The notes beneath the pieces were generated by a model that worked only from the letters and a program-made list of their open reading frames with translations, did not search any database and had not been told where the DNA came from. The translations under genes were made by a program, and so were the position numbers. A stretch of 64,000 nucleotides of DNA from Ginsengibacter sp. (GTDB lineage Bacteria; Bacteroidota; Bacteroidia; Chitinophagales; Chitinophagaceae). The stretch covers positions 28,142 through 92,141 of the forward strand of contig JBQCFI010000289.1 of the NCBI GenBank assembly GCA_051959325.1. Reading direction: 5' to 3'. Shown here piece by piece: positions 1-64,000 of this stretch (its first letter is position 1; each line of letters starts with the position of its first letter).

Positions 1-2
1 AT

Positions 3-287
3 GGGGAATTTGAATTAGTGGAAAGTGAGCATTTTGGACACACAGTAAAAAGTAAATATCCTGAACTTTTTCAAACTAATAAAGGAACAATTTTTAGAAT
101 TTTTAGAACATATTTTATTGGTATAGCAGAGAATAATGAAATTGGAAATTTAGGCCAACTTCAGGTTACCTGGACAACAGATTTCAGTATAGATAAAATA
201 ATTGAAGAATGTTGCCTGGTATTTAAGATATTTTATAAACTTAATTATTCATTGTGGAAAATTGATGACTTAAAAAAACCAAAATAA
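3..287 (+). CDS. 3' end of an unidentified gene (open at window start)
   Basis: Frame is open from base 3 (GEFELVESEHF...) to TAA at 285-287; no recognisable motif. Confidence 0.4.
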   Translation, partial: GEFELVESEHFGHTVKSKYPELFQTNKGTIFRIFRTYFIGIAENNEIGNLGQLQVTWTTDFSIDKIIEECCLVFKIFYKLNYSLWKIDDLKKPK

Positions 288-494
288 ATTTAACTGTCTC
301 AATAAAGAAATTGGATATACTTTTTTTCTATTATCATAAAACAGTAAACGAATAATTAATCGGGATTTCTATTTTTCTTTCAAAATGCATTTAGTTCAAA
401 ATGATTAATTAATTTATTAAGAATTATGATAACTGGGGCCTCTCAAAAAAATATTTCAAAAATATTTTAAAAAATGTTTGTGCTATAATATTCT

Positions 495-510
495 ATCGTA
501 ATTTTGCGAT
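495..510. promoter_or_regulatory. Putative ArsR operator 1 overlapping the -7 box (TAATTTTG, 499-506)
   Basis: Imperfect palindrome ATCGTAATTTTGCGAT just upstream of the arsR ATG; near copy at 873-888. Confidence 0.7.
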
Positions 511-524
511 TAATAAATAAACAC

Positions 525-854
525 ATGGGTGCAACAAAATCAGAAGAATTTACACTAAAGGATAATCGGATTGCCAATTACGCCAAAGCGCTTGCCCATC
601 CTGCACGAGTCGCTATTCTTAATTTATTAATAAAAAAGCAAGCGTGTATTTGTGGCGACATTGTGGACGAACTTCCCTTGTCACAAAGCACCGTTTCACA
701 GCATTTGAAGGAATTAAAGCAGGCAGGATTGATAAAGGGGGATATTGACGGAGCAACTGTTTGTTATTGTATTGATGAAAAGGAATGGAAGGTAGCAAAA
801 GAAAGACTTAATCAGCTTTTTGATTCTTACAAAGGAACAAATCAGTGTTGCTGA
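525..854 (+). CDS. arsR: ArsR/SmtB-family As(III)-responsive repressor
   Basis: [36 protein letters not shown]-terminal CC; ATG at 525 preferred over the track's TTG at 504, which lies in the promoter. Confidence 0.93.
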
Positions 855-872
855 TTTTTTTTACAAATACTA

Positions 873-888
873 ATCGTAATATTTCGAT
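873..888. promoter_or_regulatory. Putative ArsR operator 2 upstream of arsM
   Basis: ATCGTAATATTTCGAT, 14/16 identical to 495-510. Confidence 0.65.
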
Positions 889-911
889 AATAATAATAAA
901 AACATAAAATA

Positions 912-1745
912 ATGGAAAACGAAAATGACCTAAAAGAAATCGTAAAGCAAAAATATTCAGAAATCGCTTTACAGGACAAAGAAACGAATCAATCATCTTG
1001 CTGCGGTTCCGGCTGTTGTAGTGATGAAGTGTACAACATCATGTCTGAAGATTATCAGCATTTGGAAGGTTACAATCAGGATGCGGATCTTGGTTTGGGA
1101 TGTGGATTGCCAACACAATTTGCAAAGATCAAAAAAGGAGATGTAGTAATTGACCTGGGAAGCGGCGCCGGAAATGATGCTTTTGTAGCGCGCTATGAAA
1201 CCGGCGAGACAGGAAAAGTGATTGGAATAGATTTTACACCTGCGATGATTGAAAAAGCGAGAAGCAATGCAGAATTAAGGGGATTAAACAATGTGGAATT
1301 CCGTCAGGGCGACATCGAACAAATGCCGGTTACTTCTGATGTTGCCGATGTGATTGTAAGCAATTGTGTTTTAAACCTCGTACCAAATAAATCAGGAGTT
1401 TTTAAAGAAATCTTCAGGGTATTGAAGCCAGGTGGCCATTTCAGTATTTCTGACATTGTGTTAGTTGGCGATCTTCCTGCGAACATTCAAAATGCTGCTG
1501 AAATGTACGCAGGCTGTGTTTCAGGTGCTATTCAAAAACAAACGTACCTGGAATTGATAGAATCAAACGGATTCACAAACATTATGATTCAGAAAGAAAA
1601 AACAATCATTGTTCCGGATGATATTTTAAGTAATTATTTATCTGCAGATGAAATCGCATCTTTTAAAAACTCAGGTGCAGGAATTTTTAGTATTACTGTT
1701 TATGCAGAAAAGGATTGTTGTGACCCTAAATCCGGCTGCTGTTAA
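912..1745 (+). CDS. arsM: Arsenite S-adenosylmethionine methyltransferase
   Basis: LGLGCGLP, VIDLGSGAG SAM motif, SNCVLNL, YAGCVSGA; Cys pairs at both termini; ars context. Confidence 0.95.
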   Translation: MENENDLKEIVKQKYSEIALQDKETNQSSCCGSGCCSDEVYNIMSEDYQHLEGYNQDADLGLGCGLPTQFAKIKKGDVVIDLGSGAGNDAFVARYETGETGKVIGIDFTPAMIEKARSNAELRGLNNVEFRQGDIEQMPVTSDVADVIVSNCVLNLVPNKSGVFKEIFRVLKPGGHFSISDIVLVGDLPANIQNAAEMYAGCVSGAIQKQTYLELIESNGFTNIMIQKEKTIIVPDDILSNYLSADEIASFKNSGAGIFSITVYAEKDCCDPKSGCC

Positions 1746-1761
1746 TGTTTAAAATAAATTT

Positions 1762-2196
1762 ATGAAAAAAGTATTAGTGCTGTGTACCGGTAACAGTTGC
1801 CGGAGCCAAATGGCTGAAGGTTATTTAAGATATTTTGCAGGTAACAAGGCGCAGGTTTATAGCGCCGGTGTTGAAACTCATGGCGTTAACACACGGGGTG
1901 TTGCCGTTATGAAAGAAGACGGTGTTGATATATCGACACACACGTCAAATAATATCAACGAATACCGCAACATTGACTTTGATTATATCATCACCGTTTG
2001 CGATAATGCAAGAGAGCGGTGTCCCTTCTTTCCTTCGAATGCTCAAAAGCTTCACCACAACTTTCCTGACCCCGCAAAAGCAACCGGAACAGAGGAAGAA
2101 ATCAAAGAGGCGTTTCGAAGTGTCCGTGACCAAATAAAGGCTTATAGCCAGGATTTTGTAAATAAATATGTAAACGACGAAAAAACAAGTGCTTAA
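1762..2196 (+). CDS. arsC: Arsenate reductase, LMW-PTP/thioredoxin type
   Basis: CTGNSCRSQMAEG P-loop; TVCDNARERCP; FPDP. Confidence 0.95.
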   Translation: MKKVLVLCTGNSCRSQMAEGYLRYFAGNKAQVYSAGVETHGVNTRGVAVMKEDGVDISTHTSNNINEYRNIDFDYIITVCDNARERCPFFPSNAQKLHHNFPDPAKATGTEEEIKEAFRSVRDQIKAYSQDFVNKYVNDEKTSA

Positions 2197-2207
2197 ATAA
2201 TATCGGG

Positions 2208-2369
2208 ACTTTACAGGCAGGGATTTTTCCTGAAAATATAGCAAGCATTAAAATTCATGAAGCGTATGGGTTTCGGATACTGGATACAAGAGAACGCATC
2301 GGGCAAATGAATGGGAAATGGAGAGATATTATTTTAATGGAAAGAAGAAGTAACATAACTGTCGTTTAA
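2208..2369 (+). pseudogene. C-terminal remnant of a phosphinothricin-acetyltransferase-like GNAT (ArsN-type)
   Basis: Manual translation TLQAGIFPENIASIKIHEAYGFRILDTRERIGQMNGKWRDIILMERRS...; no in-frame start upstream. Confidence 0.8.
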
Positions 2370-2383
2370 TAAAAAATAATGAG

Positions 2384-3229
2384 ATGAAAACTATTCTTAT
2401 CCCCACTGATTTTTCTACTACAGCTTTAAACGCTGCAAAGTACATTTCAACTATGTGTAAAAAAACAGAAACTGAACGGTTGATCTTATATCATTCGTAT
2501 GAAATAATTCATCCTGGTATGACTCTTCTTACCGATATTCTTGAACCACCTCCATTGCAACTAAGGGAATTAGAAAATGAGGCAATCAGAAAACTGAGTG
2601 CTTTAAGGAAAACACTTTCTCCTTTGGTAAACGATTCGACAGCTATAGAATATACTACCAACGATCTTCCGCTTACCAAAGGAATAGATGAAATAATTAT
2701 TAAAGAAAAAATAGATTTAGTTACTATTGGAATTAGTGGAATGGAGAATGACGGCAGGAACATAATAGGTAGTAATACATTAAAAATAATAAAAGAATGT
2801 AAAACTTCTTTGCTCATTGTACCTTCTACAGCTACTTTTAATGGTATTAAAAAATCAATATTGGCAGTTGATCTGCATGATATTGCTGAAACGCTTCCAG
2901 TGGCGCAGCTAAAACAACTGCTGACGAAATTATCATCAAAATTGGTTGTTGTGAATGTTGAGCATCACGAAACTATGGGCGCAGATATGTTGATGAAAGA
3001 GGAAACCATTCTTCATCATTTACTCAATGGCCTGAATCCTGAATATGATTATCTTGAAAATAAAAACAAAGTAGAGGGGCTATTAACATTTGCTGAAAAG
3101 CGAAAAATCAATTTAACGATTGTTATCCACAGAAAATATGGTTTGATTGAACAATTGTTTCATACAAGTATAACCAAAAAGCTTGCAATTAAAACCGATG
3201 TTCCCTTAATTATTTTACATAAGAATTAA
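2384..3229 (+). CDS. Universal stress protein (tandem USP domains)
   Basis: [11 protein letters not shown] start, IGSNT.KII motif, LIVP, C-terminal TDVPLIIL. Confidence 0.88.
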
Positions 3230-3249
3230 ACAGAATAATACGAATCATA

Positions 3250-4332
3250 ATGACAGCAAATAATTGTGCTCCGGCGAATGAAAGAAAGAAATTAAGCTTT
3301 TTAGATAGGTATTTAACCTTATGGATATTTTTAGCAATGTCGATTGGTGTTTCTATCGGATACTTCTTTCCCGCATCGTCTGCATTTATTAATTCCTTTT
3401 CATCCGGCACTACCAATATTCCCTTAGCCATTGGGCTTATCCTGATGATGTATCCACCTTTTGCAAAAGTGAAGTATGATAAGATGAGTGAAGTTTTTAA
3501 AAACACAAAGGTGTTAGGTGTTTCATTATTTCTTAACTGGATAATCGGGCCAATACTGATGTTTATTTTGGCAATTATTTTTCTAAATGGCTATCCTGAA
3601 TACATGACTGGTTTAATTCTCATTGGGCTTGCACGATGCATCGCAATGGTAATCGTTTGGAATGAATTAGCCGAAGGCAGCCGGGAATATGCTGCGGGCC
3701 TGGTTGCATTAAACAGTATTTTCCAGGTATTATTATATAGTGTCTATGCTTACGTTTTTATAACAATCCTTCCTCCTTTATTTGGTATCACAGGCTCAGA
3801 AGTAAACATTACCATTGGTCAAATTGCAGAAAGTGTTGCCATTTATTTAGGTATTCCATTTGCCGCAGGAATTCTAAGCAGGTATGCCTTAATAAAATTA
3901 AAAGGAGGAGAATGGTATGAGAAAAAATTCGTTCCGGTAATTTCCCCAATAACGCTGATAGCGCTTCTTTTTACGATTGTAATTATGTTTAGTTTGAAAG
4001 GAGAACTGATTGTTCAGATACCGATGGATGTGGTACGAATTGCAGTCCCATTGGTGATTTATTTTGTAATCATGTTCTTTGTCAGTTTTTTAATTGGCAG
4101 GAAAATGGGCGCAGATTATTCAACCAATACTTCCATAGCTTTTACAGCAGCAGGAAACAATTTTGAATTAGCAATAGCAGTTGCGATTGGCGTATTTGGA
4201 ATTAATTCAGGACAGGCATTTGCAGGTGTAATTGGCCCATTAGTCGAAGTGCCTGCATTAATTGCTTTGGTGAATGTAGCCTTTTGGCTGCGAAGAAAAT
4301 ATTATTCTAAAACACAGTTACAAAATACTTAA
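3250..4332 (+). CDS. acr3: ACR3-family arsenite efflux permease
   Basis: [50 protein letters not shown]. Confidence 0.96.
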
Positions 4333-4342
4333 ATGAAATAAA

Positions 4343-5116
4343 ATGAAAATTGCATTATTCTCAGATATTCATTCCAACCTTCCTGCACTGGAGGCGTTTT
4401 TTAAAGATGTAGAAAATCACAAGCCTGATGTGCTTTATTGCCTTGGCGATTTAGTAGGTTATAATATCTGGCCAAATGAAGTAATCAGTGAAATAAGAAA
4501 AAGGCATATTCCAACAATTGCAGGCAATTATGATTTTGGGATTGGCAGAAAGAGTGATGATTGTGGCTGTGCTTATAAAGAAGAACATGAAAAAGAAATG
4601 GGCAAAATATCTATCTCTTTTACCAACTCAATTATAAAAGAAGAGGAAAGAAATTATTTAAGAACATTGCCAGCTCACATCAAAATAGAGTTTCAGTTGA
4701 ATGATGATAAACTGAATTTATTATTAGTGCATGGAAGTCCCCGAAAAATAAATGAGTATTTGTTTGAAGACAGGGAAGAAAAAAGTCTATTGAGAATAAT
4801 GGAACAGGCTGATGCAGACATTATGTGCTTCGGTCATACTCACAAACCTTATCACAGAATTTTACAAACAGTGTTAGATGAAAATACTCATTATCGTCAT
4901 GCAATAAACATTGGTTCAGTAGGCAAACCTAAAGACAGAAATCCAAAAGGTGGATATGTGATTCTTTCAGTAAATGAGAATAGTAGTATTTCCAATAAAG
5001 ACAGTGTATCAGTTGAATTTATGCGTTTTGATTATGACATAGAAAAAGCTGCAAAAGCAATAGAGGATAGCGAATTACCTGACGAGTATGCAGAAATGTT
5101 GAGGAAAGGACTGTGA
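4343..5116 (+). CDS. Metallophosphoesterase (calcineurin-like, YfcE-type), ars-associated
   Basis: SDIHSN, LGDLVGY, GNYD, HGSP, GHTHKP motifs; also DDCGCAY. Confidence 0.9.
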   Translation: MKIALFSDIHSNLPALEAFFKDVENHKPDVLYCLGDLVGYNIWPNEVISEIRKRHIPTIAGNYDFGIGRKSDDCGCAYKEEHEKEMGKISISFTNSIIKEEERNYLRTLPAHIKIEFQLNDDKLNLLLVHGSPRKINEYLFEDREEKSLLRIMEQADADIMCFGHTHKPYHRILQTVLDENTHYRHAINIGSVGKPKDRNPKGGYVILSVNENSSISNKDSVSVEFMRFDYDIEKAAKAIEDSELPDEYAEMLRKGL

Positions 5117-5364
5117 GATTTTCAAATTTTATTGGCAAAAGAACTTCACCTTATTTGACGGAAGGTTATGGTTTTTTAATTAGTGAAAGTGTTCGCCTTG
5201 TGTTAAAAAGAAAAAAATTTTGGTTTTATTGTGAACAATAAAATAAAATAGCATGAAAATAAACTCCTGCTCTTCTTAGAATGTTCCAAATAAAAAATTG
5301 GGTTGCAGTCCTGTAAAGAAATAATATAAGGCAACATATCCTCTACTTTTTCACTTTAACCATC

Positions 5365-6186
5365 CTAATTCTTTTTCAAGCCAAAACCACGCCTTAAGAG
5401 GTAATCAAACAGTCGTTGCGGTAACAATACTTTCAGGTAAGGCATCCAGTGGGCTTCACTTCCAGCACCGTATCGTAAACGTGGTGAACCGGTATGCACA
5501 ACTTTCAGGATAAGTTGCGCCACTTTATAGGGATCGCCGCCCTTGTTCAGGCTATTATGTAAGGTTTGACGGGCTGCAGATCGTACAGCATCATAATCTG
5601 GTATGGTATCTTTTGAAATGGATGCTGCATTTATAACATTAGTTTTGAATGCTCCAGGCTCTATTAGGGAAACATCTATACCCAAGGGCCAAACCTCATG
5701 TCGTAGTGCTTCGGTATATCCCGCAAGAGCATGTTTGGAAGCAGAGTAGAAAGCCTCTCCCGGTTCGCCAATCCATGCAGCCAAAGATCCAATATTAATG
5801 ATCCTGCCTTTTTTCCGGTTCCTCATTATAGGCAGAACCGCATTGGTGACACGCACAACTCCAAAAAAATTGGTTTCAAAGATGGAATAGATTTCTTCCA
5901 TGGAAGTTTCTTCGGCAACACCTAAATGCTCTATACCAGCATTATTAATAAGTAAATCTATGCTACCTGCCTTCACCAGCATTTCAGAAACACATCGCCT
6001 GACAGAATCATCATAACGTACGTCTAATTCCAACATTTCGATACCGTTCCCATCGGGCAACTTTCTTCGACTTGTACCAAAAACACGAAATCCTTGCTCA
6101 GCAAATAACTGTGCAGTTGCTTTACCGATGCCAGAAGAAGCTCCGGTAATAAGCACATTTTGTTTATTTGTCTGTTGTTGTTTCAT
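5365..6186 (-). CDS. Short-chain dehydrogenase/reductase
   Basis: TGASSGIG, NNAG, YSASK catalytic motif, EPG. Confidence 0.92.
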   Translation of the reverse strand: MKQQQTNKQNVLITGASSGIGKATAQLFAEQGFRVFGTSRRKLPDGNGIEMLELDVRYDDSVRRCVSEMLVKAGSIDLLINNAGIEHLGVAEETSMEEIYSIFETNFFGVVRVTNAVLPIMRNRKKGRIINIGSLAAWIGEPGEAFYSASKHALAGYTEALRHEVWPLGIDVSLIEPGAFKTNVINAASISKDTIPDYDAVRSAARQTLHNSLNKGGDPYKVAQLILKVVHTGSPRLRYGAGSEAHWMPYLKVLLPQRLFDYLLRRGFGLKKN

Positions 6187-6238
6187 TTTGTTTTACCTCA
6201 TCTTTTATACCTTAGATAAAAAACGCTGGCATTTCTCT

Positions 6239-6568
6239 TTAATGCCGTGGCGAATAATAAATAATACAAACTCCTAACAAAGCAATTAATGCCCCAACAA
6301 TGTCATACTTTGTTGGTGAATACTTGTCAAATTTATAAGCCCAAAGAAGAGATAGGACAATAAAGAAGCCACCGTATGTTGCATACACTTTTGCAAAATT
6401 AGAAGTTTGCATAGTTGCGACCACACCATAAAGTGCAAGTACAAAAGCGCCCAGAAGTCCATACCACAAAGGTTTGCCTTCTTTGAGCCAAAGCCAGATA
6501 AGATAGCCCCCGCCGATTTCGCAGAGCCCTGCCAGTACAAATATTGATATGGATTTTAGTATTGACAT
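6239..6568 (-). CDS. ynfA: YnfA-family small multidrug-resistance-like membrane protein
   Basis: AGLCEIGGGYL, F.KVYATYGG.FI, four hydrophobic segments. Confidence 0.88.
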   Translation of the reverse strand: MSILKSISIFVLAGLCEIGGGYLIWLWLKEGKPLWYGLLGAFVLALYGVVATMQTSNFAKVYATYGGFFIVLSLLWAYKFDKYSPTKYDIVGALIALLGVCIIYYSPRH

Positions 6569-6574
6569 TGTTAA

Positions 6575-6964
6575 CTACAATTCTAATTCTGATTTAATAA
6601 AATTTTTTGCTCCTTTCGGTCCTGTTATTTCTAACCATGCTTCACTTTTGTCTCCACTGATAGAAAGATTGAAAATGAAAAAGCCGCAACATATGCGTTC
6701 GGTCTTTACAAATTCAGCAAGTTCATCTACCATTTTGTCTGTTCCCGTAAACTTGTAAGAATATCCGTTTTTCAATTCTTTCTTTGTAAGCATCTGGCTT
6801 TTCAAACTTTTGATAACAGTTTCTTTTCGTTTTCTAAGTTCTGGTGTTGTCAGTTTGCACGTAAGTTCACCTTTTTTGTTTTTGGCTTCACAGTCGTCTG
6901 AACAAACGTTCGCAGACTTTGTAGTTTTTTTTATCTTGCTTTGAGCGTTGGAAAATGTTGTCAT
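6575..6964 (-). CDS. Conserved hypothetical Cys-containing protein (metal-island type), 5' end possibly damaged
   Basis: CSDDC, LTCKLTTPELRKRK, ERICCGFF; upstream in-frame ATG near 6994 is followed by TAG at codon 3. Confidence 0.65.
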   Translation of the reverse strand: MTTFSNAQSKIKKTTKSANVCSDDCEAKNKKGELTCKLTTPELRKRKETVIKSLKSQMLTKKELKNGYSYKFTGTDKMVDELAEFVKTERICCGFFIFNLSISGDKSEAWLEITGPKGAKNFIKSELEL

Positions 6965-7276
6965 TGTTACGAAAAATTGAAAATTCTATTTCATATTTGT
7001 TTAATTTCCAAGGTGGAGCCTTCAAACGAATGCCTTTCACCATTTCATGAGGAATCAAACAGATTTTCGACAAATTTCCTGATTGATTTTCAGCGTCTAT
7101 CAATAGGGTTTTTGTAATGTTGTCCCGGCAAATGTAACTTTTTTTTTTACGTGGCTCTATAATATTCCCAAATGGCATAGATATACAGACCTTTGATTTC
7201 CATTACAATACTGCCAATTCATCATTGCCCGCTCAAAATAAAAATTGTAATTATTTGTATGTTTACTGTAAATTAT

Positions 7277-7358
7277 TATCTGAATCAGATTGACAGGATC
7301 GTTTGATTATCAGGATTAATTCCTCCAATCTTCTAATCTTGAAAATCTCATTCAGACA
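7277..7358. repeat. Degenerate REP/MITE-like inverted repeat
   Basis: Left arm TATCTGAATCAGATTGACAGGATC vs reverse complement of right arm TGTCTGAATGAGATTTTCAAGATT (18/24 by eye). Confidence 0.5.
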
Positions 7359-7653
7359 GCGAAGATGATAAAATATCCAGATGATAAAATCAATAACTGG
7401 TTTTTGAGTTGTAAAGATTGAGTGGGAAGAAGATGAAGCAAACTGGATTCATTATTTATTGGTGAATTTCAAAATTCTTTTTTGGCGTTTATTTATAACA
7501 TAATCCAAATTCTAATAGCTGCATAGATATTGTATCCTTTTTAGCAGGTTTTTATTAGCAATCATTCACAACAGGATACAATCTCTGGATCATTTTTTTA
7601 TTTTTATAACCAACATTGCAACGGTTGTCACTTATTCAACATCGGTTATTTTA

Positions 7654-8106
7654 TTGCTTTATTCCATCATCAAAAAAAGATTTTTGTTGCAAAGAAAAAG
7701 TTGGTTGGTTTTTATTTCCCTTATTTTAACATCTGCTGTTATTGATAGTTTGAAACATATTGTAAACCGTACACGTCCTTTCATTACTTATCCTTCGATT
7801 CATAACCTGGTAAATGTTTCAACGGCTTCATTTCCTTCGGGGCATACCGGCGAAGTTTTTGTGTTGCCAACCGCAATTACACTTCTTTTTCAGAAACGGA
7901 AATGGTGCGTTTTAGTTGTTTGGATATGGGCATTTCTTGTTGCTTATACCCGCTTGGTTTTAGGGGTTCATTATCCAAGTGATGTTTTAGCTTCCGTAGT
8001 TATTGGAACAGGCATCGGTATTGCTTTTCCGCAATTCTTAATTAAGCGTGGCTTTCTTCAGCATCATATTCGTTGGGAACGATTATATTCAAAGCGGAAG
8101 GAATAA
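7654..8106 (+). CDS. PAP2-family membrane phosphatase #1 (start uncertain, possibly pseudogene)
   Basis: KHIVNRTRP, FPSGH, TRLVLGVHYPSD; in-frame homology (IHNRIQSLDHFFIFITN) continues upstream to about 7540 with no ATG. Confidence 0.8.
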   Translation: MLYSIIKKRFLLQRKSWLVFISLILTSAVIDSLKHIVNRTRPFITYPSIHNLVNVSTASFPSGHTGEVFVLPTAITLLFQKRKWCVLVVWIWAFLVAYTRLVLGVHYPSDVLASVVIGTGIGIAFPQFLIKRGFLQHHIRWERLYSKRKE

Positions 8107-8302
8107 TTTCCGCAGTTACTTTATCCGTTTTACCATTGTATTCTCCATCAATCTGAAAATCAATTTTTCTTTCCGTGGAAATCACTGCTTTTGTTGCTTG
8201 AAAAATTTCTACATTTTGTGGATTGAATGGCTTGCTGTTTAAAAACATTTTGATCATTCCTATAATTGAAATTTTTCTGACAACAACTATTTCAAATTTT
8301 CC
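8042..8302 (-). pseudogene. C-terminal remnant of a diacylglycerol/lipid kinase (YegS/DAGK family)
   Basis: GKFEIVVVRK...FQIDGEY.G...AEIIPSALNIIVP; the N-terminal catalytic half is absent. Confidence 0.7.
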
Positions 8303-8654
8303 AGAATATGATACATGAGATGGAAAGTGTAGGTGTATTATGTTGTTATTTTAAACATAGCGCCCAAGCCGTTATTCATTCAAAAAGGATTGGTCTTATT
8401 CAATAAATGTTCTTTAAAATTTTTCAAATTTATCGTTGAATATTAAGGAATGCAAATTGTGTAATGCGTTCTTGTTCAAAAATTATACAGAATCAAATCA
8501 TTAGGACGCTTCGCAATGCAGAATAAAATGTTACATGTACTTATGTCAGCGCTTAGCAGAAATGAATAAAAATAACAAAGTGATTATTGAAACTGTTGCT
8601 GCTCTTGTCCTCAATGCGAACAAACTTTCGAAAAACTAAAATTAAAAATCTTCA

Positions 8655-8677
8655 ATAAAAGTGCTTTTACTGTTCTT
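8655..8677. repeat. 23-bp exact repeat, copy 1 (contains palindrome TAAAAG-TG-CTTTTA)
   Basis: ATAAAAGTGCTTTTACTGTTCTT, identical at 11303-11325. Confidence 0.85.
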
Positions 8678-8709
8678 CAAATTTTCTCCAGAATCTGTTT
8701 TTACATTTG
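8676..8709 (+). promoter_or_regulatory. Response-regulator-type direct-repeat box plus -7 box
   Basis: TTCAAATTTTCTCCAGAATC, 6 nt, TACATTTG. Confidence 0.7.
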
Positions 8710-8722
8710 AATAAAATAAAAA

Positions 8723-9151
8723 ATGAAAAAGACAAACAAAATATTATCCCTTGCTTTTGCTACCGGTATTTTTCTTGCTTCCTGCGGAAATAATACATCA
8801 AATGTTCCTGCAAATGTGAAAGCGAATTTTGAAAAAGATTTTCCAGGCGTAAATGCCAAATGGGACAAAGAAGATTCCAGTTTTGAAGCCAGTTTTAAAC
8901 AAAATAATAATACAATGTCTGCAATGTACGATGCTAATGGAAACAAATTGGAAACAGAGCAGGATATTGATGCAGCCGCAATTCCGCAAAATATAAAAGA
9001 TTATGTTTTTCAAAATTATAAAGGAAAAAACATTAAAGAAGCCATCATTACCAAAGCGAACAGCGAAGTAAATTACGAAGCGGAAGTAAAAGAAAATGAT
9101 TTACTATTTACAAAAGATGGCCAATTTATAAAGGCAACCAAGGCAGATTAA
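8723..9151 (+). CDS. PepSY-like (BLIP-like/DUF2874) lipoprotein
   Basis: Lipobox LASC; FEKDFP..AKWDKE..FEASF repeat units. Confidence 0.8.
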   Translation: MKKTNKILSLAFATGIFLASCGNNTSNVPANVKANFEKDFPGVNAKWDKEDSSFEASFKQNNNTMSAMYDANGNKLETEQDIDAAAIPQNIKDYVFQNYKGKNIKEAIITKANSEVNYEAEVKENDLLFTKDGQFIKATKAD

Positions 9152-9260
9152 AGTGTAAAATTAAAACACTGATTTTAGTATTAGTCAGAAATGAACTCAA
9201 AAGAGGAAGGGCGTATTGTCAAAAAACAAAGAACTATAGTTGTCGAATCCAAAGTCTTTC

Positions 9261-9294
9261 TTCAGAATTCCTTCAAAATTATTTTGTAATTTTT
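9261..9294 (+). promoter_or_regulatory. Direct-repeat box plus -7-like box upstream of the response regulator (autoregulation)
   Basis: TTCAGAATTCCTTCAAAATT, 6 nt, TAATTTTT. Confidence 0.65.
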
Positions 9295-9307
9295 CCAAAA
9301 ATTCGCA

Positions 9308-9979
9308 GTGAAAATATTAATTATAGAAGATGAAAAAAGCTTGAGCGAAAGTATGGCGGCATATCTTTCTTCACAGGATTATCATTGTGATATTGCTGAA
9401 GATTATGATACAGCAGTTTACAAAACTGAATACAATGATTATGATTGTATTTTGCTCGATATTACTTTGCCCGGTGGAAATGGATTAAAGATTTTGGAGC
9501 AATTAAAAGAAGACAAAAAAACGGATGGCGTACTAATTATTTCTGCAAAAAATTCTTTAGACGATAAAATAAAAGGACTAAACCTTGGTGCAGACGATTA
9601 TTTATCAAAGCCGTTTCATTTATCAGAATTAAATGCGCGTGTTGCTGCAATTATCCGAAGAAAAAAGTTTGATGGAAATTCTATTTTGCAGTTTAATAAT
9701 ATCAGCATTGATACACAAAGTAAAACAGTAATGGTAGAAAATAATCCGGTAGAACTAACAAAAAAGGAATACGAATTGTTGATTTATTTTGTTTCAAATA
9801 AAAAACGGATTATCTCCAAAGAAGCAATAGCAGAGCATCTTTGGGGAAATGACATGGCCGGAAATTTTGATTTTATTTATACCCATATCAAAAATCTACG
9901 AAAGAAATTAATGGATGCCGGAGAGGCAGATTATATCAAATCTGTGTATGGAATGGGTTATAAATTTACAACGCAATGA
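9308..9979 (+). CDS. OmpR/PhoB-family response regulator
   Basis: IIEDE, LLDITLPG phosphoacceptor, GADDYLSKPF, winged helix with SVYGMGY. Confidence 0.95.
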   Translation: MKILIIEDEKSLSESMAAYLSSQDYHCDIAEDYDTAVYKTEYNDYDCILLDITLPGGNGLKILEQLKEDKKTDGVLIISAKNSLDDKIKGLNLGADDYLSKPFHLSELNARVAAIIRRKKFDGNSILQFNNISIDTQSKTVMVENNPVELTKKEYELLIYFVSNKKRIISKEAIAEHLWGNDMAGNFDFIYTHIKNLRKKLMDAGEADYIKSVYGMGYKFTTQ

Positions 9980-11235
9980 AACTACTTGCAAAATACAATC
10001 GCGTAAATATTCCGATTACGATCATTACACTTTTGATCACTGGCATTTGTTTTTATTTTATCATCCATTATGTTTTGGTGTATCAGCTTGATAAAGATTT
10101 ATATATCGAACAACAAGAAATTATACATTACATAAAGGAGAAAGGAACTTTACCGGAAACCTCCAACTATAAAGACCAGCAAATTGAATTTCACTCCACA
10201 AAAAATGGTGATTTTAAAAGTAAATTTTCGACAACAGAAGTTTATGATAAAAAAGAAAACGAATCGGATATATTCAGAAAATTGGATTTTTTTGTAACAA
10301 TTAATGGTAACAATTATATAGCAGAAGTAAAAAAATCACAAGAGGAAACAGAAGATATTATTCAGATGATTTTAGTAATTACTTTTTCTGTAATTATTTT
10401 TTTACTTCTCGTACTTTTTATTGCTAATCGGTTTCTACTGGCTAAAATATGGAAACCATTTAATCATACTTTAGCACAGCTAAAACAATTTAATCTTTCT
10501 TCTAAAAATAAAATTGTACTTCAGCAAACGGACATTAATGAGTTTGATGAACTAAATGAAACGGTACTTTTTATGACTGAAAAAGTAAGCAGGGATTATG
10601 AATCTCTGAAAAATTTTACAGAAAATGCTTCCCATGAAATACAAACTCCTTTATCTATCATAAAAAATAAAATTGAATTGTTGTTGCAATCAGAAAATCT
10701 TGATAAAACCCAGGTCAATGCAATTCAAAGTTTAAACGATGCCGCTTCCCGGCTTTCCAAATTAAATCAGTCTTTATTGCTGCTTGCAAAGATTGAAAAT
10801 CATCAGTTTGAAAACGGCGAAAAAATTAATTTTTCATTTTTGCTGAACAGTTGTATTGAAAATTATGAAGAACTGGCAACGATTAAAAATATCAGCATTG
10901 AAAAAAATATTGCTGAAAATATATTTATAGAAATAAATGATTCACTTGCAGAAATTCTGATTTCGAATATTATTTTGAATGCGATAAAACACAATTACCA
11001 AAACGGGAACATAAAAATTCAACTTGCCTCAAACTCAATAATAGTAAGCAATACCGGCGATGCGCCACATGAAAATACCGCAAGATTGTTCGAGCGTTTT
11101 AAAAAAGATTCTTCTTCCTCTGATTCAATTGGGCTTGGATTAGCGATTGTAAAAACAATCTGTGATACTTATGGATTCATTATTTCCTATTATTATAAAG
11201 AAGATATGCATATAGTAAAAATTATTTTTCATTAA
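9976..11235 (+). CDS. Sensor histidine kinase
   Basis: Two TM helices, ASHEIQTPL H-box, NAIKHN N-box, GLGLAIV G-box; ATGA overlap with the regulator. Confidence 0.95.
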   Translation: MKLLAKYNRVNIPITIITLLITGICFYFIIHYVLVYQLDKDLYIEQQEIIHYIKEKGTLPETSNYKDQQIEFHSTKNGDFKSKFSTTEVYDKKENESDIFRKLDFFVTINGNNYIAEVKKSQEETEDIIQMILVITFSVIIFLLLVLFIANRFLLAKIWKPFNHTLAQLKQFNLSSKNKIVLQQTDINEFDELNETVLFMTEKVSRDYESLKNFTENASHEIQTPLSIIKNKIELLLQSENLDKTQVNAIQSLNDAASRLSKLNQSLLLLAKIENHQFENGEKINFSFLLNSCIENYEELATIKNISIEKNIAENIFIEINDSLAEILISNIILNAIKHNYQNGNIKIQLASNSIIVSNTGDAPHENTARLFERFKKDSSSSDSIGLGLAIVKTICDTYGFIISYYYKEDMHIVKIIFH

Positions 11236-11302
11236 TCATGAATGTGACACAGCCTTTACAAGCAAATAAAGTATTCAATTTATTATTAAAATTGAAATCA
11301 TC

Positions 11303-11325
11303 ATAAAAGTGCTTTTACTGTTCTT
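11303..11325. repeat. 23-bp exact repeat, copy 2
   Basis: Identical to 8655-8677. Confidence 0.85.
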
Positions 11326-11492
11326 TCCTGAGTACTCAGACTTTCGCATAAACACTTTTACATCCTGATTAGGATGCTTCATTTTCAAGACAATTTTTTT
11401 ATCATATTTTTTTAAATTTCTAAAAATTTTTTAATAAAAAATGAGGCGTTTTTTATAGCATTCACTTTTTTTTAAAAAAGGTTTCCTGTTTC

Positions 11493-11526
11493 TTCAAATT
11501 CTCTTCAGATTCAGTATTTAGGTTTG
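11493..11526 (+). promoter_or_regulatory. Direct-repeat box plus -7 box
   Basis: TTCAAATTCTCTTCAGATTC, 6 nt, TAGGTTTG. Confidence 0.72.
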
Positions 11527-11559
11527 TATAAAATTATTCATAATTAAAAATTCAAAACA

Positions 11560-12009
11560 ATGAAAAAAGTATTAGGTTTTACAGCAATTATGCTTGCATT
11601 AACCGCCACTTCCTTTGCTCAGGAAAATGAAGGCGGGCATCAAAAAATAAGTGTGCCGGCTGTGGTTAAAAAAGCCAATATGGATAAGTATCCGGAATCA
11701 AAAACCCAAAAAGTAACCTGGGAAAAAGAGAAAGGAAATTACGAAGCCAACTGGGGTGGCAAAGATGGAGAAGCGAACTCTGTTCAATACACGCCATCGG
11801 GAAAATTTATAGAAATAGTAAAAGCGATTCCAACAAAAGATTTGCCTCAAGGTGTTGTAACTTATGCAAAAGAACATTATAAAACCACTAAATTTGGCGA
11901 TGTTGGAAGAGCAACAGATGCCAATGGAAAAGTTTCTTATGAAGTAGAAATTCATGGTAAAGATGTGATCTTTGATGAGAATGGAAATTTTGTAAAAGAA
12001 GATAAATAA
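11560..12009 (+). CDS. Secreted PepSY-like domain protein
   Basis: Signal peptide; VTWEKEKGNYEANW and YEVEI..KDVIFD..GNF PepSY-like repeats. Confidence 0.8.
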   Translation: MKKVLGFTAIMLALTATSFAQENEGGHQKISVPAVVKKANMDKYPESKTQKVTWEKEKGNYEANWGGKDGEANSVQYTPSGKFIEIVKAIPTKDLPQGVVTYAKEHYKTTKFGDVGRATDANGKVSYEVEIHGKDVIFDENGNFVKEDK

Positions 12010-12025
12010 TAAATCTCTCGCTAAT

Positions 12026-12063
12026 AAGCTATCTCGTTCCAGGAATGGGATAGCTTTTGTTTT
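12026..12063 (+). terminator. Intrinsic terminator between the PepSY gene and tolC
   Basis: AAGCTATCTCGTTC-cag-GAATGGGATAGCTT followed by TTGTTTT. Confidence 0.7.
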
Positions 12064-12069
12064 ATAAAA

Positions 12070-13314
12070 ATGAATATGAGGTATTTTATAATAATTTTAG
12101 GTTTTCTTTCGCCGATATTTTCTTTTGGGCAAAACAAGGACCTTGATTATTTTATCAATAAATCGCTTACAAACGATCCCAGGATTTCAGAGATTCAGAA
12201 TTTAATTTTAGCAAATAAAGTTGACAGCGCCTTAATTGTTGCAGGAAATAAAGCCCAGGTTACAGGAAACGGAAATGCTTACTATGCGCCGGTTATAAAC
12301 GGTTGGGGTTATGATGTTCCCATCACCAACGGTCAGCAACTTTCTGCATTAGTTGCCTTGAATAAACAGATTTATAACAAGCGAAATTTGAGCTTGCAAT
12401 TCAAAAGTTTGCAATTGCAAAATGATTCATTGACCAATTTTATTGCTATCAGTAAACAGGATATTAAGAAGGCTATTATTACTCAATATATTACCACTTA
12501 TGGCGATCAGCTTCAATTAGATTTTAATGATCAGTTGATTGCTCTTCTATCTCAGGAAGAACAATTATTAAAAGCACTTACGCAGAAAAATGTTTATAAA
12601 CAGGCAGATTATTTATCATTTTTGGTAACGCTTCAGCAGCAACAATTAACCAGGAACCAATTGTTTGTTCAATATAAAAATAATTATGCAACGCTTAATT
12701 ATCTTGCAGGCATTGTTGATACAACTACTGAAACCCTTGCTGTACCAGAGATCCAGATAAAATCTAATTTTTATAACGGAAATTCTCCTTTTATTTTAAA
12801 TTATAAAATAGACAGCCTGCGCCTTGAGAACGAACGTGCTATCGTTAAATATCAATACCGTCCAAAAGTAAATCTCTTTGCTGATGCCGGTTATCAATCT
12901 ACTTTTGCAATAACTCCTTATAAAAATTTCGGTTATAGTTTTGGGATCAATCTTACGGTTCCGATTTATGACGGTCATCAAAAGAGATTGCAGTTTACGA
13001 AACTGGACATCCAGGAAAGAACAAGGCAAAAGCAAAGAAATTTTTTTTACAACCAATACCAGCAGCAGATTCTTCAATTGCAACAACAATTGAACGACCT
13101 TCAAAACCTTGCTGGGCCTGTGAATAAACAAATTGAATACCTGGAAGCGCTGATAAAAGTTAATGGAAAATTATTGGAAAAAGGTGATATCAGAATTACC
13201 GATTATGTGCTTGCTTTGAATAATTATATCACCGCAAAAAACCTAATTGTTCAGAATCAGATTGAGCGATACCAGGTAATCCAGCAACTCAATTATTGGA
13301 ATATGAAATTGTAA
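12070..13314 (+). CDS. TolC-family outer membrane efflux protein
   Basis: Signal peptide, Gln/Leu coiled coils, NLTVPIYDG strand, position in the RND operon. Confidence 0.85.
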   Translation: MNMRYFIIILGFLSPIFSFGQNKDLDYFINKSLTNDPRISEIQNLILANKVDSALIVAGNKAQVTGNGNAYYAPVINGWGYDVPITNGQQLSALVALNKQIYNKRNLSLQFKSLQLQNDSLTNFIAISKQDIKKAIITQYITTYGDQLQLDFNDQLIALLSQEEQLLKALTQKNVYKQADYLSFLVTLQQQQLTRNQLFVQYKNNYATLNYLAGIVDTTTETLAVPEIQIKSNFYNGNSPFILNYKIDSLRLENERAIVKYQYRPKVNLFADAGYQSTFAITPYKNFGYSFGINLTVPIYDGHQKRLQFTKLDIQERTRQKQRNFFYNQYQQQILQLQQQLNDLQNLAGPVNKQIEYLEALIKVNGKLLEKGDIRITDYVLALNNYITAKNLIVQNQIERYQVIQQLNYWNMKL

Positions 13315-13337
13315 AAAATGGATTTTAATCAAATCAA

Positions 13338-14285
13338 ATGAAAAGATATTTTGTAAAATCAGTTTTCGCATTATTTGTTTGTTTACTGCTTTTTGCCAGT
13401 TGCAAAACAAAGGACACAACCACTACAGATACTCCTGCAGAAGTTCGTGTATCTGTTACCGTTACATCTGTTTCTTTTGAACCATTGCAACAATACATCG
13501 ACCTGAATGCCACTTCCACTTTTCTCCGACAAAATTTTGTAAAATCAAACCTGAATGGTTACATACAAAAGGCGACTATCAAATTCGGCGATTATGTTAA
13601 TCGCGGCAGGGTTTTGTTTGTTTTAAAAACAAAAGAGGCAGCAGCAATTGGTAATTCGGTAAATAAATTAGATTCTAATTTTAATTTTTCCGGAGTGAAT
13701 GTGGTACGCGCCGATGCCTCCGGTTATGTAATGCAGGTCAATCACCAGGCAGGGGATTATGTGCAGGATGGCGAACAACTTGCTGTGATCAATGATTCTA
13801 AAAGTTTTGTTTTTGTGATGAATGTTCCTTACGAATACAAGCCCTACGTTTCTACCGGAAAGCAGGTGCAGCTTACTTTACCGGACGGTGAAAAATTATG
13901 GGGAACGGTAAAACCTTCTTTGCCAATAATGGATTCTGCTTCACAAACACAGGCGGTTTCATTGAATGTAAATTCTCCTCATCCTATTCCTGTAAATTTA
14001 GTTGCGAAAGTGCAGCTTTTAAAAGCATTAAAAACAGCCGCACCAACTTTAGATAAGAAAGCAGTTTTATCTGATGAAACAGAAACCAATTTTTGGGTAA
14101 TGAAAATGATCAATGATAGCACGGCTATAAAAGTGCCGGTAAAAACAGGAATAGAATCAGGCGCTAAAATAGAAATTATTTCTCCTGCTTTTCAGCCAAA
14201 CGATAAAATCTTATTGTCCGGAAATTATGGATTGGAAGACACGACAAAAGTGATTGTTCAAAAAGATTCGAGCGGTATTAAATAG
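13338..14285 (+). CDS. RND periplasmic adaptor (MFP) lipoprotein
   Basis: Lipobox FASC; ADASGYV, GDYVQDGE lipoyl-like motif; PVKTG. Confidence 0.88.
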   Translation: MKRYFVKSVFALFVCLLLFASCKTKDTTTTDTPAEVRVSVTVTSVSFEPLQQYIDLNATSTFLRQNFVKSNLNGYIQKATIKFGDYVNRGRVLFVLKTKEAAAIGNSVNKLDSNFNFSGVNVVRADASGYVMQVNHQAGDYVQDGEQLAVINDSKSFVFVMNVPYEYKPYVSTGKQVQLTLPDGEKLWGTVKPSLPIMDSASQTQAVSLNVNSPHPIPVNLVAKVQLLKALKTAAPTLDKKAVLSDETETNFWVMKMINDSTAIKVPVKTGIESGAKIEIISPAFQPNDKILLSGNYGLEDTTKVIVQKDSSGIK

Positions 14286-14314
14286 GCGTTCAAAAAAATA
14301 ATCGCATAAATAAC

Positions 14315-17300
14315 ATGAAAAATTTTTTCACCACATATAAAAGTCCGATGACCGTTGTTCTGGCAATGATCATTTTGGGCGGCGCATTTGCTTATACCAA
14401 ATTGCAAACGTCTTTATTTCCTGAAATTACTTTTCCTAAAATAAAAATTATTGCTGATGCGGGTTTGCAACCGGTTGATAAAATGATGGTAACTGTAACC
14501 CGTCCATTAGAATTAGCGATTAAAAAAATCCCGGACCTGACAGACATCAGAAGCATTACAAGCCGTGGCAGTTGCGAGATTTCAGCTTTTATTGATTGGA
14601 AAGCGAATGTAGATTTGAGTCAGCAAAGAATAGAATCAAGAATTGCCGAAATCAGAAATACCCTTCCGCCGGATGTAAATATCACGGTTGAGAAAATGAA
14701 TCCATCCATTTTACCGGTGATGGGCTATTCATTAGAGAGCCATGAACTATCACCGATAGAATTAAAACAACTGGCGCTTTATACCATCAAACCCTACCTG
14801 AGCCAGGTTCCCGGTGTTTCTGAGATAAGAGTAATTGGTGGAAAAACAAAGGAATACTGGATACAACTGGATCTGCAAAAAATGAGTACGCTCGGCCTTA
14901 CTCCCGAAGCAATCAACACTGCCTTGAGCCAAACAAATTTTATTCAATCAAACGGATATTTATCTGATTACCGCCATCTTTATTTAACCCTTACGAATGC
15001 TTCTGTTACATCACTCAATCAATTAAAAAATGTTGTGATCAGCAATAATGGCAAACGTGCTGTTCAGTTGCAGGACATTGCAAACATACAGGTAAAAGAA
15101 GCAGTTGAATACATAAAAGTAAACGCGAACGGTAAGGAAAGCGTTCTCATTGCTGTGGTAAAACAACCAAATAGTAATCTGATTGATGTGTCTCAATTAA
15201 TGAAAGAAAAAATCGCAGCGCTCCAAAATATTCTTCCAAAAGGGGTAACGCTGAAACCTTATTATGTTCAGGCAGATTTTGTAAATACTTCTGTAAAAAG
15301 TGTTACGGATAGTTTATGGATTGGATTGGTTTTAGCAATTATTGTCGTTATCATTTTTTTAAAATCTTTTAAAGCAAGCGCGACGATTTTAATCACGATT
15401 CCTGTTACGCTTGGCGCTACTTTAATTTCGCTGTATGCTGTTGGATACACCTTAAATATTATGACGCTTGGCGCTATTGCAGCCTCGCTTGGATTAATTA
15501 TTGATGATGCGATTGTGGTGCTTGAACAAATACACCGAACTCATGAAGAAAATCCCGGTGAAGAATATAAAACGATTGTACAAAAAGCAGTTCATTATTT
15601 GTTTCCGGCAATGGTTGGTTCTTCTATAAGCACGATCGTAATTTTTATTCCATTCATTCTGATGAGCGGCGTTGCCGGCGCCTATTTTAATGTGCTTACC
15701 AATACGATGATCATTACATTGGTTTGCTCATTTTTTGTAACGTGGCTGGGACTTCCGGTGGTTTATCTTTTATTTTCTAAGAAAAAAAAATCAGAAAAAA
15801 TTGTTACTCAAAAAGAAAAAAAGAAAAAAGAAAAACAACTTCAGTTAGAGAAAAAAGAAAAGAACTGGGTTACGTTTTTTGTTCTCCGGCCTTGGATCAG
15901 TTTCATATTTGTAGGGCTTTTGATTCTTTCTATTGTATTAATTGTATCAAGATTGCAAACTGGTTTTCTACCAAATATGGATGAAGGAACGATTGTGCTT
16001 GATTATTCCTCTCTTCCCGGAACGTCTTTGGAAGAAACGGATAAAGAATTGCAACAGGTAGAAAAAATTATAGTATCCACGCCCGAAGTAAGCGCCTATT
16101 CGCGACGCACCGGAACACAGATGGGATTTTTTATTACAGAACCAAACAGGGGCGATTATGAGATTCAATTAAAAGATAAAAGAAATAAAACAACAGATCA
16201 GGTAATAGAAGAAATCCGCAAAAGAATAGAAGCATCACAGCCCGCATTGCGGGTGGATTTTGGCCAGGTAATCAGTGATATGCTTGGCGATCTGATGACA
16301 TCTGTTCAACCGATAGAGATAAAAATATTTGGAGATGATTTAGAGAAAATAAAAACGCTTTCAACAAAGGTTGCAAACGTGATTGAAAATATAAAAGGTA
16401 CTGCTGATGTTTTTAATGGAATTACTATAGCAGGCCCTTCCGTTATGGTTACGCCGGATTATTTTAGAATTGCTCAATTTGGAATTACACCTGCTGATCT
16501 CCAGTACCAATTGCAAACTTCTTTGGAAGGGAATCTGGCAGGAAATATTTTTGAAAATAACCGCGTCTATGCGGTACGATTGGTTTATCCGAATAGCCAA
16601 AAGATGAGTATTGAAGATGTCAAAAAATTACAGATTGCTTCTCCGGATGGAAGGTTGAAACCAATCGGTGAATTGGCCGACGTGCAAATCAGTAAAGGCG
16701 ATGCCGAAATTGCGAGAGAAAATTTACAATCTATGGGTGTCGTTTCTGCCCGTTTGCAAAACCGCGATTTGGGAAGTACGATGAAAGAAATTCAAAATAA
16801 AATTTCCTCCAAAATTCAATTGCCGACTGGATATCATATTGAATACGGCGGCTCTTATGCGCAGCAGCAACAATCCTTTACAGAACTTTTAATGATCTTA
16901 ATTGCATCAAGTCTTTTGGTATTTGGCGTAATACTTTTTTTATTTAAAGATGCAAAAGCCGCATTCATTATTTTATTCCTTGCCGTGCTCGGAATTTCGG
17001 GAAGTTACCTTGCCTTATTTATTACCAATACACCTTTAAATGTGGGAAGCTATACAGGTTTAATTATGATTGTTGGAATTATTGGGGAAAATTCCATCTT
17101 TACTTTTCTGCAGTTTAAAGAAAACCTTCTCCATCAAAATACGGATGAATCTGTTGAAAATGCAATCTCAAAAAGGCTTCGTCCAAACCTGATGACCGCA
17201 ATTGCAGCCATCATCGCTCTTATGCCGCTTGCACTTGGAATCGGCGCTGGCGCTGAGTTGCACCAACCTCTTGCCATCGCTGTTATCGGTGGGTTTTTAA

Positions 17301-17386
17301 TCGCGCTTCCTTTATTGCTGATTGTGTTGCCTTCGTTGTTGAGGTTGTTTTATAAGAATGCAAAACAGAAAACTGCATTGCAGTAA
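14315..17386 (+). CDS. RND permease (AcrB/CusA superfamily)
   Basis: 1023 aa; LFPEI.FP, GLIIDDAIVV, RLRPNLMT, PLAIAVIGG. Confidence 0.95.
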   Translation: MKNFFTTYKSPMTVVLAMIILGGAFAYTKLQTSLFPEITFPKIKIIADAGLQPVDKMMVTVTRPLELAIKKIPDLTDIRSITSRGSCEISAFIDWKANVDLSQQRIESRIAEIRNTLPPDVNITVEKMNPSILPVMGYSLESHELSPIELKQLALYTIKPYLSQVPGVSEIRVIGGKTKEYWIQLDLQKMSTLGLTPEAINTALSQTNFIQSNGYLSDYRHLYLTLTNASVTSLNQLKNVVISNNGKRAVQLQDIANIQVKEAVEYIKVNANGKESVLIAVVKQPNSNLIDVSQLMKEKIAALQNILPKGVTLKPYYVQADFVNTSVKSVTDSLWIGLVLAIIVVIIFLKSFKASATILITIPVTLGATLISLYAVGYTLNIMTLGAIAASLGLIIDDAIVVLEQIHRTHEENPGEEYKTIVQKAVHYLFPAMVGSSISTIVIFIPFILMSGVAGAYFNVLTNTMIITLVCSFFVTWLGLPVVYLLFSKKKKSEKIVTQKEKKKKEKQLQLEKKEKNWVTFFVLRPWISFIFVGLLILSIVLIVSRLQTGFLPNMDEGTIVLDYSSLPGTSLEETDKELQQVEKIIVSTPEVSAYSRRTGTQMGFFITEPNRGDYEIQLKDKRNKTTDQVIEEIRKRIEASQPALRVDFGQVISDMLGDLMTSVQPIEIKIFGDDLEKIKTLSTKVANVIENIKGTADVFNGITIAGPSVMVTPDYFRIAQFGITPADLQYQLQTSLEGNLAGNIFENNRVYAVRLVYPNSQKMSIEDVKKLQIASPDGRLKPIGELADVQISKGDAEIARENLQSMGVVSARLQNRDLGSTMKEIQNKISSKIQLPTGYHIEYGGSYAQQQQSFTELLMILIASSLLVFGVILFLFKDAKAAFIILFLAVLGISGSYLALFITNTPLNVGSYTGLIMIVGIIGENSIFTFLQFKENLLHQNTDESVENAISKRLRPNLMTAIAAIIALMPLALGIGAGAELHQPLAIAVIGGFLIALPLLLIVLPSLLRLFYKNAKQKTALQ

Positions 17387-17497
17387 ACAAAGGAATAAGA
17401 AGGATTCTTATTTTCTTTTTGATAAATTAATTAAAGATGAAAAATTTATAAGCATTTCTTGCAGGGGAAAAATTCTACATTCGCCAATCATCGCGAT

Positions 17498-17893
17498 ATG
17501 AATTTTATTAGAATTTTAAAAGTAAAAGCCTCAAAATTAAAATCTGAAATACAGGTTTTGATGATTGCTTACAAAGATCATCGCACACCTTTAAGAGCAA
17601 AGATATTGATCGGCATAACCGTTGGTTATTTATTAAGTCCAATTGATTTAATCCCTGATTTTATTCCGGTAATCGGCTTGTTAGATGATTTAATAATAAT
17701 ACCAATTTTAATTTCGGTTTCAATAAAGCTGATTCCAGCAACAGTATTGAACGATGCAAGAGAAAAGGCGAAAAATACTGCGCAGATTTATAAAAAAACA
17801 AATTGGGGGTTCGCAATTGTGATCATAATAATTTGGCTGGCACTGATATTTTTTGTCTATAAAAAACTACTCATTTTTAAGAAGAGAAATTAA
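17498..17893 (+). CDS. DUF1232/YkvA-family membrane protein
   Basis: YLLSPIDLIPDFIPVIGLLDD signature; ATG 17498 follows a TACATTCG -7-like box. Confidence 0.88.
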   Translation: MNFIRILKVKASKLKSEIQVLMIAYKDHRTPLRAKILIGITVGYLLSPIDLIPDFIPVIGLLDDLIIIPILISVSIKLIPATVLNDAREKAKNTAQIYKKTNWGFAIVIIIIWLALIFFVYKKLLIFKKRN

Positions 17894-17948
17894 AACAGAA
17901 ATCGTTTTTTCTTAGTAAACAAACTAATAAGTAAGATTTCTGTTTTTT
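17892..17948 (+). terminator. Long hairpin with U-tract after DUF1232
   Basis: AAAACAGAAATC...GATTTCTGTTTT arms. Confidence 0.55.
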
Positions 17949-18006
17949 AGGGAAAATTATCAATCTAATCCTGCTCAGGCTTTTAAATTATTTTCTTTTA
18001 TAAGTA

Positions 18007-18040
18007 TTCAGATTTTCTTTAGAATCTTTGTCTTTCTTTG
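18007..18040 (+). promoter_or_regulatory. Direct-repeat box plus degenerate -7 box upstream of PAP2 #2
   Basis: TTCAGATTTTCTTTAGAATC, 6 nt, TTTCTTTG. Confidence 0.55.
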
Positions 18041-18064
18041 AAAAAAAAAAAATTAAAATAAGAA

Positions 18065-18616
18065 ATGTCATTGTACGATTACGACCGGCATCTGCTTGAA
18101 TGGATCAATCATAACAGAATATTTTATTTAGATAATTTTTTCAGATTCATTACAGATACTGCAGGAGCCATCGCGGCCGCAATCGCAGTCCTTATTATTA
18201 TTTATGGATTCATCAAAAAAAACGGTTTTTTAAAATACAGAAAATATCAGGTTGCATTTGCATTTTCTATCAACGCAATTGTTATCAATATTCTTAAATA
18301 TTCAATCAACAGGCCACGGCCTTTTGCAGTTGATAAATATATTGAAAAATTAACCGGTGCCGGCAGCCCTTCTTTTCCATCGGGGCACACCGGCGATGCA
18401 ATGATAGTGGCTATTTCAATGTGTTTACTATTTGCCAGGCAAACGTGGCTGCTTGCCATTATCTGGATTTGGGCGGTTGCGGTTGCTTATTCGAGGATGG
18501 CATTAGGCGTTCATTATCCGGGCGATATCTTAGGTTCAGTAGTTATTAGTTTGATAGTGGCTTTTGCTTCTCAAAAAGTTTTTAACAAAATAACGATCAG
18601 TCAAAATAATAAATAA
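18065..18616 (+). CDS. PAP2-family membrane phosphatase #2
   Basis: KYSINRPRP, FPSGH, SRMALGVHYPGD. Confidence 0.92.
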   Translation: MSLYDYDRHLLEWINHNRIFYLDNFFRFITDTAGAIAAAIAVLIIIYGFIKKNGFLKYRKYQVAFAFSINAIVINILKYSINRPRPFAVDKYIEKLTGAGSPSFPSGHTGDAMIVAISMCLLFARQTWLLAIIWIWAVAVAYSRMALGVHYPGDILGSVVISLIVAFASQKVFNKITISQNNK

Positions 18617-18670
18617 ATTGACATAAAAAAAATAAGAGAATAATATGGTTTTTGAAATAAAAATTAATTT

Positions 18671-19321
18671 ATGAATTTGTATCAAAAAAAAACCGAACAC
18701 GAACAGAAAATTACAGCAATCTTTATTGATATTGGCGGTGTATTACTTACCGATGGCTGGAACCGTCAATGTCGGAAAAACGCTGCCTCAACATTTGAGT
18801 TGGACATTGACGATCTGGAAGAAAGACATCATCTTACTTTCGATACCTATGAGGAAGGAAAATTAAGTTTGGATGAGTATCTGAAAAGAATTGTTTTTTA
18901 TAAAGACCGCAGTTTCACAATGGATGAATTTAAGGAATTTATGTTTGCTCAATCGAAAGCTCATCCCGAAATGATCAAAAGCATATCCCTGTTAAAAGAA
19001 AAATATGGATTGAAAGTAGCAGTTATCAGTAACGAGGGACGTGAACTAACTGAGTTTAGAATAAAAAAATTTGAGCTAAATAAGTTTGTAGATTTTTTTA
19101 TTTCTTCATCCTTTGTTCATTTACGAAAACCTGACATAGATATTTTTAGAATGGCATTGGATATTGCGCAGGTAGAAGAAAAAGATGTAGTTTATATTGA
19201 AGACAGACCGATGTTTGTACAGGTGGCAGAAGGATTGGGCATTCATGGCATTCAGCGTATAGATCACAATTCTACCATGGAGAAATTAAAGTTATTTGGC
19301 TTACAGTTAGAAGAAGATTAG
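18671..19321 (+). CDS. HAD-superfamily hydrolase (subfamily IA)
   Basis: IFIDIGGVL motif I, ISN motif II, RKPD..IF, YIED motif IV. Confidence 0.9.
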   Translation: MNLYQKKTEHEQKITAIFIDIGGVLLTDGWNRQCRKNAASTFELDIDDLEERHHLTFDTYEEGKLSLDEYLKRIVFYKDRSFTMDEFKEFMFAQSKAHPEMIKSISLLKEKYGLKVAVISNEGRELTEFRIKKFELNKFVDFFISSSFVHLRKPDIDIFRMALDIAQVEEKDVVYIEDRPMFVQVAEGLGIHGIQRIDHNSTMEKLKLFGLQLEED

Positions 19322-19368
19322 AATTGTTATTAAATACTCCTCATTTTGATTATATAGAAAGTATAAAT

Positions 19369-19672
19369 ATGAATTACGACGAAATTATTACTCAATGCTT
19401 AGGTTTTAAAACCCAGCATGAACTTGAAAACTATTTAAATGAACTTTTTAAAAATTATTCTTTTAGTGAAGAAATGGAAATGTTGTAATCAATTGAAAAA
19501 AAAAGTATGGCAGATGGCACATGAAAATAATTTAGATGATGAAGTAATAGATTATATTGGCTTTAGTACTTCAACTGAAGAGGCAGAAATTGGATGTACT
19601 TCACACTTAAAGAATCCTGAAGATGCTTATCCTGGTATATTGCATTGGATAAATGGAAAAGCAAAGCAATGA
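19369..19672 (+). pseudogene. Frameshifted hypothetical gene
   Basis: ATG 19369 frame stops at TAA 19486-88; removing one base in TTGTAAT joins it to ...NQLKKKVWQMAHE..., ending at 19672. Confidence 0.5.
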
Positions 19673-19709
19673 TTTATTCGTTTTGAGCAATATTGGAATA
19701 AAGCATTAT

Positions 19710-19846
19710 TTAAGTTTTAGAATTATATAATTTCAATTCAAATTCCTAATTAATAAAGCTAGCATCCGCCCTGTAAGGCTACCAGGGATATCCACCTATT
19801 ACATCGCCAGGAAAATGAGCTCAAGATAAACCCTGCTGCAGCATAC
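19710..19846 (-). pseudogene. Decayed 3' fragment of a PAP2 gene (copy of the 3' end of 21553-22140)
   Basis: Shares TTACATCGCCAGGAAAATGA, AGATAAACCC and AATTTCAATTCAA with the 21553-21690 region and the same ...KT* end. Confidence 0.8.
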
Positions 19847-19878
19847 CTGGGATTCGATTATGTAAAATAAAATGGCAA

Positions 19879-20982
19879 TTATTTTTTGACTCCAATAATA
19901 ATAGCATTTGCTACAGGATGATTGGCAGTAAATTTTAATCCTAAAAGTGAAGCAATTGTTTGTGCAAATTGCTTTTGATAAATCTGCATTTCTGTTTTTA
20001 ATTCACCTTTTGCAGGAATATCTGGCCCCATTACTGCAAACCATATCTCATTTGCGCCAGGAATATCACTTCCGTGGCTTGTCCATTGATTTTTATTATT
20101 ATCGCCGCGTCCATGGTCAACTGTAATGAATAATGAAGTTTTGTTCTTGTATTGCGGCTCACTTTGAATATAATTCCAAATGTCTTTTACCCATGCATCA
20201 AACTGATGCGCCGATTCCAGATAATCTTTGTAGTGACCTGCATGCGCCCATTCATCAGTTTCGCCATAAGCGATGTAAAGTAGCTTCGGCTTTTTGGTTT
20301 TCAAATATTCCATTGCTTCATATTGGGTAAACACATCAAGACATTCATCCATATCCCAGGGTTTATAAGAATCTCTGAGCATGGCATTAATCATCTTTTC
20401 TTTCGACGTTGCATTTTTTCCACCTGTTGGCGCAAATGCGGCTATTACCGGAAATCCGCAACGCGGTTTATTTAAAATTCTGTCGAAGGCTTCCCATGCG
20501 CCAAAAGCTGCAACACTATTTTTGAATTTCGGTTGCTTATTAATAAACTCCAAAACATTGGTATTGGGATTATTTTTATAATTGTTGGAATTAATTAACG
20601 TATCTACATAACCACAAAATATTTCGCTGTAGCCTGGATACGAGAACCAGTAAGGGTTTGAATTATTCACCTTATTTCCAAAAATACGATTTCCATATAT
20701 TTGTCCGTTTGCTGCAATCGTATTCCAAAGAAAAGGGAGCAATTTTTTTCTTCTCTCAGAAACATCGTTCGCCCAATATTTTTTAAAGATAAAAGTGCTG
20801 TCGCCCTGATTATATTTTCTGCGATTTGCAATCGCAGAATCCATTCCGCCAAATGCCTCCTGCCAGCGAAAACCATCAGTAGTGATGATTATGATATTTT
20901 CTGTTTTTTGCTGCGCAAAAGAAGGTTTTATGTTGGTTAAAAAAACAAACATAAGCAGCCACAAGATTTTAGGTTTTTTCAT
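19879..20982 (-). CDS. Secreted alkaline-phosphatase-superfamily metalloenzyme (phosphoglyceromutase-like)
   Basis: Signal peptide from ATG 20982 (MKKPKILW); IITTDGFRWQE, SYPGYSE, GETDEWAH, TVDHG. The track's extension to 21195 overlaps EamA and is judged spurious. Confidence 0.85.
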   Translation of the reverse strand: MKKPKILWLLMFVFLTNIKPSFAQQKTENIIIITTDGFRWQEAFGGMDSAIANRRKYNQGDSTFIFKKYWANDVSERRKKLLPFLWNTIAANGQIYGNRIFGNKVNNSNPYWFSYPGYSEIFCGYVDTLINSNNYKNNPNTNVLEFINKQPKFKNSVAAFGAWEAFDRILNKPRCGFPVIAAFAPTGGKNATSKEKMINAMLRDSYKPWDMDECLDVFTQYEAMEYLKTKKPKLLYIAYGETDEWAHAGHYKDYLESAHQFDAWVKDIWNYIQSEPQYKNKTSLFITVDHGRGDNNKNQWTSHGSDIPGANEIWFAVMGPDIPAKGELKTEMQIYQKQFAQTIASLLGLKFTANHPVANAIIIGVKK

Positions 20983-21134
20983 TATTAGTATTATTATTAA
21001 AAGTATTATTATTAAATTACTACAATAAAGATGACAACATTTTTTTGAAAATACAGCCTCAGAAACATCAAAACAACGTCTCTTTTTTAAAAACAGTACA
21101 GCAGTTTTACGAAAAAGCCGAAAAAAAGCAATCT

Positions 21135-21548
21135 TTATAAAATCAAAACAAGGCCTCCACCAATAATCAATAATGCGCCAATTGCGGTTCTCCATGTTAA
21201 TGGTTCTCCTAAAAATACTACCGCTAAGATTATTGCAATCGCAACACTCATTTTATCAATCGGCGCTACCTGCGATACTTCACCTAATTGAAGCGCCTTG
21301 AAATAAAATATCCATGAAAGGCCTGTGGCAACACCCGATAAGCAAAGAAAAATAATATTTTGTTTAGTTAGCGAATGCATTGTGTAAGCGCCGCCCCTGA
21401 TAAATGCAATGCCCCAGGCAATGATTAAAATAACAATTGTTCGAATGGCTGTCGCCAAATCGGTATCCACTCCTTTGATGCCTACTTTTGCGAAGATGGC
21501 TGTCAATGCTGCAAATAAAGCAGCAAGTAAGGCATATATCCACCACAT
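21135..21548 (-). CDS. Single-domain EamA/DMT-family transporter
   Basis: ALFAALTAIFAKVG, LATAIRT, SWIFYFKAL, VAPIDKMS, FLGE. Confidence 0.9.
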   Translation of the reverse strand: MWWIYALLAALFAALTAIFAKVGIKGVDTDLATAIRTIVILIIAWGIAFIRGGAYTMHSLTKQNIIFLCLSGVATGLSWIFYFKALQLGEVSQVAPIDKMSVAIAIILAVVFLGEPLTWRTAIGALLIIGGGLVLIL

Positions 21549-21552
21549 AATT

Positions 21553-22140
21553 TTAAGTTTTAAGTTTATAAAATTTCAATTCAAGCTGTTGATAAATTAG
21601 TGCAAACATCCATCCTGTAAAACTACCAAAGAAGATTCCTCCAATTACATCGCCAGGAAAATGAACACCGAGATAAACCCGGCTATAGCAGACTAATAAT
21701 GCCCATGCAAAAAGCAAATAAGGAAACCATTTAATTTTTTGTTTTGTAATTAATGTAAGGTAAATAGTCAGACCGCTTACATTACAGGCATGAGCGGAAA
21801 TAAAACCAACCTGTCCTCCGCGATAATTGTTTACATAATGTAATAAATTTTCAATGCCGGGAATATGGCTTGGCCGCAATCTTATTTCCATTGATCTTAT
21901 AACCGTTGATGCAATCTGATCGGTACAAACAACTAAAGGAATAATTAGAAGAATTAGAAGCCAGCTTTTTTTACGGTAATAAAATATCAGCAGAAGAATC
22001 AGCAAAAAATAAAACGGATACCAGGAAGTTTCTCCGCTTGCGAACCACATAATTTTGTCCCAGAATAAATTATGATGACTGTTTATCAGCAACAATAGTT
22101 GTTTGTCCCAATAATTAATCCATCGAAGAAATGCCTGCAT
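21553..22140 (-). CDS. PAP2-family membrane phosphatase #3
   Basis: RSMEIRLRP, FISAH (PSGH variant), SRVYLGVHFPGD. Confidence 0.9.
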   Translation of the reverse strand: MQAFLRWINYWDKQLLLLINSHHNLFWDKIMWFASGETSWYPFYFLLILLLIFYYRKKSWLLILLIIPLVVCTDQIASTVIRSMEIRLRPSHIPGIENLLHYVNNYRGGQVGFISAHACNVSGLTIYLTLITKQKIKWFPYLLFAWALLVCYSRVYLGVHFPGDVIGGIFFGSFTGWMFALIYQQLELKFYKLKT

Positions 22141-22741
22141 CTTTTAAAAAATTTTGTTTAATAAAAACCCGGCTGATTATAACAGCTAAGCCGGAACTGA
22201 TAATCATAGAAGCAATGACATCACTTGGATAATGGACACCTAAAACAACCCGTGAATATGCTACCATAAACGCCCATATCCAGATTAAAAACAACCACAC
22301 ATTTTGTTTTGGAAATAAAATACTCAGGGAAGTTGCAATTAAAAAGGCATCTGCTGTGTGTCCGGATGGAAAAGAAGGGCTGCCACCACCTGATAGCTTT
22401 TCTATAAATGAATCCACTTCATAAGGCCGCTGCCGGTTTACCACCTGTTTAATGATTTCTATTATTATCGTATTAATGCCAAGGGAAATGAGTATCAGCC
22501 AGCTTTGCCTTTTTAATTTAAACCGATGTTTTACGAAGGCATATATCAAAAGAAAGACCGGTATTGCATAAGCTACAATATAAGAAGTGTTGGTGATGAA
22601 AATAAAAAAACCATCTAACGGCTTTATTCTTTCATGATTGATGAATTCTAAAAGTTGTAAATCCATTTCATACAATACACGAAAAAAATGTGCAAGAAGA
22701 AAGAAAAGAAAATGTGTGAAGGAAAGATAGAATGTGTGCAC
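22115..22741 (-). CDS. PAP2-family membrane phosphatase #4
   Basis: KQVVNRQRP, FPSGH, SRVVLGVHYPSD; start is GTG 22741 or ATG 22666. Confidence 0.9.
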   Translation of the reverse strand: MHTFYLSFTHFLFFLLAHFFRVLYEMDLQLLEFINHERIKPLDGFFIFITNTSYIVAYAIPVFLLIYAFVKHRFKLKRQSWLILISLGINTIIIEIIKQVVNRQRPYEVDSFIEKLSGGGSPSFPSGHTADAFLIATSLSILFPKQNVWLFLIWIWAFMVAYSRVVLGVHYPSDVIASMIISSGLAVIISRVFIKQNFLKDAGISSMD

Positions 22742-22775
22742 GCCTATAAGATTTAAATTTTATGATTTAAATAAT

Positions 22776-22828
22776 GCAGGCGCCATCAGTCCCTTTCGGG
22801 ACGGTTATACAGGAAGGCTCCATTTCCA
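22776..22828 (-). ncRNA. Fluoride riboswitch (crcB motif) #3
   Basis: Minus strand GGAAATGGAGCCTTCC-TGTATAACC-GTCCC GAAA GGGAC-TGATGGCGCCTGC: same layout as the copies before CLC and crcB; one A-G mismatch in the pseudoknot. Confidence 0.8.
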
Positions 22829-22836
22829 AAAGTCGG

Positions 22837-22844
22837 CAAATATA
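22837..22844 (-). promoter_or_regulatory. -7 box TATATTTG just upstream of riboswitch #3
   Basis: Matches TAnnTTTG about 9 nt before the aptamer GG. Confidence 0.65.
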
Positions 22845-22907
22845 AAAGGATTATGATAAATGAGCTTTTTAATTTCCGACATAAAGTCTAAACAAATATT
22901 TACAGGC

Positions 22908-22941
22908 CAAAACTAAAATCGAATTCTGTTAAGAATCTGAA
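22908..22941 (-). promoter_or_regulatory. Direct-repeat box plus -7 box (second, upstream promoter of the PAP2 cluster)
   Basis: Minus strand TTCAGATTCTTAACAGAATT, 6 nt, TAGTTTTG. Confidence 0.68.
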
Positions 22942-23281
22942 CTACGTGCCTTTTTATAGGAAACCCGCAAATATTCAAGAACACGGTATGTTTTATTGCA
23001 GCTATGGGTGATTTGGCTATGGCCTTCCTTTATCACATCCTTCCTGTACCATCAGAAGAATAATTTATTTACCACCGAACAAAAATGAACTAGCGATTGG
23101 CAATCTTTTAAAATTGCCTTTTGCCAAAATCCGAAAATGGAAGGAAAATGATAGAGAAGAAGGAAATAAAAATAAATTGAAACGCTGGCAATGCATCGTT
23201 CAGAATTATAGGAAGCTAAATTTTTTAATGCGGCGTTAACGTAATAAGCATAAATTTATTCTTCAAATGACTTAATTAAAA

Positions 23282-24103
23282 ATGGCTTTGAAACTGATTA
23301 TTAAAAATAAAATTGGCACGGAAAGGACTATAAAAATTTCACCTTTCAAAAAAGATATAAGGAAAACAAATCCTCATAAGCACAATAATTATTTTGAAAT
23401 TATTTATCTCTCAAACGGCAGTGGCTTTCATTACATTGACCAGAATAAATATCTTATTAAACCGCCTGTCCTGTTTTTTATCAGACAGGAACAGGTTCAT
23501 TATTGGGAATTAGAAAATGAACCGGAAGGTTATGTACTGATTATCAAAAAAAACTTTATTGGAAGAAGTCTCGATAATGAACTTAAATCCTTATTCACAA
23601 GAATTTCCAGCCAATGTTGTTTGCAGATAACAGAGACGGGAACTATAGAACAGATAATGCAATTACTTGCTGAAGAAAGCAAAGCAGATGATGAAAGTGT
23701 ATTTCATATAATGGAAGGTTTGCTAAAATCTTTGTTAGCTAAAATATTGCAGGTATCCCAACAGGTTATTAATAGTGCAGAAGTTAAATCCGACACTTAT
23801 CATTCTTTTACTGAATTATTGAGAGCAGGCAGTGGCATAAAAAACAAAGTGGCATTTTATGCCGAGAATCTCAACACGTCCCCACAAAACTTAAATGCGG
23901 TTTGCCGTAAAGCAACCAATCAATCAGCAGCGGATGTTCTATCAGCATTTGTATTAAATGAGGCAAAAAGGCTATTGCTCTATACAAATAATACCATTTC
24001 GGAAATTGCCTTTGCTCTTGAATTTACCGACCCTTCTCATTTTGTAAAATATTTTAAAAAGCATGTAGGAGCCACACCCAAAGCTTTCCGAAATAGCAAT
24101 TAA
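23282..24103 (+). CDS. AraC-family transcriptional regulator
   Basis: N-terminal cupin (PHKHNNYFEIIY); C-terminal EAKRLLLYT..TISEIAFALEF.DPSHFVKYFKK. Confidence 0.93.
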   Translation: MALKLIIKNKIGTERTIKISPFKKDIRKTNPHKHNNYFEIIYLSNGSGFHYIDQNKYLIKPPVLFFIRQEQVHYWELENEPEGYVLIIKKNFIGRSLDNELKSLFTRISSQCCLQITETGTIEQIMQLLAEESKADDESVFHIMEGLLKSLLAKILQVSQQVINSAEVKSDTYHSFTELLRAGSGIKNKVAFYAENLNTSPQNLNAVCRKATNQSAADVLSAFVLNEAKRLLLYTNNTISEIAFALEFTDPSHFVKYFKKHVGATPKAFRNSN

Positions 24104-24131
24104 TATACCACATTATTTTCAAATATACCAT
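24103..24131 (+). promoter_or_regulatory. Putative AraC operator 1 (ATACCA repeat, 20-nt period)
   Basis: ATATACCACATTATTTTCAAATATACCAT; 24/29 identical copy at 30072-30100. Confidence 0.65.
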
Positions 24132-24193
24132 GTTTTGAAACGGATATAGTTCCATATTTGCAAAGTGTTTAAAAGAATTAAGACTAATATACT

Positions 24194-25567
24194 ATGCCTA
24201 ATAGGATGCTGAATAAAAATTACCTGATTCTTGTTGTATTATTTACGCTAATCTTCCAAATATCTTTCGCTCAAAATCCTAATGGATTAAAGGATTTGAT
24301 ATCGCTTGCAGAAAAGAATTATCCTTCTATCGCTGCAAAAAAAGCGCAATCCTTAGCGATGCAAAAAAATATAGCCATACAAAAAAATACCTTTTTGCCA
24401 TCGGTGGATGCGGCCTACCAAACGGATTATGCTACCTATAATAATATAACCGGAATGGCTTTTCCGCAATACATCATTCCTATCAGCGGGCCACCTTCCA
24501 CTAAGAATAATTTTAGTGGAGTATTCGGAAGTGCCGCAAGCATATTGATGAACTGGCAACCGGTTACTTTTGGTCAACGACCTGCGCAAATAAATGTGGC
24601 TCAACAGAATTACCAATTAAGCCTCGCAGATGAAAGCAATACTGTTTACCAACTTCAATTGAATGTAATTGCTGTTTATCTGAATATTGTTCTTGCAGAT
24701 GAACTGCTTAAAGTTTACCAGCAAAACATCATCAGAACACAGGCCCAGCTTAGGCAAATAAGGTCACTGGTAGTAAGTGGATTAAAACCCGGTACGGATA
24801 CTTCTTTATACCAGGCAGAATTATCAAAGGCTACAATTGATTTGTACAACCTGCAACAGTACCGTGCTCAACAGCAAAATCAATTAGGCCTATTGACGGG
24901 AAACGCAAATTTGGTGGTTGCCGCAGACAGTTCTTTTGTACAATACGTTCCCGGCATCAACCTGCAGAATAATATAATGGTACATCCATTAATACTATAT
25001 GGAGAACAATTGGTAAAAGTGCAGGAAGCTAATAAAACAGCTATAAAAAAATCGCTGATGCCCAAACTAAGTGTATGGAGTACGCTATACGGCCGCGGTT
25101 CGGGCATCAGGTATGATGGCGAAGTGAAATCTATGGAAGGCCTCGGCTTTAGCAGGTTTAATTATGGAATCGGTTTGCAACTAAGTGTGCCTATTTTAAA
25201 ATATGTGGATGTAAGGTTGCAATTGCAAAAGCAGGATGCGCTCATAAAAAGTTACCAGTCGCAGTTGCAGCAAACCCAATTGCAGTTGTTGCACGACAGC
25301 CTCGATGCGCAATTAGTAATGGCCAATTCAATTAAGGTAATGAAAGAAACTGCCGTTCAAACAAGTTCTGCTAATGCAGCATACCGCTCTATGAAGGGCA
25401 GATATGATGCAGGGTTAGCAAATTTTACAGAACTTATTCAAACGCAATATGCTTTGCTGAAAGCGGAAACAGATGCGAAGCAAGCTATCTTAAACATTTG
25501 GGAAGCTTTGCTGAAAAAAGCGTCATCCGAAGGTGATGTAAATGTTTTTTTGAAAGAAGTGAAATAG
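24194..25567 (+). CDS. TolC-family outer membrane protein
   Basis: Signal peptide, coiled coils, GLQLSVPI, RYDAGL. Confidence 0.88.
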   Translation: MPNRMLNKNYLILVVLFTLIFQISFAQNPNGLKDLISLAEKNYPSIAAKKAQSLAMQKNIAIQKNTFLPSVDAAYQTDYATYNNITGMAFPQYIIPISGPPSTKNNFSGVFGSAASILMNWQPVTFGQRPAQINVAQQNYQLSLADESNTVYQLQLNVIAVYLNIVLADELLKVYQQNIIRTQAQLRQIRSLVVSGLKPGTDTSLYQAELSKATIDLYNLQQYRAQQQNQLGLLTGNANLVVAADSSFVQYVPGINLQNNIMVHPLILYGEQLVKVQEANKTAIKKSLMPKLSVWSTLYGRGSGIRYDGEVKSMEGLGFSRFNYGIGLQLSVPILKYVDVRLQLQKQDALIKSYQSQLQQTQLQLLHDSLDAQLVMANSIKVMKETAVQTSSANAAYRSMKGRYDAGLANFTELIQTQYALLKAETDAKQAILNIWEALLKKASSEGDVNVFLKEVK

Positions 25568-25665
25568 TAGTTTTTTATTTTTTCGACAAAAAGCAATGTG
25601 GGTGAATTAATTAAGAATAAAGATTAGGCATCATAAATTATTCCCAAAAATAGCATCATAAAAAA

Positions 25666-28600
25666 ATGAATTTACTACGTGGAGCCTTAAGGAAACCGGT
25701 TACTATTATTGTTACAATAATATCTATTGTGTTTTTCTCAATAATGGCTATTCGCAATATGAAGATTGATATTTTCCCCACACTTGGCTTGCCGACAGTA
25801 TATGTGGCACAGCCGTATGGCGGATTATCACCAGAACAAATGGAAGGTTATGTAGCGTCTTACTATGAATATCACTTTTTATACGTTACGGGAGTAAAAT
25901 TTGTAGAATCAAAATCTATCCAGGGTGCATCCGTTATAAAAATTCAATTCCAGGAAGGTACAGATATGGCTCAGGCAATGGCAGAAATTGTAGGCTATGT
26001 AAATCGGGCAAGGGCCTTTATGCCACCAGGCACTGTACCGCCGTTTATTACCCGTTTTGATGCAGGTAGCGTGCCTGTAGGGCAATTGGTATTTACTTCA
26101 GACTCCAAGACATTAGGTGAAATACAAGACCTTGCCTTGTTCAGGGTAAGGCCAATGTTCGCCACTTTGCCGGGAGTATCGGCGCCTCCGCCATTTGGGG
26201 GCAACCAGAAAACGGTGATTATCCGCGTGGACCCGCAGAAACTTCAGAATTATCATCTTTCTCCTGATGCTGTGGTACAGGCGCTTGCCAAATCCAATAC
26301 GATAACTCCTTCCGGAAATGTTCGCATTGGGGATGAAACCTATATTACTTCTCAAAATTCAGTAGTAGAAAATATTCAGGCATTACAAAATGTTCCAATA
26401 TCTACGGGTCCCGGGGCAGGAGTTTATATCAAAGATATCGGCCAGGTAGAATTAGGCGCTGATGTGGCCACCAGTTATGCACTGATTAATGGAAAACGTT
26501 CAGTCTATATTCCGGTAACTAAAAGAGCAGATGCTTCTACCTGGGATGTGGTAAAAAGAGTGAAAGCGGCTTTGCCGGATATGCAGGCCGCCGTACCACC
26601 AGACATAAAAATCAGTTATGAATTTGACCAGTCGGGTTATGTAATCAATTCGCTCAAAAGCTTGTTATTTGAAGGCGGCTTAGGGGCTATATTTACCGGC
26701 CTGATGGTGTTACTATTTTTAGGCGACCGCCGAAGCGCTCTTATCGTGGTGCTCACCATACCGCTGGCTTTACTTTCCGGTATTATACTGTTGTTTCTTA
26801 CCGGTCAAACAATAAATATCATGACTCTTGGCGGCCTTGCACTGGCTGTGGGAATATTAGTTGACCAGGCCACGGTAACCATCGAAAACATTCATCAGCA
26901 TTTGGAAATGGGCAAAACAAAAGCCCGTGCTATTGTAGATGCGTGCAACGAAATAGCCTTTCCATTATTGCTGATTCTTTTATGTATCCTGGCGGTATTT
27001 GTGCCCGCTTTGTTCATGAGCGGAGTACCCAAATCCATGTTTATGCCGCTATCCCTTTCAGTGGGATTTTCTTTAATTGCTTCTTATTTTCTTGCACTCA
27101 CATTTGTACCGGTAATGTCTAACTGGTTATTAAAATCCGATTTGCACGAGAAATTGCAACAGCACCATGTAGGTCCTTTTGCCCGCTTCAGGGAAAGATA
27201 CCTGCAGGCAGGGCATTATTTTTCAAAACGCTATCGTCCTATCAACTGGATTTATTTTATTGCTTCCATTTTAATACTCATTCCCCTTTTTATGTTTACA
27301 GGAACGGAGATATTTCCGAAAGTAGATGCAGGACAGGCCGTAATGAGGTTGCGAATGCCAACAGGCACAAGGCTGGAACGCACAGAAGACGCAACCAGGA
27401 AAGTATTGCAAATCGCTAATAATATTACGGGAAACAAGGTAGCGATAAGTTCTGCATTCATTGGTGTGCAGCCATCAAGTTATCCTATTAACCTGATTTA
27501 TTTATGGACAAGCGGCCCTCAGGAATCTGTCATCCGTTTTAATCTTGCTAAAGATGTGGATATGCCAATTGAAGCATTTAAAGAAAAGATGCGCAGCGAT
27601 GTGGCGCAATCATTTCCCGAAGCAAGGGTTTCTTTTGAACCCGGCGACCTGGTAGAGCAGGTACTGAATCTTGGATCAAACAATCCCATTGAAATTACCG
27701 TACTTGACCGTAACCTTACCGAAGGCGACAAACTGGCCAATCAATTGTTGAAAGGGCTTGGAAATGTAAAAGGGCTTAGAGATTTGCAAATTGCCACGCC
27801 TTTGGACTATCCGGCTATTAAGCTAAATATTGACCGGGTTAAAGCGGGACAGTCAGGGCTTACCACAGAACAGGTTGCACGTTCCACAGTGGCTGCTACT
27901 TCATCAAGCAGGTTTACACAACCCAACTACTGGTTAGATAAAGCAACCGGAACAGCTTACCAGGTGCAGGTGGAATATCCTGAATATAAAATGAATTCTA
28001 TTTCCGAACTGGAAATGGTTCCTGTTAACTCAGGGCAGCCACAGGTTTATTTAAGAGATGTAGCCAGCTGGCAGAAGACGGTAGTACCCGGCGAATATGA
28101 CCGGCTCAACCAGCAGCGCTTCATCACTATTACAGCTAATATTTATAAACGCGACCTGGGTTCGGTGGTAAAAGAAGTGAATAATAAAATTACGGAATTA
28201 GGTGCATTGCCACGTGGGGTTAAAGTTACGCTTCGCGGGCAGGCGGATTTACTCAACCAGACTTTAAGCGAATTGCAATTTGGCTTACTGATAGCTGTAA
28301 TCGTAATCTTTCTGTTGCTTGCAGTTTATTTTCAATCGTTCAGGCTGGCGCTTACTTCACTTTCAATCATTCCGGCAGTAATTGCAGGGTCTGTTTTACT
28401 GTTACTTATTACGGGCAAAACATTGAATATCCAATCTTATATGGGTACCATCATGGCGGTGGGCGTGGCAATTTCCAATGCCATACTTTTTATTACCAAT
28501 GCGGAGCTATTGCGGCGGACAGGAAATATTACAACAGCGCACCTTACGGGGGCAAGCACGCGATTACGGCCGATTTTGATGACCAGCCTTGCTATGATTG

Positions 28601-28833
28601 CCGGTATGTTACCGATGTCATTAGGTTTAGGCGAAGGTGGAGACCAGACGGCACCGTTAGGCATAGCCGTAGTTGGCGGGCTTCTTTTTTCCATGTTCAG
28701 TACTTTATTTTTTCTTCCGCTTATTTATAAGGGTATTGTTGGCAAAAGAAATTATGTCAATATCTCTATGGACCCGGGCGATGAGAGCAGCAGTCATTTT
28801 GACCACAACAATATAAATGAAATCATTGAATAA
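25666..28833 (+). CDS. RND permease (AcrB/CusA superfamily)
   Basis: 1055 aa; IDIFP, GILVDQATV, RLRPILMT, PLGIAVVGG. Confidence 0.95.
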   Translation: MNLLRGALRKPVTIIVTIISIVFFSIMAIRNMKIDIFPTLGLPTVYVAQPYGGLSPEQMEGYVASYYEYHFLYVTGVKFVESKSIQGASVIKIQFQEGTDMAQAMAEIVGYVNRARAFMPPGTVPPFITRFDAGSVPVGQLVFTSDSKTLGEIQDLALFRVRPMFATLPGVSAPPPFGGNQKTVIIRVDPQKLQNYHLSPDAVVQALAKSNTITPSGNVRIGDETYITSQNSVVENIQALQNVPISTGPGAGVYIKDIGQVELGADVATSYALINGKRSVYIPVTKRADASTWDVVKRVKAALPDMQAAVPPDIKISYEFDQSGYVINSLKSLLFEGGLGAIFTGLMVLLFLGDRRSALIVVLTIPLALLSGIILLFLTGQTINIMTLGGLALAVGILVDQATVTIENIHQHLEMGKTKARAIVDACNEIAFPLLLILLCILAVFVPALFMSGVPKSMFMPLSLSVGFSLIASYFLALTFVPVMSNWLLKSDLHEKLQQHHVGPFARFRERYLQAGHYFSKRYRPINWIYFIASILILIPLFMFTGTEIFPKVDAGQAVMRLRMPTGTRLERTEDATRKVLQIANNITGNKVAISSAFIGVQPSSYPINLIYLWTSGPQESVIRFNLAKDVDMPIEAFKEKMRSDVAQSFPEARVSFEPGDLVEQVLNLGSNNPIEITVLDRNLTEGDKLANQLLKGLGNVKGLRDLQIATPLDYPAIKLNIDRVKAGQSGLTTEQVARSTVAATSSSRFTQPNYWLDKATGTAYQVQVEYPEYKMNSISELEMVPVNSGQPQVYLRDVASWQKTVVPGEYDRLNQQRFITITANIYKRDLGSVVKEVNNKITELGALPRGVKVTLRGQADLLNQTLSELQFGLLIAVIVIFLLLAVYFQSFRLALTSLSIIPAVIAGSVLLLLITGKTLNIQSYMGTIMAVGVAISNAILFITNAELLRRTGNITTAHLTGASTRLRPILMTSLAMIAGMLPMSLGLGEGGDQTAPLGIAVVGGLLFSMFSTLFFLPLIYKGIVGKRNYVNISMDPGDESSSHFDHNNINEIIE

Positions 28834-28911
28834 CATTTTGTAGTATCCTTCATAAAATGTTCATTTAAATAAATTCGTAATGGCATAAAATTATTCTTCC
28901 AATTAAAGTAT

Positions 28912-30006
28912 ATGAAAAAAACATTCCTGCATACCGGCATTTATTTGATAATAGCAGCTTTCCTGGTTAGTTGCGGTGAAAATAAAAAGCAAACCATACC
29001 AACAAAAACGAACACCATAGATACCTTAGATGCATTTGTTGTAACACAGCAACCGGTAAATAAAATTGCTTCACTTCCTTCTCAACTGGCACCTTTTGAA
29101 AAAGCGGAATTGTTCGCCAAAATTCCAGGTTATGTAAAGACAATGAAAGTGGATATTGGTGACCACGTAAAAGCCGGGCAGGTACTGGCAATTATGGAAG
29201 CAGCAGAAAACAATGCGAATCTTCTGGAATCCATTTCATCTGCACAGGCGGCGCAGGCAAAGTATCAAACCAGCAAGGATTATTACGACAGGTTGGTGAA
29301 TGCGGCAAAAGAACCGGGAGCGGTGGCGGAAAGTGAATTAATAAGAGCGAAAAACCAAATGAATGCAGATAATTCAGCATCACTTGCGGCAAAGCAAGCT
29401 TCACAGGCATATAGCCAAATCAGCGGCTACCTGACTCTTAAAGCGCCGTTTGCCGGTGTAATTACACAGCGCAATGCAGACCCCGGCAACCTGGTTAGCA
29501 GCAGCAATGCAAAGCCTTTGCTGATTTTAGAAAAGGATGTGGTACTTCGTTTAAAAGTACCGGTCCCCGAAACATACATGGATGCCGCTTCGCAAGCAAA
29601 AAAAATAAGCTTTACCGTGGATGCAATACCAGGTAAAAGTTTTACGGCTAACTTATATCGCAAATCAAACACCATTGATTTAACCAACAGAACGGAATTG
29701 TGGGAGTTTTTGGTAAAGAATGATGATAAACAATTACGGTCGGGGATGTATGTAACTGTTAACCTGCCGCTTCAAAGAAAACAACCTTCCCTTGTAGTCC
29801 CTTATTCAGCAGTAGCAACCACTTTAGAGAAAAAATTTGTAATCAAATACCACAATGGACAAACGGAATGGGTTGATGTACGAAATGGTATTAATATGGA
29901 TAGCACTATTGAAATATTCGGTGACCTTATGCCTGGTGACACTTTATTGAAAAAGGGAACCGATGAAGTAAAGAGCGGAACTAAGGTTGCGATACAAATG
30001 CAGTAA
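28912..30006 (+). CDS. RND periplasmic adaptor lipoprotein
   Basis: Lipobox LVSC; DIGDHVKAGQ, LKAPFAGVI, LRSGMY. Confidence 0.92.
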   Translation: MKKTFLHTGIYLIIAAFLVSCGENKKQTIPTKTNTIDTLDAFVVTQQPVNKIASLPSQLAPFEKAELFAKIPGYVKTMKVDIGDHVKAGQVLAIMEAAENNANLLESISSAQAAQAKYQTSKDYYDRLVNAAKEPGAVAESELIRAKNQMNADNSASLAAKQASQAYSQISGYLTLKAPFAGVITQRNADPGNLVSSSNAKPLLILEKDVVLRLKVPVPETYMDAASQAKKISFTVDAIPGKSFTANLYRKSNTIDLTNRTELWEFLVKNDDKQLRSGMYVTVNLPLQRKQPSLVVPYSAVATTLEKKFVIKYHNGQTEWVDVRNGINMDSTIEIFGDLMPGDTLLKKGTDEVKSGTKVAIQMQ

Positions 30007-30071
30007 ACAAACAAATTTTAGATATTTTGCTTTAGCCTCTTCCCAAAAAAAAATTTAGGATAAGCTGGCTT

Positions 30072-30100
30072 ATGTACCACAATATTTTCATTCATACCAT
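30072..30100 (+). promoter_or_regulatory. Putative AraC operator 2 upstream of doxX
   Basis: ATGTACCACAATATTTTCATTCATACCAT. Confidence 0.62.
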
Positions 30101-30158
30101 AAAATAATCTTTTCCTGCACAATACTTGTAGCAATTGGAATAATTTAAACATAAAGCC

Positions 30159-30587
30159 ATGATAGCCACCTTAAGGACTTTCAACGTACCAACTCTTTTG
30201 CCCCGTCTTGCCGTTGGGTTAATATTTGCCTCAGAAGGCATACAAAAATTTTTGTTCGCTGATGAGTTAGGCACTGGCCGTTTTGTAAAAATCGGGTTTA
30301 GCAATCCTGCTTTTTGGGCTTATTTCGCTGGCGTATTTGAAATAGTTTGTGGCATTTTAATTTTGATAGGATTGTTAACCAGACTCGCTGCCGTCCCGCT
30401 TTTAATTATTATGATTGTCGCCTTCATTACCACTAAATATCCTGGATTAATTAATAAAGGTTTTTGGTTTATGGCCCACGATTACAGAACGGATTTTGCC
30501 ATGACCTTATTATTGATTTATCTGCTTGTTTATGGTGGAGGAAATTTTTCCATAGACAAAAAAATCTCTCATTCTAAAATAATATAA
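30159..30587 (+). CDS. DoxX-family membrane protein
   Basis: RLAVGLIF..EGIQK, EIVCGILILIGLLTRLAA, GGG.FSID. Confidence 0.9.
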   Translation: MIATLRTFNVPTLLPRLAVGLIFASEGIQKFLFADELGTGRFVKIGFSNPAFWAYFAGVFEIVCGILILIGLLTRLAAVPLLIIMIVAFITTKYPGLINKGFWFMAHDYRTDFAMTLLLIYLLVYGGGNFSIDKKISHSKII

Positions 30588-30740
30588 AAATGAAACAGGA
30601 TTATTACCAACCCGATGAATTATCTAAAACCAAATAAGATATATAATGGAAATTTTGAAAAGTCATTGAATGTATAACAGCCCTGTTTTACGCCAAAGAT
30701 TTAACAACAAACTTTTTATTAATTTTTAAAACAAATAATT

Positions 30741-30953
30741 ATGCAAAACGAAAACAGTAACAATCCGATGGATCACACTTCCAATTTAAAAAAAGAAATG
30801 TCCGCATTAATTGAACATTTGCGCAGCGATGTATCAAAGGTGGATGACGCTTCGGCAAAGGCGCTTTTTGAAGTTTCAGCCGAAGTGCTTTCAGGCCTTA
30901 AAAAATCTTTTGAGGATTTTGAGCAAAAGAATGAAGGAGCGTGGAAAAAGTAA
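30741..30953 (+). CDS. Small helical hypothetical protein
   Basis: Clean ORF with AT-rich leader; amphipathic helices (ALFEVSAEVLSGL). Confidence 0.65.
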   Translation: MQNENSNNPMDHTSNLKKEMSALIEHLRSDVSKVDDASAKALFEVSAEVLSGLKKSFEDFEQKNEGAWKK

Positions 30954-30968
30954 AATGAATCACATAAA

Positions 30969-31057
30969 ATGGCTGAATTTTTTCCGTTGAATATTTTATT
31001 TATGTAATCATTTTTGCTGCTGCAGTTGCTTATGTGATTTATACTTTATTTGATGGC
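30969..31057 (+). pseudogene. Decayed copy of the 5' end of the TauE/SafE gene at 32705
   Basis: ATGGCTGAATTTTT...ATTTTATTTATGTAATCATTTTT...GTTGC.TA matches 32705 onward; contains indels. Confidence 0.8.
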
Positions 31058-31185
31058 AACTTCGCTTTAGGAAAAATCAGAGAAACTTTGAAGGAAATCT
31101 TTGCGGGTTTTTATTGATAAAAAAAGTATCAGGCATTTAAAATCATAAACTCATATAACCTAAGTTCTATTCAAATTATATAATC

Positions 31186-32679
31186 ATGGACAGAAGAAAA
31201 TTTTTAAAATGGGGCGGAGCGATGGTGCCACTTGCCAGCGCTTTTCCTGCCGGCGCTGCTCAACTTTTAGAAGAAAAAAATCCGGCAGTTATAAAGAAAC
31301 CCAAGCCTGAAAAATCTTTGGATGAAAATCCCGATTATACACTTCGTATTGGCACCGGCCTAATTGAAGTTGGCCCGCAACATATAATTTCAACTACCAC
31401 TTATAACGGGCAGTTTCCAGGCCCATTGCTGCGCTTTAAAGAGGGGCAGCGCACGATAGTTGATATTTATAATGATACGGATACGCCGGAACAGTTTCAT
31501 TGGCATGGCCAGTTCGTTTCGCCTGATGTTGATGGCGCTGCAGAAGAACGAACACCGTACATTCCTGCCCATGGCATGCGCCGGGAAATTTTTATACCAG
31601 GCCCTGCAGGGTTCCGCTTTTATCATACTCATGTGATTGCCCGAGACAATCTTAATGCCGGCCAATATAATGGCGAGGTAGGCCCGGTTTATATTGAACC
31701 TAAAAATGAGCCTGGTAATTATGACCGGGAAGAGTTTATCATATTGAAAGAGTTTGAACCAATATTTATGCGTGGCGGCGATATGGCTATGGATTTTTTA
31801 TCCGGTACGGAGATCCCTGAATTGAAAGCGATAGCAGAAAAAAATGAAAAAGATGCAGGTAGTTTACCTAAAGGATATGAAGTAGGTTATAAAACCTTTA
31901 CGATTAATGGCCATCAGCTTGGCCATGGCAAACCTGTTAAGGTAAAATACGGAGAGCGCATCATGTTTCACATTCTTAATGGAAGCGCTACTGAAATTCG
32001 CAGCCTTGCCTTGCCGGGGCATACTTTTAAAGTAGTAGCGCTTGATGGCAATCCGGTTCCAAATCCTGCAGAAGTGCCGGTGCTGTGGATTGGCACAGCC
32101 GAAAGGATTTCTGCTATTGTAGAAATGAAACATCCAGGCGTATGGATAATGGGAGATTTAGCAGATGATGATCGCGGAAACGGGATGGGAATAATAGTAG
32201 AATATGAAAATCAAAAAGGAAACCCAAAGTGGATAAAGCCTAAACCGTTTAAATGGGATTATTCCATTTTTGGGAAGCATAATTCCCCGGCGCCGGAGCC
32301 TGATGAAGTCATTCAAATGATGTTTGCAAAGAACCGGGCTGCAGATAATGGTTTTAACCGTTGGACTATTAATGGCGTAGCTTTCGACATGATGAAGATG
32401 CCGGTAATGTTTGAACTAAAAAAAGGCAAGCGTTACCGGCTGCACATGCGCAATGCCGCCGATGACCTTCATCCAATGCACCTGCACCGCCATAGTTTTG
32501 AAATTACAAAGATAGGCGGCAAAAGCACTTCCGGCATTATTAAAGATGTAGCTATGCTCGGTGGTTTTCAGGAAATGGATATAGACTTCACAGCAAACAA
32601 CCCGGGGCTTACTTTATTTCATTGCCACATGCAAATTCACATGGACTTCGGCTTTATGGCTTTGTTCAATTATGTTTAA
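31186..32679 (+). CDS. Tat-exported multicopper oxidase
   Basis: MDRRKFLK twin-Arg; HWHG, FYHTH, HPMHLH, HCHMQIHMDFGFM. Confidence 0.93.
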   Translation: MDRRKFLKWGGAMVPLASAFPAGAAQLLEEKNPAVIKKPKPEKSLDENPDYTLRIGTGLIEVGPQHIISTTTYNGQFPGPLLRFKEGQRTIVDIYNDTDTPEQFHWHGQFVSPDVDGAAEERTPYIPAHGMRREIFIPGPAGFRFYHTHVIARDNLNAGQYNGEVGPVYIEPKNEPGNYDREEFIILKEFEPIFMRGGDMAMDFLSGTEIPELKAIAEKNEKDAGSLPKGYEVGYKTFTINGHQLGHGKPVKVKYGERIMFHILNGSATEIRSLALPGHTFKVVALDGNPVPNPAEVPVLWIGTAERISAIVEMKHPGVWIMGDLADDDRGNGMGIIVEYENQKGNPKWIKPKPFKWDYSIFGKHNSPAPEPDEVIQMMFAKNRAADNGFNRWTINGVAFDMMKMPVMFELKKGKRYRLHMRNAADDLHPMHLHRHSFEITKIGGKSTSGIIKDVAMLGGFQEMDIDFTANNPGLTLFHCHMQIHMDFGFMALFNYV

Positions 32680-32704
32680 AAAAAGATTACAACAACAATA
32701 AAAA

Positions 32705-33457
32705 ATGGCTGAATTTTTCTCAGGTGATTATTTTATTTATGTAATCATTTTTTTGGCGGCGGCGGTTGCATACATTATCTCTACTTTATCAGGCGGCGGC
32801 GGTTCTTTATTGTTGGTTCCTGTCATCAATTTTTTAATTGGCGTTAAGGCTACTGCGCCGGTTATTAATTTAGGAAATCTGATTGGCCAGCCGGTTCGCA
32901 TTATTTTATTCTGGAAATATATTAACTGGAAAATCACTTTATATTATGTGCCTTCGGCAATAGCAGGTGCGGTTTTAAGCGCATGGGTTTTTAGCAGCCT
33001 CAAACTGGAATGGCTGCAAATAGTGGTAGGGCTTTTTTTAATCAGCACTATATTTCAATATCGTTTCGGGAAAAAGGAAAGGTCGTTTAAAATGAGTCTG
33101 AAAGGATTTATTCCACTGGGTTTTTTTGTGGCTTTCTTTTCCACACTTATTGGTGCAACCGGCCCTGTTCTAAATCCTTTTTATTTAAATTATGGATTGG
33201 AAAAAGAACCCATGATTGCAACAAAAACCATGAATTCCTTTTTCGTTGGCTTAGTTCAAATTTCCAGCTACACCGCATTGGGTTCTCTGCATGGCAAATT
33301 ATGGTTTTATGGAATTGCGTTAGGATTGGGAGCTTCGTTAGGCAACTGGATTGGCAAACGATTTTTAAAGAAAGTAAGTGGAAACACTTTTAGGATTTTT
33401 GTTATTTTGATAATGGTTATTAGTGGTGTAATTATGATTGTAAAGCAGCTTGTTTAG
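32705..33457 (+). CDS. TauE/SafE (TSUP) family membrane protein
   Basis: STLSGGGGSLL and STLIGATGP repeats; eight hydrophobic segments. Confidence 0.88.
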   Translation: MAEFFSGDYFIYVIIFLAAAVAYIISTLSGGGGSLLLVPVINFLIGVKATAPVINLGNLIGQPVRIILFWKYINWKITLYYVPSAIAGAVLSAWVFSSLKLEWLQIVVGLFLISTIFQYRFGKKERSFKMSLKGFIPLGFFVAFFSTLIGATGPVLNPFYLNYGLEKEPMIATKTMNSFFVGLVQISSYTALGSLHGKLWFYGIALGLGASLGNWIGKRFLKKVSGNTFRIFVILIMVISGVIMIVKQLV

Positions 33458-33640
33458 CCGCAAAGGCTATTGAAACAACCCATTACCTGATGACGTGCAG
33501 AAATGTGAGGAATGGATTTTAGAGAATTTGAAAAAGATTGAAATGAGTGAATTTTGCCAGAAGGGTGTACTTTAATTCCAGAATTCTATGATAAAATCAT
33601 TTTTAAGGAAAGTAATTTTACAGTCAAAATAAAAAGTAAA

Positions 33641-33853
33641 ATGAAAACGATTCAGGTAAAAACGAACATCATGTGTGGCTCTTGCATGGCAAAAGCAACG
33701 CCGGTATTAAATGAAACTTTTGGAGAAAACAATTGGAAAGTAGATACACAAAATCCAAAGAAAGTGCTGACAGTTTCAACAGAAGATGAAAATGTGAATA
33801 GGGTAATAAAAGCAGTGGAAAAAGCTGGTTATAAAGCAGAAGAAATAGTTTAA
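33641..33853 (+). CDS. HMA-domain copper chaperone (CopZ-like)
   Basis: TNIMCGSC, KAGYKAE; ATG 33641. Confidence 0.88.
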   Translation: MKTIQVKTNIMCGSCMAKATPVLNETFGENNWKVDTQNPKKVLTVSTEDENVNRVIKAVEKAGYKAEEIV

Positions 33854-33953
33854 AAAAGTTGTTACAAAAATGGTAACATTTTTGATACTAATCCAAAAGT
33901 TATAAATCTTTAAGAAACTTATTTTAAATAAAATGTAGCTTGCACTTTGATAA

Positions 33954-34406
33954 ATGAATAGAAAAAAGTCCATACAACTTAAAGCAGCATTTTTGTTAAT
34001 TGCATTTTCCTTAAATACAGTTATCGGCTTTGCATGCTCTGTTGGATTGGATATGGGCTTTAATTCGCATCATCATGAGGAAAGCGCGACAGAAACAGAA
34101 GGTATTCATCAACACTATAAAAAATCTAATCATCATGATGAAGCAGATGTCCATCACCATACAACAAATAACGATAAAGACAATTGTTGTAATGATAGCG
34201 TGATGAAATTTCAAAAAGTTGACAAAGCTCTTGCTTCGTCTATAAACATAATCAGTCCAGTATTTTTTACTTCATTCATCGCTTCCTTTTATCATATTGA
34301 TATTTTATCTTCTAATAATAGCATTTCAACTATCAAATATTTTGTCCGAAGTTATCATCCCCCCATACCGGACATCCGTATAGCGATTCAGAGTTTTCAA
34401 ATATGA
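33954..34406 (+). CDS. His-rich hypothetical protein heading the copper cluster
   Basis: N-terminal hydrophobic helix, HHHE/HHDE/HHH, CC pair, C-terminal YHPPIPDIR. Confidence 0.75.
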   Translation: MNRKKSIQLKAAFLLIAFSLNTVIGFACSVGLDMGFNSHHHEESATETEGIHQHYKKSNHHDEADVHHHTTNNDKDNCCNDSVMKFQKVDKALASSINIISPVFFTSFIASFYHIDILSSNNSISTIKYFVRSYHPPIPDIRIAIQSFQI

Positions 34407-34426
34407 TTTAATGTTTTAACTATTTC

Positions 34427-34448
34427 TGTCCCGAAAATCTTCGGGGCA
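34427..34448 (+). terminator. Hairpin after the His-rich gene
   Basis: TGTCCCGAA-AATC-TTCGGGGCA, followed by AT-rich sequence. Confidence 0.45.
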
Positions 34449-34487
34449 TGTAATTATTTTATTTTATAAACATTAAATCAATTAACA

Positions 34488-35015
34488 ATGAACACAAAGA
34501 TTCAGGAGTTAAAAAACTCAACTATCTCTGTTGGTAAAAAAGTATTTCTAATCCTTGCTTTTATAGCAACTGCTTTTGTACAAAAATCTTTCTCTCAGGA
34601 TACAGCAGTACAGGTACAACAACCTTCTCAATTACTTTCCTTATACTACAACATCAAAGATGCATTAGTAAAGTCTGATGCGGCAACTGCAGCTTTAAAT
34701 GCAGAGCAATTTGTAAAAACTATAAACGGAATCAGCGATAGAATCATCTCTGAAGAAAGCCGTAATGCATTATTGAAAGATGCCGGTGTTATTTCCGATA
34801 GCAAAGACATTAAAAAACAACGCCAGGTTTTTGCAAATCTTTCTGCTAATATGTATGCTTTGGCTAAAGCGATGAAACTAAGTACTGATGCTGTTTATTA
34901 CAATTATTGCCCAATGAAAAAATCGTATTGGCTGAGCAATAATAAGGTGATCAAAAATCCTTATTTCGGTACCGCTATGCTTACTTGTGGCAAGATTGCT
35001 GAAACGATAGAGTAA
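34488..35015 (+). CDS. DUF3347 protein
   Basis: YYNIKDALV, QR..F..LS, YCPMKK..WLS...IKNPYFG..MLTCG. Confidence 0.88.
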   Translation: MNTKIQELKNSTISVGKKVFLILAFIATAFVQKSFSQDTAVQVQQPSQLLSLYYNIKDALVKSDAATAALNAEQFVKTINGISDRIISEESRNALLKDAGVISDSKDIKKQRQVFANLSANMYALAKAMKLSTDAVYYNYCPMKKSYWLSNNKVIKNPYFGTAMLTCGKIAETIE

Positions 35016-35068
35016 ACCTACTTCACAGTAAACAGACAAATAACTCACATTTTAAATTTTAAAAAAAA

Positions 35069-35632
35069 ATGAAAAAAATAGTTTTTGCTATTGCAATAAG
35101 CGGCATCACATTAATGGCTTGCAATAGCACCAATAATAAAAACCCGGAAGCAAATAAAACGAATGATACCTCAACTACTACCCATGTAAGCCCTTTTACC
35201 TCGCCGGTAAATGGAATCTTGCATATCTACCTTCAAATGAAAAACGCTTTCGTCAATGATGATGATAAGGGCGCAGCCGATGCAGGAAATGAAATGGTAA
35301 AGGCACTGAATGATTTTGACAAAAATATATTAAACGACAGTGAAAGAAAACAATTTGCAGATATAGCAGATGATATGAAAGAAAATGCAGAACATATAGG
35401 TGCTAATGCTGGAAACATTAAGCACCAGCGCGAACACTTCGATATGCTTAGTAAAGACTTGTATGATATGGTAAAAACATTTGCAGCAGGCGAACAAATA
35501 TACGTTGACTATTGCCCCATGTATAATGATAATAAAGGCGCTATCTGGTTAGCCAAAACAAAGGAAATTAAAAATCCATACTTCGGAAAAGAAATGGATA
35601 CCTGTGGTTCAATAAAAGAAGAGCTAAAATAA
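35069..35632 (+). CDS. DUF3347 lipoprotein
   Basis: Lipobox LMAC; HQREHF, YCPMY, IKNPYFG.EMDTCG. Confidence 0.88.
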   Translation: MKKIVFAIAISGITLMACNSTNNKNPEANKTNDTSTTTHVSPFTSPVNGILHIYLQMKNAFVNDDDKGAADAGNEMVKALNDFDKNILNDSERKQFADIADDMKENAEHIGANAGNIKHQREHFDMLSKDLYDMVKTFAAGEQIYVDYCPMYNDNKGAIWLAKTKEIKNPYFGKEMDTCGSIKEELK

Positions 35633-35637
35633 AAAGC

Positions 35638-36102
35638 ATGAGCCGGATTAAAAAAATCGGGTTGATTGTGTTGGTAGTAATTATTGTCATTCAATTCATA
35701 CAACCTAACCGCAATGAAAGCGGGAAGGCTTTACCATCGGATATTTCAAAAGTATATAACGTTCCGGCACCTGTTTATTCTGTTTTAAAAAATGCCTGTT
35801 ATGATTGCCACAGCAACAATACCAACTATCCGTGGTATTCTAATATTCAGCCTTTTGGTTGGTGGCTTGCCTCTCATATTAAAAGAGGAAAAGAAGAATT
35901 GAATTTTAGTGAGTTTGACAATTACTCAACACGAAGGCAGCGAAGCAAGTTATTTTCTGTTGAAAAAAGTATTGAAGATGGAACGATGCCATTGCCTTCT
36001 TATGCTTTAATTCATAAAGATTCGCGGTTAACAAAGGAACAGAAAGGAATAATAATTGATTGGGCAGACAAAATAAAAGACAGCCTTAATAAAGCAGATT
36101 AG
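35638..36102 (+). CDS. Haem-binding domain protein (cytochrome c type)
   Basis: ACYDCHS CxxCH, YPWYS.IQP, MPLPSY. Confidence 0.88.
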   Translation: MSRIKKIGLIVLVVIIVIQFIQPNRNESGKALPSDISKVYNVPAPVYSVLKNACYDCHSNNTNYPWYSNIQPFGWWLASHIKRGKEELNFSEFDNYSTRRQRSKLFSVEKSIEDGTMPLPSYALIHKDSRLTKEQKGIIIDWADKIKDSLNKAD

Positions 36103-36189
36103 AAATGGAGAAAACAAAAGAAATACTGATTAAAATTTTCAAAGCAATTTTCATCCGAAAGAAAGATTGCTGTAAATAAACCATTTGTT

Positions 36190-38292
36190 ATGGAACATCA
36201 AAAAGAAACATTGCATCAAAATCATGCAGGACATGAAATGAACCATATGCAGCATGATGACCATTCAACCATGAAACATGAAGGCCACGACATGAGCGGA
36301 ATGCATCATGACGAAAATCCTGCGATGGGCCATGAAGGCCACAACCATCATGCGATGATGGTTTCTGATTTTAAAAAGCGGTTTTATGTAGTGCTGGCGC
36401 TCACCATTCCTATCCTGATGCTATCACCCATGATTCAACAATTTATGGGAGTGAACTGGCTGTTTACAGGTTCTTCCTATATCTTGTTTGGACTGTCATC
36501 TATCGTATATTTTTATGGAGGATGGCCTTTTTTAAAAGGCCTGGTTGATGAAGTAAAAGCTAAAAATCCAGGCATGATGTTTTTAATTGGCTTTGCCATC
36601 ACGGTCGCTTATATCTACAGTGTAGCAGTGGTGTTTGGATTGAGAGGGATGGATTTTTTCTGGGAATTGAGCACACTGATTCTCATTATGCTTTTAGGAC
36701 ATTGGATAGAAATGAAATCGGTAATGGGCGCTTCGAAAGAACTGGAATTACTGGTACAACTAATGCCTTCAGAAGCGCATATGGTAATGGAGGATAAGGT
36801 GCATGATGTAAAGACAGACACACTTAAAGAAAATGATGTTATCCTGGTAAAGCCGGGAGAAAAAGTAGCGGCAGACGGCGTTATTTCAGAAGGCGAAACT
36901 TATCTCAATGAATCTATGCTAACGGGGGAATCGAAACCTGTAAAAAAAGTAAAAGGCGATGAAGTAATTGCTGGTTCTATTAACGGAAACGGAGCTATCA
37001 AGGTAACGGTTTCTCATGCTTCCAAAGACTCGTACCTGGCGCAGGTAATCAAACTGGTAGATGATGCACAAAAATCAAAATCCAAAACACAGTTGCTTGC
37101 AGATAAGGCTGCAAGATGGTTAACCATTATTGCGATTGCAGCTGGTGTTGCCACGTTTTTATATTGGTATCTGACGGGACAAACTTTGGCTTTTGCGATG
37201 CAACGAATGGTAACCGTTATTGTAATTTGTTGCCCGCATGCATTGGGATTAGCCGTTCCTTTAGTTGTTGCAAAATCAACCGCATTATCAGCTAAGAACG
37301 GAATACTGATAAAGAACAGGACTGCCTTTGAAAATTCAAGAAAAATTACCACTATCGTTTTCGATAAAACCGGAACGCTTACTATCGGAAAATTTGAAGT
37401 ATCAAAAGTTATTTCGCTTAATAGTGATTTTAATGAAAAAGAAATCATTCGCGTGGCTGCTGCGTTAGAGCAAAAATCCGAGCATCCTATTGCAACCGGT
37501 ATTCTTCAAAAAGCAAAAGAACTTTCAGTTACTATTCCATCAGCAGAAGATTTTAATGCCATAACCGGCAAAGGAGTAGAAGCTACCGTAGAAGGCAAAA
37601 AAATATTTGTTGTTAGCCCTGGTTATTTAAAAGAAAATAATATTCCTCTTCCCGAAGGATTCAAAGCAAATGATACAGAAACGGTAGTGTTTGTAATCTT
37701 TAATAATGAATTAGCGGGATACATTGCATTATCCGATGAAATCCGGCCGGAATCTATAGAAGCAATTAAAACTTTAAAGGAAAATCATATTAAATCTGTA
37801 TTGCTGACGGGTGATAATAATAAAGTTGCAAAAAGTGTAAGCAATACTTTGGGCATGGATAGTTTTATTGCAGAAGTGCTGCCACACCAAAAATTAGAGG
37901 AAATTAAAAAGTTGCAAAGTCAAGGCGAATTTGTAGCTATGACAGGAGACGGCGTAAATGATGCGCCTGCATTGGCACAGGCAGATGTAGGTATCGCAGT
38001 AGGAAGCGGCAGTGATATTGCTGCTGAAACCGCCGGAATTATTTTGGTAAATAGTAACCCAAAAGACATCGTTAAGTTGATTTTATTTGGCAAAGCCACC
38101 TATCGCAAAATGATTCAGAATTTAATATGGGCAACCGGTTACAATGTGGTCGCATTGCCATTGGCAGCAGGAGTTTTATACAAGGAAGGCATCTTATTAA
38201 GCCCCGCAGCAGGCGCAGTTTTAATGACTCTTAGTACGATTGTAGTTGCCATTAATGCAAGCAGGTTATCGGTAAAAAAATCAAACCAGTAA
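36190..38292 (+). CDS. Copper P1B-type ATPase (CopB-like, P1B-3)
   Basis: His/Met-rich N-terminus, TGES, CPH in the metal-binding TM helix, DKTGT, GDGVNDAP. Confidence 0.93.
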   Translation: MEHQKETLHQNHAGHEMNHMQHDDHSTMKHEGHDMSGMHHDENPAMGHEGHNHHAMMVSDFKKRFYVVLALTIPILMLSPMIQQFMGVNWLFTGSSYILFGLSSIVYFYGGWPFLKGLVDEVKAKNPGMMFLIGFAITVAYIYSVAVVFGLRGMDFFWELSTLILIMLLGHWIEMKSVMGASKELELLVQLMPSEAHMVMEDKVHDVKTDTLKENDVILVKPGEKVAADGVISEGETYLNESMLTGESKPVKKVKGDEVIAGSINGNGAIKVTVSHASKDSYLAQVIKLVDDAQKSKSKTQLLADKAARWLTIIAIAAGVATFLYWYLTGQTLAFAMQRMVTVIVICCPHALGLAVPLVVAKSTALSAKNGILIKNRTAFENSRKITTIVFDKTGTLTIGKFEVSKVISLNSDFNEKEIIRVAAALEQKSEHPIATGILQKAKELSVTIPSAEDFNAITGKGVEATVEGKKIFVVSPGYLKENNIPLPEGFKANDTETVVFVIFNNELAGYIALSDEIRPESIEAIKTLKENHIKSVLLTGDNNKVAKSVSNTLGMDSFIAEVLPHQKLEEIKKLQSQGEFVAMTGDGVNDAPALAQADVGIAVGSGSDIAAETAGIILVNSNPKDIVKLILFGKATYRKMIQNLIWATGYNVVALPLAAGVLYKEGILLSPAAGAVLMTLSTIVVAINASRLSVKKSNQ

Positions 38293-38303
38293 AACAACAA
38301 AAA

Positions 38304-40769
38304 ATGAAAAAAACAATTTTGATAGCTTTCTTAATATCCATTTATTCAATTGCATCCGCGCAGGAAATGAGAGGAATGAATCATGCAATGCATAAAGACA
38401 CGATTCCTTCTAATGAAAAGATGAATAGTATGAAGGAAATGAATATGCCGATGAATCATGCAATGGAAATGGATACTTCCAAACCGGATGAAGCAAATGA
38501 AATTTCCAGTAATGTAGATTTCAAGCCTGACAAAACGGTTCGCTATGATTTATATGTACGCGATACAATTGTAAACTTTACCGGAAAGAAGAAACAGGCA
38601 ATTGCAGTGAATGGCAGCATTCCGATGCCTACATTAGTTTTTACAGAAGGTGATACCGCTGAAATTTATTTGCATAATGAACTTAAAACACAAACATCCT
38701 TTCACTGGCATGGCGTAAGATTGCCGAATCATGTTGATGGAGTTCCTTATTTAACCACTGCGCCTATACCTCCCGGAACTACACATCTTTACAAATTTGC
38801 AGTTGTACAAAACGGCACTTACTGGTATCATTCCCACAGCGCCCTTCAGGAACAAATTGGGATGTATGGAGCATTGATTTTTAAAAAAAGAGAAATTCAA
38901 TCTTCCTCAAAGAACATTGAAGCAGAACCTGAATATACTTTGGTCTTAAGCGAATGGACAGACGAAAAATCAAAAGTTGTAGAAAGGCATTTACGGTCCG
39001 CGAACGATTGGTTTGCCATTAAAAAAGGAAGTATGCAAAGCTATGCGGAAGCAATTGAAAAGGGATATTTTAAAACAAAAGTAGTTAATGAATGGAAACG
39101 CATGAAAGCAATGGATGTAAGCGATGTGTATTATGAAAAATTTCTTATTAATGGCCATCCGGAAACAACAGCTCCTCAATTTAAAGCGGGTCAAAAAGTA
39201 AAACTGCATATTGTAAATGGTGGAGCTTCCACTTACTTCTGGTTGCAATTTGCCGGAGGTAAACTTACCGTTGTTGGTAATGATGGAAATGATGTAGAAC
39301 CTGTGGAAGTTGATAGAATGATTATCGCTCCTGCAGAGACTTATGATGTAGAAGTAATTATTCCGGAAAACATGAGTTATGAATTCAGGGCTACTTCAGA
39401 AGACCGTACCAATGCAGCTTCATTATGGCTGGGCAGCGGCATGAAAATGAAAGCGCCTGTATTGCCTCATCTGAAATATTTTGAAGGAATGAAAATGATG
39501 AACGATATGATGAAGATGAATGGTGATATGAAAATGATGGAAGGCATGCAAATGACGAACCAGACAATGGATATGAATAATGTAATGTATCCGGAAATTA
39601 CGGGTTATGGGAAGAAGGATGTTAAGAGCGAAATGAAAAACATGGAGGGAAACGAAATGAAAATGCGTGATATGAAGGACATGAAAATGCCTGCTCACTT
39701 TGATAGTGCGAAAAATATTGAGATGAATAATATGCATGGAATGGAGATGCCACAAACTGGCGATATCGTTACGCTTAATTATGGTATGTTACGCTCTCCG
39801 GTTAAAACCACTCTGCCCGATGTTCACACAAAAGAATTAAGGTTTGAACTTACCGGAAATATGAATCGTTATGTGTGGACAATTGACCATAAAACAGTAA
39901 CCGAAACAGATAAAATTTTGATTAAGAAAGGAGAAAATGTACGCCTTATTCTCTATAATAATTCTATGATGCGACATCCCATGCATCTTCACGGGCACGA
40001 CTTCAGGGTAATCACTGAAGAAGGTGAATATGCGCCTTTGAAAAATGTAATAGACATCCTGCCGATGGAAACAGATACGATTGAATTTGCAGGCACAGAA
40101 AGTGGAGACTGGTTTTTTCATTGCCATATTTTATACCACATGATGGCCGGAATGAGCCGGGTATTCAGTTATGAAAATTCGCCACCTAATCCTGAATTAC
40201 CTGATTCGGCAAAAGCATGGAGAAAATTTATGCAGCTTAATAAAATGATTCATCCAATGGCGATGATAGGTCTGGAAAGCAATGGCAGTGATGCAACATT
40301 TGCATTATCTGGTACACGGTATGCGCTGCAAGGTATGTGGCATCTGGGTTTGATGCCAACGCACGGATATGAGGCCGAGCTAAATTTCGGCAGGTATTTC
40401 GGAAATATGCAGTGGTTATTCCCTTATGTAGGTTACGATTATCATTACAGAAAAACAGATGAAATAGAAAAGAATTCTTTCGGACAAATTAGCAACAAGA
40501 ACAACCGTAAAACATTTGTAGTGGGTGTTCAATATACCTTACCAATGCTACTGGTAGCCGATGCCCGGATAGATGGAGATGGAAAATTGCGTTTTCAGTT
40601 AGGCAGGGAAGATGTACCGGTGACCAAGCGCCTTAGATTCAACTTTATGGTGAATACTGATAAAGAATATGCAGCGGGGTTCAGATATATTTTATCCAAG
40701 TGGCTGGCTTTATCAACCCATTACGACAGTGACATGGGATTGGGTGCCGGAATTACTCTGATTTATTAA
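38304..40769 (+). CDS. Multicopper oxidase with Met-rich inserts and a C-terminal beta-strand domain
   Basis: HWHG, WYHSH, HPMHLHGH, HCHILYHMMAGM; two Met-rich stretches. Confidence 0.92.
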   Translation: MKKTILIAFLISIYSIASAQEMRGMNHAMHKDTIPSNEKMNSMKEMNMPMNHAMEMDTSKPDEANEISSNVDFKPDKTVRYDLYVRDTIVNFTGKKKQAIAVNGSIPMPTLVFTEGDTAEIYLHNELKTQTSFHWHGVRLPNHVDGVPYLTTAPIPPGTTHLYKFAVVQNGTYWYHSHSALQEQIGMYGALIFKKREIQSSSKNIEAEPEYTLVLSEWTDEKSKVVERHLRSANDWFAIKKGSMQSYAEAIEKGYFKTKVVNEWKRMKAMDVSDVYYEKFLINGHPETTAPQFKAGQKVKLHIVNGGASTYFWLQFAGGKLTVVGNDGNDVEPVEVDRMIIAPAETYDVEVIIPENMSYEFRATSEDRTNAASLWLGSGMKMKAPVLPHLKYFEGMKMMNDMMKMNGDMKMMEGMQMTNQTMDMNNVMYPEITGYGKKDVKSEMKNMEGNEMKMRDMKDMKMPAHFDSAKNIEMNNMHGMEMPQTGDIVTLNYGMLRSPVKTTLPDVHTKELRFELTGNMNRYVWTIDHKTVTETDKILIKKGENVRLILYNNSMMRHPMHLHGHDFRVITEEGEYAPLKNVIDILPMETDTIEFAGTESGDWFFHCHILYHMMAGMSRVFSYENSPPNPELPDSAKAWRKFMQLNKMIHPMAMIGLESNGSDATFALSGTRYALQGMWHLGLMPTHGYEAELNFGRYFGNMQWLFPYVGYDYHYRKTDEIEKNSFGQISNKNNRKTFVVGVQYTLPMLLVADARIDGDGKLRFQLGREDVPVTKRLRFNFMVNTDKEYAAGFRYILSKWLALSTHYDSDMGLGAGITLIY

Positions 40770-40870
40770 TAAGTTTTACGAATGAAAAATCATCTATAAG
40801 AAAAAATGAAATCCAGTAAACAAACAAATAAACGATAAATCAATTTTCATAACAATAAAAATCAACGATT

Positions 40871-41206
40871 ATGACAGGTTATCACACGTACAAGAATTGT
40901 ATTGATGCATGTTTAAAATGTGCAGCAATCTGTAACCATTGCGCTTCTGCCTGCTTGCAGGAAGAAGATGTAAAAATGATGGCAAAATGCATTCAGTTAG
41001 ACATGGAATGCGCCGCTATATGCTATGCATCAGCGCAGCTCATGAGTATTGGAAGCAGTAAGTCAAAAGACGTCTGTAACATTTGTGCAGACATTTGCGA
41101 TGCTTGTGCAGCAGAATGTTCTAAGCATGAAACAGAACATTGCAAAGAGTGCGCAGATGAATGCAGAAAGTGCGCTGAAGCTTGTCGTTCAGTTGCGGCA
41201 GCATAA
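40871..41206 (+). CDS. Four-helix-bundle Cys-rich copper-storage protein (Csp/DUF326-like)
   Basis: Repeated CxxxC/CxxC helices; no signal peptide. Confidence 0.88.
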   Translation: MTGYHTYKNCIDACLKCAAICNHCASACLQEEDVKMMAKCIQLDMECAAICYASAQLMSIGSSKSKDVCNICADICDACAAECSKHETEHCKECADECRKCAEACRSVAAA

Positions 41207-41295
41207 CTTCTAATGGAAGCAGGGGAGCCGGTTTCCATTATCAATTAAATCGAAACAAACTTTTCAAAACAATTTTTTCATTAAAAATAGAAACA

Positions 41296-41778
41296 ATGGA
41301 ACAAAATAATAAAATGGCAAATAAACCCATGATGATGGGATACAGCAGGTTTTTAATAATGATGATTCTTTCTTTTATCATTATGTACAGTGTAATGTTT
41401 CTTAACGTAGATGAGGCCAATCATATTTATTTAAGCGTTAACAGAACCTATATGGCTTTGCTAATGGTATTGCCAATGGCGGTTGTAATGATGTTGTTGA
41501 TGGGTAAAATGTATCCCAATAAAAAGTGGAATACTGCAATCGTTCTTTCTGCTATATTATTATTCGGATTAGTACTTGCCGGATTAAGAACGCAGACACC
41601 TATTGGTGATGTGCAGTATATGAAGGGAATGATACCTCATCACTCTTCAGCAATTATGACAAGCAAACACGCCAATATAAAAGACCCGGAAGTCAAAAAA
41701 CTTTCAGAAGAAATTATCAAATCACAGGAAGAAGAAATTGCGCAGATGAAAAATATTCTCAAAAGAATGAAGAAATGA
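41296..41778 (+). CDS. DUF305 protein
   Basis: YMKGMIPHHSSAI..S, IIKSQEEEIAQM; ATG 41296. Confidence 0.88.
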   Translation: MEQNNKMANKPMMMGYSRFLIMMILSFIIMYSVMFLNVDEANHIYLSVNRTYMALLMVLPMAVVMMLLMGKMYPNKKWNTAIVLSAILLFGLVLAGLRTQTPIGDVQYMKGMIPHHSSAIMTSKHANIKDPEVKKLSEEIIKSQEEEIAQMKNILKRMKK

Positions 41779-41924
41779 ATGAAGAAATAATTGCTGCCTT
41801 GTTGTTACTCTCGATGCAAACATTTTAATACACAAACTATCGAAATAGATTATTCAATATGAAAAAGCATTTTTAATTTTAGTAACTGAAATAAAATGCA
41901 ACAATAAACATTAATACATAATAA

Positions 41925-42011
41925 CCGAGAAAAGGTGATTGCTGTGTTTTTTGTAGTTATGGAACCGTAAAATGTCCATCTATTCAAATGGAGCAATCCT
42001 GCTGTTCTTAA
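41925..42011 (+). pseudogene. Remnant of a GDCCVxC-domain small protein
   Basis: Manual translation PRKGDCCVFCSYGTVKCPSIQMEQSCCS*; in-frame TAA immediately upstream. Confidence 0.85.
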
Positions 42012-42075
42012 TTTTAAAAAGTAATACCAACTATTTCTATTTCCCCTTATCGAAAACATTTTTAAAAAGAAAAGC

Positions 42076-42083
42076 TATTTTTG
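42076..42083 (+). promoter_or_regulatory. -7 box giving a probable leaderless transcript
   Basis: TATTTTTG ends 7 nt before ATG 42091. Confidence 0.6.
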
Positions 42084-42090
42084 CACCCGA

Positions 42091-42402
42091 ATGAAATTTT
42101 TAGCTTTCATAATGGCAATTATGGTTTTGGCGATGAGCGTAATGCCTTGCACTGATGATGCTAATGCCATGTGTAAAGCGAAAACAGAATTTAAAAAAGC
42201 ATCTCACCAACAGGATAATCCAACAAGTAAGGTTTGTTCACCTTTTTGCCAATGCTCATGTTGTGTAGGTTTTACAATTAGTCATTTCCCTTCATCATTT
42301 ACTGTAATTTCCGCAGCAGTAAACAAACAAATAATTGCCTTTCTTCCTTCTGAAGTTATAGATATTACCCTTCCCGTTTGGCAGCCGCCGCAATTAGTAT
42401 AA
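42091..42402 (+). CDS. DUF6660-like Cys-rich protein
   Basis: MPCTD, CSPFCQCSCC, C-terminal VWQPPQL; directly before cusA/czcA. Confidence 0.85.
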   Translation: MKFLAFIMAIMVLAMSVMPCTDDANAMCKAKTEFKKASHQQDNPTSKVCSPFCQCSCCVGFTISHFPSSFTVISAAVNKQIIAFLPSEVIDITLPVWQPPQLV

Positions 42403-42475
42403 CAATTTTAGATTTAGAATATGCGAAAGCTTCATGGCTTTTGTATTATTATTTACGTTTTGAAAAGTTATATTA

Positions 42476-45400
42476 ATGTTAGAAAAGATTATACAGTTTA
42501 GTATTAGAAATAAATTGGTCATTGGCGTAATGACCTTAGCCCTAATTGTATGGGGTTTGTGGAGCGCTACAAAATTGCCTATTGATGCCGTTCCGGATAT
42601 TACCAATAACCAGGTGCAGATTATTACAGTAACACCAACATTAGCCACACAGGAAGTGGAACAATTTGTTACTTATCCGATAGAACAAAGTATTGCCAAT
42701 TTGCCCGACCTTGAGGAGATTCGCTCTATTTCACGTTTCGGGCTTTCAGTTATTACAGTGGTATTTAAGGATAATGTAAATATTTATTTTGCCCGGCAGC
42801 TTATCAATGAAAAACTAAAAGAAGCTGAAGAGCAAATTCCCAAAGGAATTGGTACACCTGAATTAGCGCCGGTTAGTACTGGCCTGGGACAAATATATGA
42901 GTATGTAATCCATCCGAAAAAAGGGAGCGAAAGTAAATACAGCGCATCGGATTTGAGAACCATGCAGGACTGGATAGTAGCGCGTCAATTATATGGCACA
43001 CCTGGCATTGCAGAAGTAAACAGTTTTGGCGGCATGCTCAAACAATATGAAATAGCGGTTAATCCCGACAAGCTGAAAGCAATGAATGTAACCATTCCGG
43101 AAATCTTTACCGCTTTGGAAAAAAATAATCAAAACACCGGTGGCGCTTACATTGAAAAGGGACCGGATGCTTATTTTATCAGGGGTATTGGTTTGGCTAC
43201 TTCATTGGATGATATTGGTAAAATTGTAGTAAAAAATACCGGTAATATTCCCGTACTTATCAGGGATGTGGCTAATGTAGATTTCGGACATGCTATCAGA
43301 TATGGAGCCATGACAAGGAATGGAGAACATGAAGTGGTAGGTGGCATTGTGATGATGCTGAAAGGCGCTAACAGTGCAGAAGTTACCAATCGCGTAAAGG
43401 CTAAAATGGAAATCATCAAAAAATCTTTGCCTGCTGATGTAGATATCGAACCTTATCTTGACAGAACCAACTTAGTCAAAAGAGCTATCTCAACGGTTGA
43501 AAGAAACTTGACTGAGGGAGCTTTAATCGTCATTCTTGTTTTAGTTATCTTCCTTGGAAATTTTCGGGCAGGTTTAATTGTTGCTTCCGCCATTCCTTTA
43601 TCAATGCTTTTTGCATTAGGTCTAATGAATGTGTTTGGCGTATCAGCAAACCTGATGAGTTTGGGAGCAATTGATTTTGGCTTAATAGTAGATGGAGCAG
43701 TAATTATTGTAGAGAATGTTTTGCATAAACTCTCTCATTCGCAAAAGTTGTCAGGCAGGTTAACCCAAAAGCAGATGGATGAGACAGTAAGTGGTAGTGC
43801 AAAACAGATGATGAGTTCGGCTGCATTTGGACAAATCATTATCCTGATTGTTTATCTACCTATTCTTTCCTTGCAGGGAATCGAAGGTAAAATGTTTCGT
43901 CCAATGGCGGAAACAGTAGGATTTGCGATTTTAGGCGCACTAATTCTTTCACTGACTTACATCCCAATGGTGTCCTCATTATTTCTTTCGAAAAACATTA
44001 AGCATAAAGTAACTTTTGCCGACAGAATGATGAATTTCTTTCATCGTTTATATAATCCTGTTATTCATTGGGCAGTCAGGTTTAAGTATGCAGTAGTTGG
44101 TGCCGCTGCTTTGGTGACCATTATTGCCGTTATTATTTTTAGCCGTATGGGGGGCGAATTTATCCCTCAATTGGAAGAAGGTGATTATGCTTTTGAATTT
44201 TATATGCCTCAAGGCACTTCGCTTTCACAAAGTAAAGAAACATCCATGCAGGCAAGTAAAATTTTAAAATCTTTTCCTGAGGTAAAAGAAGTAATTGCAA
44301 AAACCGGAAGTGCAGAAATACCTACCGACCCAATGCCACCGGAAGCTTCGGATATAATGATTATTTTAAAAGATAAAAAAGATTGGGTTACTACAAAAGA
44401 TTACAAAGAACTGGCAGAATTAATGGAAGAAAAATTAAAACAAATACCAGGTGTTGCAGTTGAAGCAAGCCAACCAATACAGATGCGTTTCAATGAGTTA
44501 ATGACTGGTGTAAAACAGGATGTTGCCATAAAAATTTTTGGCGACAATTTAGATACTTTGGCAGCGCTGGGGCCACAGCTTGCAAAAATTATTCAAACGG
44601 TGCCGGGTGTCGAAACACCTAAGGTAGAACGAACAACCGGCCTTCCTCAAATAACCATTACTTACGACAGAAACCGAATTGCCGCTTACGGGTTGAATAT
44701 TGAAGATGTAAACGATGTGATTAGTACAGCCTTTGCAGGAAAAAAAGCAGGGGTTGTTTTTGAAAATGAAAGAAGGTTTGATTTGGTAGTTCGCCTTGAT
44801 TCTGCTCATCGCACTTCAATTGATGATGTTTCTAATTTATACATTCCTACAAGCAATGGTATTCAAATCCCATTAAGCCAGGTAGCCACAGTAGCGTTTA
44901 AAGAAGGCCCTGCACAGATAAGCCGTGAAGATGCAAAACGAAGGATTGTTATCGGTTTTAATGTGAAAGACAGGGATGTTCAATCTGTGGTGAAAGACAT
45001 CCAGCAGAAGTTAAAAAACTTTTATCTTCCAACCGGTTATTATCTTACTTATGGTGGCACTTTTGAAAATCTTCAAAAAGCATCCGCGCGGTTAATGATT
45101 GCCGTACCCGCAGCATTGCTTCTCATTTTTGTAATGCTGTATTTTACTTTTCATTCTGCAAAAGAAGCAGCCATAATTTTCACTGCTATTCCAATGGCTG
45201 CTATCGGCGGAGTGTTCGCTTTATTGATTCGCGGAATGCCTTTTAGTATTTCTGCCGGCATAGGATTTATCGCTTTGTTTGGCGTGGCTGTGTTAAATGG
45301 AATCGTTTTAATAAGTACGTTTAACCAATTGGCAAAAGATGGAATAGCGGATGTGGTGCAAAGAGTTTATGAAGGAACAAAGATTCGTTTGCGCCCGGTA

Positions 45401-46804
45401 CTTATGACTGCCACCGTTGCATCTCTTGGTTTCCTGCCAATGGCAATTTCAACAGGCGCAGGCGCAGAAGTTCAAAAGCCACTGGCCACAGTAGTTATTG
45501 GTGGATTAATGACTGCAACTTTACTCACCTTGGTGGTGTTGCCTTTGCTGTATATCATTTTTACAAAAACAAAAAAAAGAGGAAACAGTTCATTGTTAAA
45601 AGTAACAACTGTAATTGCAATCCTTTTTTTCTCTCAAACTTTTTTTGTACAAAAAGCAAGTGCTCAAACCCGCATTTCCTTCGATGCTGCTTATGATACT
45701 GCATTGGTAAATAACCTACAGATAAGGGCTAGCGATATACAAATTCAGAGAAGCCGAAGCTTGCAAAATACATGGTTCGATATTCCTAAGACCGGTGTGT
45801 TTGCGGAGAATGACGACATCAACCCACAGGATAAAAATGGAGTGTTGAAGATTGGGTTATCACAAGCCATAGAATGGCCAGGTGTTTATAAGGCAAGAAA
45901 GAACTTATTGAAACAACAGGTGAAATCGGTGGAAATAACTAAGCAGATTAGAGCGTTGGAAATTAAAAAAGATGTTCAGGCTACCTACTACAATTTATGG
46001 TACTTACAAAGCAAACAATTCCTTTGGCAACGTTTGGATAGCCTGTATTCTTCATTGGCTAAAGCAGCGCTATTAAGAGTGAGAACCGGTGAAAGCGCAG
46101 GATTGGATAGCATTGCAGCAGTCTCTAAATCAAAAGAAGTATCTGTGCAATTAAGTTTGTTGCAAAGAGATATTATGGTGGAACAGGAACATTTGAAAAA
46201 ACTGCTGGGCACAACTGTGAGCTATTTGCCTGAAAAAAGTAAACCTGATAAAGTGCCTGTATCTGTTTTCGATAGTTCCTTAAACAATCATCCGCAATTA
46301 CAATTGCAGCAGCAGCAAATAAACATTTCAGATGCAGAACTAAACCTGCAGCAACAAAGTCGCAATCCAAATTTTGAAGGAAGATTTTTTTCTCAAAGAT
46401 TGTATGGAATAAAAAATCCTTATTCCGGATTTTCAATTACAGTGGGTATTCCTTTATTAGGGGGAAGTTATTATCGCAATAAAATAAAAGCAGCAGAATT
46501 AGAAAAAAGCTATCAGCAAACAGTTTTGGATTATGAAAAGCTTTCATTGAAAACAAGTTACGCCCAGGCTTATCAACAGTTACAAAAAGACAACGAGCTT
46601 TTGAGTTACTATGAAAATACAGGTTTGGAACAGGCAGAAGCCATATTAAAATCAGCCAACATTGCTTACAGGGCTGGCGAAATAAGTTTTGCCGAATTAT
46701 CACAATTTGTAACGCAGTCAATAGACACTCAAAAGAATTATTTGGATGTACTCAATCAATATAATCAATCCGCCGTTCAACTAAACTATTATTTAAACAG
46801 ATAA
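42476..46804 (+). CDS. czcA: CusA/CzcA heavy-metal RND permease fused to a C-terminal TolC-like domain
   Basis: LPIDAVPDITNNQVQI, GAIDFGLIVDGAV, RLRPVLMT; extra ~400 aa OEP-like tail. Confidence 0.92.
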   Translation: MLEKIIQFSIRNKLVIGVMTLALIVWGLWSATKLPIDAVPDITNNQVQIITVTPTLATQEVEQFVTYPIEQSIANLPDLEEIRSISRFGLSVITVVFKDNVNIYFARQLINEKLKEAEEQIPKGIGTPELAPVSTGLGQIYEYVIHPKKGSESKYSASDLRTMQDWIVARQLYGTPGIAEVNSFGGMLKQYEIAVNPDKLKAMNVTIPEIFTALEKNNQNTGGAYIEKGPDAYFIRGIGLATSLDDIGKIVVKNTGNIPVLIRDVANVDFGHAIRYGAMTRNGEHEVVGGIVMMLKGANSAEVTNRVKAKMEIIKKSLPADVDIEPYLDRTNLVKRAISTVERNLTEGALIVILVLVIFLGNFRAGLIVASAIPLSMLFALGLMNVFGVSANLMSLGAIDFGLIVDGAVIIVENVLHKLSHSQKLSGRLTQKQMDETVSGSAKQMMSSAAFGQIIILIVYLPILSLQGIEGKMFRPMAETVGFAILGALILSLTYIPMVSSLFLSKNIKHKVTFADRMMNFFHRLYNPVIHWAVRFKYAVVGAAALVTIIAVIIFSRMGGEFIPQLEEGDYAFEFYMPQGTSLSQSKETSMQASKILKSFPEVKEVIAKTGSAEIPTDPMPPEASDIMIILKDKKDWVTTKDYKELAELMEEKLKQIPGVAVEASQPIQMRFNELMTGVKQDVAIKIFGDNLDTLAALGPQLAKIIQTVPGVETPKVERTTGLPQITITYDRNRIAAYGLNIEDVNDVISTAFAGKKAGVVFENERRFDLVVRLDSAHRTSIDDVSNLYIPTSNGIQIPLSQVATVAFKEGPAQISREDAKRRIVIGFNVKDRDVQSVVKDIQQKLKNFYLPTGYYLTYGGTFENLQKASARLMIAVPAALLLIFVMLYFTFHSAKEAAIIFTAIPMAAIGGVFALLIRGMPFSISAGIGFIALFGVAVLNGIVLISTFNQLAKDGIADVVQRVYEGTKIRLRPVLMTATVASLGFLPMAISTGAGAEVQKPLATVVIGGLMTATLLTLVVLPLLYIIFTKTKKRGNSSLLKVTTVIAILFFSQTFFVQKASAQTRISFDAAYDTALVNNLQIRASDIQIQRSRSLQNTWFDIPKTGVFAENDDINPQDKNGVLKIGLSQAIEWPGVYKARKNLLKQQVKSVEITKQIRALEIKKDVQATYYNLWYLQSKQFLWQRLDSLYSSLAKAALLRVRTGESAGLDSIAAVSKSKEVSVQLSLLQRDIMVEQEHLKKLLGTTVSYLPEKSKPDKVPVSVFDSSLNNHPQLQLQQQQINISDAELNLQQQSRNPNFEGRFFSQRLYGIKNPYSGFSITVGIPLLGGSYYRNKIKAAELEKSYQQTVLDYEKLSLKTSYAQAYQQLQKDNELLSYYENTGLEQAEAILKSANIAYRAGEISFAELSQFVTQSIDTQKNYLDVLNQYNQSAVQLNYYLNR

Positions 46805-46809
46805 AAGAA

Positions 46810-48033
46810 ATGAGAAAATATATTTTAATACTATCTATTATCACGCTTATCACTTCCTGCGGGAGTAATAAAACGGAAACGATAAAAGAGGAAGAAACAC
46901 ATACAGAAGAAGCGTCACCAGATTTTGTTTCATTAACCGAATTGCAAATGCAAACAGCAGGAATTGAATTAGGTTCTATTGAGCAAAAAAACCTTAAAAA
47001 TTCAATCAAGGCAAATGGCCTGCTTTCAGTGCCTAATCAAAATAAAGCATTTGTAACTTCTGTTAACAGCGGAGTGATAAAAACGTTATTAATTCAGCCC
47101 GGAGACTTTGTTCGCAAAGGACAGAAGGTGGCGACAATTGTGAATCCTGATGTGGCCGGTTTACAACAACAATTGCAAACGATAAATGCCCAAATCAGTT
47201 TGAATGAAATTGAATACAATCGCCAGAAAGAACTGGTGGCAGGAAATGCTGCGCCATTAAAAAATGTTCAAAGAGTGCAAAGTGAATTAGCAACGCTAAA
47301 GGCTACACGAAATTCATTACAAAAGCAACTGACCATTATGGGCATTCCTGTATCAAGCGTAAACAAAGGGAATATTATTACCACACTTATCATTACAGCC
47401 CCTATTAGCGGTACGGTAAGTAATGTATCTGCGCAAATCGGCTCTGATGTGAATCCTTCCACCCCTATTGCGGGTATTGTAAACAATGCGCTACTGCACC
47501 TTGATTTATTTGTGTTTGAAAAAGATTTGCCCAAAGTGCATGACAAGCAAACCATCCATTTTACATTAACCAATAATCCCGGAAAAGAATACGATGCCCA
47601 GATTTTTTCCATCGGTACGGCTTTTGTCAATGAAAGCAAAACAATACCCGTTCATGCTGTAGTGAAAGGGGATAAATCAGGCTTGATAGAAGGTATGAAC
47701 GTTACAGCCGTAATCAGCATCGGCGATGCATTGGTTTCTGCTGTTCCTTCTGATGCAATTGTAAATAACCAGGGGAAGGATTATATTTTTGTTTTAAATA
47801 AAAAAACTCAATCAAAACAAGAAGAAAAAAAGGAAGGCCAAGGCAAAAATAGTGATGAATCAAAGGAAGAAAAATCTTTCAATTTTGAAAGAGTGCCTGT
47901 AATAAAAGGCATGTCAGATGTAGGCTATACTGAAATAACATTGCTCGAAAACCTTCCGATAGATTCAAAAATTATTACAAAGGGAGCATTTTTTGCAATG
48001 GCAAAAATGACGAACGTTGGGGAGGAAGAATAA
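46810..48033 (+). CDS. Heavy-metal RND adaptor (CzcB/CusB-like) lipoprotein
   Basis: Lipobox ITSC; GDFVRKGQ, ITAPISG, TKGAFF. Confidence 0.9.
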   Translation: MRKYILILSIITLITSCGSNKTETIKEEETHTEEASPDFVSLTELQMQTAGIELGSIEQKNLKNSIKANGLLSVPNQNKAFVTSVNSGVIKTLLIQPGDFVRKGQKVATIVNPDVAGLQQQLQTINAQISLNEIEYNRQKELVAGNAAPLKNVQRVQSELATLKATRNSLQKQLTIMGIPVSSVNKGNIITTLIITAPISGTVSNVSAQIGSDVNPSTPIAGIVNNALLHLDLFVFEKDLPKVHDKQTIHFTLTNNPGKEYDAQIFSIGTAFVNESKTIPVHAVVKGDKSGLIEGMNVTAVISIGDALVSAVPSDAIVNNQGKDYIFVLNKKTQSKQEEKKEGQGKNSDESKEEKSFNFERVPVIKGMSDVGYTEITLLENLPIDSKIITKGAFFAMAKMTNVGEEE

Positions 48034-48146
48034 TAATATAAACACATTCTTTGCCTCAACATAATTGTTAACCGGCAGCAGTCCTTTGGACAGTAAAAGG
48101 ACAAATAACTGAGATTTTGATTTTTTGTGAACAAATTTTAAAAACA

Positions 48147-50174
48147 ATGATAAATACAAATCGGAACCATGTTCATACTTATGATGCACAAGGAAGAATG
48201 ACTTGTTGTTCTGAGGAGGAAAAAATTTATTCAAAAGCGAACGCAACAGATTTGCTAAATGAGCCTAAAGAAGATAGTAAAATTAAAAAGCCTGACCATT
48301 ATAATAAACAACGAAATGATACATGGAAGCCTTATGTTCCTGCATTTATAAGTTTCATAATGCTCATAATTGGCATTTCATTAGATTATTATTTCAAGCC
48401 TGTTTTCTTTTCAGGATATGTTCGTTTAACATGGTACATTATTGCTTATTTACCAGTTGGGTTACCGGTAGTGAAAGAAGCTATTCAATCAATCAGGAAA
48501 GGTGCGTTCTTTTCTGAATTTTTTTTGATGAGTATAGCAACAATTGGTGCGTTTGCTATTAAACAATATCCGGAAGGAGTTGCTGTAATGTTATTCTATG
48601 CCGTTGGAGAGCTTTTTCAAACAGCAGCCGTGAGAAAGGCCAAACGGAGTATTAAAGCGTTATTAGATGTACGGCCTGATATAGTAACAGTAATTAGAAA
48701 CGGAGAAGTAAAAACTGTTGCACCCTCTGAAATTTCAATTGCTGAAATTATTCAGGTAAAGCCAGGAGAAAAAGTTGCTTTGGATGGAGAACTGATTTCA
48801 GAAACTTCATCTTTCAATACCTCTGCGCTAACAGGAGAAAGCAAGCCTGACACAAAACGCAAAGGAGAAGAAGTTTTGGCAGGAATGATAAATCTCAATA
48901 CCGTTACTGACATAAAAGTTACCGCGCTTTTCAAAGACAGTAAACTTTCCAGAATTTTAGAAATGGTACAGGATGCAACAGCGCGCAAATCACCCACGCA
49001 ACTTTTTATTACGAAGTTTGCCAAAGTTTATACACCTATTGTTGTGTATTTAGCAATCGCAATAATAATCGTTCCTTACTTTTTTGTAAGCGGTTATATC
49101 TTCAGCGATTGGCTCTACAAAGCTTTAATATTCCTGGTAATTTCTTGTCCTTGTGCATTGGTTGTTTCTATTCCACTTGGATATTTTGGAGGAATAGGCC
49201 TGGCTTCGCGAAACGGAATTTTGTTTAAGGGAAGTAACTTTTTAGATGCCATCACTTTTGTAAATACAGTTGTGATGGACAAGACAGGGACGATTACAAA
49301 AGGTGTTTTTAAGGTGCAGGAAGTTATTGCACAAAATATAGATGAAAAAGAATTACTTAAATATGTTGCAGCATTGGAAAGTAAATCTACACATCCTGTT
49401 GCTACTGCTATTGTACAATATGCTGGTAATATTTTTCAAAATCTTAAAATAGAAAATGTAGAAGAAATTCCGGGACTTGGAATGAAAGGTAAAATTGATG
49501 GAATTGAAGTTCTTGCCGGAAATCAAAAGTTGCTTGATAAATTTAAAATCAAAAATAACTTTGATTCGGAGAATATTACTGATACCATTGTTTTAGTAGC
49601 TGTGAATAATCAATATGCTGGATATATTGCTATTGCCGATGAAATAAAGGAAGATGCGAAGCAGGCTGTTGAGCAATTGCATCAACTGAAAATAAAAACG
49701 GTGATGCTATCAGGCGACAAGCAAAGTGTGGTAGATAAGGTTGCAAAAGAATTAACGATTGACGAAGCTTACGGAGATTTGTTTCCGGAAAATAAAGTTG
49801 AAAAAGTTGAGCAATTAAAAAAACAAAATCTGAAAGTTGCTTTTGCAGGCGATGGTGTAAACGATGCGCCTGTAATCGCTTTAGCCGATGTAGGAATAGC
49901 CATGGGTGGATTAGGAAGTGATGCGGCAATAGAAATAGCTGATATAGTTATTCAAAATGACCAACCATCCAAAATTCCTACAGCTATTCGAATTGGAAAA
50001 GAAACCCGAAAAGTTGTTTGGCAAAATATCTCTTTGGCGTTTGGAGTAAAATTAATCGTTTTGGTGCTCGGTGCCGGTGGCTTGGCTACTTTATGGGAAG
50101 CGGTCTTTGCAGATGTAGGTGTAGCGCTATTAGCTATATTAAATGCTGCGAGAATCCAGAGGATGAAACTATAA
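48147..50174 (+). CDS. zntA: Zn/Cd/Pb P1B-type ATPase (ZntA/CadA-like)
   Basis: N-terminal HVH..CC, TGES, SCPCALV, DKTGT, GDGVNDAP, WEAVFADVG; ATG 48147. Confidence 0.9.
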   Translation: MINTNRNHVHTYDAQGRMTCCSEEEKIYSKANATDLLNEPKEDSKIKKPDHYNKQRNDTWKPYVPAFISFIMLIIGISLDYYFKPVFFSGYVRLTWYIIAYLPVGLPVVKEAIQSIRKGAFFSEFFLMSIATIGAFAIKQYPEGVAVMLFYAVGELFQTAAVRKAKRSIKALLDVRPDIVTVIRNGEVKTVAPSEISIAEIIQVKPGEKVALDGELISETSSFNTSALTGESKPDTKRKGEEVLAGMINLNTVTDIKVTALFKDSKLSRILEMVQDATARKSPTQLFITKFAKVYTPIVVYLAIAIIIVPYFFVSGYIFSDWLYKALIFLVISCPCALVVSIPLGYFGGIGLASRNGILFKGSNFLDAITFVNTVVMDKTGTITKGVFKVQEVIAQNIDEKELLKYVAALESKSTHPVATAIVQYAGNIFQNLKIENVEEIPGLGMKGKIDGIEVLAGNQKLLDKFKIKNNFDSENITDTIVLVAVNNQYAGYIAIADEIKEDAKQAVEQLHQLKIKTVMLSGDKQSVVDKVAKELTIDEAYGDLFPENKVEKVEQLKKQNLKVAFAGDGVNDAPVIALADVGIAMGGLGSDAAIEIADIVIQNDQPSKIPTAIRIGKETRKVVWQNISLAFGVKLIVLVLGAGGLATLWEAVFADVGVALLAILNAARIQRMKL

Positions 50175-50321
50175 AGGATTAATGAGATTGTTGCACATGT
50201 ATATTTTATAAAATAACATGGTTATTAAGAGCAACACATTCAATACTGTCGTAGCCGGTTCTGATGTAGCTTTAGAAACAGCAAATATTGATTTGGAGAA
50301 AAGTAAATTCCTACTGCTGTT

Positions 50322-50528
50322 TCATGACGTAATCCAGCCTTTCTCCGTTCTCATGTCTATGATTTCATTAAGCAGCAACCAGTGGCGAAATGAATTTGCA
50401 TCATCAGGTGTAAAATGGATAATCCTTCCATCTTTCAGCATAATGGTAAAAAAATCTGAGGCAGCTAAAAATTTAAATAATTCTGAGGCTGGATAGTCAA
50501 ATCCGGGATAACGGCTGTTTACGCTCAT
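50322..50528 (-). CDS. Small hypothetical protein (68 aa)
   Basis: Clean ORF downstream of a structured leader and a -7 box (TACTTTTG, 50748-50741). Confidence 0.65.
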   Translation of the reverse strand: MSVNSRYPGFDYPASELFKFLAASDFFTIMLKDGRIIHFTPDDANSFRHWLLLNEIIDMRTEKGWITS

Positions 50529-50598
50529 AACGCTTGATTTTAGGTTTACACATTAGCCGTTGCCGTCTTTAAAAAATAAGCGCAGGCAACAGCTTACC

Positions 50599-50703
50599 GC
50601 ACTGAGGTCTTAGGAACCGGTAACGAATAAGTGCGCCCACGCCGTAGCATGAGCGTTTTCCACTTATGTCCCGTTACCTTCGAAAGTTCCTAAGTTTCAG
50701 TGC
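50599..50703 (-). ncRNA. Long four-segment hairpin leader RNA of unknown class
   Basis: Nested perfect arms GCACTGA/TCAGTGC, CTTAGGAAC/GTTCCTAAG, GGTAACG/CGTTACC, ATAAGTG/CACTTAT. Confidence 0.7.
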
Positions 50704-50894
50704 AGGACTTAAAGCAAAAACGCTTCAAGAATATTTTGTGCAAAAGTAGTGTTTCGGATTAAAATAAGGCAATAAAAAGCACAGCTCTGCTTTCCGATTA
50801 AAAATCGGTAGCCTCGCTTTGTTTCCAACAATATGGCATAACTAAATTATTATCGCTTTAACAACAATAGGTCTGAAAAGCGATTGAGCAAACG

Positions 50895-50922
50895 CCAGTA
50901 TAAAATAACCAGTATAAAATAA
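50895..50922. repeat. Perfect 14-bp tandem duplication
   Basis: CCAGTATAAAATAA x2. Confidence 0.85.
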
Positions 50923-50959
50923 AGTACACTTTTTCTAAGAAGCTGGCAGAACCTAACAA

Positions 50960-51502
50960 TTATCTGTCCTGTTTCTTTTCCAGTCGCCAACCATCATCAT
51001 ATAAAGCAAAGTAAGCCTGATGAATATTTTCCTTTGAAAAGTCCGTATTGACTAACGAGGAAAAGGGAGTAACATTCTTATAGGTGGTTGTATATTCTGC
51101 AACTGCACTTTTTCCATCATCCATCATTTTGATGCCGGTCACTTCTTTTAGTTGTTCTTCAGCCAATTTTACCTTTTGTACGTTTATGGATTTATCCTTT
51201 TCGGAGGTTGGCAATAAGTATGGTTCGGCTTTAGCTGAAAGCGCGATGATAGGCTTACCCACATCACTTAATTTCTGAGTATGTTGTATGGTTAAAAGAC
51301 CCTTTGATTCCAAACCTGCATCAAGCACTTTTTTTGCAAATTCAGGGTCACCGCAAAAAATATCATAGTCAACTACTTTAGGATAAGTGGTTTGCTGTTT
51401 AAGGAGATTCATGGCTTCTTCTCTACTTAAGTTTTTGTTATCATTGGAACAAGCTGTTAATAGAGTACACACAGCAAAAAGGGCGAATAGTACATTTTTC
51501 AT
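50960..51502 (-). CDS. Hypothetical lipoprotein
   Basis: MKNVLFALFAVCTLLTAC lipobox. Confidence 0.8.
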   Translation of the reverse strand: MKNVLFALFAVCTLLTACSNDNKNLSREEAMNLLKQQTTYPKVVDYDIFCGDPEFAKKVLDAGLESKGLLTIQHTQKLSDVGKPIIALSAKAEPYLLPTSEKDKSINVQKVKLAEEQLKEVTGIKMMDDGKSAVAEYTTTYKNVTPFSSLVNTDFSKENIHQAYFALYDDGWRLEKKQDR

Positions 51503-51863
51503 AGCTATAAAAATTAAGGGGCCATAAAATTACAAATTTTACCGTTTTTAAAAAACGATTGATAAAAAAGGAACTTTAAGTCCGCTAACAATCTAATGTA
51601 ATAAACTGCATCCGGATAACACCCAATACAACCTGGAGAACGTTTTTGTTGGATAAAGAGATTAGAAAATAGGTGCTGTTCAAAATAATTTGTACCATGG
51701 TTCATAGCTTTTTGGTGTGGTAATCATTTGAGCTATGAAAAAGGGCTTGATTTGCTTAACCCTTTCTTTTATTCTTTTTCTAGGCAATGAGAGAAAATGA
51801 ATAAATTAAAAAACGTGTTTTGATTCTTTGTGATTTCTTTTATTATCTTCGCGCACTTTTCAC

Positions 51864-51921
51864 AGGAAATGGTGTCTTCCTGAACCAACCGCTTGGCCTT
51901 ATAACCAGCTAATGGCGCCTA
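51864..51921 (+). ncRNA. Fluoride riboswitch (crcB motif) #1
   Basis: GGAAATGGTGTCTTCC-TGAACCAACC-GCTTGG..CCAGC-TAATGGCGCCTAC directly upstream of CLC(F); -7-like TATCTTCG at 51844-51851. Confidence 0.92.
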
Positions 51922-51961
51922 CAAATTATTAGTAGTAATAAACCCGTTATAATTTGTAGGA

Positions 51962-53338
51962 ATGAAGCGAATCAAAACCTCGTTTGAACATATTTTCATA
52001 GTATCTCATCTTCTAAAATGGACGCTGCTTGTATTGCCTGTTTCCATTTCCATTGGCTCAATGGTAGCGTTGTTTCTTTGGCTTTTAGAGAAGGCGATTG
52101 ATTTTCGTTTTGCTCATCAGTGGCTGTTGTTTCTTCTTCCTTTAGCAGGTATTCTTATTTATTTTTTGTACAAATATTTGGGGAAAAATTCTGAAGGCGG
52201 CAACAATCTTATTATGGATGAAATCCATGAACCAGGAGGCGGAATTCCGGCAAGAATGGCACCTTTGGTTTTGTTAACGACTATTATCACACATCTTTTT
52301 GGTGGTTCTGCAGGAAGGGAAGGAACTGCAGTTCAGATTGGCGGAAGCATTGCGCAATTTTTTGCCAGAAAATTTAATCTCACCAAAGAAGAAGTAAAAA
52401 TGTTGTTACAGACAGGAATCGCAGCAGGCTTCGGTGCGGTATTTGGAACACCTATTACCGGCGCCATATTCGCACTGGAAGTTTTGGCAGTAGGCAGAAT
52501 AAAACATGATGCATTATTACCTTGTTTCATGGCAAGTGTTTTGGCAGATATTACCTGCAATGCGTGGGGCATTCACCACACTCAATATCACATGAATTTG
52601 ACAGAAGTTGGCAACACACTTTTTTTAAATTTCCATTTTGATTTTCTGTTATTGATTGAAGTAATTATTGCAGGAGTACTTTTCGGTTTGGTTGGTTTTT
52701 TATTTGCTGAGACCTCACACACCATTTCAAATTATAGTAAAAGATTCATTAAAATCCGCTGGCTGATTCCTGCAATTGGCGGTATAGCGATTATTGCCTT
52801 TACTTATATTTTAGGAACACGTGATTATTTAAGCTTGGGTGTTTTCAATCCTGATAAAAATGGAGTTTCTGTTCTCTCCTGTTTTCAAGCGGGAGGCGCG
52901 ACTTCCTTAAGCTGGTTATGGAAATTATTGTTTACTGCCATTACTCTAGGAACAGGTTTTAAAGGCGGGGAAGTAACACCGTTATTTTTTATTGGAGCAG
53001 CATTAGGAAATACTATTGCGGTACTTACCGGAGCGCCGGTTGATTTAATGGCTGGCCTGGGTTTTATCGCAGTATTTGCGGGAGCTACGAACACACCAAT
53101 AGCTTGCACGCTAATGGGAGTGGAATTATTTGGAGGAGGTAATGTGCTTTACTTTGCTGTGGCTTGTTTTTCCGCCTATTATTTCAGTGGTCATTCCGGT
53201 ATTTATCATTCGCAAAGAGTCGCTGTTTCTAAAGTGAATCATTTAAATCATCATACAAATACCACACTTTTGGAAGTGCGGAATAAAAGAATAAAAAAGA
53301 GAAAACAATGGATAAAAAAATCAAAACTCATTCGTTAG
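51962..53338 (+). CDS. eriC: CLC-family fluoride/H+ antiporter (CLC-F)
   Basis: The F-specific clade signatures GNNLI, GREGT and GEVTP are all present. Confidence 0.93.
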
Positions 53339-53676
53339 GTAAATTAGAAATATACATTGAGCCTGCACATAAAGTGCGTCATGGAGACAGAACTTTATTT
53401 AGAAAATTATTTCCAAAGTCGGTCTATATGCATATTATTTTGGAGGCCAAAAAAGAAGGTATAATCAATACTTCGGCGCACAGTACACATACAAGTTTTA
53501 GCAGTGAAGGAAAAATGACTACTTACAATATGGAAGGCGATAATTCTAAACTTAACATGTGTGTTGAATTAGTTGATAAGAAAGAAAAATTGCAGGAATT
53601 TTTCTTAAAACATAAAGAACTTCTTCGTTCAAAAGTTGTTATTTATAAAGAGGTGGAATTTTGGGATATTGAATGA
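53308..53676 (+). CDS. DUF190 / PII-like protein
   Basis: LEIYI, I..AKKEGI..SA, CVELVD pattern, similar to 54967-55323; overlaps the CLC stop. Confidence 0.75.
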
Positions 53677-53899
53677 ATATCAAACCACAAATTGCATTTT
53701 TCACAGTATTGAAACTAGTATTGACTTGGCGGTAAAAACAGAAACGCTTCATTCTTTTTGTGTAGACTGGAAGCCAAAGTTTTTGAATAAAGAACTAAAG
53801 GAGTTGCTGAGCAAATACTGAACCTGTACCCTTAATTTTGAAAAAGGAATTTTTCCTGTAGCTTTTTGAAAAAAATTCTTTACCTAAAAATATTATAAA

Positions 53900-54319
53900 A
53901 TGAAAGAAGTGATTGCTGCCGGTGGCCTTGTTGTCAATGAATTTAATGAAATTCTTTTTATTTACAGACATTCTAAATGGGATTTACCCAAAGGCCATTG
54001 GGAAAAAGGAGAAACGATAGAAAATTGCGCTTCGCGCGAAGTAAAGGAGGAGACAGGGTTGGAGCATGTTTCTATAACCAGATTTATTGGAAAAACAGTG
54101 CATAATTATTTTGATAGCTATCTAAATGCAGAAGCGGTAAAAGAGACGCATTGGTTTGAAATGCATGCCGGTAAAAGCCAGGAGTTTCATCCCCAAACCG
54201 AAGAAGATATTGAATGGATAAAATGGGTTAGTCCCGCTGGGGTTCATTTTTATCTCAAAAATTCCTACCAAAATATAGCGGAAATCCTTGAAAAATCAGA
54301 CCTCATTCCATCGTATTAA
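53900..54319 (+). CDS. NUDIX hydrolase
   Basis: WDLPKGHWEKGETIENCASREVKEETGL Nudix box. Confidence 0.92.
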   Translation: MKEVIAAGGLVVNEFNEILFIYRHSKWDLPKGHWEKGETIENCASREVKEETGLEHVSITRFIGKTVHNYFDSYLNAEAVKETHWFEMHAGKSQEFHPQTEEDIEWIKWVSPAGVHFYLKNSYQNIAEILEKSDLIPSY

Positions 54320-54456
54320 AATAGTCTTTTCAACGGAAAAAATAAACTGAAAAAAAATTTTGCAGGTGATTATTTACAGTAAATGAACTTTTAATTAAGA
54401 ATTCACTTTTAATTTTTTCTAACTTATTCCCGTTTAAAGAATTCCATTATTTTTAA

Positions 54457-54488
54457 AATCCTTTTTTAAATTAATCCTTTTTTAAATT
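54457..54488. repeat. Perfect 16-bp tandem repeat upstream of the crcB promoter
   Basis: AATCCTTTTTTAAATT x2. Confidence 0.85.
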
Positions 54489-54508
54489 AAACACTTAATT
54501 TTGAAAAA

Positions 54509-54564
54509 AGGAAATGGAGTTTTCCTATTATAAACCGTCCTGAAAGAAGGAATGATAACTCCTG
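54509..54564 (+). ncRNA. Fluoride riboswitch (crcB motif) #2
   Basis: GGAAATGGAGTTTTCC-TATTATAAACC-GTCC..GGA-ATGATAACTCCTG; perfect GGAGTT/AACTCC pseudoknot; -7 box TAATTTTG at 54496-54503. Confidence 0.92.
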
Positions 54565-54586
54565 TTCATTTGTAAAACAAATTACA

Positions 54587-54964
54587 ATGTACAGGATTTT
54601 GGTTTACGTTTTCGTTGGCAGTGCTCTTGGTGGAGTTTGCCGGTTTCTTTCCCAACAATTTGTTCAAAAAAATTTCCCTTCTTACATTCCTTTAGGCACT
54701 TTAACTGTCAACATAATCGGCTCATTTATAATCGGCATTATTTATGCGCTTTCCGAAAAAAGCATCATTTCTCCTGAAGTCAGGATTCTAATAGCCACCG
54801 GGTTTTGCGGTGGCTTTACTACTTTTTCTTCATTCGCTTTTGAGAATGTAAAGCTCTTGCAGGATGGCGAATTTTTTAATACAGGATTATACGTTTTATT
54901 AAGTATAGTCATTGGATTTTTCTCTGTTTACCTCGGCATTTTATTCACTAAATTAATCTCTTAA
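54587..54964 (+). CDS. crcB: Fluc/CrcB fluoride channel
   Basis: GSALGGVCR, GTLTVNIIGSF, TGFCGGFTTFSSF. Confidence 0.96.
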   Translation: MYRILVYVFVGSALGGVCRFLSQQFVQKNFPSYIPLGTLTVNIIGSFIIGIIYALSEKSIISPEVRILIATGFCGGFTTFSSFAFENVKLLQDGEFFNTGLYVLLSIVIGFFSVYLGILFTKLIS

Positions 54965-54966
54965 TT

Positions 54967-55323
54967 ATGGAACTAAGCCGTGATTCAAAATTGCTAAGAA
55001 TCTTTATTGGTTCAATAGATAGTGTAGGCCATCAGCCATTATATGAAGCAATTGTTTTTGCCGCAAAAAAAGAAGGCCTGGCTGGAGCTTCGGTAACCAA
55101 AGGGATTTTATCCTTTGGCGCTTCTTCTTTGGTGCATACAGCAAAGCTGATTGATATTTCAGAAGATTTGCCAATTGTAATTGAAATTGTTGACCATGAA
55201 GAAAAGATTATGCCTTTTGTTGAAGTTGCAAGTAAGTTATTAGAAAAAGCAAATTGCGGCGGCCTTATCACCATTGAAAAAGCGCAGGTGCTTTATTACA
55301 AGTCAAAGAATATAGATCAATGA
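54967..55323 (+). CDS. DUF190 protein
   Basis: LRIFIG, PLYEAIV..AKKEGLAGASV..GI..FG, DLPIVIEIVD. Confidence 0.92.
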   Translation: MELSRDSKLLRIFIGSIDSVGHQPLYEAIVFAAKKEGLAGASVTKGILSFGASSLVHTAKLIDISEDLPIVIEIVDHEEKIMPFVEVASKLLEKANCGGLITIEKAQVLYYKSKNIDQ

Positions 55324-55415
55324 TGTCTTGGGAAGATTAGAAGTAAACAAAATAAATCTTCAAAAGAAGAAGCAGGAAAATCCCGCGTCGGAGCAATTAA
55401 GCTAAAACAAGAAAT

Positions 55416-56606
55416 ATGATCCGAGAAGAAAAGACAGTAAAAACAGCTACAAGATTTGTAATTCTCCTAGGTTGCGTCAGTCTTTTTTCAGATATGACTT
55501 ATGAAGCAGCCCGTAGTATCAGCGGCCCGTACCTGAGCATTCTTGGAGTTTCAGGCGCTACTGTTGGATGGGTAGCAGGATTGGGAGAGTTATTAGGGTA
55601 TGGTTTGAGAATTGTTTCCGGTTACATCAGTGATAAAACAAAAAAGTACTGGACAATTACCATCATTGGTTATTTATTGAATTTATTTTCAGGGCCGTTA
55701 TTAGCTTTTGCAGGTTATTGGCAACTGGCTGTAGTTTTAATGATCACAGAAAGAATCGGTAAAGCCATCCGCACCCCTGCACGAGATGCGATGTTGTCTT
55801 ATGGAGCAAAAGAAATGGGACGTGGCTGGGGCTTTGGCTTACATGAAGCGATGGATCAAACCGGCGCAACGGTTGGGCCTTTGCTTGTGAGCGCTGTTTT
55901 ATTTTATAAAAATCAATCTTATCATATTGCATTTTTAATACTTTTTATTCCGGCTATTATCGCCATATTCATTCTCTTGTTTGCAAAGTCGCAATATCCA
56001 AAACCACAGGACTTAGAAATAGAAAATATTGAAATTAAAACCAAAGGTTATCCCAGACTTTTCTGGCTTTATTTATTTGCAGTCATTTTTATTGCCGCCG
56101 GTTATGCCGATTTTCCATTGATTGCTTATCATTTTAAAAAAATTAATTTAATGCGTGATGCTACTATCCCCATTTTGTATGCTATCGCGATGGCTGCGGA
56201 TGGAATATCAGCGCTGTTCCTGGGAAAAATGTTTGACAAATTTGGAATGAAAACGATGATTGTAGTCACTTTTATTTCTTTATTTTTTGCACCTATGGTT
56301 TTTTTAGGTGGCTTTGATTGGGCCATTGTTGGAATGATCGTTTGGGGCATCGGAATGGGTGCACAGGAATCCATTTTAAAAGCAGCCGTAGCGGAGTTAA
56401 TTCCAACTTACAAACGCGGAACTGCATTTGGATTGTTCAACACAGGCTTCGGTATTTTCTGGTTTTTAGGAAGCTTGGCTTTGGGATATTTATACGATTA
56501 CTCGATTCCCTGGCTGATTGCTTTTTCTGTAATCACGCAAGTGATTGCTGTAATTATTTTGATAATACTTACTTATCACGCTAAAAATAAAATGCAGGCA
56601 ATTTAG
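55416..56606 (+). CDS. MFS transporter
   Basis: SLFSDMTYE, G.ISDKTKK, ERIGKAIRTPARDA, GLHEAMDQ.GA; about 12 TM segments. Confidence 0.92.
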   Translation: MIREEKTVKTATRFVILLGCVSLFSDMTYEAARSISGPYLSILGVSGATVGWVAGLGELLGYGLRIVSGYISDKTKKYWTITIIGYLLNLFSGPLLAFAGYWQLAVVLMITERIGKAIRTPARDAMLSYGAKEMGRGWGFGLHEAMDQTGATVGPLLVSAVLFYKNQSYHIAFLILFIPAIIAIFILLFAKSQYPKPQDLEIENIEIKTKGYPRLFWLYLFAVIFIAAGYADFPLIAYHFKKINLMRDATIPILYAIAMAADGISALFLGKMFDKFGMKTMIVVTFISLFFAPMVFLGGFDWAIVGMIVWGIGMGAQESILKAAVAELIPTYKRGTAFGLFNTGFGIFWFLGSLALGYLYDYSIPWLIAFSVITQVIAVIILIILTYHAKNKMQAI

Positions 56607-56624
56607 CCTGCTAAAAAAATAATC

Positions 56625-57047
56625 ATGAATTATGAAATATCAGAAAATCATTTGCGAAGCTTTAGTTCTTTAGCTCACGTGATAGAACGTAAATTACTGG
56701 AGATGCAAATAGCAATTGTTGCACACCGGCATCACCTGCGTTTTGTGCACGTTCATTATGCTGATTCTTTTTCAGAAGAAGAATTAAAAAAAATTGAAGA
56801 TGCCATTAATGTAATGTATGATCTGTTGGAAAAATTTTGTAAAGATTTTGAATTAAAACCGGAGCAAGGCGATTTAAGAAATGAGTTAATGATTAAAGCT
56901 AATTTTTTATGGGAAGACTTAAACGGCGCTACTGCAAGGAGTTTAAAAGGGCATGGCGAAATAAACAAAGATGTAAAAATGGATTATGAACAAAAAATCA
57001 CACGGATGATTGATGCAACCAATAACCTTATAAACCAATTCAATTAA
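56625..57047 (+). CDS. Hypothetical helical protein within the crcB operon
   Basis: Tight spacing (18 nt and 5 nt gaps); no recognised motif. Confidence 0.75.
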   Translation: MNYEISENHLRSFSSLAHVIERKLLEMQIAIVAHRHHLRFVHVHYADSFSEEELKKIEDAINVMYDLLEKFCKDFELKPEQGDLRNELMIKANFLWEDLNGATARSLKGHGEINKDVKMDYEQKITRMIDATNNLINQFN

Positions 57048-57052
57048 ATATT

Positions 57053-58333
57053 ATGCAGATTACAAAAGTTCATGCAATAGAAATTCTGGATTCAAGAGGC
57101 AACCCGACAGTAGAAGCAACTGTGGTTCTGGATGATAAATATTCAGGAAGAGGCATTTCACCATCCGGGGCAAGTACCGGGGAGAAAGAAGCGGTTGAAT
57201 TAAGAGATGGCGATAAAAACCGTTACGATGGAAAAGGCGTTTCCAAAGCAGTTGACAATGTAAACAGAATTATAGCTCATGCGCTTACAGGAAAGGAAGT
57301 TACACTTCAAAAAGAAGTGGATGATAGTATGATAGCATTTGATGGCACACCTAACAAATCACATTTGGGTGCCAACGCTATTTTGGCCGTATCCATTGCC
57401 TTTGCAAGAGCATCTGCCGCTTACAAAAAAATTCCTTTGTTCCGGCAATTTAATAATCAGTCCAAATACATTATGCCCGTGCCTTGCATGAATGTAATCA
57501 ATGGCGGACGGCACGCGGATAACAATATTGACTTCCAGGAATTTATGATTGCACCACACAATGCGCCATCATTCAAAGAAGCCATCCGCATGGGCGAAGA
57601 AACTTTTCATACGCTAAAAGACATTCTAAAAGCCAAAGGATATTATACGGGCGTGGGCGATGAAGGAGGATTTGCGCCCAACTTAAAATCAAATGAAGAA
57701 GCCATCGAAGTAATCCTAGAAGCCATTACAAAAGCCGGATATGCGCCGGGCAAAGACATTTCATTATGCATAGACCCTGCTTCCAGTGAAATGTGGAATG
57801 ATGGAAAATATATTTTTTTTAAAAGCACAAAAGAAGAAAAGACAAGCGACCAGATGATTGCGCTCTGGGAAAGTTGGATATCACAATATCCTATCATTTT
57901 ATTAGAAGATGGTCTGGGTGAAAATGACTGGGATGGCTGGCAGGATTTAACGCAACAGTTGGGCAGCAAAGTAGAATTGGTAGGCGATGATATTTTCTGT
58001 ACCAATCCAGTCATCCTGAAAGAAGGAATTGAAGCAAAAATTGCAAATTCTGTTTTAATAAAACTCAATCAAATCGGCACCGTAACTGAAACACTTCAAA
58101 CGATTGATTTGGCTTACCAAAATAATTACAATTGTTTTATCTCGCACCGCAGTGGCGAAACAGAAGACACCACCATTTCAGATTTAACCGTTGCCACAGG
58201 TGCCGGGCATTTAAAAACCGGTAGCGGTTGCCGTGGAGAAAGAGTGGCTAAATTCAACCAGTTGTTACGCATTGAAGAACAATTAGGAAGCGATGCAAGT
58301 TTTGCCGGCATTAAAGCATTTAAAAATCAATAA
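57053..58333 (+). CDS. eno: Enolase
   Basis: ILDSRGNPTVE, PSGASTG, DFQEFM, GDEGGFAP, IKLNQIGT, SHRSGETED. Confidence 0.97.
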   Translation: MQITKVHAIEILDSRGNPTVEATVVLDDKYSGRGISPSGASTGEKEAVELRDGDKNRYDGKGVSKAVDNVNRIIAHALTGKEVTLQKEVDDSMIAFDGTPNKSHLGANAILAVSIAFARASAAYKKIPLFRQFNNQSKYIMPVPCMNVINGGRHADNNIDFQEFMIAPHNAPSFKEAIRMGEETFHTLKDILKAKGYYTGVGDEGGFAPNLKSNEEAIEVILEAITKAGYAPGKDISLCIDPASSEMWNDGKYIFFKSTKEEKTSDQMIALWESWISQYPIILLEDGLGENDWDGWQDLTQQLGSKVELVGDDIFCTNPVILKEGIEAKIANSVLIKLNQIGTVTETLQTIDLAYQNNYNCFISHRSGETEDTTISDLTVATGAGHLKTGSGCRGERVAKFNQLLRIEEQLGSDASFAGIKAFKNQ

Positions 58334-58335
58334 TC

Positions 58336-58884
58336 ATGGAAAATTTTAAAAATGTATCAAATCCCTGGCATATTTCAATAGGAGATCATACTCCTCAAGT
58401 AGTAAATGCGGTTATTGAAATCCCAAAAGGTGGCAGTATGAAATATGAACTGGACAAGAGTTCAGGATTATTAAAATTAGACAGGGTGATATATTCATCC
58501 ATGCATTATCCTATGAATTATGGTTTAATCCCGCAAACTTATTTTGATGATGGAGATCCGCTTGATATTCTTGTGCTTTGCTCCATGCCGATAGTTCCGC
58601 TTTGTCTCATGGACGCACGGGTAATTGGTATTATGCACATGGTGGATGATCAGGGTGTTGATGATAAAATTTTGGCAGTTGCACAACACGATCCTTCACT
58701 TGTTCACATAAATGATATAAAACATCTTCAGCAACACCAGATGAACGAATTAAAAAATTTTTTTGAAGGGTATAAAGCATTGGAAAATAAAAAAGTTGAA
58801 GTAGGAAACATGTTGGGAAAGGAAGAAGCTTATGATTGTATTATGCGAAGCATAAAATTATATAAAGAGAAATTCAAAAAGTAA
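58336..58884 (+). CDS. ppa: Family I soluble inorganic pyrophosphatase
   Basis: EIPKG..KYE, YP.NYG.IPQT, DGDPLD, DDKIL. Confidence 0.95.
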   Translation: MENFKNVSNPWHISIGDHTPQVVNAVIEIPKGGSMKYELDKSSGLLKLDRVIYSSMHYPMNYGLIPQTYFDDGDPLDILVLCSMPIVPLCLMDARVIGIMHMVDDQGVDDKILAVAQHDPSLVHINDIKHLQQHQMNELKNFFEGYKALENKKVEVGNMLGKEEAYDCIMRSIKLYKEKFKK

Positions 58885-59663
58885 TGCGCATAGCCGTTAT
58901 CAGCGATATTCATGCAAATCTCCCTGCATTGGAAGAAGTTTTAAAAGCACTTCGTTCACAAAACGTAGATGCGGTTTATTGTTTGGGCGATGTAGTAAAC
59001 CAAAACGTATGGAACAATGAAGTAATTACGCTTTTGAAAGAAAACAACATATTTGTTATAAAAGGAAATCACGATGCCGGGATTGGTGCGGACAAAAGAA
59101 ATTTTGAATTTTCTTTTTCATCCAGAGATACCGAAAAAAGCGGAAAGGAAGCAATTGAATACACCTTGCAGCAGGTAACGCCAGAAAATAAAGCGATTCT
59201 TAATTCTTATCATTTAGAAAAAAAATTAGTGTATCATTCTAAAGATGGACAATCATTGAAACTCTTGCTAACACACGGTGTTCCGGGAGATTTTAATCAA
59301 AGGCTTTGGCGCTTTTTACCCAAAGATCGTTTTGCCCAAATCATGCAAGATGCAGATGTTGATATTTTACTTACCGGCAATACGCATAGTCCGCATCACA
59401 TTATTATCCCTGTAGAAAGTGAAGGAGAAACAATATATAAACATGCCATTAATCCGGGCGCAATTGGAAAAACAAATGATGGTGATTGGCGAAGCAGTTA
59501 CGCAATAATCACTTTTCATCCGGAAAAGGATTTGCATAAAGAAAAAGAAGCCGTACAGGTAGATTTTTACAGGTTGGAATATGATTTGGACAGGGCGGTA
59601 AAAGCGATACAAAACAGCCCGTTGTCAATTTTATATGCCGGGTTTTTAATTGGTGGACAGTGA
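58884..59663 (+). CDS. Metallophosphoesterase, paralog of 4343-5116
   Basis: SDIHAN, LGDVV, GNHD, HGVP, GNTHSP; TAATG coupling to ppa. Confidence 0.88.
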   Translation: MRIAVISDIHANLPALEEVLKALRSQNVDAVYCLGDVVNQNVWNNEVITLLKENNIFVIKGNHDAGIGADKRNFEFSFSSRDTEKSGKEAIEYTLQQVTPENKAILNSYHLEKKLVYHSKDGQSLKLLLTHGVPGDFNQRLWRFLPKDRFAQIMQDADVDILLTGNTHSPHHIIIPVESEGETIYKHAINPGAIGKTNDGDWRSSYAIITFHPEKDLHKEKEAVQVDFYRLEYDLDRAVKAIQNSPLSILYAGFLIGGQ

Positions 59664-59985
59664 GTGTTTATTCAGTACTATAATCGCATTTGTATAAATT
59701 AATAAAGAGATAATACGACCTAAAGTATTTCCATAAATTAAATTTCTTTCTTTGCAAAAAATGAACCTCCTGTCAGTATTTGATACTTTATTTACCGTAA
59801 ATCATGCTCATCGCTACTATGCATAAAAAGTCTATCCTGCATTAATGGCATTTTGCTATAAACTAAAAGAACGAAGGGAAAGAAAAGCAATTGAATCAGA
59901 TACAAATGTTATGTAATTAAGATTAACGAAGAATCGATTTATAGATGAAAATTTTAATTTCGATCAATTCACTTTATTTAAAAAA

Positions 59986-62454
59986 ATGAAAAAAATGAAA
60001 AATAAAAATTGTGTTTCTTATTTATTTTTAATCAGTATTTTTTACTGCAACATTGGCTTCGCACAACTGCCAACCAATAACCACAAAACCTCTGAAGTTT
60101 TATTATCAAACGGATGGACATTAAGCCCTGCTGGAACCGCAATTCATCTGAGCAGTGATTTGCCCTTGAATATGGCAATTTCACCCTCTCAAAAATATGT
60201 GGCAGTTACAGATAACGGCCATGCAAAAGAAGGAATTGACCTGGTAGATATTCGAACCAAAAAACTTTTGTCTTTTACAAAAATGCAGGCTGCGTGGGTA
60301 GGACTGCAATTCAGCAATGACAGTAAATATTTGTACGCTTCCGCAGGAAATAAAAATATGATCTTTCGGTTTAAAGTGAAAAATGATAAGTTGATTGTAG
60401 CAGATTCAATTGTATTAGGCAAGCCGTGGCCGAATAAAATTGGCATAACAGGCCTTGCCCTTGATGACGCAAACTCCCGCTTATACGCGGTTACCAAAGA
60501 AAATAACTCTTTATATGTCTGTGATACCAGGTCGAACAAAATTATTAAACAGGTTCCTTTAAGTGCAGAAGCGTACACCTGCATTTTAAATCCGAAAAAA
60601 GAGGAGTTGTATATTTCTTTGTGGGGAGGAGATAAAGTGATTATTTATGATTTAAAAAAACAAGAAGTAGCCGATTCGGTAACAACTGAAAGTCACCCAA
60701 ATGATATGGCTCTTACAAAGGACGGAGAATATCTTTATGTTGCAAACGCAAACAGCAACAGTGTTTCGGTTATTAATACTGTTAAACGAAAAGCGGTTGA
60801 AACACTTTCAGCCACTTTATATCCTGATGCACCTGGGGGCAGCACAACAAATAGTGTGTCATTATCTGGTAATGACAAAACGTTGTATATAGCCAATGCA
60901 GATAACAATTGCCTCGCAGTATTCGACGTTTCTGAACCGGGAGCTTCACGTTCGGCAGGATTTATTCCAACGGGCTGGTATCCCACCTCTGTAAAGGTTG
61001 CAGGAGACAAGCTTTTAGTAGCCAACGGAAAAGGATTTCAATCAATGGCAAATCCTTACGGGCCACAGCCTGATAATAAAAAAATAAAATCGCCGTATCA
61101 GAATGGCATTACTTCCACAGAAAAATTTCCTGTCCAATACATAGGTGATTTGTTTGTAGGAACCCTTTCCTTCATCCCTTTACCTTCTTCAAATGACCTG
61201 GAAAAATATTCAACAACAGTTTATAAGAATACGCCTTATAATAAAAACAAAGAAGCACTGGCAGAAGGTGAATACGGAAATCCAATTCCACAAACGGCTG
61301 GCGCTCCTTCACCTGTCAAGTACGTTTTTTACGTGATCAAGGAAAACAGAACCTACGATCAGGTTTTAGGCGATATGAAAGAAGGAAATGGTGATAGTTC
61401 GTTGTGCATTTTTGGTGAACACATCACACCGAACCTTCACGCCCTGGCAAGGAATTTTGTATTACTGGATAATTTTTATGTGGATGCCGAAGTTAGTTGC
61501 GATGGACATAATTGGAGCACTGCGGCTTATGCAACTGATTATGTAGAAAAAACATGGCCCACACTTTATAGCAGTCGCGGGGGCGTTTACGACTATGAGG
61601 GCACCCGTAAAATAGCTTTTCCTGCAAAAGGATTTATTTGGGATTATTGTGAAAGAGCCGGAGTTACCCATCGTAATTATGGAGAATTTATTCATAATGG
61701 AGATTATCCTACAATGTCATCTTCACTCAAAGGTCATTTCTGTGCAGCCTTTCCCGATTTTGATCTAAGTATCCAGGATATTTACCGTGAGAAAGTCTGG
61801 GAACACGATTTCGATTCCCTGGTTCAAGCAAATGCATTACCCCAATTATCAGTTATGCGTTTTCCAGACGACCATACCAGCGGTATGAGGAAAGGTGCTT
61901 ATACACCTTATGCATCAGCGGCTGATAACGATTTGGGTGTTGGCCGCTTTATAGAGCACCTTTCTCATAGTTCAATTTGGAAAGAATCGGCCGTTTTTAT
62001 ACTTGAAGATGATGCACAAAATGGTCCGGATCATGTGGACGCGCATCGTTCCCCTGCATTCCTGATCAGTCCTTATATAAAGCGCCATTATGTGGATCAT
62101 ACGATGTATTCTACTTCCGGATTACTTCGCACAATTGAACTCATTCTTGGTTTGCCACCCATGAGCCAATATGATGCCGCCGCCATGCCATTATTCCGTT
62201 CATTTACGGATAGTCCAGACTTCACTCCCTATACTGCAAACCCTGCAAATGTTGATATCAATGAAAGAAATACGGCAATGAATAAATTAGCAATTGAATC
62301 TGCAAAATTTAATTTGGCAGTTGAAGATGCCGCACCGGATATTCCTTTTAATGAAGTAATCTGGAAAGCCATCAAAGGCGAAAATAGTGCGATGCCTGCG
62401 CCGCGACACAGCGCTTTTATTAAAGTTGTGGAAAAGGTGAAAGATGATGATTAA
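59986..62454 (+). CDS. Secreted YncE-like beta-propeller plus phosphoesterase/alkaline phosphatase fusion
   Basis: Propeller repeats (HPNDMAL, IPTGWYP); KENRTYDQVLGD, SCDGHNW, PDDHT, EDDAQNG.DHVDAHR. Confidence 0.88.
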   Translation: MKKMKNKNCVSYLFLISIFYCNIGFAQLPTNNHKTSEVLLSNGWTLSPAGTAIHLSSDLPLNMAISPSQKYVAVTDNGHAKEGIDLVDIRTKKLLSFTKMQAAWVGLQFSNDSKYLYASAGNKNMIFRFKVKNDKLIVADSIVLGKPWPNKIGITGLALDDANSRLYAVTKENNSLYVCDTRSNKIIKQVPLSAEAYTCILNPKKEELYISLWGGDKVIIYDLKKQEVADSVTTESHPNDMALTKDGEYLYVANANSNSVSVINTVKRKAVETLSATLYPDAPGGSTTNSVSLSGNDKTLYIANADNNCLAVFDVSEPGASRSAGFIPTGWYPTSVKVAGDKLLVANGKGFQSMANPYGPQPDNKKIKSPYQNGITSTEKFPVQYIGDLFVGTLSFIPLPSSNDLEKYSTTVYKNTPYNKNKEALAEGEYGNPIPQTAGAPSPVKYVFYVIKENRTYDQVLGDMKEGNGDSSLCIFGEHITPNLHALARNFVLLDNFYVDAEVSCDGHNWSTAAYATDYVEKTWPTLYSSRGGVYDYEGTRKIAFPAKGFIWDYCERAGVTHRNYGEFIHNGDYPTMSSSLKGHFCAAFPDFDLSIQDIYREKVWEHDFDSLVQANALPQLSVMRFPDDHTSGMRKGAYTPYASAADNDLGVGRFIEHLSHSSIWKESAVFILEDDAQNGPDHVDAHRSPAFLISPYIKRHYVDHTMYSTSGLLRTIELILGLPPMSQYDAAAMPLFRSFTDSPDFTPYTANPANVDINERNTAMNKLAIESAKFNLAVEDAAPDIPFNEVIWKAIKGENSAMPAPRHSAFIKVVEKVKDDD

Positions 62455-62547
62455 TAATAAATATCAGGAGAAGAATAACACCGAAGATTAAACAATTTCA
62501 ATAGTTCAATAATAGGCAATTAACTTCAAATAAAAATGCAAATAAAG

Positions 62548-64000
62548 ATGAAACGATTTATTTTATTGGTAACAGCGCTAATAATAATTCAACACAAAGG
62601 GAATGCTCAGTCAACAACGATCCAACGCCCTAAACTCGTCGTTGGCATTGTAGTCGATCAGATGCGCTATGATTATTTGTATAAATATTACAGCAAGTAT
62701 TCGGAAGATGGATTTAAAAAATTAATGGACCAGGGCTTTAATTGCAGGACTGCCAATTTCAATTATGCACCTACCTATACAGGTCCCGGCCATACTTCTA
62801 TTTATACCGGTACTACTCCTTCGCAACACGGTATTATTAGCAACGACTGGTATGTTCGAAAAACAGGTAAAAAAATTTATGTTACCGATGATACAAGCGT
62901 AAGTACTGTTGGCAGCCCAAATGCAGCAGTGGGTAAAATGTCGCCTGCGAATATGCTCGCGACAACAGTTACAGATGAATTGCGTTTGTCTTCCAACAAA
63001 GTTTCAAAAGTTATCGGCATCGCTTTAAAAGACAGGTCAGCTATTTTACCGGCAGGCCATTTGGCAAACGGAGCCTATTGGTTCGATTCGGAAACAGGTA
63101 ATTTCGTAACATCCACTTTCTACATGCAGGCGTTGCCGGGCTGGATGAAAAGATTTAATGACGGTCACTTAACTCAAAAATTTGTATCACAATCCTGGAA
63201 TACCTTGTTGCCGGTTAATCAATATACAGAAAGCGCCCCGGATGATAATCCATACGAAGGCTTATTTTCTGGAGAAACCAAACCCGTTTTCCCTCATGAA
63301 ATAAAAAGGATGTGGAAGCCCGATAATTTTGACGTTATCCGTTATACGCCTTTTGGCAATACCCTTACCAAAGATGCAGCCATAGCAGCTATTGAAGGTG
63401 AAAGATTAGGCAAAGGAAATACTACTGATTTTATAACCATCAGCTTTTCTTCTACCGATTATATAGGTCACATGTTTGGGCCGCAATCGGTAGAGTTGGA
63501 AGACGCTTATATACGTCTTGACCGTGACCTGGGAGACCTCGTTACCTACCTTGAAAAGTCGTATGGTAAAGATGGCTTCCTGTTATTTCTTACGGCTGAT
63601 CATGGAGCGGCCTATGTGCCGGAACAGCTAAAAGATGATAAAATTCCTGCCGGGTATTTTAATAACGGAGTAATGATAGATTCGTTGAAAGTCTATTTAA
63701 ATGCAATCTATGGCAATAGCAACTGGATTTCAAGTTATATAAACCAACAGGTATATCTGAACCGCGAATTGATAGCACAAAAAAATATTTCTTTAAAGGA
63801 GATGCAGCAAAAGGTGGCGGCTTATTTATTGCAATTCGAAGGAGTGGCTAATACGTACCCGGCTTACCAATTAAGCGCAACCACATTCAATCACCGGCCT
63901 GAAGCTTTTTTGCAAAATGGTTTTAATGCGCAGCGTTCAGGCGATGTTACTGTTTTATTAGAGCCGGGCTGGTTCGAATCACATGGAGGTACTACAGGTA
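62548..64000 (+). CDS. pafA: PafA-type alkaline phosphatase (runs off the window end)
   Basis: Manual translation from ATG 62548: signal peptide, PKLVVGIVVDQMRYDYL, PTYTGPGH, ISFSSTDYIGH.FGP, FLTADHG. Confidence 0.9.
   Translation, partial: MKRFILLVTALIIIQHKGNAQSTTIQRPKLVVGIVVDQMRYDYLYKYYSKYSEDGFKKLMDQGFNCRTANFNYAPTYTGPGHTSIYTGTTPSQHGIISNDWYVRKTGKKIYVTDDTSVSTVGSPNAAVGKMSPANMLATTVTDELRLSSNKVSKVIGIALKDRSAILPAGHLANGAYWFDSETGNFVTSTFYMQALPGWMKRFNDGHLTQKFVSQSWNTLLPVNQYTESAPDDNPYEGLFSGETKPVFPHEIKRMWKPDNFDVIRYTPFGNTLTKDAAIAAIEGERLGKGNTTDFITISFSSTDYIGHMFGPQSVELEDAYIRLDRDLGDLVTYLEKSYGKDGFLLFLTADHGAAYVPEQLKDDKIPAGYFNNGVMIDSLKVYLNAIYGNSNWISSYINQQVYLNRELIAQKNISLKEMQQKVAAYLLQFEGVANTYPAYQLSATTFNHRPEAFLQNGFNAQRSGDVTVLLEPGWFESHGGTTG

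Follow-up and report, generated by a model that had tools for sequence, protein, structure and literature searches.

Five direct-repeat boxes as predicted operators of an OmpR/PhoB-type response regulator in a Chitinophagaceae genome

In Escherichia coli, a dimer of the OmpR/PhoB-family regulator PhoB binds two 11-bp-phased direct repeats of CTGTCAT, the pho box, which replaces the -35 element at a fixed distance (a gap of 10 nt) from the downstream element, and PhoB autoregulates its own operon. The regulators PhoP and, in enterobacteria, BasR/PmrA also bind direct repeats, and the PmrA regulon remodels envelope lipids by means of enzymes of the phosphatase and transferase types and of small flippase subunits resembling EamA. 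BqsR/CarR-BqsS of Pseudomonas aeruginosa is associated with PepSY-type genes. BqsR activates transcription from a TTAAG-N6-TTAAG repeat that overlaps the polymerase site; the system controls its own expression, and the genes of its regulon give protection from cationic stress (PMC4358008). In the AdeRS-AdeABC system of Acinetobacter baumannii, the binding site of the OmpR-type regulator is a direct repeat by the adjoining RND pump operon (PMC5766154).

Here we analysed a 64,000-nucleotide stretch of Ginsengibacter sp. DNA (the window), in which an OmpR/PhoB-family regulator and its kinase lie among five 20-nt boxes (Table 1). All five, first reported in an initial annotation of this DNA, were confirmed, each with a spacer of exactly 6 nt followed by an 8-mer. 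Every box consists of two copies of (C)TTCARAWT in direct orientation and 11-nt phase, with TTCA at box positions 1 and 12 in 5/5, barring second-repeat variants; at most sites the repeat unit begins one base earlier, giving CTTCARAWT-N2-CTTCARAWT. The TAnnTTTG element or near-match described after each box was likewise found, perfect at boxes 1, 3 and 5 and as a near-match at boxes 2 (TAATTTTT) and 4 (TTTCTTTG, poor). A -33 TTTG is absent at 17-21 nt (~19 expected) upstream of all five -7 elements, and the slot is filled by box bases 2-9 (TCAAATTT and similar). Since the box ends 6 nt before TAnnTTTG, it would cover roughly -38 to -19, where the absent -33 element would otherwise lie.

Table 1. 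Boxes, genes and RNA elements of the locus (positions within the window; promoter assignments are predictions)
Feature	Position	Strand	Details
Box 1	8676-8695	+	TTCAAATTTTCTCCAGAATC, spacer tgtttt, -7 element TACATTTG (8702-8709); PepSY-like gene 1 promoter
PepSY-like protein 1 (PF11396)	8723-9151	+	signal peptide, lipobox LASC (sequence reading)
Box 2	9261-9280	+	TTCAGAATTCCTTCAAAATT, spacer attttg, -7 element TAATTTTT (9287-9294); autoregulatory promoter, regulator-kinase operon
OmpR/PhoB-family response regulator	9308-9979	+	GTG start; recognition helix DFIYTHIKNLRKKL
Sensor histidine kinase	9976-11235	+	start overlaps regulator stop
Box 3	11493-11512	+	TTCAAATTCTCTTCAGATTC, spacer agtatt, -7 element TAGGTTTG (11519-11526); promoter of PepSY-like gene 2 (and RND operon via read-through)
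PepSY-like protein 2 (PF11396)	11560-12009	+	signal peptide
Terminator-like hairpin	12026-12056	+	14 bp, then T-run; between PepSY-like 2 and OEP
RND operon	12070-17386	+	OEP 12070-13314, membrane-fusion protein 13338-14285, RND permease 14315-17386
DUF1232 membrane protein	17459-17893	+	downstream of pump, same strand
Box 4	18007-18026	+	TTCAGATTTTCTTTAGAATC, spacer tttgtc, weak -7 element TTTCTTTG (18033-18040); PAP2_A and HAD promoter
PAP2_A and HAD	18065-19321	+	PAP2 phosphatase A 18065-18616, HAD hydrolase 18671-19321
PAP2_B operon	19879-22741	-	PAP2_B 22741-22115, PAP2_C 22140-21553, EamA 21548-21135, sulfatase/metalloenzyme-like 21195-19879
Fluoride riboswitch aptamer	22770-22836	-	RF01734, 44.7 bits, E 1e-9; leader between box-5 promoter and PAP2_B
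Box 5	22941-22922	-	TTCAGATTCTTAACAGAATT, spacer cgattt, -7 element TAGTTTTG (22915-22908); distal PAP2_B operon promoter

The arrangement resembles the pho box in its two 11-nt-phased direct repeats fit for an OmpR/PhoB-family dimer, in their occupying the -35/-33 position with a constant gap to the -10/-7 element and in the predicted autoregulation of the regulator's operon, but it differs in its half-site, (C)TTCARAWT, in its 6-nt gap, in its Bacteroidota -7 element TAnnTTTG and in its targets, which are not phosphate genes. As with BqsR, an 11-nt-period tandem repeat overlaps the predicted polymerase site; however, the half-site is TTCAR rather than TTAAG, and the PepSY-like proteins are of the soluble or lipoprotein PF11396 type. 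Like AdeRS-AdeABC, the locus has a direct repeat and, next to the two-component genes, an RND pump operon, but a single intercistronic site serves there, whereas here there are at least five sites, PAP2 genes among the predicted targets, and a pump that transcription apparently reaches by crossing a PepSY-like gene and a leaky terminator.

The regulator combines Response_reg (PF00072) and Trans_reg_C (PF00486) domains. Among solved relatives, T. maritima DrrD is nearest, followed by BasR/PmrA, the nearest characterised relative (E ~1e-36); PhoP is also among the nearest, and CarR appears by its receiver domain only (E 2e-21). The regulator was rejected as an orthologue of PmrA (NF007928, 176.3 bits where 330 is required), with which it would share direct-repeat boxes, though of different sequence, as well as of PhoB (TIGR02154, 176.1 against 296.2) and Bacteroidetes PhoB (NF053854, 174.2 against 270).

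The box set exceeds chance by far. A degenerate pattern matched 7 times in the window, compared with 1.69 expected, a number reached by 1/100 shuffles, and an unbiased repeat finder returned boxes 1, 3 and 4 as its largest direct-repeat family. In leave-one-out scans of 9.6 million genome positions, boxes 1, 3 and 4 were equalled solely by fellow members of the set; boxes 2 and 5 are individually weaker, with ~90 positions genome-wide scoring equal or better. A matrix of 42 nt, trained on 87 sites from other genomes (consensus CTTCAAatT.tCTtCAgAaTc) placed all five window sites in the top 9 of the 9.6 million positions, with scores of 45.7 for box 3 (rank 1), 43.3 for box 2 (rank 2), 38.9 for box 1 (rank 4), 23.0 for box 4 (rank 8) and 20.7 for box 5 (rank 9); because the 87 sites were found with the five-site seed matrix, its box columns are partly non-independent, while the flanks and -7 columns are independent. 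Besides the five sites, the genome has another copy of the module (contigs C525, C256 and C462, the last with a near-identical counterpart of the box-4 promoter), also recovered by this matrix, and an unlinked site at a TonB-type receptor on C64.

The boxes are conserved together with the regulator. We compared 80 related Chitinophagaceae loci, whose kinases are 36-76% identical, and examined 67 regions upstream of the regulator. A box occurs in 42 of these 67, compared with ~0.3 expected (background 4.8e-5 per position); of 48 regions scored with a box, 44 have it 46-50 nt before the start codon of the regulator. Across the related loci, 87 of 119 box matches precede homologues of the regulator, PepSY-like, OEP, PAP2 or EamA genes, and OEP-MFP-RND genes are also preceded by a box. 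TAnnTTTG, with at least five of its six specified bases, stands exactly 6 nt after 78 of 99 boxes, with another spacing in 5. Two same-genus PAP2_B orthologues have box promoters, one (L112) with the identical spacer cgattt, the other being L115. A search by pattern only in 61 genera gave 41 matches, compared with 10 for the control, and these again sit before PAP2, PepSY-like, regulator and OEP genes. Phylum-wide, TTC[AC]-N7-T[TA]C[AC] is kept before the regulator in 17 of 29 loci, compared with ~1 expected.

The recognition helix is invariant in the box-bearing loci. In Dyadobacter the helix differs and the box is a TTCC variant that keeps the 6-nt geometry. Phylum-wide, TTCC-type boxes go only with regulators whose helix has Y or S at one particular position, while T, A or Q at this key position always pairs with a TTCA box; the co-variation is imperfect, as one locus (L132) has S there and a CA-type box. 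A second, nearly identical regulator is encoded on contig C525, and since it has the identical recognition helix, one or both regulators may use the boxes.

We consider it very likely that the boxes are operators of the phosphorylated response regulator, which would activate transcription in the manner of PhoB and regulate its own operon. A head-to-tail dimer would sit on the two 11-nt-phased (C)TTCARAWT half-sites and, at the place of the -33 element, bring in RNA polymerase, as PhoB does at pho promoters and as do BqsR and PmrA. The regulator-kinase operon would be autoactivated through a systematically weak promoter (TAATTTTT, a short leader and a GTG or TTG start). The two secreted PepSY-like proteins would be strongly induced and may feed back on the kinase, the RND efflux pump would be expressed by attenuated read-through, and envelope lipids are the probable target of the induced PAP2 phosphatase, HAD, EamA and sulfatase-like gene products. 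As to the signal, our guess is cationic or metal stress on the envelope.

The boxes might instead be a mere remnant of duplication of a local promoter module, devoid of operator function, as the PepSY-like genes are paralogous, the PAP2 genes likewise, and boxes 1, 3 and 4 are embedded in a repeat family of 62 nt with 65-74% identity. Among loci with kinases just 40-76% identical, however, no information is left in the flanks, whereas the box and -7 columns are conserved, and the box also precedes non-paralogous genes, namely those for the regulator, OEP, EamA, a YncE-like propeller and the TonB-type receptor, which makes this explanation extremely improbable. Binding by another protein is also very improbable. 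AraC-family proteins also use direct repeats, and the gene of an AraC-type regulator (23282-24103) is divergent from box 5, but the 80 loci do not keep this gene next to the boxes, the response regulator being the sole transcription factor conserved there. An alternative sigma factor is at odds with the downstream element, which is the housekeeping -7 motif and no alternative -10, and with the tandem 11-nt repeat, which is unlike a sigma -35 element.

Repression by the same regulator, occluding the -33 region of otherwise constitutive promoters, deserves more attention, since the box overlaps the expected position of sigma region 4 and the sequence data alone are compatible with activation and repression alike. 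Against it, all five promoters lack the -33 TTTG, and the rigid 6-nt phasing is typical of an activator that contacts polymerase, whereas repressors tolerate variable placement. The OmpR/PhoB-family precedents of this geometry also activate (PMC4358008). We therefore regard repression as unlikely and favour activation by the regulator, with transcription presumably starting just downstream of the -7 elements.

The initial annotation had assigned to the local regulator a regulon of both PepSY genes, the regulator itself, the RND pump and three PAP2 genes. The co-conservation of an OmpR/PhoB-type regulator with the boxes supports this assignment as a prediction, with a qualification for the pump and with an extent that proved too small. 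The hairpin upstream of the pump leaves 13 nt to the OEP start codon, so that the pump needs read-through and, as judged from the sequence, would be reachable from box 3 only past this strong terminator-like structure; hairpins of the same kind, with differing stem sequences, occur in most orthologous loci. The predicted set also takes in the HAD, EamA and sulfatase-like genes, the second module copy and the TonB-type receptor. Membership of the DUF1232 protein is uncertain. The sulfatase-like protein matches Pfam Sulfatase weakly, and on this account no arn/eptA orthologues were identified.

The kinase matches the NCBIfam 'PorY family' model NF052314 over its full length (1-418 of 418) at 473.4 bits, with a cut-off of 350. 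Bacteroides thetaiotaomicron, which is without type IX secretion, has a member of this kinase family, and all 30 loci sampled phylum-wide have the kinase gene right after that of a classical OmpR-type regulator. In Porphyromonas gingivalis, porY and porX lie apart as orphan genes, and the porX product is of the CheY-PglZ type (PMC4800418). The partner here is instead the adjacent, overlapping OmpR-type regulator, and we rejected assignment to the PorXY type IX secretion system in spite of the family score; no link between this locus and secretion genes was found. One tentative reading, possible though in our view somewhat doubtful, is that these systems form a phylum-wide two-component family. 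PorY-type kinases would then be paired, ancestrally and as a rule, with an OmpR-type regulator that controls its own operon, recognises TTC[A/C]-N7-TTC[A/C] 6 nt before the -7 element and drives an envelope regulon of PepSY-like, PAP2, EamA and RND genes, making the system the Bacteroidota equivalent of PmrAB or BqsRS, and PorY-PorX of P. gingivalis would be a derived rewiring. If so, labelling these kinases 'type IX secretion' would stretch the annotation too far.

The two-component family is found in about one-sixth of the sampled Bacteroidota genomes, and caution is warranted in reading the 'PorY family' name, as its kinases usually lie outside any secretion-control system. Bacteroidota promoters, with -33 and -7 elements, differ from the E. 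coli model, and to our knowledge very few response-regulator operators are known in the phylum. Our analysis offers a precise candidate for testing, (C)TTCARAWT-N2-(C)TTCARAWT with TAnnTTTG 6 nt downstream, together with a readable predicted regulon (PepSY-like, RND, PAP2, EamA and TonB-type receptor genes) and a clean case for studying the contact between an OmpR-type activator and the unusual sigma factor of Bacteroidota. The switch is of a conventional kind and well supported; as the mechanism is a textbook one, its value lies in annotation and in the experiments it enables rather than in concept.

Downstream of box 5, a second TATATTTG (22844-22837) adjoins the fluoride riboswitch aptamer. 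That the PAP2_B operon has a second possible promoter and a riboswitch here, besides the box-5 promoter, counts against the operator reading.

The five 20-nt boxes reported by the initial annotation are all present where it had placed them, each separated by a 6-nt spacer from a Bacteroidota -7-type 8-mer, and each is intergenic, lying immediately 5' of one gene unit of the module. The claimed direct repeat with a period of ~11 nt is borne out by the consensus of sites in other genomes, tCTTCAAatT.tCTtCAgAaTc, which consists of two same-orientation (C)TTCARAWT units 11 nt apart. Two units arranged in this way are the standard site of a head-to-tail dimer of the OmpR/PhoB family. The source genome is a 4.8 Mb draft (38% G+C, 565 contigs) that falls, by the relatives of its proteins, within Chitinophagaceae close to Ginsengibacter and Hanamia, and gene identities in the window were assigned with Pfam and NCBIfam.

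Boxes, genes of the window and unlinked sites on other contigs of the same genome (C-numbers, contig:position)
Feature	Position	Strand	Box	Spacer	-7 element	Remarks
Box 1	8676-8695	+	TTCAAATTTTCTCCAGAATC	tgtttt	TACATTTG	
Box 2	9261-9280	+	TTCAGAATTCCTTCAAAATT	attttg	TAATTTTT	
Box 3	11493-11512	+	TTCAAATTCTCTTCAGATTC	agtatt	TAGGTTTG	
Box 4	18007-18026	+	TTCAGATTTTCTTTAGAATC	tttgtc	TTTCTTTG	
Box 5	22941-22922	-	TTCAGATTCTTAACAGAATT	cgattt	TAGTTTTG	
PepSY-like protein 1	8723-9151	+				Pfam/NCBIfam
Response regulator, OmpR/PhoB-type	9308-9979	+				Pfam/NCBIfam
Histidine kinase	9976-11235	+				Pfam/NCBIfam; start overlaps regulator stop
PepSY-like protein 2	11560-12009	+				Pfam/NCBIfam
OEP, membrane-fusion protein, RND permease	12070-17386	+				Pfam/NCBIfam
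DUF1232	17459-17893	+				Pfam/NCBIfam
PAP2_A	18065-18616	+				Pfam/NCBIfam
HAD hydrolase	18671-19321	+				Pfam/NCBIfam
PAP2_B, PAP2_C, EamA, sulfatase-like protein	22741-19879	-				Pfam/NCBIfam
Second regulator-kinase pair	C525:1439					Recognition helix identical; own box
PepSY-like gene	C256:3587					Own box
PAP2-PAP2-EamA operon	C462:7497					Own box
829-aa CarboxypepD_reg-Plug-OMP_b-brl_3 receptor	C64:3073	-				Candidate site before the gene
PanD-like gene and ATP-grasp-like gene	C126:3223	+				Doubtful site before the genes

Within the window, a degenerate box pattern matched seven times (1.7 expected), and an unbiased repeat finder returned boxes 1, 3 and 4 as the largest direct-repeat family. 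Under leave-one-out scoring these three are unique in the 9.6 million positions of the genome; boxes 2 and 5 are weak singly, with ~90 genome positions scoring equal or better. A 42-nt matrix was made solely from 87 sites of other genomes, themselves found with the five-site matrix, and then run over this one, where its best nine of 9.6 million positions were the five window sites and those on C525, C256, C126 and C462, after which the score drops. A sigma-70-type promoter scan was uninformative (62 matches, 66 expected), this being an organism that uses -7 promoters. A box-like sequence, TTCAAAAATTATACAGAATC, at 8475-8494 (+), 200 nt 5' of box 1 (score 16.6), is not accompanied by a -7 element and is either an auxiliary site or a chance match. 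An exact 23-nt repeat, ATAAAAGTGCTTTTACTGTTCTT, occurs in the genome only at 8655-8677, where it adjoins box 1, and at 11303-11325, 68 nt past the kinase stop, where the repeat is not followed by a box.

The matrix scan of ortholog-bearing genomes that the initial annotation had named as a check was run on 80 loci recovered by a kinase search, mostly from Chitinophagaceae, with kinases 36-76% identical. The five-site matrix gave 119 matches in 2.48 million positions, 87 of them just 5' of homologues of module genes (regulator 46, PepSY-like 36, OEP 3, PAP2 1, EamA 1). Boxes were found in 42 of 67 regulator-upstream regions, where ~0.3 would be expected, and in 44 of 48 box-bearing regions they lie at -46 to -50 before the regulator. 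Among sites from other genomes, the columns of the box and of the -7 element are rich in information and those of the flanks have almost none, which shows purifying selection on these two elements rather than similarity left over from duplication. A TAnnTTTG match (5 or all 6 of the specified bases) stands at exactly 6 nt in 78 of 99 sites, compared with 5 of 99 at any of 15 other spacings; across these sites, the spacing between box and -7 element is rigid.

In a pattern-only search that took one genome from each of 61 genera in the family, the pattern matched 41 times and its reverse, used as a control, 10 times, and the good matches again fell 5' of PAP2, PepSY-like, regulator and OEP genes. 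Box 5, the weakest of the five, is supported by orthology, since a box lies just 5' of the PAP2_B homologues in two same-genus genomes, one of which also shares its cgattt spacer. At the scale of the phylum, conservation is limited to a loose core, TTC[AC]-N7-T[TA]C[AC], which precedes the OmpR-type regulator in 17 of 29 loci (~1 expected); the strict tandem pattern was found in 1 of the 29.

Which protein reads the boxes? Across the 80 loci the response regulator is the sole transcription factor conserved beside them; the AraC-type neighbour shows no such conservation. Among proteins of solved structure, the regulator is closest to T. maritima DrrD, BasR/PmrA, RegX3 and M. tuberculosis PhoP. 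On sequence comparison, the boxes are very probably operators read by the local response regulator. The proposal that the five boxes define its regulon is supported, and is qualified by a leaky terminator before the pump, a larger predicted regulon and a riboswitch on one leader. Pairing between recognition helix and box is suggestive of the same tie. Every Chitinophagaceae locus with a box has the same helix, DFIYTHIKNLRKKL, and in six Dyadobacter relatives (L073, L075-L079) it differs (DMVYSHIKNLRRKI), as does the box (TTCCTAAATGTTTCCAGATTC, ~60 nt before the regulator start), with the 6-nt gap to TATTTTTG kept. In 30 phylum-wide loci sampled via the kinase family, TTCC-type boxes are confined to regulators that have Y or S at one position of the helix, whereas T, A or Q there always accompanies a TTCA box. 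Because of one exception (L132, with S and a CA-type box), we do not count this co-variation as proof.

If the -7 element occupies about -12 to -5, then roughly -38 to -19 is covered by the box. The -33 TTTG is absent from all five promoters at the place that the box covers, so that these promoters are likely activator-dependent, and a bound dimer would take over the role of the -33 contact, in the manner of pho promoters. We therefore infer activation, rather than repression, by the bound regulator. The box system is useful for annotation and as a starting point for work on how Bacteroidota transcribe activator-dependent genes.

The boxed promoters are not all alike. Those of the regulators, through which the regulator would control its own operon, form a separate class, with a conserved spacer cattttg and a -7 element (TAATTTTT) that lacks the final G. 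The distance from this element to the start codon is ~14 nt in boxed regulators, implying an mRNA leader of a few bases, and TTG or GTG starts are used in 40 of 43 boxed loci; regulators without a box mostly start with ATG. Promoter and start together look deliberately weak. PepSY-like genes, the most constant box targets, have promoters with the full TAnGTTTG, and both PepSY-like proteins of the window carry export signals as read from their sequences. Feedback of these proteins on the kinase, like that of CpxP or MgrB, would be plausible, though this analogy is speculative.

The inclusion of the RND pump in the regulon stands with a modification: box 3 lies 5' of PepSY-like gene 2, and transcripts would have to pass a leaky terminator to reach the pump. 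Between PepSY-like gene 2 and OEP lies a terminator-like hairpin (12026-12056, +; a 14-bp stem and T-run) which, being only 13 nt from the OEP start codon, makes the pump reliant on read-through. A similar hairpin with a different stem sequence occurs in most orthologous loci (L007, L009, L012, L019, L022, L025, L032, L035, L038, L058 and L066 among them), so attenuation appears to be a conserved feature. This suggests a built-in attenuator that would keep PepSY-like expression high and pump expression low, or allow conditional read-through. In a few related loci a box lies directly 5' of OEP.

The 167-nt leader from the box-5 promoter to PAP2_B contains a fluoride riboswitch (RF01734, 44.7 bits, 22836-22770, -), immediately 5' of which is a second perfect -7 element, TATATTTG (22844-22837, -). 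The PAP2_B operon thus seems to have two inputs in this genome, and its main driver could be either the box-5 promoter or the proximal -7 element. Rfam found no fluoride riboswitch in any of nine PAP2_B-related loci (seven same-genus homologues, a second homologue from one such genome and the C462 paralogue), two of which, L112 and L115, have the box; the combination of box and riboswitch is accordingly particular to this genome.

The targets proposed for the regulon are retained, and its predicted extent is larger, with unlinked sites on other contigs. The sites on C525, C256 and C462 belong to a second copy of the module split over small contigs, which is either a paralogue or comes from another strain binned with this one (estimated contamination 2.8%); a paralogue would imply cross-talk at the same operators. 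Receptors of the type encoded on C64 are also boxed in two relatives (L038, L067). Other boxed genes in relatives encode a secreted YncE-like beta-propeller of 335 aa, divergent from the regulator (L016, L026, L037, L049, L050, L071), and, in one case (L035), a DUF347 membrane protein.

Operators of the same mechanistic type are known as the pho, PmrA and BqsR boxes, the last a tandem repeat of 11-nt period in Pseudomonas that activates from a position overlapping the polymerase site (PMC4358008). The system does not belong to the PhoB, PmrA or BqsR regulons: the (C)TTCARAWT half-site differs from all three, and the regulator scores below every equivalog cut-off (PhoB 176 vs 296, PmrA 176 vs 330, RprY 131 vs 370). 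The system is a new and well-supported member of a kind of switch already known, and is unsurprising in concept. A heavy-metal system was considered and not adopted, as neither kinase nor regulator reaches the heavy-metal cut-offs and the RND permease has equal, sub-cut-off scores for multidrug and CusA/CzcA models. Literature searches on two-component systems and PepSY-like proteins in Bacteroidetes, on PorY with PepSY and on TAnnTTTG with response regulators turned up no account of the motif or regulon. The BVU2987 (PF11396) structure paper is silent on gene context, and the mention of PepSY-like and RND genes of B. thetaiotaomicron in an iron-stimulon paper is limited to listing their mild induction.

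In a full-length match, the kinase exceeds the cut-off of the NCBIfam 'PorY family' (473 vs 350), as does the copy on C525. PorX of P. gingivalis is a CheY-PglZ protein, and its gene, like porY, is an orphan (PMC4800418). Family members exceed the cut-off in 52 of 301 sampled Bacteroidota genomes, and in the 30 best-scoring member loci of this sample an OmpR-type regulator, 47-64% identical to that of the window, lies directly upstream of the kinase in every case. This arrangement, together with the loose core motif in 17 of 29 loci, indicates that the family is mostly a classical two-component system. A member is also found in B. thetaiotaomicron, which is not known to have type IX secretion. 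The family name looks over-extended, and these kinases should not inherit the type IX secretion label.

Conserved positions in the kinase sensor domain are scattered, such as KSq.eted close to membrane helix 2, and give no firm ligand clue. The PAP2 proteins have sub-cut-off scores for undecaprenyl-diphosphate and phosphatidylglycerophosphate phosphatase models, and the PAP2_A/HAD and PAP2_B operon genes may act in dephosphorylation of envelope lipids or lipid A. A fourth PAP2 copy (7540-8106, +) aligns to PAP2_B only from residue 34 and to PAP2_A only from residue 6. It lacks a box, and its first possible start codon (ATG, GTG or TTG) does not come before 7654, so that this copy is probably a decaying paralogue truncated at the 5' end.

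Follow-up and report, generated by a model that had tools for sequence, protein, structure and literature searches.

To our knowledge, what is established about bacterial fluoride defence comes down to two families of exporters, Fluc/CrcB and CLC-F, and a few target enzymes in the cytoplasm. Fluoride riboswitches form a class that binds fluoride together with Mg2+; this is the crcB motif (RF01734 in Rfam), reportedly described in 2012 by Baker and by Ren, each with co-workers. What is such a riboswitch doing in a Ginsengibacter genome ahead of an operon for two PAP2 membrane phosphatases and a small EamA protein? The locus lies within a 64,000-nucleotide stretch of one contig, which as a whole is termed the window in what follows. 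A reading of this sequence alone had proposed an envelope arm of fluoride resistance there, in a cluster with no known fluoride exporter. We conclude that the element is probably a functional or near-functional fluoride riboswitch, recently inserted into the leader of an operon regulated by a two-component system (TCS); this grading covers the predicted switch, the assigned products and their place in a membrane/envelope arm taken together.

Features of the locus are collected in Table 1. The gene order given by the sequence-only reading (riboswitch, overlapping PAP2-1 and PAP2-2, EamA and, after a gap of 152 nt, an enzyme of the alkaline phosphatase (AP) superfamily) is borne out by Pfam matches and coordinates.

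Table 1. Features of the riboswitch-led operon, in window coordinates
Feature	Position	Strand	Evidence or remark
Fluoride riboswitch aptamer (RF01734)	22770..22836	(-)	Full-length match, 44.7 bits (cut-off 34)
Bacteroidota-type -7 promoter box TATATTTG, TAnnTTTG-type	22837..22844	(-)	Directly 5' of aptamer; consensus match by reading only
Direct-repeat box TTCAGATTCTTAACAGAATT, putative OmpR-family response-regulator site at upstream promoter	22922..22941	(-)	Pattern TTCARATTYTYTNNAGAWTC
Predicted sequestering hairpin	22740..22783	(-)	RNAfold -15.0 kcal/mol
PAP2-1, integral-membrane lipid-phosphate phosphatase, 208 aa, GTG start	22115..22741	(-)	PF01569, 93 bits
PAP2-2, 195 aa	21553..22140	(-)	PF01569, 62 bits
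Single-repeat (half-size) EamA/DMT membrane protein, 137 aa	21135..21548	(-)	PF00892, 74.8 bits
Secreted AP-superfamily (NPP-like) enzyme, 367 aa	19879..20982	(-)	PF01676, 27.6 bits; PF00884, 24.6 bits
Degenerate, frameshifted PAP2-2 3'-end remnant	19709..19846	(-)	Local alignment and repeats D3 and D11

The aptamer is real. The sequence-only reading had placed it on the minus strand at 22828-22776, which is the core of a match to positions 1-64 of the RF01734 model at 22836-22770 (E 3.8e-9). The score in this covariance-model check, which the same reading had proposed, is 44.7 bits, above the gathering score of 34; a match to our locally built covariance model R1 is not independent, since R1 contains this aptamer. 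It was also rightly counted as the third aptamer of the window, the other two lying at 51856 and 54501 (cmscan, RF01734). The genome has four fluoride aptamers, all on one contig, and the other three score 44.8-46.6 bits; their targets are CLC-F, a CrcB-DUF190-MFS-enolase-PPase set and a MutS-like gene. An alignment of 29 aptamers, this one included, has 18 invariant columns, all of which are kept here. P1 has 4/4 pairs, P2 is paired and the core (GAUGG ... AACCG ... CUGAUG) is conserved. In the pseudoknot, which joins the P1 loop to the 3' tail, five of six pairs are present and columns 18/75 hold an A.G. This mismatch had been noted before and stands up: it is the sole unpaired cell across the 29 aligned aptamers, it falls at a covarying pseudoknot position and it could weaken or abolish switching. 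Despite it the nearest-neighbour energy of the pseudoknot is normal (-6.0 kcal/mol, compared with -5.4 to -7.7 for six other local aptamers), because a C-G pair replaces U.G next to it. In this aptamer the two local types appear mixed: its 5' GGAGC strand is of CrcB type and its 3' GGCGCC strand of CLC type.

Downstream, RNAfold predicts a hairpin that pairs GCGCCUG, from the 3' strand of the pseudoknot, with UAGGCGU, covering the G and U of the GUG start codon (z -2.5 relative to shuffled sequences). Such a hairpin is compatible with a translational switch that fluoride turns on. In the absence of the ion, GGCGCC, the pseudoknot's 3' strand, would pair around the PAP2-1 GUG and hide the start codon; with fluoride, the pseudoknot would form, the GUG would be freed and PAP2-1 would be translated. 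The start codon in question is supported by the N-terminal helix of PAP2-1, which is conserved in orthologs. The translational switch directly gates the first cistron only. PAP2-2 and EamA would probably be translated by coupling, because PAP2-1 and PAP2-2 overlap by 26 nt and a 4-nt gap precedes EamA. An intrinsic-terminator mechanism was ruled out: the leader hairpin is without a U-tract, and the sole terminator-like site in 19400-23300 is inside PAP2-2. Compared with its class, then, this aptamer has the same P1, P2 and core nucleotides, with five of the six pseudoknot pairs, and is a predicted ON-switch ahead of stress genes; it differs in the one pseudoknot mismatch, and its leader in a platform predicted to occlude the start codon, with no terminator.

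Two promoters seem to feed the operon. The aptamer has its own -7 box, as the sequence-only reading had said (TATATTTG, read at 22844-22837). Further upstream, the box at 22941-22922 recurs at four more sites of the neighbouring TCS-RND-PAP2 module; its pattern, TTCARATTYTYTNNAGAWTC, occurs in the window at five sites (8676, 11493, 18007, 18140 and, on the minus strand, 22922) against 0.31 expected. In one relative, G017, the PAP2-1 ortholog likewise stands behind this box (L006, 1413-1432) and a homologous leader, the distance from box to start codon being 66 nt there and 181 nt here. The orthologous operons of G017, G002, G008, G009 and G024 are without the riboswitch, and a search of 40 relatives ahead of their closest orthologs of PAP2-1, with the Rfam model and with our own, gave none; the riboswitch-PAP2-1 junction is therefore lineage-specific. 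The pairing on which the sequence-only reading had built is thus not conserved in the nearest relatives, where the operon is driven only by the two-component-regulator box. We found the exact junction in no other genome, and a metagenome scan with PAP2-1 gave four loci only, the best of which (82% identity) ends inside the gene, so that its leader lies outside the sequence. On these sequence comparisons, the riboswitch is a recent addition to the operon, which relatives in the genus carry behind the same regulator box but without the switch.

As to the products, both PAP2 proteins score above the PF01569 cut-off of 27.2 bits. PAP2-1 has all three catalytic motifs intact (KX6RP, PSGH, SRX5HX3D), and its best solved relative is LpxE (6EBU, E 2.9e-14); PAP2-2 has variant motifs (RX6RP, SAH, SRX5HX3D) and is related to YodM/PgpB (5JKI, 8e-8). 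Both are homologous to PAP2 enzymes of the LpxE/PgpB/BcrC type (6EBU, 5JKI, 4PX7) and share the presence of the catalytic motifs, PAP2-2 differing in motif 1, where R replaces K, and in motif 2, which reads SAH in place of SGH. They would be outward-facing, metal-independent lipid-phosphate phosphatases of this type. For an equivalog-level match (undecaprenyl-diphosphatase, LpxE or PgpB) NCBIfam sets cut-offs of 229-261 bits, and the best scores reach 61 and 44; because these fall far short (61 against 250 bits), no specific PAP2 substrate can be assigned, and the relation to LpxE 6EBU holds at the level of the superfamily. The label 'lipid-carrier phosphatases' in the sequence-only reading was a conjecture; the closest solved relative of PAP2-1 is LpxE. 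A literature search for fluoride inhibition of undecaprenyl-PP phosphatase gave nothing relevant.

PAP2-2 is the usual partner of the small EamA, with PAP2_2-EamA pairs at five other loci (L051, L054, L055, L122 and L136). The EamA protein matches PF00892 over residues 2-136, well over the cut-off of 28.2 bits, and its AlphaFold model has five long helices (pLDDT 74). Homologs are 69-93% identical across Bacteroidota, with a K+R bias of 0-2 (30 homologs). A canonical 10-TM EamA transporter (YddG, RhaT type) was ruled out, there being one repeat in 137 aa and five predicted helices. Foldseek with the model gave no significant match, and the weak top matches are DMT transporters. Homology of the operon genes to Fluc/CrcB (PF02537) or CLC-F (PF00654) was also rejected, since none of the four proteins has such a Pfam match. 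EamA would probably be a five-helix, half-size transporter working as a dimer. Like Gdx/SugE (of guanidine riboswitches) and ArnE/ArnF (lipid-carrier flippase subunits), it is a small multi-helix protein that must oligomerise, has a low charge bias, is found in resistance islands and stands in several genomes behind a riboswitch for a toxic ion; unlike the SMR type with its four helices, it has five, from a single EamA repeat.

The last gene of the cluster does not belong to the conserved unit. Its product scores above the PF01676 cut-off of 24.3 bits and just under that of PF00884 (25), a signal peptide was read from its sequence, and it contains the motifs DGFRW, ETDEWAHAGH and VDHG, which we take to be NPP-like; a PDB sequence search gave no match. 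The sequence-only reading had made this AP-superfamily gene a member of the cluster. It is absent from a close metagenome relative (L139), where PAP2-1-PAP2-2 is followed directly by a convergent HAD gene, and it does not adjoin EamA in other loci. The PAP2-2 remnant and the intact PAP2-2 bracket the segment with EamA and the NPP-like gene, and the EamA and NPP-like genes seem to be insertions made within this lineage.

Elsewhere the association with fluoride recurs. The small EamA is found in fluoride-riboswitch-led operons of six genera. Gene orders include riboswitch-CrcB-EamA (G155), riboswitch-PAP2 remnant-EamA-Eno-CLCF (genus g149), riboswitch-CrcB-EamA-PAP2 (G669), riboswitch-CrcB-...-EamA-PPase (G261), riboswitch-CLCF-EamA (G934) and riboswitch-CLCF-(DUF190)-EamA (L072 and L078), along with CrcB-MFS-Eno-EamA (L084) and Eno-EamA-...-PAP2-PAP2 (L113). 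Placing the fluoride-linked copies on the EamA tree takes 13 changes, no fewer than five of them required by branches with good support; by this phylogeny, the fluoride linkage of EamA has at least five independent origins. PAP2 genes lie downstream of riboswitches in three further lineages (G510, with the order riboswitch-PAP2-...-Eno, G669 and g149); G325, at two places, and G630 have PAP2 genes immediately ahead of riboswitch-CrcB. The catalytic half of the PAP2_2-like gene is missing in g149, where EamA is intact; we treat the three g149 loci, which share 99.9% identity, as a single event. These patterns suggest that selection in fluoride operons has acted on EamA more than on PAP2. Some 90% of 80 small-EamA loci have no fluoride gene nearby, their neighbours being TCS/RND, ars or other genes, and fluoride may be one of several stresses that the small EamA answers to. 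Every other EamA-bearing fluoride operon also encodes CrcB or CLC-F, so the protein looks accessory, not a replacement exporter, and it makes a good candidate as a new auxiliary factor of fluoride resistance. PAP2 and half-size EamA were not among the fluoride-riboswitch gene associations that we found in the literature, and full-text searches of a limited set of papers gave none linking either family to fluoride. PAP2 and the small EamA are probably new members of the known fluoride regulon.

How, then, would the operon serve in fluoride defence? The statement that there is no known fluoride exporter holds for this operon and fails for the genome: 29-32 kb away, on the same contig and within the window, are CLC-F and CrcB, both with a riboswitch of their own in front. 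The two PAP2s and EamA would form a membrane/envelope arm acting beside, not instead of, these exporters. As part of the fluoride regulon, the envelope arm gains comparative support (EamA in six genera, PAP2 in G510, G669 and g149) and loses the AP gene, which falls outside the unit. More tentatively, and with rather less than even confidence, we suggest that the PAP2s sustain lipid-phosphate turnover under fluoride (of undecaprenyl-PP, PGP or lipid A 1-phosphate) and that EamA moves a stress-linked substrate. The trigger would be the poisoning of cytoplasmic Mg-dependent phosphoryl-transfer enzymes, or the depletion of divalent cations. A precedent is the FRM operon of Enterobacter cloacae, a riboswitch-controlled fluoride-resistance operon with spare target enzymes and phosphatases (PMC5533749; reviewed in PMC11139923). 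The logic is the same as in operons of that type, where fluoride induces exporters, phosphoryl-transfer enzymes (enolase, PPase, HAD phosphoesterases) and ion transporters. The differences are that here the phosphatases are integral-membrane PAP2 proteins working on the non-cytoplasmic side, with a DMT half-transporter as partner, and that the locus also has a two-component-regulator promoter.

Other explanations have to be weighed against this one. The aptamer might be recently copied and weakened or dead, the operon being controlled in practice by the two-component regulator only and the local fluoride link being functionless. The uniqueness of the A.G mismatch among 29 aptamers, the mixture of CrcB-type and CLC-type strands, the absence from relatives and the operon's own regulator box would all suit such a history; on the other side are a score equal to those of the genome's other three, invariant positions that are all kept, a pseudoknot energy in the normal range, the -7 box together with a matched start-codon hairpin, and the fluoride linkage of PAP2 and EamA in other lineages, and we think it unlikely. 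The sequence-only reading had put EamA forward as a candidate transporter of fluoride or metal fluoride. That the small EamA exports either in its own right, as a third family built as a dual-topology dimer like Fluc, is something we are also reluctant to accept, and we give it quite a low probability. Riboswitch-controlled transporters usually move the ligand, and EamA has been repeatedly recruited to fluoride operons, is intact in g149 where PAP2 decayed, has a charge bias that fits dual topology and is very conserved and seemingly mobile, resembling a resistance gene; but its fluoride operons elsewhere hold an exporter already, most copies are in fluoride-free contexts (TCS/RND, ars or beside PAP2), it is without homology to Fluc or CLC, and MFS proteins and Na+/H+ antiporters are also common in such operons yet are not fluoride exporters (PMC11139923). 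A broader version, which we regard as improbable, would make the 137-aa EamA a dedicated fluoride-stress transporter, either the third fluoride/metal-fluoride exporter family or the obligatory partner of one, acting as a dual-topology dimer and repeatedly attached to CrcB/CLC-F operons by mobile elements in Bacteroidota. If that were true, the TCS-RND-PAP2-EamA module would represent an envelope response, hitherto overlooked, to stress from fluoride or metal fluoride.

The module may instead be a metal-cation envelope defence regulon (TCS, PepSY, CusB-type RND, PAP2, EamA and sometimes an EptA/LtaS-like sulfatase-family enzyme) that cuts envelope phosphate charge and exports cations, coupled to fluoride via metal-fluoride complexes or with fluoride-driven Mg/Ca loss as the real stress. 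PmrAB-type logic of this kind is established in Proteobacteria and counts in its favour. So do the response regulator (55-64% identical across families, 83% within the genus), histidine kinase, PepSY, OEP, MFP and RND genes that accompany EamA and PAP2 in many genomes, the fused placement of the module downstream of riboswitch-CLCF-DUF190 (G364) and of CrcB-MFS-Eno (L084), the LpxE-like character of PAP2-1, and the over-representation of divalent-cation transporters in fluoride operons (PMC11139923). Since EamA also occurs with CrcB or CLC-F alone, the module being absent, and since the lipid A phosphatase activity of PAP2-1 is putative, we hold this regulon unlikely as the explanation. Least likely of all, and very much so, is a phosphate-supply module, in which outward-facing phosphoesterases (PAP2, NPP-like, and PLC-like elsewhere) would free phosphate or phospho-head groups, EamA would import them and raised cytoplasmic phosphate would protect against fluoride. 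Neighbours of EamA are repeatedly phosphoesterases (PAP2, NPP-like, PLC/S1-P1-like in G261 and G934, and APP1-type phosphatidate phosphatase), and fluoride is reported to induce phosphatases and phosphate importers, with phosphate being protective (PMC11139923); against these, Pho-type regulation was not seen, DMT transporters are not known as phosphate importers and the NPP-like gene is not conserved.

With the inserted, working or nearly working riboswitch as our preferred reading, the locus shows a riboswitch dropped into the leader of a TCS-controlled operon, giving two-layer control, a layout that is a natural design for synthetic circuits and organofluorine bioengineering. An orphan transporter family gains a concrete phenotype that is easy to test, sensitivity to NaF. 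The recurrent riboswitch link to a DMT half-transporter and PAP2 phosphatases points to an unstudied envelope/membrane side of fluoride toxicity.

Rfam cmscan over the whole window found three fluoride aptamers above the RF01734 gathering score of 34 bits, and a fourth fluoride riboswitch lies just past the window end. The minus-strand one, aptamer 3, precedes two overlapping PAP2 genes, EamA and, after a gap, an alkaline-phosphatase-superfamily (NPP-like) gene, as the sequence-only reading had described it together with its own -7 box; coordinates and HMM matches agree, and the covariance-model score of 44.7 bits exceeds the cut-off. The absence of a known fluoride exporter holds inside the PAP2 operon but not contig-wide. 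All four riboswitches of this genome lie on one 97.6-kb contig, within about 45 kb, and their targets are CLC-F with DUF190, CrcB-DUF190-MFS-hypothetical-enolase-PPase-metallophosphoesterase, the MutS-like gene and the PAP2 operon. In samples of 301 (order), 401 (phylum) and 401 (class) genomes only 8-11% have any fluoride riboswitch, and among these roughly 1,100 Bacteroidota this genome alone has more than three; four in one genome is exceptional.

Coordinates of the features (window positions unless a locus, L, is named).
Feature	Position	Strand	Remarks
Fluoride aptamer, RF01734	54501-54571	+	46.6 bits
Fluoride aptamer, RF01734	51856-51928	+	45.7 bits
Aptamer 3, RF01734, PAP2 operon	22836-22770	-	44.7 bits, E 3.8e-9, full model
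Fourth riboswitch, before MutS-like gene	L003 1501-1580		just past window end
-7 box TATATTTG	22844-22837	-	read from sequence, consensus match
Predicted leader hairpin	22783-22740		-15 kcal/mol, z = -2.5 against shuffles (RNAfold)
PAP2-1	22741-22115	-	GTG start, 208 aa, PF01569 93 bits
PAP2-2	22140-21553	-	195 aa, PF01569 62 bits, 26-nt overlap with PAP2-1
EamA, single domain	21548-21135	-	137 aa, PF00892 74.8 bits, start 4 nt after PAP2-2
Secreted NPP-like protein	20982-19879	-	PF01676 27.6 bits, 152-nt gap after EamA
Frameshifted remnant of PAP2-2 3' end	19709-19846	-	about 140 nt, just past NPP-like gene, duplicate of 21552-21700 (-)
Direct-repeat box TTCARATTYTYTNNAGAWTC	8676-8695, 11493-11512, 18007-18026, 18140-18159	+	
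Direct-repeat box TTCARATTYTYTNNAGAWTC	22941-22922	-	upstream of aptamer 3
Phospholipase C/S1-P1-like neighbour	L133 3934-4965		
Phospholipase C/S1-P1-like neighbour	L143	reverse	334-aa ORF after EamA
EamA-RR-HK operon	L091 4001-6351		4-nt gap
EamA-RR-HK operon	L084 4001-6524		

In an alignment of 29 aptamers (the genome's own four and others of the same order) aptamer 3 retains each of the 18 invariant columns, with P1 and P2 intact. Once the pseudoknot is added to the alignment, standard pairs make up 99.4% of its cells, and the sole exception is an A.G at columns 18/75 of aptamer 3, so earlier concern over this mismatch was justified. Because C-G stands at the neighbouring pair, where the other aptamers have U.G or U-A, and a nearest-neighbour calculation gives the duplex -6.0 kcal/mol, versus -5.4 to -7.7 in six others, the mismatch appears energetically offset in this simple model. 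We think it unlikely that aptamer 3 is dead or weak.

In the predicted leader hairpin the 3' pseudoknot strand GCGCCUG pairs with UAGGCGU, holding the G and U of the GUG start; no U-tract follows it, and a terminator scan of the leader gave no match. As this hairpin and the pseudoknot are mutually exclusive, the leader has the predicted architecture of a fluoride-ON translational switch. Fluoride binding would free the GUG start and increase synthesis of PAP2-1, to which direct gating would be limited, with carry-over to PAP2-2 and EamA by putative coupling through the 26-nt overlap and 4-nt gap. That fluoride thereby raises two outward-facing lipid-phosphate phosphatases, and EamA by coupling, is the core of our explanation, and we regard it as likely. 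PAP2-PAP2-EamA would add a membrane or envelope arm to a regulon already holding exporters and spare cytoplasmic target enzymes, and may sustain lipid-phosphate turnover while Mg-dependent cytoplasmic enzymes are inhibited or fluoride depletes divalent cations.

The GTG start of PAP2-1 is supported by an N-terminal hydrophobic helix conserved in orthologs. This protein has all three PAP2 motifs and LpxE as its closest solved relative (6EBU, E 2.9e-14); PAP2-2 carries RX6RP/SAH/SRX5HX3D and is a relative of YodM/PgpB (5JKI, 8e-8), and an equivalog-level assignment was possible for neither. EamA consists of a single repeat, modelled by AlphaFold with five helices (pLDDT 74), and this model gave no significant Foldseek match; its K+R bias, 0-2 in 30 homologs, fits an antiparallel dimer, without being proof.

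The nearest PAP2-1 orthologs, 50-65% identical in genomes G017, G002, G009 and G024 and 46% in G008, lie in PAP2-(PAP2)-EamA operons, and neither Rfam nor R1, a locally built covariance model that includes aptamer 3, found a riboswitch before them. Upstream of aptamer 3 stands a direct-repeat box whose 20-nt pattern is found at five window sites where 0.31 would be expected; the four plus-strand sites fall within an adjacent PepSY/OmpR-type RR/HK/OEP-MFP-RND/DUF1232/PAP2/HAD module, so that promoters of this module and of the riboswitch operon have the box in common. It also occurs before PAP2 operons of genus relatives (L006, L007, L054, L055). In G017 this box recurs with a homologous leader (CAGAATTCGATTTTA...) 66 nt before the PAP2-1 start, compared with 181 nt in the window, where the additional 115 nt or so accommodate aptamer 3 with its hairpin and the second -7 box. 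The fluoride switch thus appears to have joined a pre-existing regulon recently, and the locus would have two control layers, both predicted: a promoter that depends on the regulator and a translational gate that responds to fluoride.

The PAP2-2 remnant and intact PAP2-2 flank the EamA and NPP-like segment, and in a metagenome relative (L139; PAP2-1 82% and PAP2-2 92% identical) PAP2-2 is followed directly by convergent HAD-PAP2-RND genes, with neither EamA nor the NPP-like gene. Because of these two observations, both genes seem to have arrived jointly by recombination within PAP2-2, the remnant being the scar. The window EamA is 92-93% identical to Hanamia/Ginsengibacter copies in PAP2-PAP2_2-EamA operons (PAP2_2 resembling PAP2-2). 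The NPP-like gene, earlier taken as a cluster member, was not found beside EamA at other loci, nor in L139, and we do not count it as core.

Conservation of the small EamA family is unusually high (mean column identity 82%), with 69-93% identity to the window copy across Chitinophagaceae, Sphingobacteriaceae, Hymenobacteraceae, Flavobacteriales and others. A homolog (at least 54% identity) occurs in 17 of 97 other riboswitch-bearing Bacteroidota genomes, and in six genera, those of our genome, G155, G261, G669 and G934 together with g149, EamA lies inside a riboswitch-led operon; a rough estimate puts at about 0.1% per genome the chance that EamA would land in the 5 kb following a riboswitch, given a 4-Mb genome with one or two of them. 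Fluoride genes are nearby in 7 of 80 EamA loci on genome contigs, namely L060, L072, L078, L082, L084, L113 and L122.

Gene orders linking EamA or PAP2 with fluoride genes (G, genomes; L, loci; g149, a genus).
Source	Gene order	Remarks
G155	riboswitch-CrcB-EamA	
g149	riboswitch-PAP2_2 remnant-EamA-enolase-CLC-F	three genomes
G261	riboswitch-CrcB-DUF190-Na/H antiporter-MFS-hypothetical-PLC-like-EamA-PPase	
G669	riboswitch-CrcB-EamA-PAP2	another class of phylum
G934	riboswitch-CLC-F-EamA-PLC-like	
G364, G530	riboswitch-CLC-F-DUF190-RR-HK-sulfatase family-DUF347-PepSY-OEP-MFP-RND-PAP2-PAP2-EamA	14-kb same-strand array, EamA last
L072, L078	riboswitch-CLC-F-(DUF190)-EamA	
L084	CrcB-MFS-enolase-EamA	
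L113	enolase-EamA-...-PAP2-PAP2	
L082	divergent CrcB near EamA	
L060, L122	riboswitch at most 4 kb from EamA	
G510	riboswitch-PAP2-C2H2 protein-DUF6062-enolase	

The g149 operon DNA is 99.9% identical in three species-level genomes (L130/L131/L132; G501, G617, G576), which therefore count as one event and suggest very recent horizontal spread. A maximum-likelihood tree built from 85 homologs does not group the fluoride-linked copies together: their 14 labels require 13 changes, and the strongly supported branches by themselves demand no fewer than five, so the linkage has arisen repeatedly. Secreted 334-343-aa proteins like Zn-dependent phospholipase C or S1-P1 nuclease adjoin EamA in two independent fluoride operons (G261, G934).

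PAP2 counts beside riboswitches are lower bounds, a second batch of 34 genomes being left out: PAP2 genes lie in riboswitch operons of at least G510, G669 and g149, and directly upstream of riboswitch-CrcB in at least G325 (two loci) and G630. In g149 EamA is intact while tblastn aligns the PAP2_2-like gene over residues 12-116 only, its catalytic half being gone, and several fluoride operons have EamA without PAP2; hence EamA seems to be what selection favours in fluoride settings. Riboswitches in L127 (G510, between PAP2 and DUF6062-enolase) and L129 (G630, before CrcB) are followed by a small C2H2/zinc-ribbon protein, about 100 aa long; both genomes are of classes other than our genome's.

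Most EamA copies lie near the same two-component system, OEP-MFP-RND pumps, PAP2 pairs or ArsR-ArsM-ArsC, and the associated RR is 55-64% identical across families and 83% within genus, which argues that EamA belongs generally to islands for toxic-ion and envelope stress, fluoride being one recurrent partner. ArsR-ArsM-(ArsC) follows EamA in several Ginsengibacter-like genomes (L056, L073, L083, L089, L100). In some genomes EamA opens an EamA-RR-HK operon, whose two-component system is widespread; in L084 this unit directly follows CrcB-MFS-enolase. Contig L107, binned as Rhodanobacter (Pseudomonadota), has the gene order of Hymenobacter contig L102, and its EamA groups with Hymenobacter copies at near-zero tree distance; it is probably mis-binned rather than a cross-phylum transfer.

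The PAP2-PAP2-EamA module could also belong to a metal-cation envelope regulon tied to fluoride via metal-fluoride chemistry, a reading to which we give the same low probability as to a defective aptamer. Recurrence in riboswitch operons might suggest that the small EamA is a true fluoride exporter, but it is always accompanied by CrcB or CLC-F, and we consider this quite unlikely. Very unlikely, in our judgement, is a module for phosphate supply.

Earlier work has established the fluoride riboswitch class and a broad fluoride 'super-regulon' in which phosphatases and various transporters take part (PMC7266159, PMC11139923). A full-text search, with Baker et al. 2012 and that paper's gene tables outside its scope, found no literature tying fluoride riboswitches to PAP2 or EamA. 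Since the concept is known and this link was absent from the literature searched, we rate PAP2 and EamA as new additions to a type of fluoride-responsive system already described, and the small EamA as the one testable, potentially important lead from the locus.

Follow-up and report, generated by a model that had tools for sequence, protein, structure and literature searches.

The PAP2-PAP2-EamA cassette of a Ginsengibacter sp. genome (Chitinophagaceae) is preceded by a leader in which a two-component promoter and a fluoride-sensing RNA appear to be arranged in series. This raises the question of whether both layers are genuine and, if they are, what kind of gate they form. The DNA analysed here, referred to as the window, is a stretch of 64,000 nt (assembly GCA_051959325.1, contig JBQCFI010000289.1, positions 28,142-92,141). 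A preliminary description had proposed an AND-type gate, in which the two-component signal sets transcription and fluoride licenses translation, and had linked the PepSY/RND module of the window to fluoride biology. The four elements on which this proposal was built were all recovered on the minus strand of the window:

22922-22941, minus strand: putative direct-repeat regulator box, half-sites TTCAGATTCTT and AACAGAATT with an 11-nt period, recognised by a leave-one-out matrix and by conservation in orthologues
22908-22915, minus strand: distal -7 element TAGTTTTG, 6 nt past the box, exact match to TAnnTTTG
22837-22844, minus strand: proximal -7 element TATATTTG, exact -7 match abutting the aptamer, 9 nt before P1
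22770-22836, minus strand: fluoride riboswitch aptamer, RF01734, 44.7 bits against an Rfam gathering score of 34 (E = 3.8e-9)
22740-22783, minus strand: sequestor hairpin (-13.6 kcal/mol), whose 5' arm is the pseudoknot strand GCGCCUG and whose 3' arm spans -16 to +2 of the start codon

In the direction of transcription, TTCAGATTCTTAACAGAATT (22941-22922) is followed by the spacer CGATTT, TAGTTTTG (22915-22908), 63 nt, TATATTTG (22844-22837), the aptamer, the hairpin and GTG 22741. We consider it probable, with some confidence, that this single leader places the cassette under control at both transcription and translation. The predicted start sites lie near 22901 for the distal promoter, which would be regulator-dependent, and near 22832 for the proximal one, which would be independent of the box. 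The folding energy of the whole 201-nt leader is unremarkable (z = -0.83).

The genes that would be controlled by this leader are the following:

22115-22741, minus strand: PAP2 phosphatase 1, 208 aa, GTG start and conserved N-terminal extension (Pfam PAP2, 93.0 bits)
21553-22140, minus strand: PAP2 phosphatase 2, 195 aa, overlapping gene 1 by 26 nt (Pfam PAP2)
21135-21548, minus strand: half-size EamA/DMT membrane protein, 137 aa, third gene of the cassette (Pfam EamA)
19879-20982, minus strand: secreted alkaline-phosphatase-superfamily protein, 152 nt past the EamA gene (weak Pfam Metalloenzyme/Sulfatase matches)

Both PAP2 proteins exceed the cut-off of PF01569 (93.0 and 62.4 bits, cut-off 27.2), and the motifs KX6RP, PSGH and SRX5HX3D are seen in the translation as KQVVNRQRP, PSGH and SRVVLGVHYPSD, respectively. 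Their scores against the SepP and PgpB equivalog models were under the cut-offs. The PAP2-PAP2(-EamA) gene order is kept at the orthologous loci L013-L016, L019, L022 and L103. The alkaline-phosphatase-superfamily gene is absent from the cassette at other loci, and its membership of the operon is uncertain. The same genome also carries a riboswitch-less PAP2-PAP2-EamA paralogue (C462) and a BacA gene; therefore, the fluoride-gated cassette is an accessory copy. A further PAP2 homologue (about 7507-8061, plus strand; 44% identity to the first PAP2 protein of the cassette) lies upstream of the PepSY/two-component module, contains two in-frame stops (TAG and TAA) and is probably a pseudogene.

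The claim that the leader contains a fluoride riboswitch is borne out by the RF01734 match, which spans the full model (positions 1-64). Eight distinct riboswitch-bearing PAP2 leaders could be compared, with aptamer scores of 44.7 (window), 44.1 (L013), 49.9 (L103), 40.0 (L014), 40.8 (L016), 41.5 (L019), 39.2 (L108) and 28.3 bits (L105), the last of these being below the cut-off of 34. The central pseudoknot pair of the window aptamer is an A-G mismatch. Across the eight leaders, RNAalifold recovered the pseudoknot and P2 with compensatory changes (pair types CG:5 UA:2 UG:1 and CG:4 UA:3 UG:1). The genome holds four fluoride riboswitches, all inside 43 kb of one contig. Apart from that of the PAP2 leader, these are:

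51856-51928, plus strand: fluoride riboswitch (Rfam model)
54501-54571, plus strand: fluoride riboswitch (Rfam model)
C289:94035-94114: fourth fluoride riboswitch, just beyond the end of the window, before another gene

The two further riboswitches of the window precede CLC-F-DUF190 and CrcB-DUF190-MFS-enolase-pyrophosphatase-metallophosphoesterase genes. The surroundings of the PAP2 riboswitch, with genes for CLC-F, CrcB, DUF190, enolase, pyrophosphatase, NUDIX, HAD and metallophosphoesterase proteins, are a fluoride-resistance island.

The hairpin had been described as covering GTG 22741, and this holds at the level of single bases. Its arms (22782-22765 and 22758-22741) are lengthened by one pair, G22783-U22740, so that the 3' arm terminates at the G and U with which the codon begins, and these are paired with C22782 and G22783. 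As judged from its orthologues, GTG 22741 is the true start, because all 17 of them (66-92% identity) keep the N-terminal extension of 25 residues (consensus MxxFxxSFINxLxFxLSHFFKVLY), with a Met aligned to GTG 22741, and because Hanamia sp. L010 has ATG at the equivalent position. The start of paralogue 18065 had suggested ATG 22666 instead; this candidate was ruled out by the extension of the 17 orthologues and by the ATT (Ile) codon that Hanamia sp. L010 has at the equivalent of 22666.

The same hairpin is present in all eight leaders, where the aptamer ends 29-33 nt ahead of the start and the 3' arm terminates at the start codon. In the sequestor helix, 83% of the cells are paired across the eight leaders, as against 20-51% when the partners are slid. 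Covariation is slight, with three double-change pairs, a number that was reached by 177 of 500 shuffles. In free folding, the G and U of the start codon are unpaired at only 1% and 7%, respectively, and blocking the pseudoknot strand raises these values to 54% and 96%; the inner A-U stem of the sequestor can persist in the blocked form. Many fluoride riboswitches are transcriptional, and untranslated leaders often attract Rho. Since a pyrimidine-rich tract follows the hairpin, the main target of fluoride control might be transcript elongation, with termination that is intrinsic or depends on Rho, and not the initiation of translation. We regard this as unlikely. The search for a terminator-like site in 22000-23400 found none, so that an intrinsic terminator was rejected as the expression platform, and the stem is not immediately followed by a U-run, the sequence past it being coding and conserved as protein. 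The position of the 3' arm, which ends on the start codon in each of the eight leaders, also argues against an elongation switch. The best reading of the platform would be a translational switch that is turned ON by fluoride, to which secondary effects of Rho may be added.

The transcriptional layer has its counterpart in the plus strand of the window, where the genes run in the order PepSY-like 8723, OmpR-type regulator 9308, PorY-family kinase 9976, PepSY-like 11560, RND pump 12070-17386, DUF1232, PAP2 18065 and HAD. The two-component system and the copies of the box found among these genes are:

8676-8709, plus strand: box module ahead of the PepSY-like gene 8723
9261-9294, plus strand: box module 14 nt ahead of the regulator gene, putative autoregulatory copy
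9308-11235, plus strand: OmpR-type response regulator (223 aa, 9308-9979; Pfam Response_reg and Trans_reg_C) and PorY-family histidine kinase (419 aa, from 9976; HisKA and HATPase_c)
11493-11526, plus strand: box module ahead of the PepSY-like gene 11560, followed by the RND operon
18007-18040, plus strand: box module ahead of the PAP2 paralogue 18065, followed by HAD

The kinase reaches 473 bits against NCBIfam NF052314 (cut-off 350). A PhoBR identity, which was prompted by the pst-phoU neighbourhood in L021, was discarded, since the kinase agrees with the PorY family and scores against the models of PhoR and PhoB remained far under the cut-offs.

The claim that the distal box is a real element is sustained by the recurrence of a 34-nt module, which consists of a first half-site (TTCARAWT), a second that starts 11 nt downstream of it after a 3-nt gap, a 6-nt spacer and the -7. 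In the leader, the half-sites TTCAGATT and AACAGAAT begin 11 nt apart and occupy the position of the upstream hexamer; the distance from the end of the box to the -7 is 6 nt in every copy of the module. Five copies are found in the window and three on other contigs of the genome. Simple patterns were rejected as evidence: CAGAn7CAGA is observed twice against 0.9 expected, so that the box alone is not significant, TAnnTTTG counts are not significant either, and only the full 34-nt module is informative. TAnnTTTG in fact has 60 matches in the window against 98 +/- 10 in shuffles, a depletion across the whole window that would fit a scenario in which spurious Bacteroidota promoters are selected against.

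A weight matrix was built solely from the four other copies of the window (PepSY 8723, regulator 9308, PepSY 11560 and PAP2 18065), and with it the box of the riboswitch leader ranks 10th among 9.6 million genome positions. The sites that outrank it include three that lead into a regulator-kinase pair (C525), a PepSY-like gene (C256) and a PAP2-PAP2-EamA cassette (C462). The score of the riboswitch-leader box (17.5-21) is within the range of the best genome-wide chance matches and, therefore, its support rests on orthologous conservation. In this regard, the box lies upstream of the aptamer and on the same strand in all eight leaders, with scores of 10.8-24.5, where about 0.005 would be expected per leader (genome-wide, scores of at least 10.8 occur at a rate of 1.8e-5 per position, that is, about 0.0045 per 250 nt).

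The three outranking sites belong to a second box set of the same assembly, located at C525:1439 (regulator-kinase pair, the regulator being 90% identical), C256:3587 (PepSY-like) and C462:7497 (riboswitch-less PAP2-PAP2-EamA). The C462 EamA is nearly identical to that of the window, and this set could represent either a true paralogue or strain heterogeneity of the metagenome-assembled genome.

OmpR/PhoB-type class II activators bind a direct repeat of about 11 nt that stands in place of the upstream promoter element and is combined with a standard -7. The box shows this classic arrangement and has a fixed position before the regulator gene, and for both reasons it is taken as the putative recognition site of the neighbouring OmpR-type regulator. 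Orthologues of this regulator are present in 60 of the 81 genomes of the genus. A pattern scan of the genus produced 31 matches, compared with 5 in its reversed control, and 17 of the 31, from 17 different species, sit 14-16 nt before the start of a regulator orthologue; this position is, on such comparative grounds, a conserved autoregulatory site. The pattern matched only the regulator-type -7 (TAATTTTT), and the scan therefore tests autoregulation alone and not the whole regulon. In these 17 species, the regulator genes begin with GTG or TTG 14-16 nt past the -7-like TAATTTTT, so that the regulator mRNAs must be nearly leaderless.

In genus species representatives, the box also precedes PAP2-PAP2 cassettes and divergent PepSY-like genes. 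At L019, a box module (2230-2263, score 24.9) stands before a gene for a 329-aa beta-propeller (YncE-like) protein, a possible further member of the regulon. Since the box regulon is widespread in the absence of the riboswitch, fluoride is argued against as the ligand of the kinase. Within the window, the link that had been drawn between the PepSY/RND module and fluoride biology stands, because the PepSY-like genes and the riboswitch leader share the box.

Another factor might recognise this box, for instance an alternative sigma factor or the divergent AraC protein at 23282, whose gene sits 540 nt upstream of the riboswitch leader. This is very unlikely. The AraC gene is missing from the other loci that bear the box, in 17 species the box keeps a constant position ahead of the regulator orthologue, and an 11-nt repeat replacing the -33 element, followed by a standard -7, agrees with class II activation of the OmpR/PhoB type but not with an ECF promoter. 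The region that separates the AraC gene from the leader also contains a 13-nt direct repeat, CCTTCCTTTATCA and CCTTCCTGTACCA (23023-23051, 16 nt apart), which may be an AraC site.

The comparison of the eight leaders distinguishes two architectures. In the compact one (L013 and L103), the -7 that belongs to the box directly abuts the aptamer. In the extended one (window, L014, L016, L108, L019 and L105), the box and its -7 lie 55-100 nt upstream and a second -7 is found by the aptamer. The box is thus kept in all seven relatives (L014, L016, L019, L105, L108, L013 and L103). An exact -7 occurs 9-16 nt before P1 in L013, L014, L016, L103 and L108; as a second element, the exact -7 is kept in L014, L016 and L108, is weak in L019 and is destroyed in L105. 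L105 (447-620) combines this destroyed proximal -7 with a strong distal box (24.5), an aptamer of 28.3 bits and a change of the pseudoknot strand from CCU to CAU.

The proximal -7 of the window is the basis of a different reading, in which only the riboswitch and the proximal promoter are active, the distal box and its -7 being a relic of an ancestral regulator-PAP2 promoter left after the riboswitch module was inserted. In favour of this reading, the proximal -7 matches the consensus exactly and keeps the customary spacing to P1, most other copies of the box outscore that of the riboswitch leader (17.5), and relic states are known in the family, as the decayed aptamers of L017 and L107 illustrate. 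Even so, we give this reading a low probability: all six extended leaders have kept the box together with an exact -7 despite a diverged spacer, and in L105 the decay has affected the proximal -7, the distal module scoring 24.5.

If both promoters are used, as we prefer to think, the nature of the gate depends on the proximal one. Its -7 is exact, has no adjoining box match in the window and is conserved in L014, L016 and L108, so that basal, regulator-independent transcripts are probably made at the window locus. The layered control of the preliminary description finds good support in the comparison of loci, its AND-type gate only with a caveat. Both layers consist of conserved cis-elements that co-occur, but a strict AND would hold only if the proximal -7 were silent, and its exact sequence undermines such a gate at the window locus; as far as the architecture of the leaders indicates, a strict AND applies to the compact relatives L013 and L103 alone. 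The output of the window leader is likely to equal a fluoride gate multiplied by the sum of a basal level and a two-component boost, fluoride being obligatory and the two-component signal setting the amplitude. In folding predictions, the long leader that begins at the distal start makes a 5' hairpin of its own without engaging the aptamer domain; the layers of transcription and translation are, therefore, compatible.

The following series of events, in which regulator binding, promoter use, the ON direction and the translational mechanism are our interpretation of the elements, their conservation and their co-occurrence, could operate at this locus. The phosphorylated OmpR-type regulator (9308-9979) would bind the repeats 22941-22922, at the -33 position, and this binding would activate the distal promoter through the -7 at 22915-22908. 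The boxless -7 at 22844-22837 would supply basal transcripts, and both transcripts would hold the whole aptamer. Without fluoride, GCGCCUG would pair with UAGGCGU and the hairpin would close, burying -16 to +2 of GTG, the region that a Bacteroidota ribosome, which does not rely on a Shine-Dalgarno sequence, would have to find open. With fluoride, GCGCCUG would be captured in the pseudoknot, the GC clamp would open and the start codon would be freed.

Loci that lack a functional aptamer help to place the leader in an evolutionary frame. In L021 (Ginsengibacter sp.), which is aptamer-less, the PAP2 gene and a regulator gene whose product shares 84% identity with that of the window point in opposite directions, with a box facing each way. 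In L010 and L022, which are also aptamer-less, PAP2 is embedded in other operons. L017 and L107 have a decayed aptamer before the orthologous PAP2, behind a PepSY-like gene (3240-3320 and 385-465, respectively); P1 and the pseudoknot are mutated, there is no Rfam match at E <= 1, and the sequence looks like a riboswitch being lost. No box was found in the 420 nt examined of these two leaders.

The combination of riboswitch and PAP2 occurred in 0 of 80 other species representatives of the genus, of which only 7 have a homologue of the first PAP2 protein, which makes the combination a rare, minority state. A search with the leader DNA in 60 relatives matched only the coding part, and a protein search at the family level, covering 150 genera, did not find a close orthologue. 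In a metagenome scan with the orthologue alignment, the matches listed had at most 48% identity and no aptamer was present among the 80 distant PAP2 loci listed, as judged by a regular expression that recovers all known copies; among the loci covered, the combination is confined to the present orthologue group. Cassettes with the riboswitch tend to adjoin other fluoride riboswitches or exporters (L013, L014, L016 and L103). The best explanation of this distribution may be that the link between box and PAP2 is widespread and ancestral in the genus, the riboswitch having been added in a subclade in which the cassette lies inside fluoride-resistance islands. The simplest history is that a riboswitch, sometimes with its own promoter, was captured by a pre-existing two-component promoter.

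Serial control of this kind has a precedent. In mgtA of Salmonella and E. coli, a PhoP/PhoQ-dependent promoter is followed by a Mg2+-sensing leader (PMC11552253), so that one mRNA is subject in turn to a two-component signal and to a ligand sensed by its 5' leader, as is proposed for the leader studied here. However, the ligand here is fluoride and not Mg2+, the switch is a start-codon sequestor instead of an elongation/Rho switch, there is a second promoter without a box, and the host belongs to the Bacteroidota. The promoter itself resembles the Pho box of PhoB/OmpR class II systems in that two direct repeats with a period of about 11 nt replace the upstream hexamer and an autoregulatory copy precedes the regulator operon; it differs in its half-site (TTCARAWT), in the downstream element, which is the Bacteroidota -7 TAnnTTTG, and in the PorY-family kinase.

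Phosphatases and enzymes of the HAD fold are known members of fluoride regulons, and cell-wall inhibitors become more potent in the presence of fluoride (PMC11139923). The present locus resembles known RF01734 regulons in its aptamer above the cut-off, its island with CLC-F and CrcB and its phosphatases, which are recognised members (PMC11139923). In contrast to them, its cargo is a PAP2-PAP2-EamA membrane cassette with no exporter in the operon, and a conserved protein-regulated promoter stands upstream. In the literature search, "fluoride riboswitch" was not found together with PAP2 or undecaprenyl, and no paper combining "two-component" and "fluoride riboswitch", with either term in title or abstract, was among the matches listed. 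The pairing of a two-component promoter with a fluoride riboswitch on one leader thus appears to be new for fluoride, the serial logic being known from mgtA.

As to why such genes should answer to fluoride, PAP2 phosphatases could, as a speculation, serve as fluoride-proof lipid-phosphate phosphatases, since PAP2 enzymes are metal-independent and the classic targets of fluoride are Mg2+ enzymes. A more far-reaching idea, which we put forward tentatively and consider unlikely, is that the leader is a coincidence detector of two compartments, the PorY-family kinase sensing the periplasm and the fluoride RNA sensing the cytoplasm, which switches on the metal-independent PAP2 enzymes as fluoride-proof back-ups for the processing of undecaprenyl-pyrophosphate or lipid A phosphate. 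If this were true, the recycling of envelope lipid carriers would be a physiological target of fluoride toxicity, and the locus would illustrate the way in which a two-component regulon that already exists can take up a riboswitch module.

The leader provides a natural, phylogenetically supported case in which a signal sensed by a protein and an anion sensed by an RNA are placed in series. Among the sister loci the box occurs alone, fused to the aptamer, or together with a second promoter and the aptamer, and these three states offer comparisons for the study of how such logic evolves. The PorY-family two-component system, which is common in the genus and had been uncharacterised, now has a putative binding motif and a candidate core regulon made up of PAP2 cassettes, PepSY-like genes and the operon of the system itself. 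The fluoride regulon, for its part, gains membrane PAP2 phosphatases and a half-size EamA protein, which points to envelope lipid-phosphate metabolism as fluoride-sensitive.

What the first reader, a model, noticed from the sequence alone, without database searches (positions are those of the whole stretch)
50521..50748. 105-nt hairpin leader whose loop can pair with either the 5' end or the start codon
Seen on the minus strand: -7 box (50748-41), a four-segment perfect hairpin (50703-50599), then ATG 50528. The loop holds AAAACGCTCAT. AAAACGCT is complementary to the 5' AGCGTTTT (50724-50717) and the overlapping ACGCTCAT is complementary to ATGAGCGT, the first 8 nt of the ORF. Inference: mutually exclusive pairings form an RNA switch or antisense-controlled leader, reminiscent of mobile-element control RNAs. 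It sits at the metal/fluoride module border.
Basis: partly seen in the sequence, partly recalled or inferred. Interest (0 to 1): 0.62.

Follow-up and report, generated by a model that had tools for sequence, protein, structure and literature searches.

The report
Two-state leader RNA on Bacteroidota conjugative elements
The hairpin is real and belongs to a previously uncatalogued, phylum-wide family of about 180-nt leader RNAs, often on conjugative elements, that can fold either as one long hairpin or as two hairpins, the second a transcription terminator.

Summary
The minus strand carries a -7 box, a small 5' hairpin (P0), a 109-nt five-helix hairpin, a U-tract and the ATG of a conserved 68-aa ORF.

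The element is not a one-off. A covariance model finds full-length copies in 44 of 401 genomes of the order, 61 of 401 of the class, and in other classes of Bacteroidota. No Rfam 15 family matches 21 tested members.

The long hairpin (fold I) is strongly supported: 91.6% of cells paired and 967 double-change cells against 259 in shuffles. G·U outnumbers A·C by 496 to 56, so the sense strand folds.

A second conserved fold (fold II) splits the RNA into a 5' hairpin and a 3' hairpin that ends 0-3 nt before the U-tract, a terminator. The nucleotides conserved in fold I's internal loops pair in fold II.

The start-codon pairing occurs only in the window's closest relatives.

Copies sit just upstream of varied genes and co-occur with MobB relaxases.

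Most likely this is a kinetically controlled terminator/antiterminator leader. Its trigger is unknown, and no transcript data could be obtained.

The parts
50741..50748 (-). Bacteroidota-type -7 promoter box TACTTTTG. The predicted transcription start is a few nt downstream.
   Evidence: Read directly. A TAnnTTTG box lies within 45 nt upstream of the model start in 36 of 84 family members, usually at -11 to -22.
50529..50737 (-). The whole leader RNA, from just after the -7 box to the start codon.
   Evidence: Covariance model R1 matches 50559-50737 at 201.9 bits. The region folds at -98.3 kcal/mol, z = -6.9.
50708..50729 (-). P0 hairpin, CUUGAAGC-GUUUUU-GCUUUAAG. It contains r1 (AGCGUUUU, 50724-50717).
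   Evidence: All nine pairs of helix 1 show changes on both sides; 86.8% of cells are paired. r1 pairs with r2 in fold II.
50597..50705 (-). Long hairpin (fold I). P1 is 50705-697 with 50605-597. P2 is 50694-685 with 50618-609. P3 is 50678-671 with 50626-619. P3b is 50667-661 with 50633-627. P4 is 50655-647 with 50642-634. The loop UACG is 50646-643.
   Evidence: -59.3 kcal/mol, z = -8.7. Across 83 distinct sequences, P1 is 98.0% paired, P2 91.9%, P3 97.2% and P4 98.8%.
50647..50659 (-). r2 (AAAACGCUCAUGC). It is the 5' strand of P4 in fold I and the partner of r1 in fold II.
   Evidence: columns 19-148 show GC:47, AU:7, UG:4, UA:3.
50627..50642 (-). Shared strand r3 plus the 3' strand of P3b (GCGUGGGCGCACUUAU). 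It pairs with r2 and the 5' strand of P3b in fold I, or with the 3' tail in fold II.
   Evidence: GCGUGGG is nearly invariant. Variants are compensated in the tail in L054, L065, L118, L089, L094 and L112.
50580..50596 (-). The 3' tail (UAAGCUGUUGCCUGCGC), which is the 3' strand of the terminator helix T. r4 is CCUGCGC at 50586-50580.
   Evidence: 78 of 82 members have a 7-of-7 complement to r3 lying 8-15 nt after P1. Folding the 3' half alone gives a -25.3 kcal/mol hairpin ending at 50580.
50571..50579 (-). U-tract (UUAUUUUUU) directly after helix T.
   Evidence: A run of at least four U begins 0-3 nt after r4 in 66 of 82 members. The columns are nearly invariant.
50559..50567 (-). r5 (GACGGCAAC). 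It pairs back to the 5' part of the tail (GUUGCC) and encloses the U-tract in a loop in read-through transcripts.
   Evidence: The family-wide r4:r5 complementarity averages 6.45 for own partners against 6.08 for swapped partners, with 0 of 500 swaps as high.
50322..50528 (-). The 68-aa ORF downstream of the leader. It is a conserved small protein of unknown function.
   Evidence: 38 homologues with 16 invariant residues and no Pfam or NCBIfam hit. The AlphaFold2 model has pLDDT 76.7 (three strands and a helix) and no PDB match at E below 0.01.

Best explanation
The region encodes a leader RNA of about 180 nt, transcribed from a Bacteroidota -7 promoter in front of a small ORF on an integrative conjugative element (ICE). 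It belongs to a phylum-wide family built to adopt two exclusive folds.

Fold I is P0 plus one long five-helix hairpin, in which the 5' half pairs with the 3' half. This sequesters the strand GCGUGGGCG-CACUUAU, so no terminator forms and transcription reads into the gene. The tail then pairs with a downstream segment (r5).

In fold II each half folds on itself.
- The 3' half forms a long hairpin (GCGUGGG:CCYRCGC, ACUUAUC:GGUAAGU, GGGU:ACCU) that ends right before the U-tract. This is an intrinsic terminator.

Fold II is the locally, co-transcriptionally favoured fold. Fold I is the thermodynamic ground state. Which one exists when RNA polymerase reaches the U-tract would set expression.

Shown: both folds are conserved and covary, and members lie in 5' UTRs of varied genes, often near relaxase genes.

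Inferred: that termination is what is regulated, and that a factor acting on P0 or the 5' half tips the balance. That factor could be a protein, an antisense RNA or polymerase speed.
For: Fold I:
- 57 pairs, 91.6% of cells paired, against 34-44% when partners are slid.
- 967 double-change cells against 259 in shuffles, with 0 of 500 shuffles as high.

Sense-strand folding:
- G.U 496 cells against A.C 56.
- -59.3 against -45.7 kcal/mol for the two strands.

Fold II:
- The 5' halves alone fold into the same nested structure in 11 diverse members, at -15 to -25 kcal/mol.
- The 3' halves alone give -25 to -32 kcal/mol hairpins ending at the U-tract.
- On an alignment fitted to fold I, fold II is 77.2% paired against 41-55% slid. 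Its covariation score is 0.229 against 0.173, with 0 of 500 shuffles as high.
- Swap tests for r1:r2, r3:r4, P3b-3':tail and r4:r5 all exceed 500 swaps.
- Six of eight r3 variants are compensated in r4.
- The conserved 'loop' nucleotides of fold I (GAAAA, UUUUC, GGG, CCUC) pair in fold II.

Energies:
- Fold I is -55 to -71 and fold II -46 to -55 kcal/mol.
- A growing chain has fold II's 5' domain as its minimum-energy structure at 90-96 nt, and fold I from 108 nt.

Context:
- A same-strand ORF starts within 60 nt in 50 of 83 loci and in 35 of 42 further loci.
- An own promoter is present.
Against:
- Fold I is 8-24 kcal/mol more stable than fold II, so termination would need kinetic trapping or a factor that has not been identified.
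- In many members 2-3 nt (often UGA) separate helix T from the U-tract. Seven of 82 lack a U4 run nearby.
- Conserved structure continues beyond the U-tract (r5 and a downstream hairpin loop GGGAC), which fits translational or stability control as well.
- Fold II statistics are weaker than fold I. They are partly implied by fold I once an arm is self-complementary, and the sequences are phylogenetically related.
- The simple terminator scan finds nothing, because the loop exceeds 8 nt.
Confidence: 0.6

Rival explanations
1. The switch acts after transcription. The two folds, together with r4:r5 and the downstream hairpin, control translation initiation, RNase III or RNase E processing, or mRNA stability. 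The U-tract would be a protein-binding or unstructured enhancer segment rather than a termination signal.
For: - Conserved complementarity r4:r5 and a covarying hairpin with a GGGAC loop lie beyond the U-tract.
- A 2-3 nt spacer separates helix T from the U-tract in many members.
- Bacteroidota lack Shine-Dalgarno-based initiation (established knowledge), so leader structure matters for translation.
- In the window's own clade, r2 can also pair with the start codon.
Against: - Helix T followed by a U-tract has the canonical intrinsic-terminator geometry in 66 of 82 members.
- The start-codon pairing is not conserved.
- In several subfamilies the start codon lies 70-230 nt away.
Confidence: 0.17
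2. It is a stand-alone small RNA of about 165 nt, from its own promoter to the U-tract, that acts in trans or binds a protein. The downstream genes would be incidental.
For: - It has its own promoter and a terminator-like 3' end.
- There are 1-6 copies per genome in varied contexts.
- The downstream genes have no common function.
Against: - A same-strand ORF follows within 60 nt in 50 of 83 loci and in 35 of 42 further loci.
- Conserved pairing extends past the U-tract.
- In its ground state the RNA is an almost fully paired rod with no free seed region.
Confidence: 0.1
3. It works as single-stranded DNA of the conjugative element. It would be a single-strand origin or priming site for the element's primase, or an Frpo-like single-strand promoter for early genes after transfer.
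For: - Strong association with MobB relaxases: 19 of 44 RNA-positive genomes are MobB-positive, against 3.3 expected.
- A primase gene lies about 1 kb downstream in most close relatives.
- The element lies upstream of genes pointing toward the mobilisation module.
- A TAGCGT-like motif occurs in the P0 loop of many members. It resembles the CS-6 box of ssoA origins; this resemblance is from memory and was not tested.
Against: - Pairing is selected on the coding (sense) strand: G.U 496 against A.C 56. That is the wrong strand for a template-strand promoter.
- The -7 promoter just upstream, the U-tract after helix T, the r4:r5 pairing and the tight spacing to start codons are RNA-type features.
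- 25 of 44 carrier genomes have no MobB of this family.
Confidence: 0.06
4. It is a selfish palindromic repeat (MITE, REP or Correia-like) with no regulatory role.
For: It is a long inverted repeat, patchily distributed, with several copies in some genomes.
Against: - Copies within one genome are divergent, for example 208 to 54 bits in G294.
- There is only one blastn copy in the own genome.
- Conservation is phylum-wide, with hundreds of compensatory changes, a fixed orientation and fixed spacing to the downstream ORFs.
Confidence: 0.02

Closest known systems
Antisense-RNA-mediated transcription attenuation in the replication-control leaders of plasmids pT181, pIP501 and pAMbeta1
   Same: - A leader on a mobile element in which a long-range 'preemptor' pairing (5' segment with central segment) excludes a terminator (central segment with 3' segment plus U-tract) just upstream of the gene.
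- Sequestering the 5' segment lets the terminator form.
- The two hairpin domains of fold II have complementary loops (the two P2 strands), like an antisense RNA and its target, but here in cis.
   Different: - No countertranscript or opposite-strand promoter has been shown here.
- The regulated genes are not replication genes.
- The whole 5' half is complementary to the whole 3' half.
- The family spans a phylum and many gene types.
Classical terminator/antiterminator leaders (trp-type attenuators and riboswitch expression platforms)
   Same: Four-segment logic, 1:2 plus 3:4 (terminator with U-tract) against 2:3 (antiterminator), in a 5' UTR on the same strand as the gene.
   Different: - No conserved leader peptide: the only AUG, in the P4 5' strand, is CACG in 62 of 82 members.
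- No recognisable ligand pocket: the conserved unpaired nucleotides of one fold pair in the other.
- No Rfam family matches.
Rod-versus-branched bistable RNAs (the LDI/BMH switch of the HIV-1 leader; viroid rod versus metastable hairpins)
   Same: A long, nearly fully paired rod is the ground state. Conserved metastable local hairpins form first during synthesis.
   Different: Unrelated sequences and hosts. Here the branched form carries a bacterial intrinsic terminator.
Frpo/ssi single-strand DNA elements in the leading regions of conjugative plasmids
   Same: A long imperfect hairpin next to mobilisation genes and upstream of early or accessory genes of a conjugative element.
   Different: The structure is selected on the coding strand with RNA-like G.U usage. 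It has an ordinary promoter upstream and a terminator-like alternative fold.
The tetQ-rteA-rteB leader of the Bacteroides conjugative transposon CTnDOT (translational attenuation)
   Same: A structured leader with alternative hairpins controlling genes of a Bacteroidota conjugative element.
   Different: That leader depends on a 3-codon leader peptide and on tetracycline-stalled ribosomes (from memory). There is no such ORF here and no sequence similarity was seen.

Membership tests
Any Rfam 15 family | A covariance-model match at or near the family's gathering score | tested here: not met
   No match at E<=10 over window 49000-52500 except the fluoride riboswitch at 51856-51928. No match at E<=0.1 on the element in 20 diverse members.
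Terminator/antiterminator leader (attenuator or riboswitch platform) | Two mutually exclusive helices share one strand, and one of them is followed by a U-tract | tested here: met
   r3 plus the P3b 3' strand pairs either with r2 and the P3b 5' strand or with the tail. A U4+ run begins 0-3 nt after the tail helix in 66 of 82 members. Compensatory changes are seen.
Terminator/antiterminator leader (attenuator or riboswitch platform) | Lies in the 5' UTR, on the same strand as the controlled gene and close to it | tested here: met
   A same-strand ORF starts within 60 nt in 50 of 83 loci and 35 of 42 further loci, and within 300 nt in 74 of 83. A -7 box lies upstream.
Terminator/antiterminator leader (attenuator or riboswitch platform) | Condition-dependent termination at the U-tract | not testable with these tools
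Riboswitch (metabolite- or ion-sensing) | A conserved aptamer whose invariant unpaired nucleotides form a ligand pocket, and a coherent regulon | tested here: not met
   The invariant internal-loop nucleotides of fold I (GAAAA, UUUUC, GGG, CCUC) pair with each other in fold II. The downstream genes are functionally unrelated.
Ribosome-mediated attenuator (trp type) | A conserved short leader ORF overlapping segment 1 or 2 | tested here: not met
   The only AUG inside the element (CUCAUGC) is CACG in 62 of 82 members (columns 154-220). The UUG-initiated frame in P0 ends after 5 to 12 codons in different members (alignment).
Antisense-RNA-controlled attenuator (pT181/pIP501 type) | A countertranscript from the opposite strand, complementary to the 5' part of the leader | not testable with these tools
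   By eye, no conserved TAnnTTTG box was found on the opposite strand of the alignment. This needs strand-specific RNA-seq.
Single-strand DNA promoter or origin (Frpo, ssi, sso) | Hairpin selected on the transferred/template DNA strand | tested here: not met
   Pairing is selected on the coding strand: G.U 496 against A.C 56 cells, and -59.3 against -45.7 kcal/mol. Which strand is actually transferred is unknown.
MITE/REP-type palindromic repeat | Many near-identical copies per genome at unrelated sites | tested here: not met
   There are 1-6 divergent copies per genome. The own genome has one blastn copy plus one 70-bit model hit.

The most novel reading that the evidence does not exclude
The family is a Bacteroidota-wide RNA device carried on conjugative elements. 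It is a cis-encoded 'antisense pair', two complementary hairpin domains in one leader. It gates accessory, regulatory and possibly anti-defence genes, such as orphan methylases, HEPN and PLD proteins, and the 68-aa ORF. The signal would be tied to the state of the element, for example arrival in a new host or an element-encoded RNA-binding factor acting on P0. That would make it the regulatory counterpart in this phylum of the leading-region early-expression systems of proteobacterial plasmids.
Probability: 0.2. Interest if true: 0.85.

Novelty: new variant of a known kind. Interest (0 to 1): 0.72.

Why it matters
If confirmed, this adds a widespread structured RNA class to a phylum whose RNA regulation is poorly charted. 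It is present in roughly 10-15% of the sampled Bacteroidota genomes, including Flavobacterium, Chryseobacterium, Pedobacter, Alistipes and Prevotellaceae.

The family is tied to integrative conjugative elements that move metal, arsenic and fluoride resistance. It would give a handle on how such elements control accessory and possibly early-expressed genes.

The design is also unusually clean. Nearly every conserved nucleotide is explained by one of two competing folds, which makes it a good natural model for kinetic, co-transcriptional RNA switching.

Cultured carriers exist, so the question is directly testable.

Tried and rejected
- Rfam scans of the window region and of 20 diverse members found nothing on the element.
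- blastn of two members against plasmid and phage collections gave no match.
- Five literature searches and one paper (the UpxY leaders of Bacteroides capsule operons) gave no description of this element.
- Earlier notes of this scan say nothing on this element.
- The tool for finding sequencing runs was closed, so there is no transcript evidence.
- A conserved upstream ORF was sought and not found.
- The 68-aa protein has no Pfam or NCBIfam family and no convincing PDB fold match. The best is the FtsH N-domain at E = 0.011.
- Integron attC site or invertible promoter: rejected. Copies are not in arrays, the arms are contiguous rather than flanking a promoter, and pairing is RNA-like on the sense strand.
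- A small local terminator hairpin proposed by RNAalifold (GAGC..GCUC) was superseded by the longer helix T. Helix T explains the same covariation plus the r3 variants.
- The simple terminator scan reports none here because it allows loops of at most 8 nt.
- The pattern scan of genome contigs returned some non-Bacteroidota records. The covariance model rejected most of them as chance matches.

Full report
**1. The observation**

- The -7 box TACTTTTG lies at 50748-50741.
- AGCGTTTT lies at 50724-50717.
- A long hairpin follows.
- AAAACGCTCAT lies at 50659-50649.
- The ATG is at 50528.

The hairpin (50705-50597) folds at -59.3 kcal/mol, with z = -8.7 and 0 of 200 shuffles as good. The complementary strand reaches only -45.7, a first sign that G.U pairs, and so the sense strand, matter.

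One correction applies. The 27-nt 'loop' folds into a fifth helix, P4 (CGCUCAUGC/GCGUGGGCG). The hairpin therefore has five segments: P1, P2, P3, P3b and P4.

A small hairpin, P0 (50729-50708), precedes the long hairpin. A U-tract (50579-50571) follows it, and a third hairpin encloses that U-tract.

**2. It is a family, not a singleton**

The 68-aa ORF is a real, conserved small protein. It has 38 homologues and 16 invariant residues, but no Pfam or NCBIfam family.

Of 38 genomic loci encoding it, 35 carry the same leader architecture.

A covariance model built from 25 leaders (R1) finds full-length matches as follows.

| Sample | Genomes with a match |
|---|---|
| Own order | 44 of 401 (1-6 copies each, including a second copy in this genome) |
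| Class | 61 of 401 |
| Phylum sample | 30 of 301, four of them in other classes |

Named carriers include Flavobacterium ichthyis, Chryseobacterium takakiae, Moheibacter sediminis, Pedobacter chinensis, Alistipes putredinis, and Prevotellaceae and Dysgonomonadaceae MAGs.

No Rfam 15 family matches the element in the window or in 20 diverse members. blastn against plasmid and phage collections, and my literature searches, found nothing.

**3. Fold I**

On 83 distinct sequences (alignment A5):
- the P0-plus-long-hairpin structure is 91.6% paired;
- 52 of 57 pairs change on both sides;
- there are 967 double-change cells against 259 in shuffles (0 of 500 as high);
- sliding the partners gives only 34-44% pairing.

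G.U plus U.G cells number 496 against 56 A.C plus C.A. Selection therefore acts on the coding strand, as expected for RNA.

**4. Fold II**

The apex 3' strand GCGUGGG is almost invariant. A tail segment is complementary to it in 78 of 82 members. This segment is CCCACGC, CCUGCGC or CUCACGC, and lies 8-15 nt after P1. In 66 of 82 members it lies 0-3 nt before the U-tract.

Eight sequences vary in r3. Six carry the matching change in the tail:
- L054: ACGUGGG with CCCACGU
- L065: GCGUGGA with UCCACGC
- L118: GCGUGAG with CUCACGC
- L089 and L094: GCGCGGG with CYCGCGC
- L112: GGGUGGG with UCCACCC

The next tail segment, GGUAAGU, likewise pairs with the 3' strand of P3b.

Folding the 3' half alone gives a hairpin of -25 to -32 kcal/mol that ends at the U-tract. 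Folding the 5' half alone gives the same nested structure in 11 diverse members:
- r1 (AGCGUU in P0) with r2 (AACGCU);
- the P0 3' strand with the P3b 5' strand;
- the start of the P1 5' strand with the end of the P3 5' strand;
- GAAAA with UUUUC.

The nucleotides that are invariant but unpaired in fold I are GAAAA, UUUUC, GGG and CCUC. All of them are paired in fold II.

Fold II was scored on the alignment fitted to fold I. It is 77.2% paired against 41-55% for slid partners. Its covariation score is 0.229 against 0.173 in shuffles, with 0 of 500 as high.

Swap tests (own partner against partners from other members) exceed all 500 permutations for r1:r2, r3:r4, P3b-3':tail and r4:r5.

Two caveats apply. 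The sequences are related. And part of fold II follows automatically once an arm of fold I is self-complementary.

**5. Energetics**

Fold I is -55 to -71 kcal/mol and fold II is -46 to -55. The direct-path barriers are about 27-38 kcal/mol, a heuristic upper bound.

For a growing chain of the window's RNA:
- P0 is in the minimum-energy structure up to 84 nt;
- the fold II 5' domain takes over at 90-96 nt;
- fold I takes over from 108 nt.

The RNA therefore looks built for kinetic competition. In fold II the two domains expose the two complementary P2 strands as loops. This would allow a kissing-loop route to fold I, as in plasmid antisense systems. That last point is inference.

**6.

The 5' pairing is r1:r2 of fold II. 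It covaries in three classes:
- AGCGUU with AACGCU;
- AGCAUU with AAUGCU or GAUGCU;
- AGCUUU with AGRGCU.

Own partners pair at 5.53 of 6 on average, against 5.26 for swapped partners.

The start-codon pairing is 8 bp in the window and 7 bp in L008-L010. In 20 other leaders, 19 of them in front of the same ORF family, it is at chance level (3-5 bp, mostly the trivial CAUG). It may be a recent, clade-specific addition, but it is not a family feature.

**7. Context**

In close relatives the gene order is RadC, a lipoprotein, the RNA, the 68-72-aa ORF, (DUF6843), a 97-aa ORF on the other strand, a primase, MobA, the MobB relaxase, and a YWFCY/coupling protein. This is the mobilisation backbone of Bacteroidota conjugative elements.

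In this genome the MobB gene lies on the same contig and strand, 53 kb downstream. Most of the resistance island in the window therefore sits between the leader's small ORF and the mobilisation genes.

Across the order, 19 of 44 RNA-positive genomes carry this MobB family, against 3.3 expected. Many copies lie within 65 kb of it.

In more distant members the downstream gene varies. Examples are:
- ECF sigma factors;
- SusC-like receptors;
- histidine kinases and response regulators;
- N6/N4 and MmeI-like methylases;
- HEPN and PLD proteins;
- tail-collar proteins.

A same-strand ORF nevertheless starts within 60 nt in 50 of 83 loci, and in 35 of 42 further loci. This argues for a cis-acting leader rather than a free-standing sRNA, and against a metabolite riboswitch.

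**8. Mechanism and confidence**

That this is a conserved structured leader RNA with two alternative conserved folds I hold at about 0.9.

That the output is transcription termination against read-through, decided kinetically, I hold at about 0.6.

The trigger is unknown. Candidates are a factor on P0 or the 5' half (protein or antisense RNA), or polymerase speed.

The rivals are post-transcriptional control, a trans-acting sRNA, a single-strand DNA function of the element, and a selfish repeat.

**9. The small protein**

AlphaFold2 gives a three-strand-plus-helix fold with pLDDT 76.7. It has no PDB match better than E = 0.011. Its function remains unknown.

Noticed in passing
window 50895-50922 (minus strand): A perfect tandem duplication of the 14-mer TTATTTTATACTGG lies about 150 nt upstream of the leader's -7 box, between the lipoprotein gene and the leader. 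It may be a regulator-binding site or a recombination scar.
   Followed up: no
G000:C289:23863-25149 (about 3 kb before the window start) relative to window 50322-50748: A MobB relaxase lies 53 kb downstream of the leader on the same strand. In relatives the leader's small ORF sits only 0.5-5 kb from the primase-MobA-MobB module. Most of the arsenic, metal and fluoride island in this window therefore looks like cargo inserted between the two.
   Followed up: partly
L110:1715-1781: A DUF805 RNA motif (Rfam RF03081, 65 bits) lies 30 nt after a family member and just before a WG-repeat protein gene, so two leader motifs stand in tandem.
   Followed up: no
L112:1058-1133: A Flavo-1 RNA (RF01705, 63 bits) lies about 370 nt upstream of a family member.
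   Followed up: no
L080:1501-1691 and L090:1501-1715: Two copies keep the window-type 5' half almost intact, then diverge abruptly near the apex (after P3b or P4). The middle of the hairpin may be a breakpoint for recombination or insertion.
   Followed up: no
window 50531-50537 (minus strand): In the window's clade, AAGCGUU, a copy of the r1 motif, sits immediately upstream of the AUG. The r2 segment can therefore pair on both sides of the start codon. This is absent from other clades.
   Followed up: partly
upstream 20-28 nt of group-B family members (e.g. L065, L072, L110, L117, L118): Members without a TAnnTTTG box share a TATGTAAA or TATAGAWAA-like motif 20-28 nt before a conserved ACATAT at the 5' end of the RNA. 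This may be a different promoter type.
   Followed up: no
window 51856-51928 (+): A fluoride riboswitch (RF01734, 45.7 bits) lies upstream of the CLC-type gene at 51962. It is divergent from the lipoprotein and leader unit.
   Followed up: no
L248, L245, L246 (IMG/VR contigs): Three of the eight pattern hits in viral contigs are true family members (151, 67 and 49 bits). The element therefore also occurs on contigs classed as viral, or on conjugative elements misclassified as viral.
   Followed up: partly
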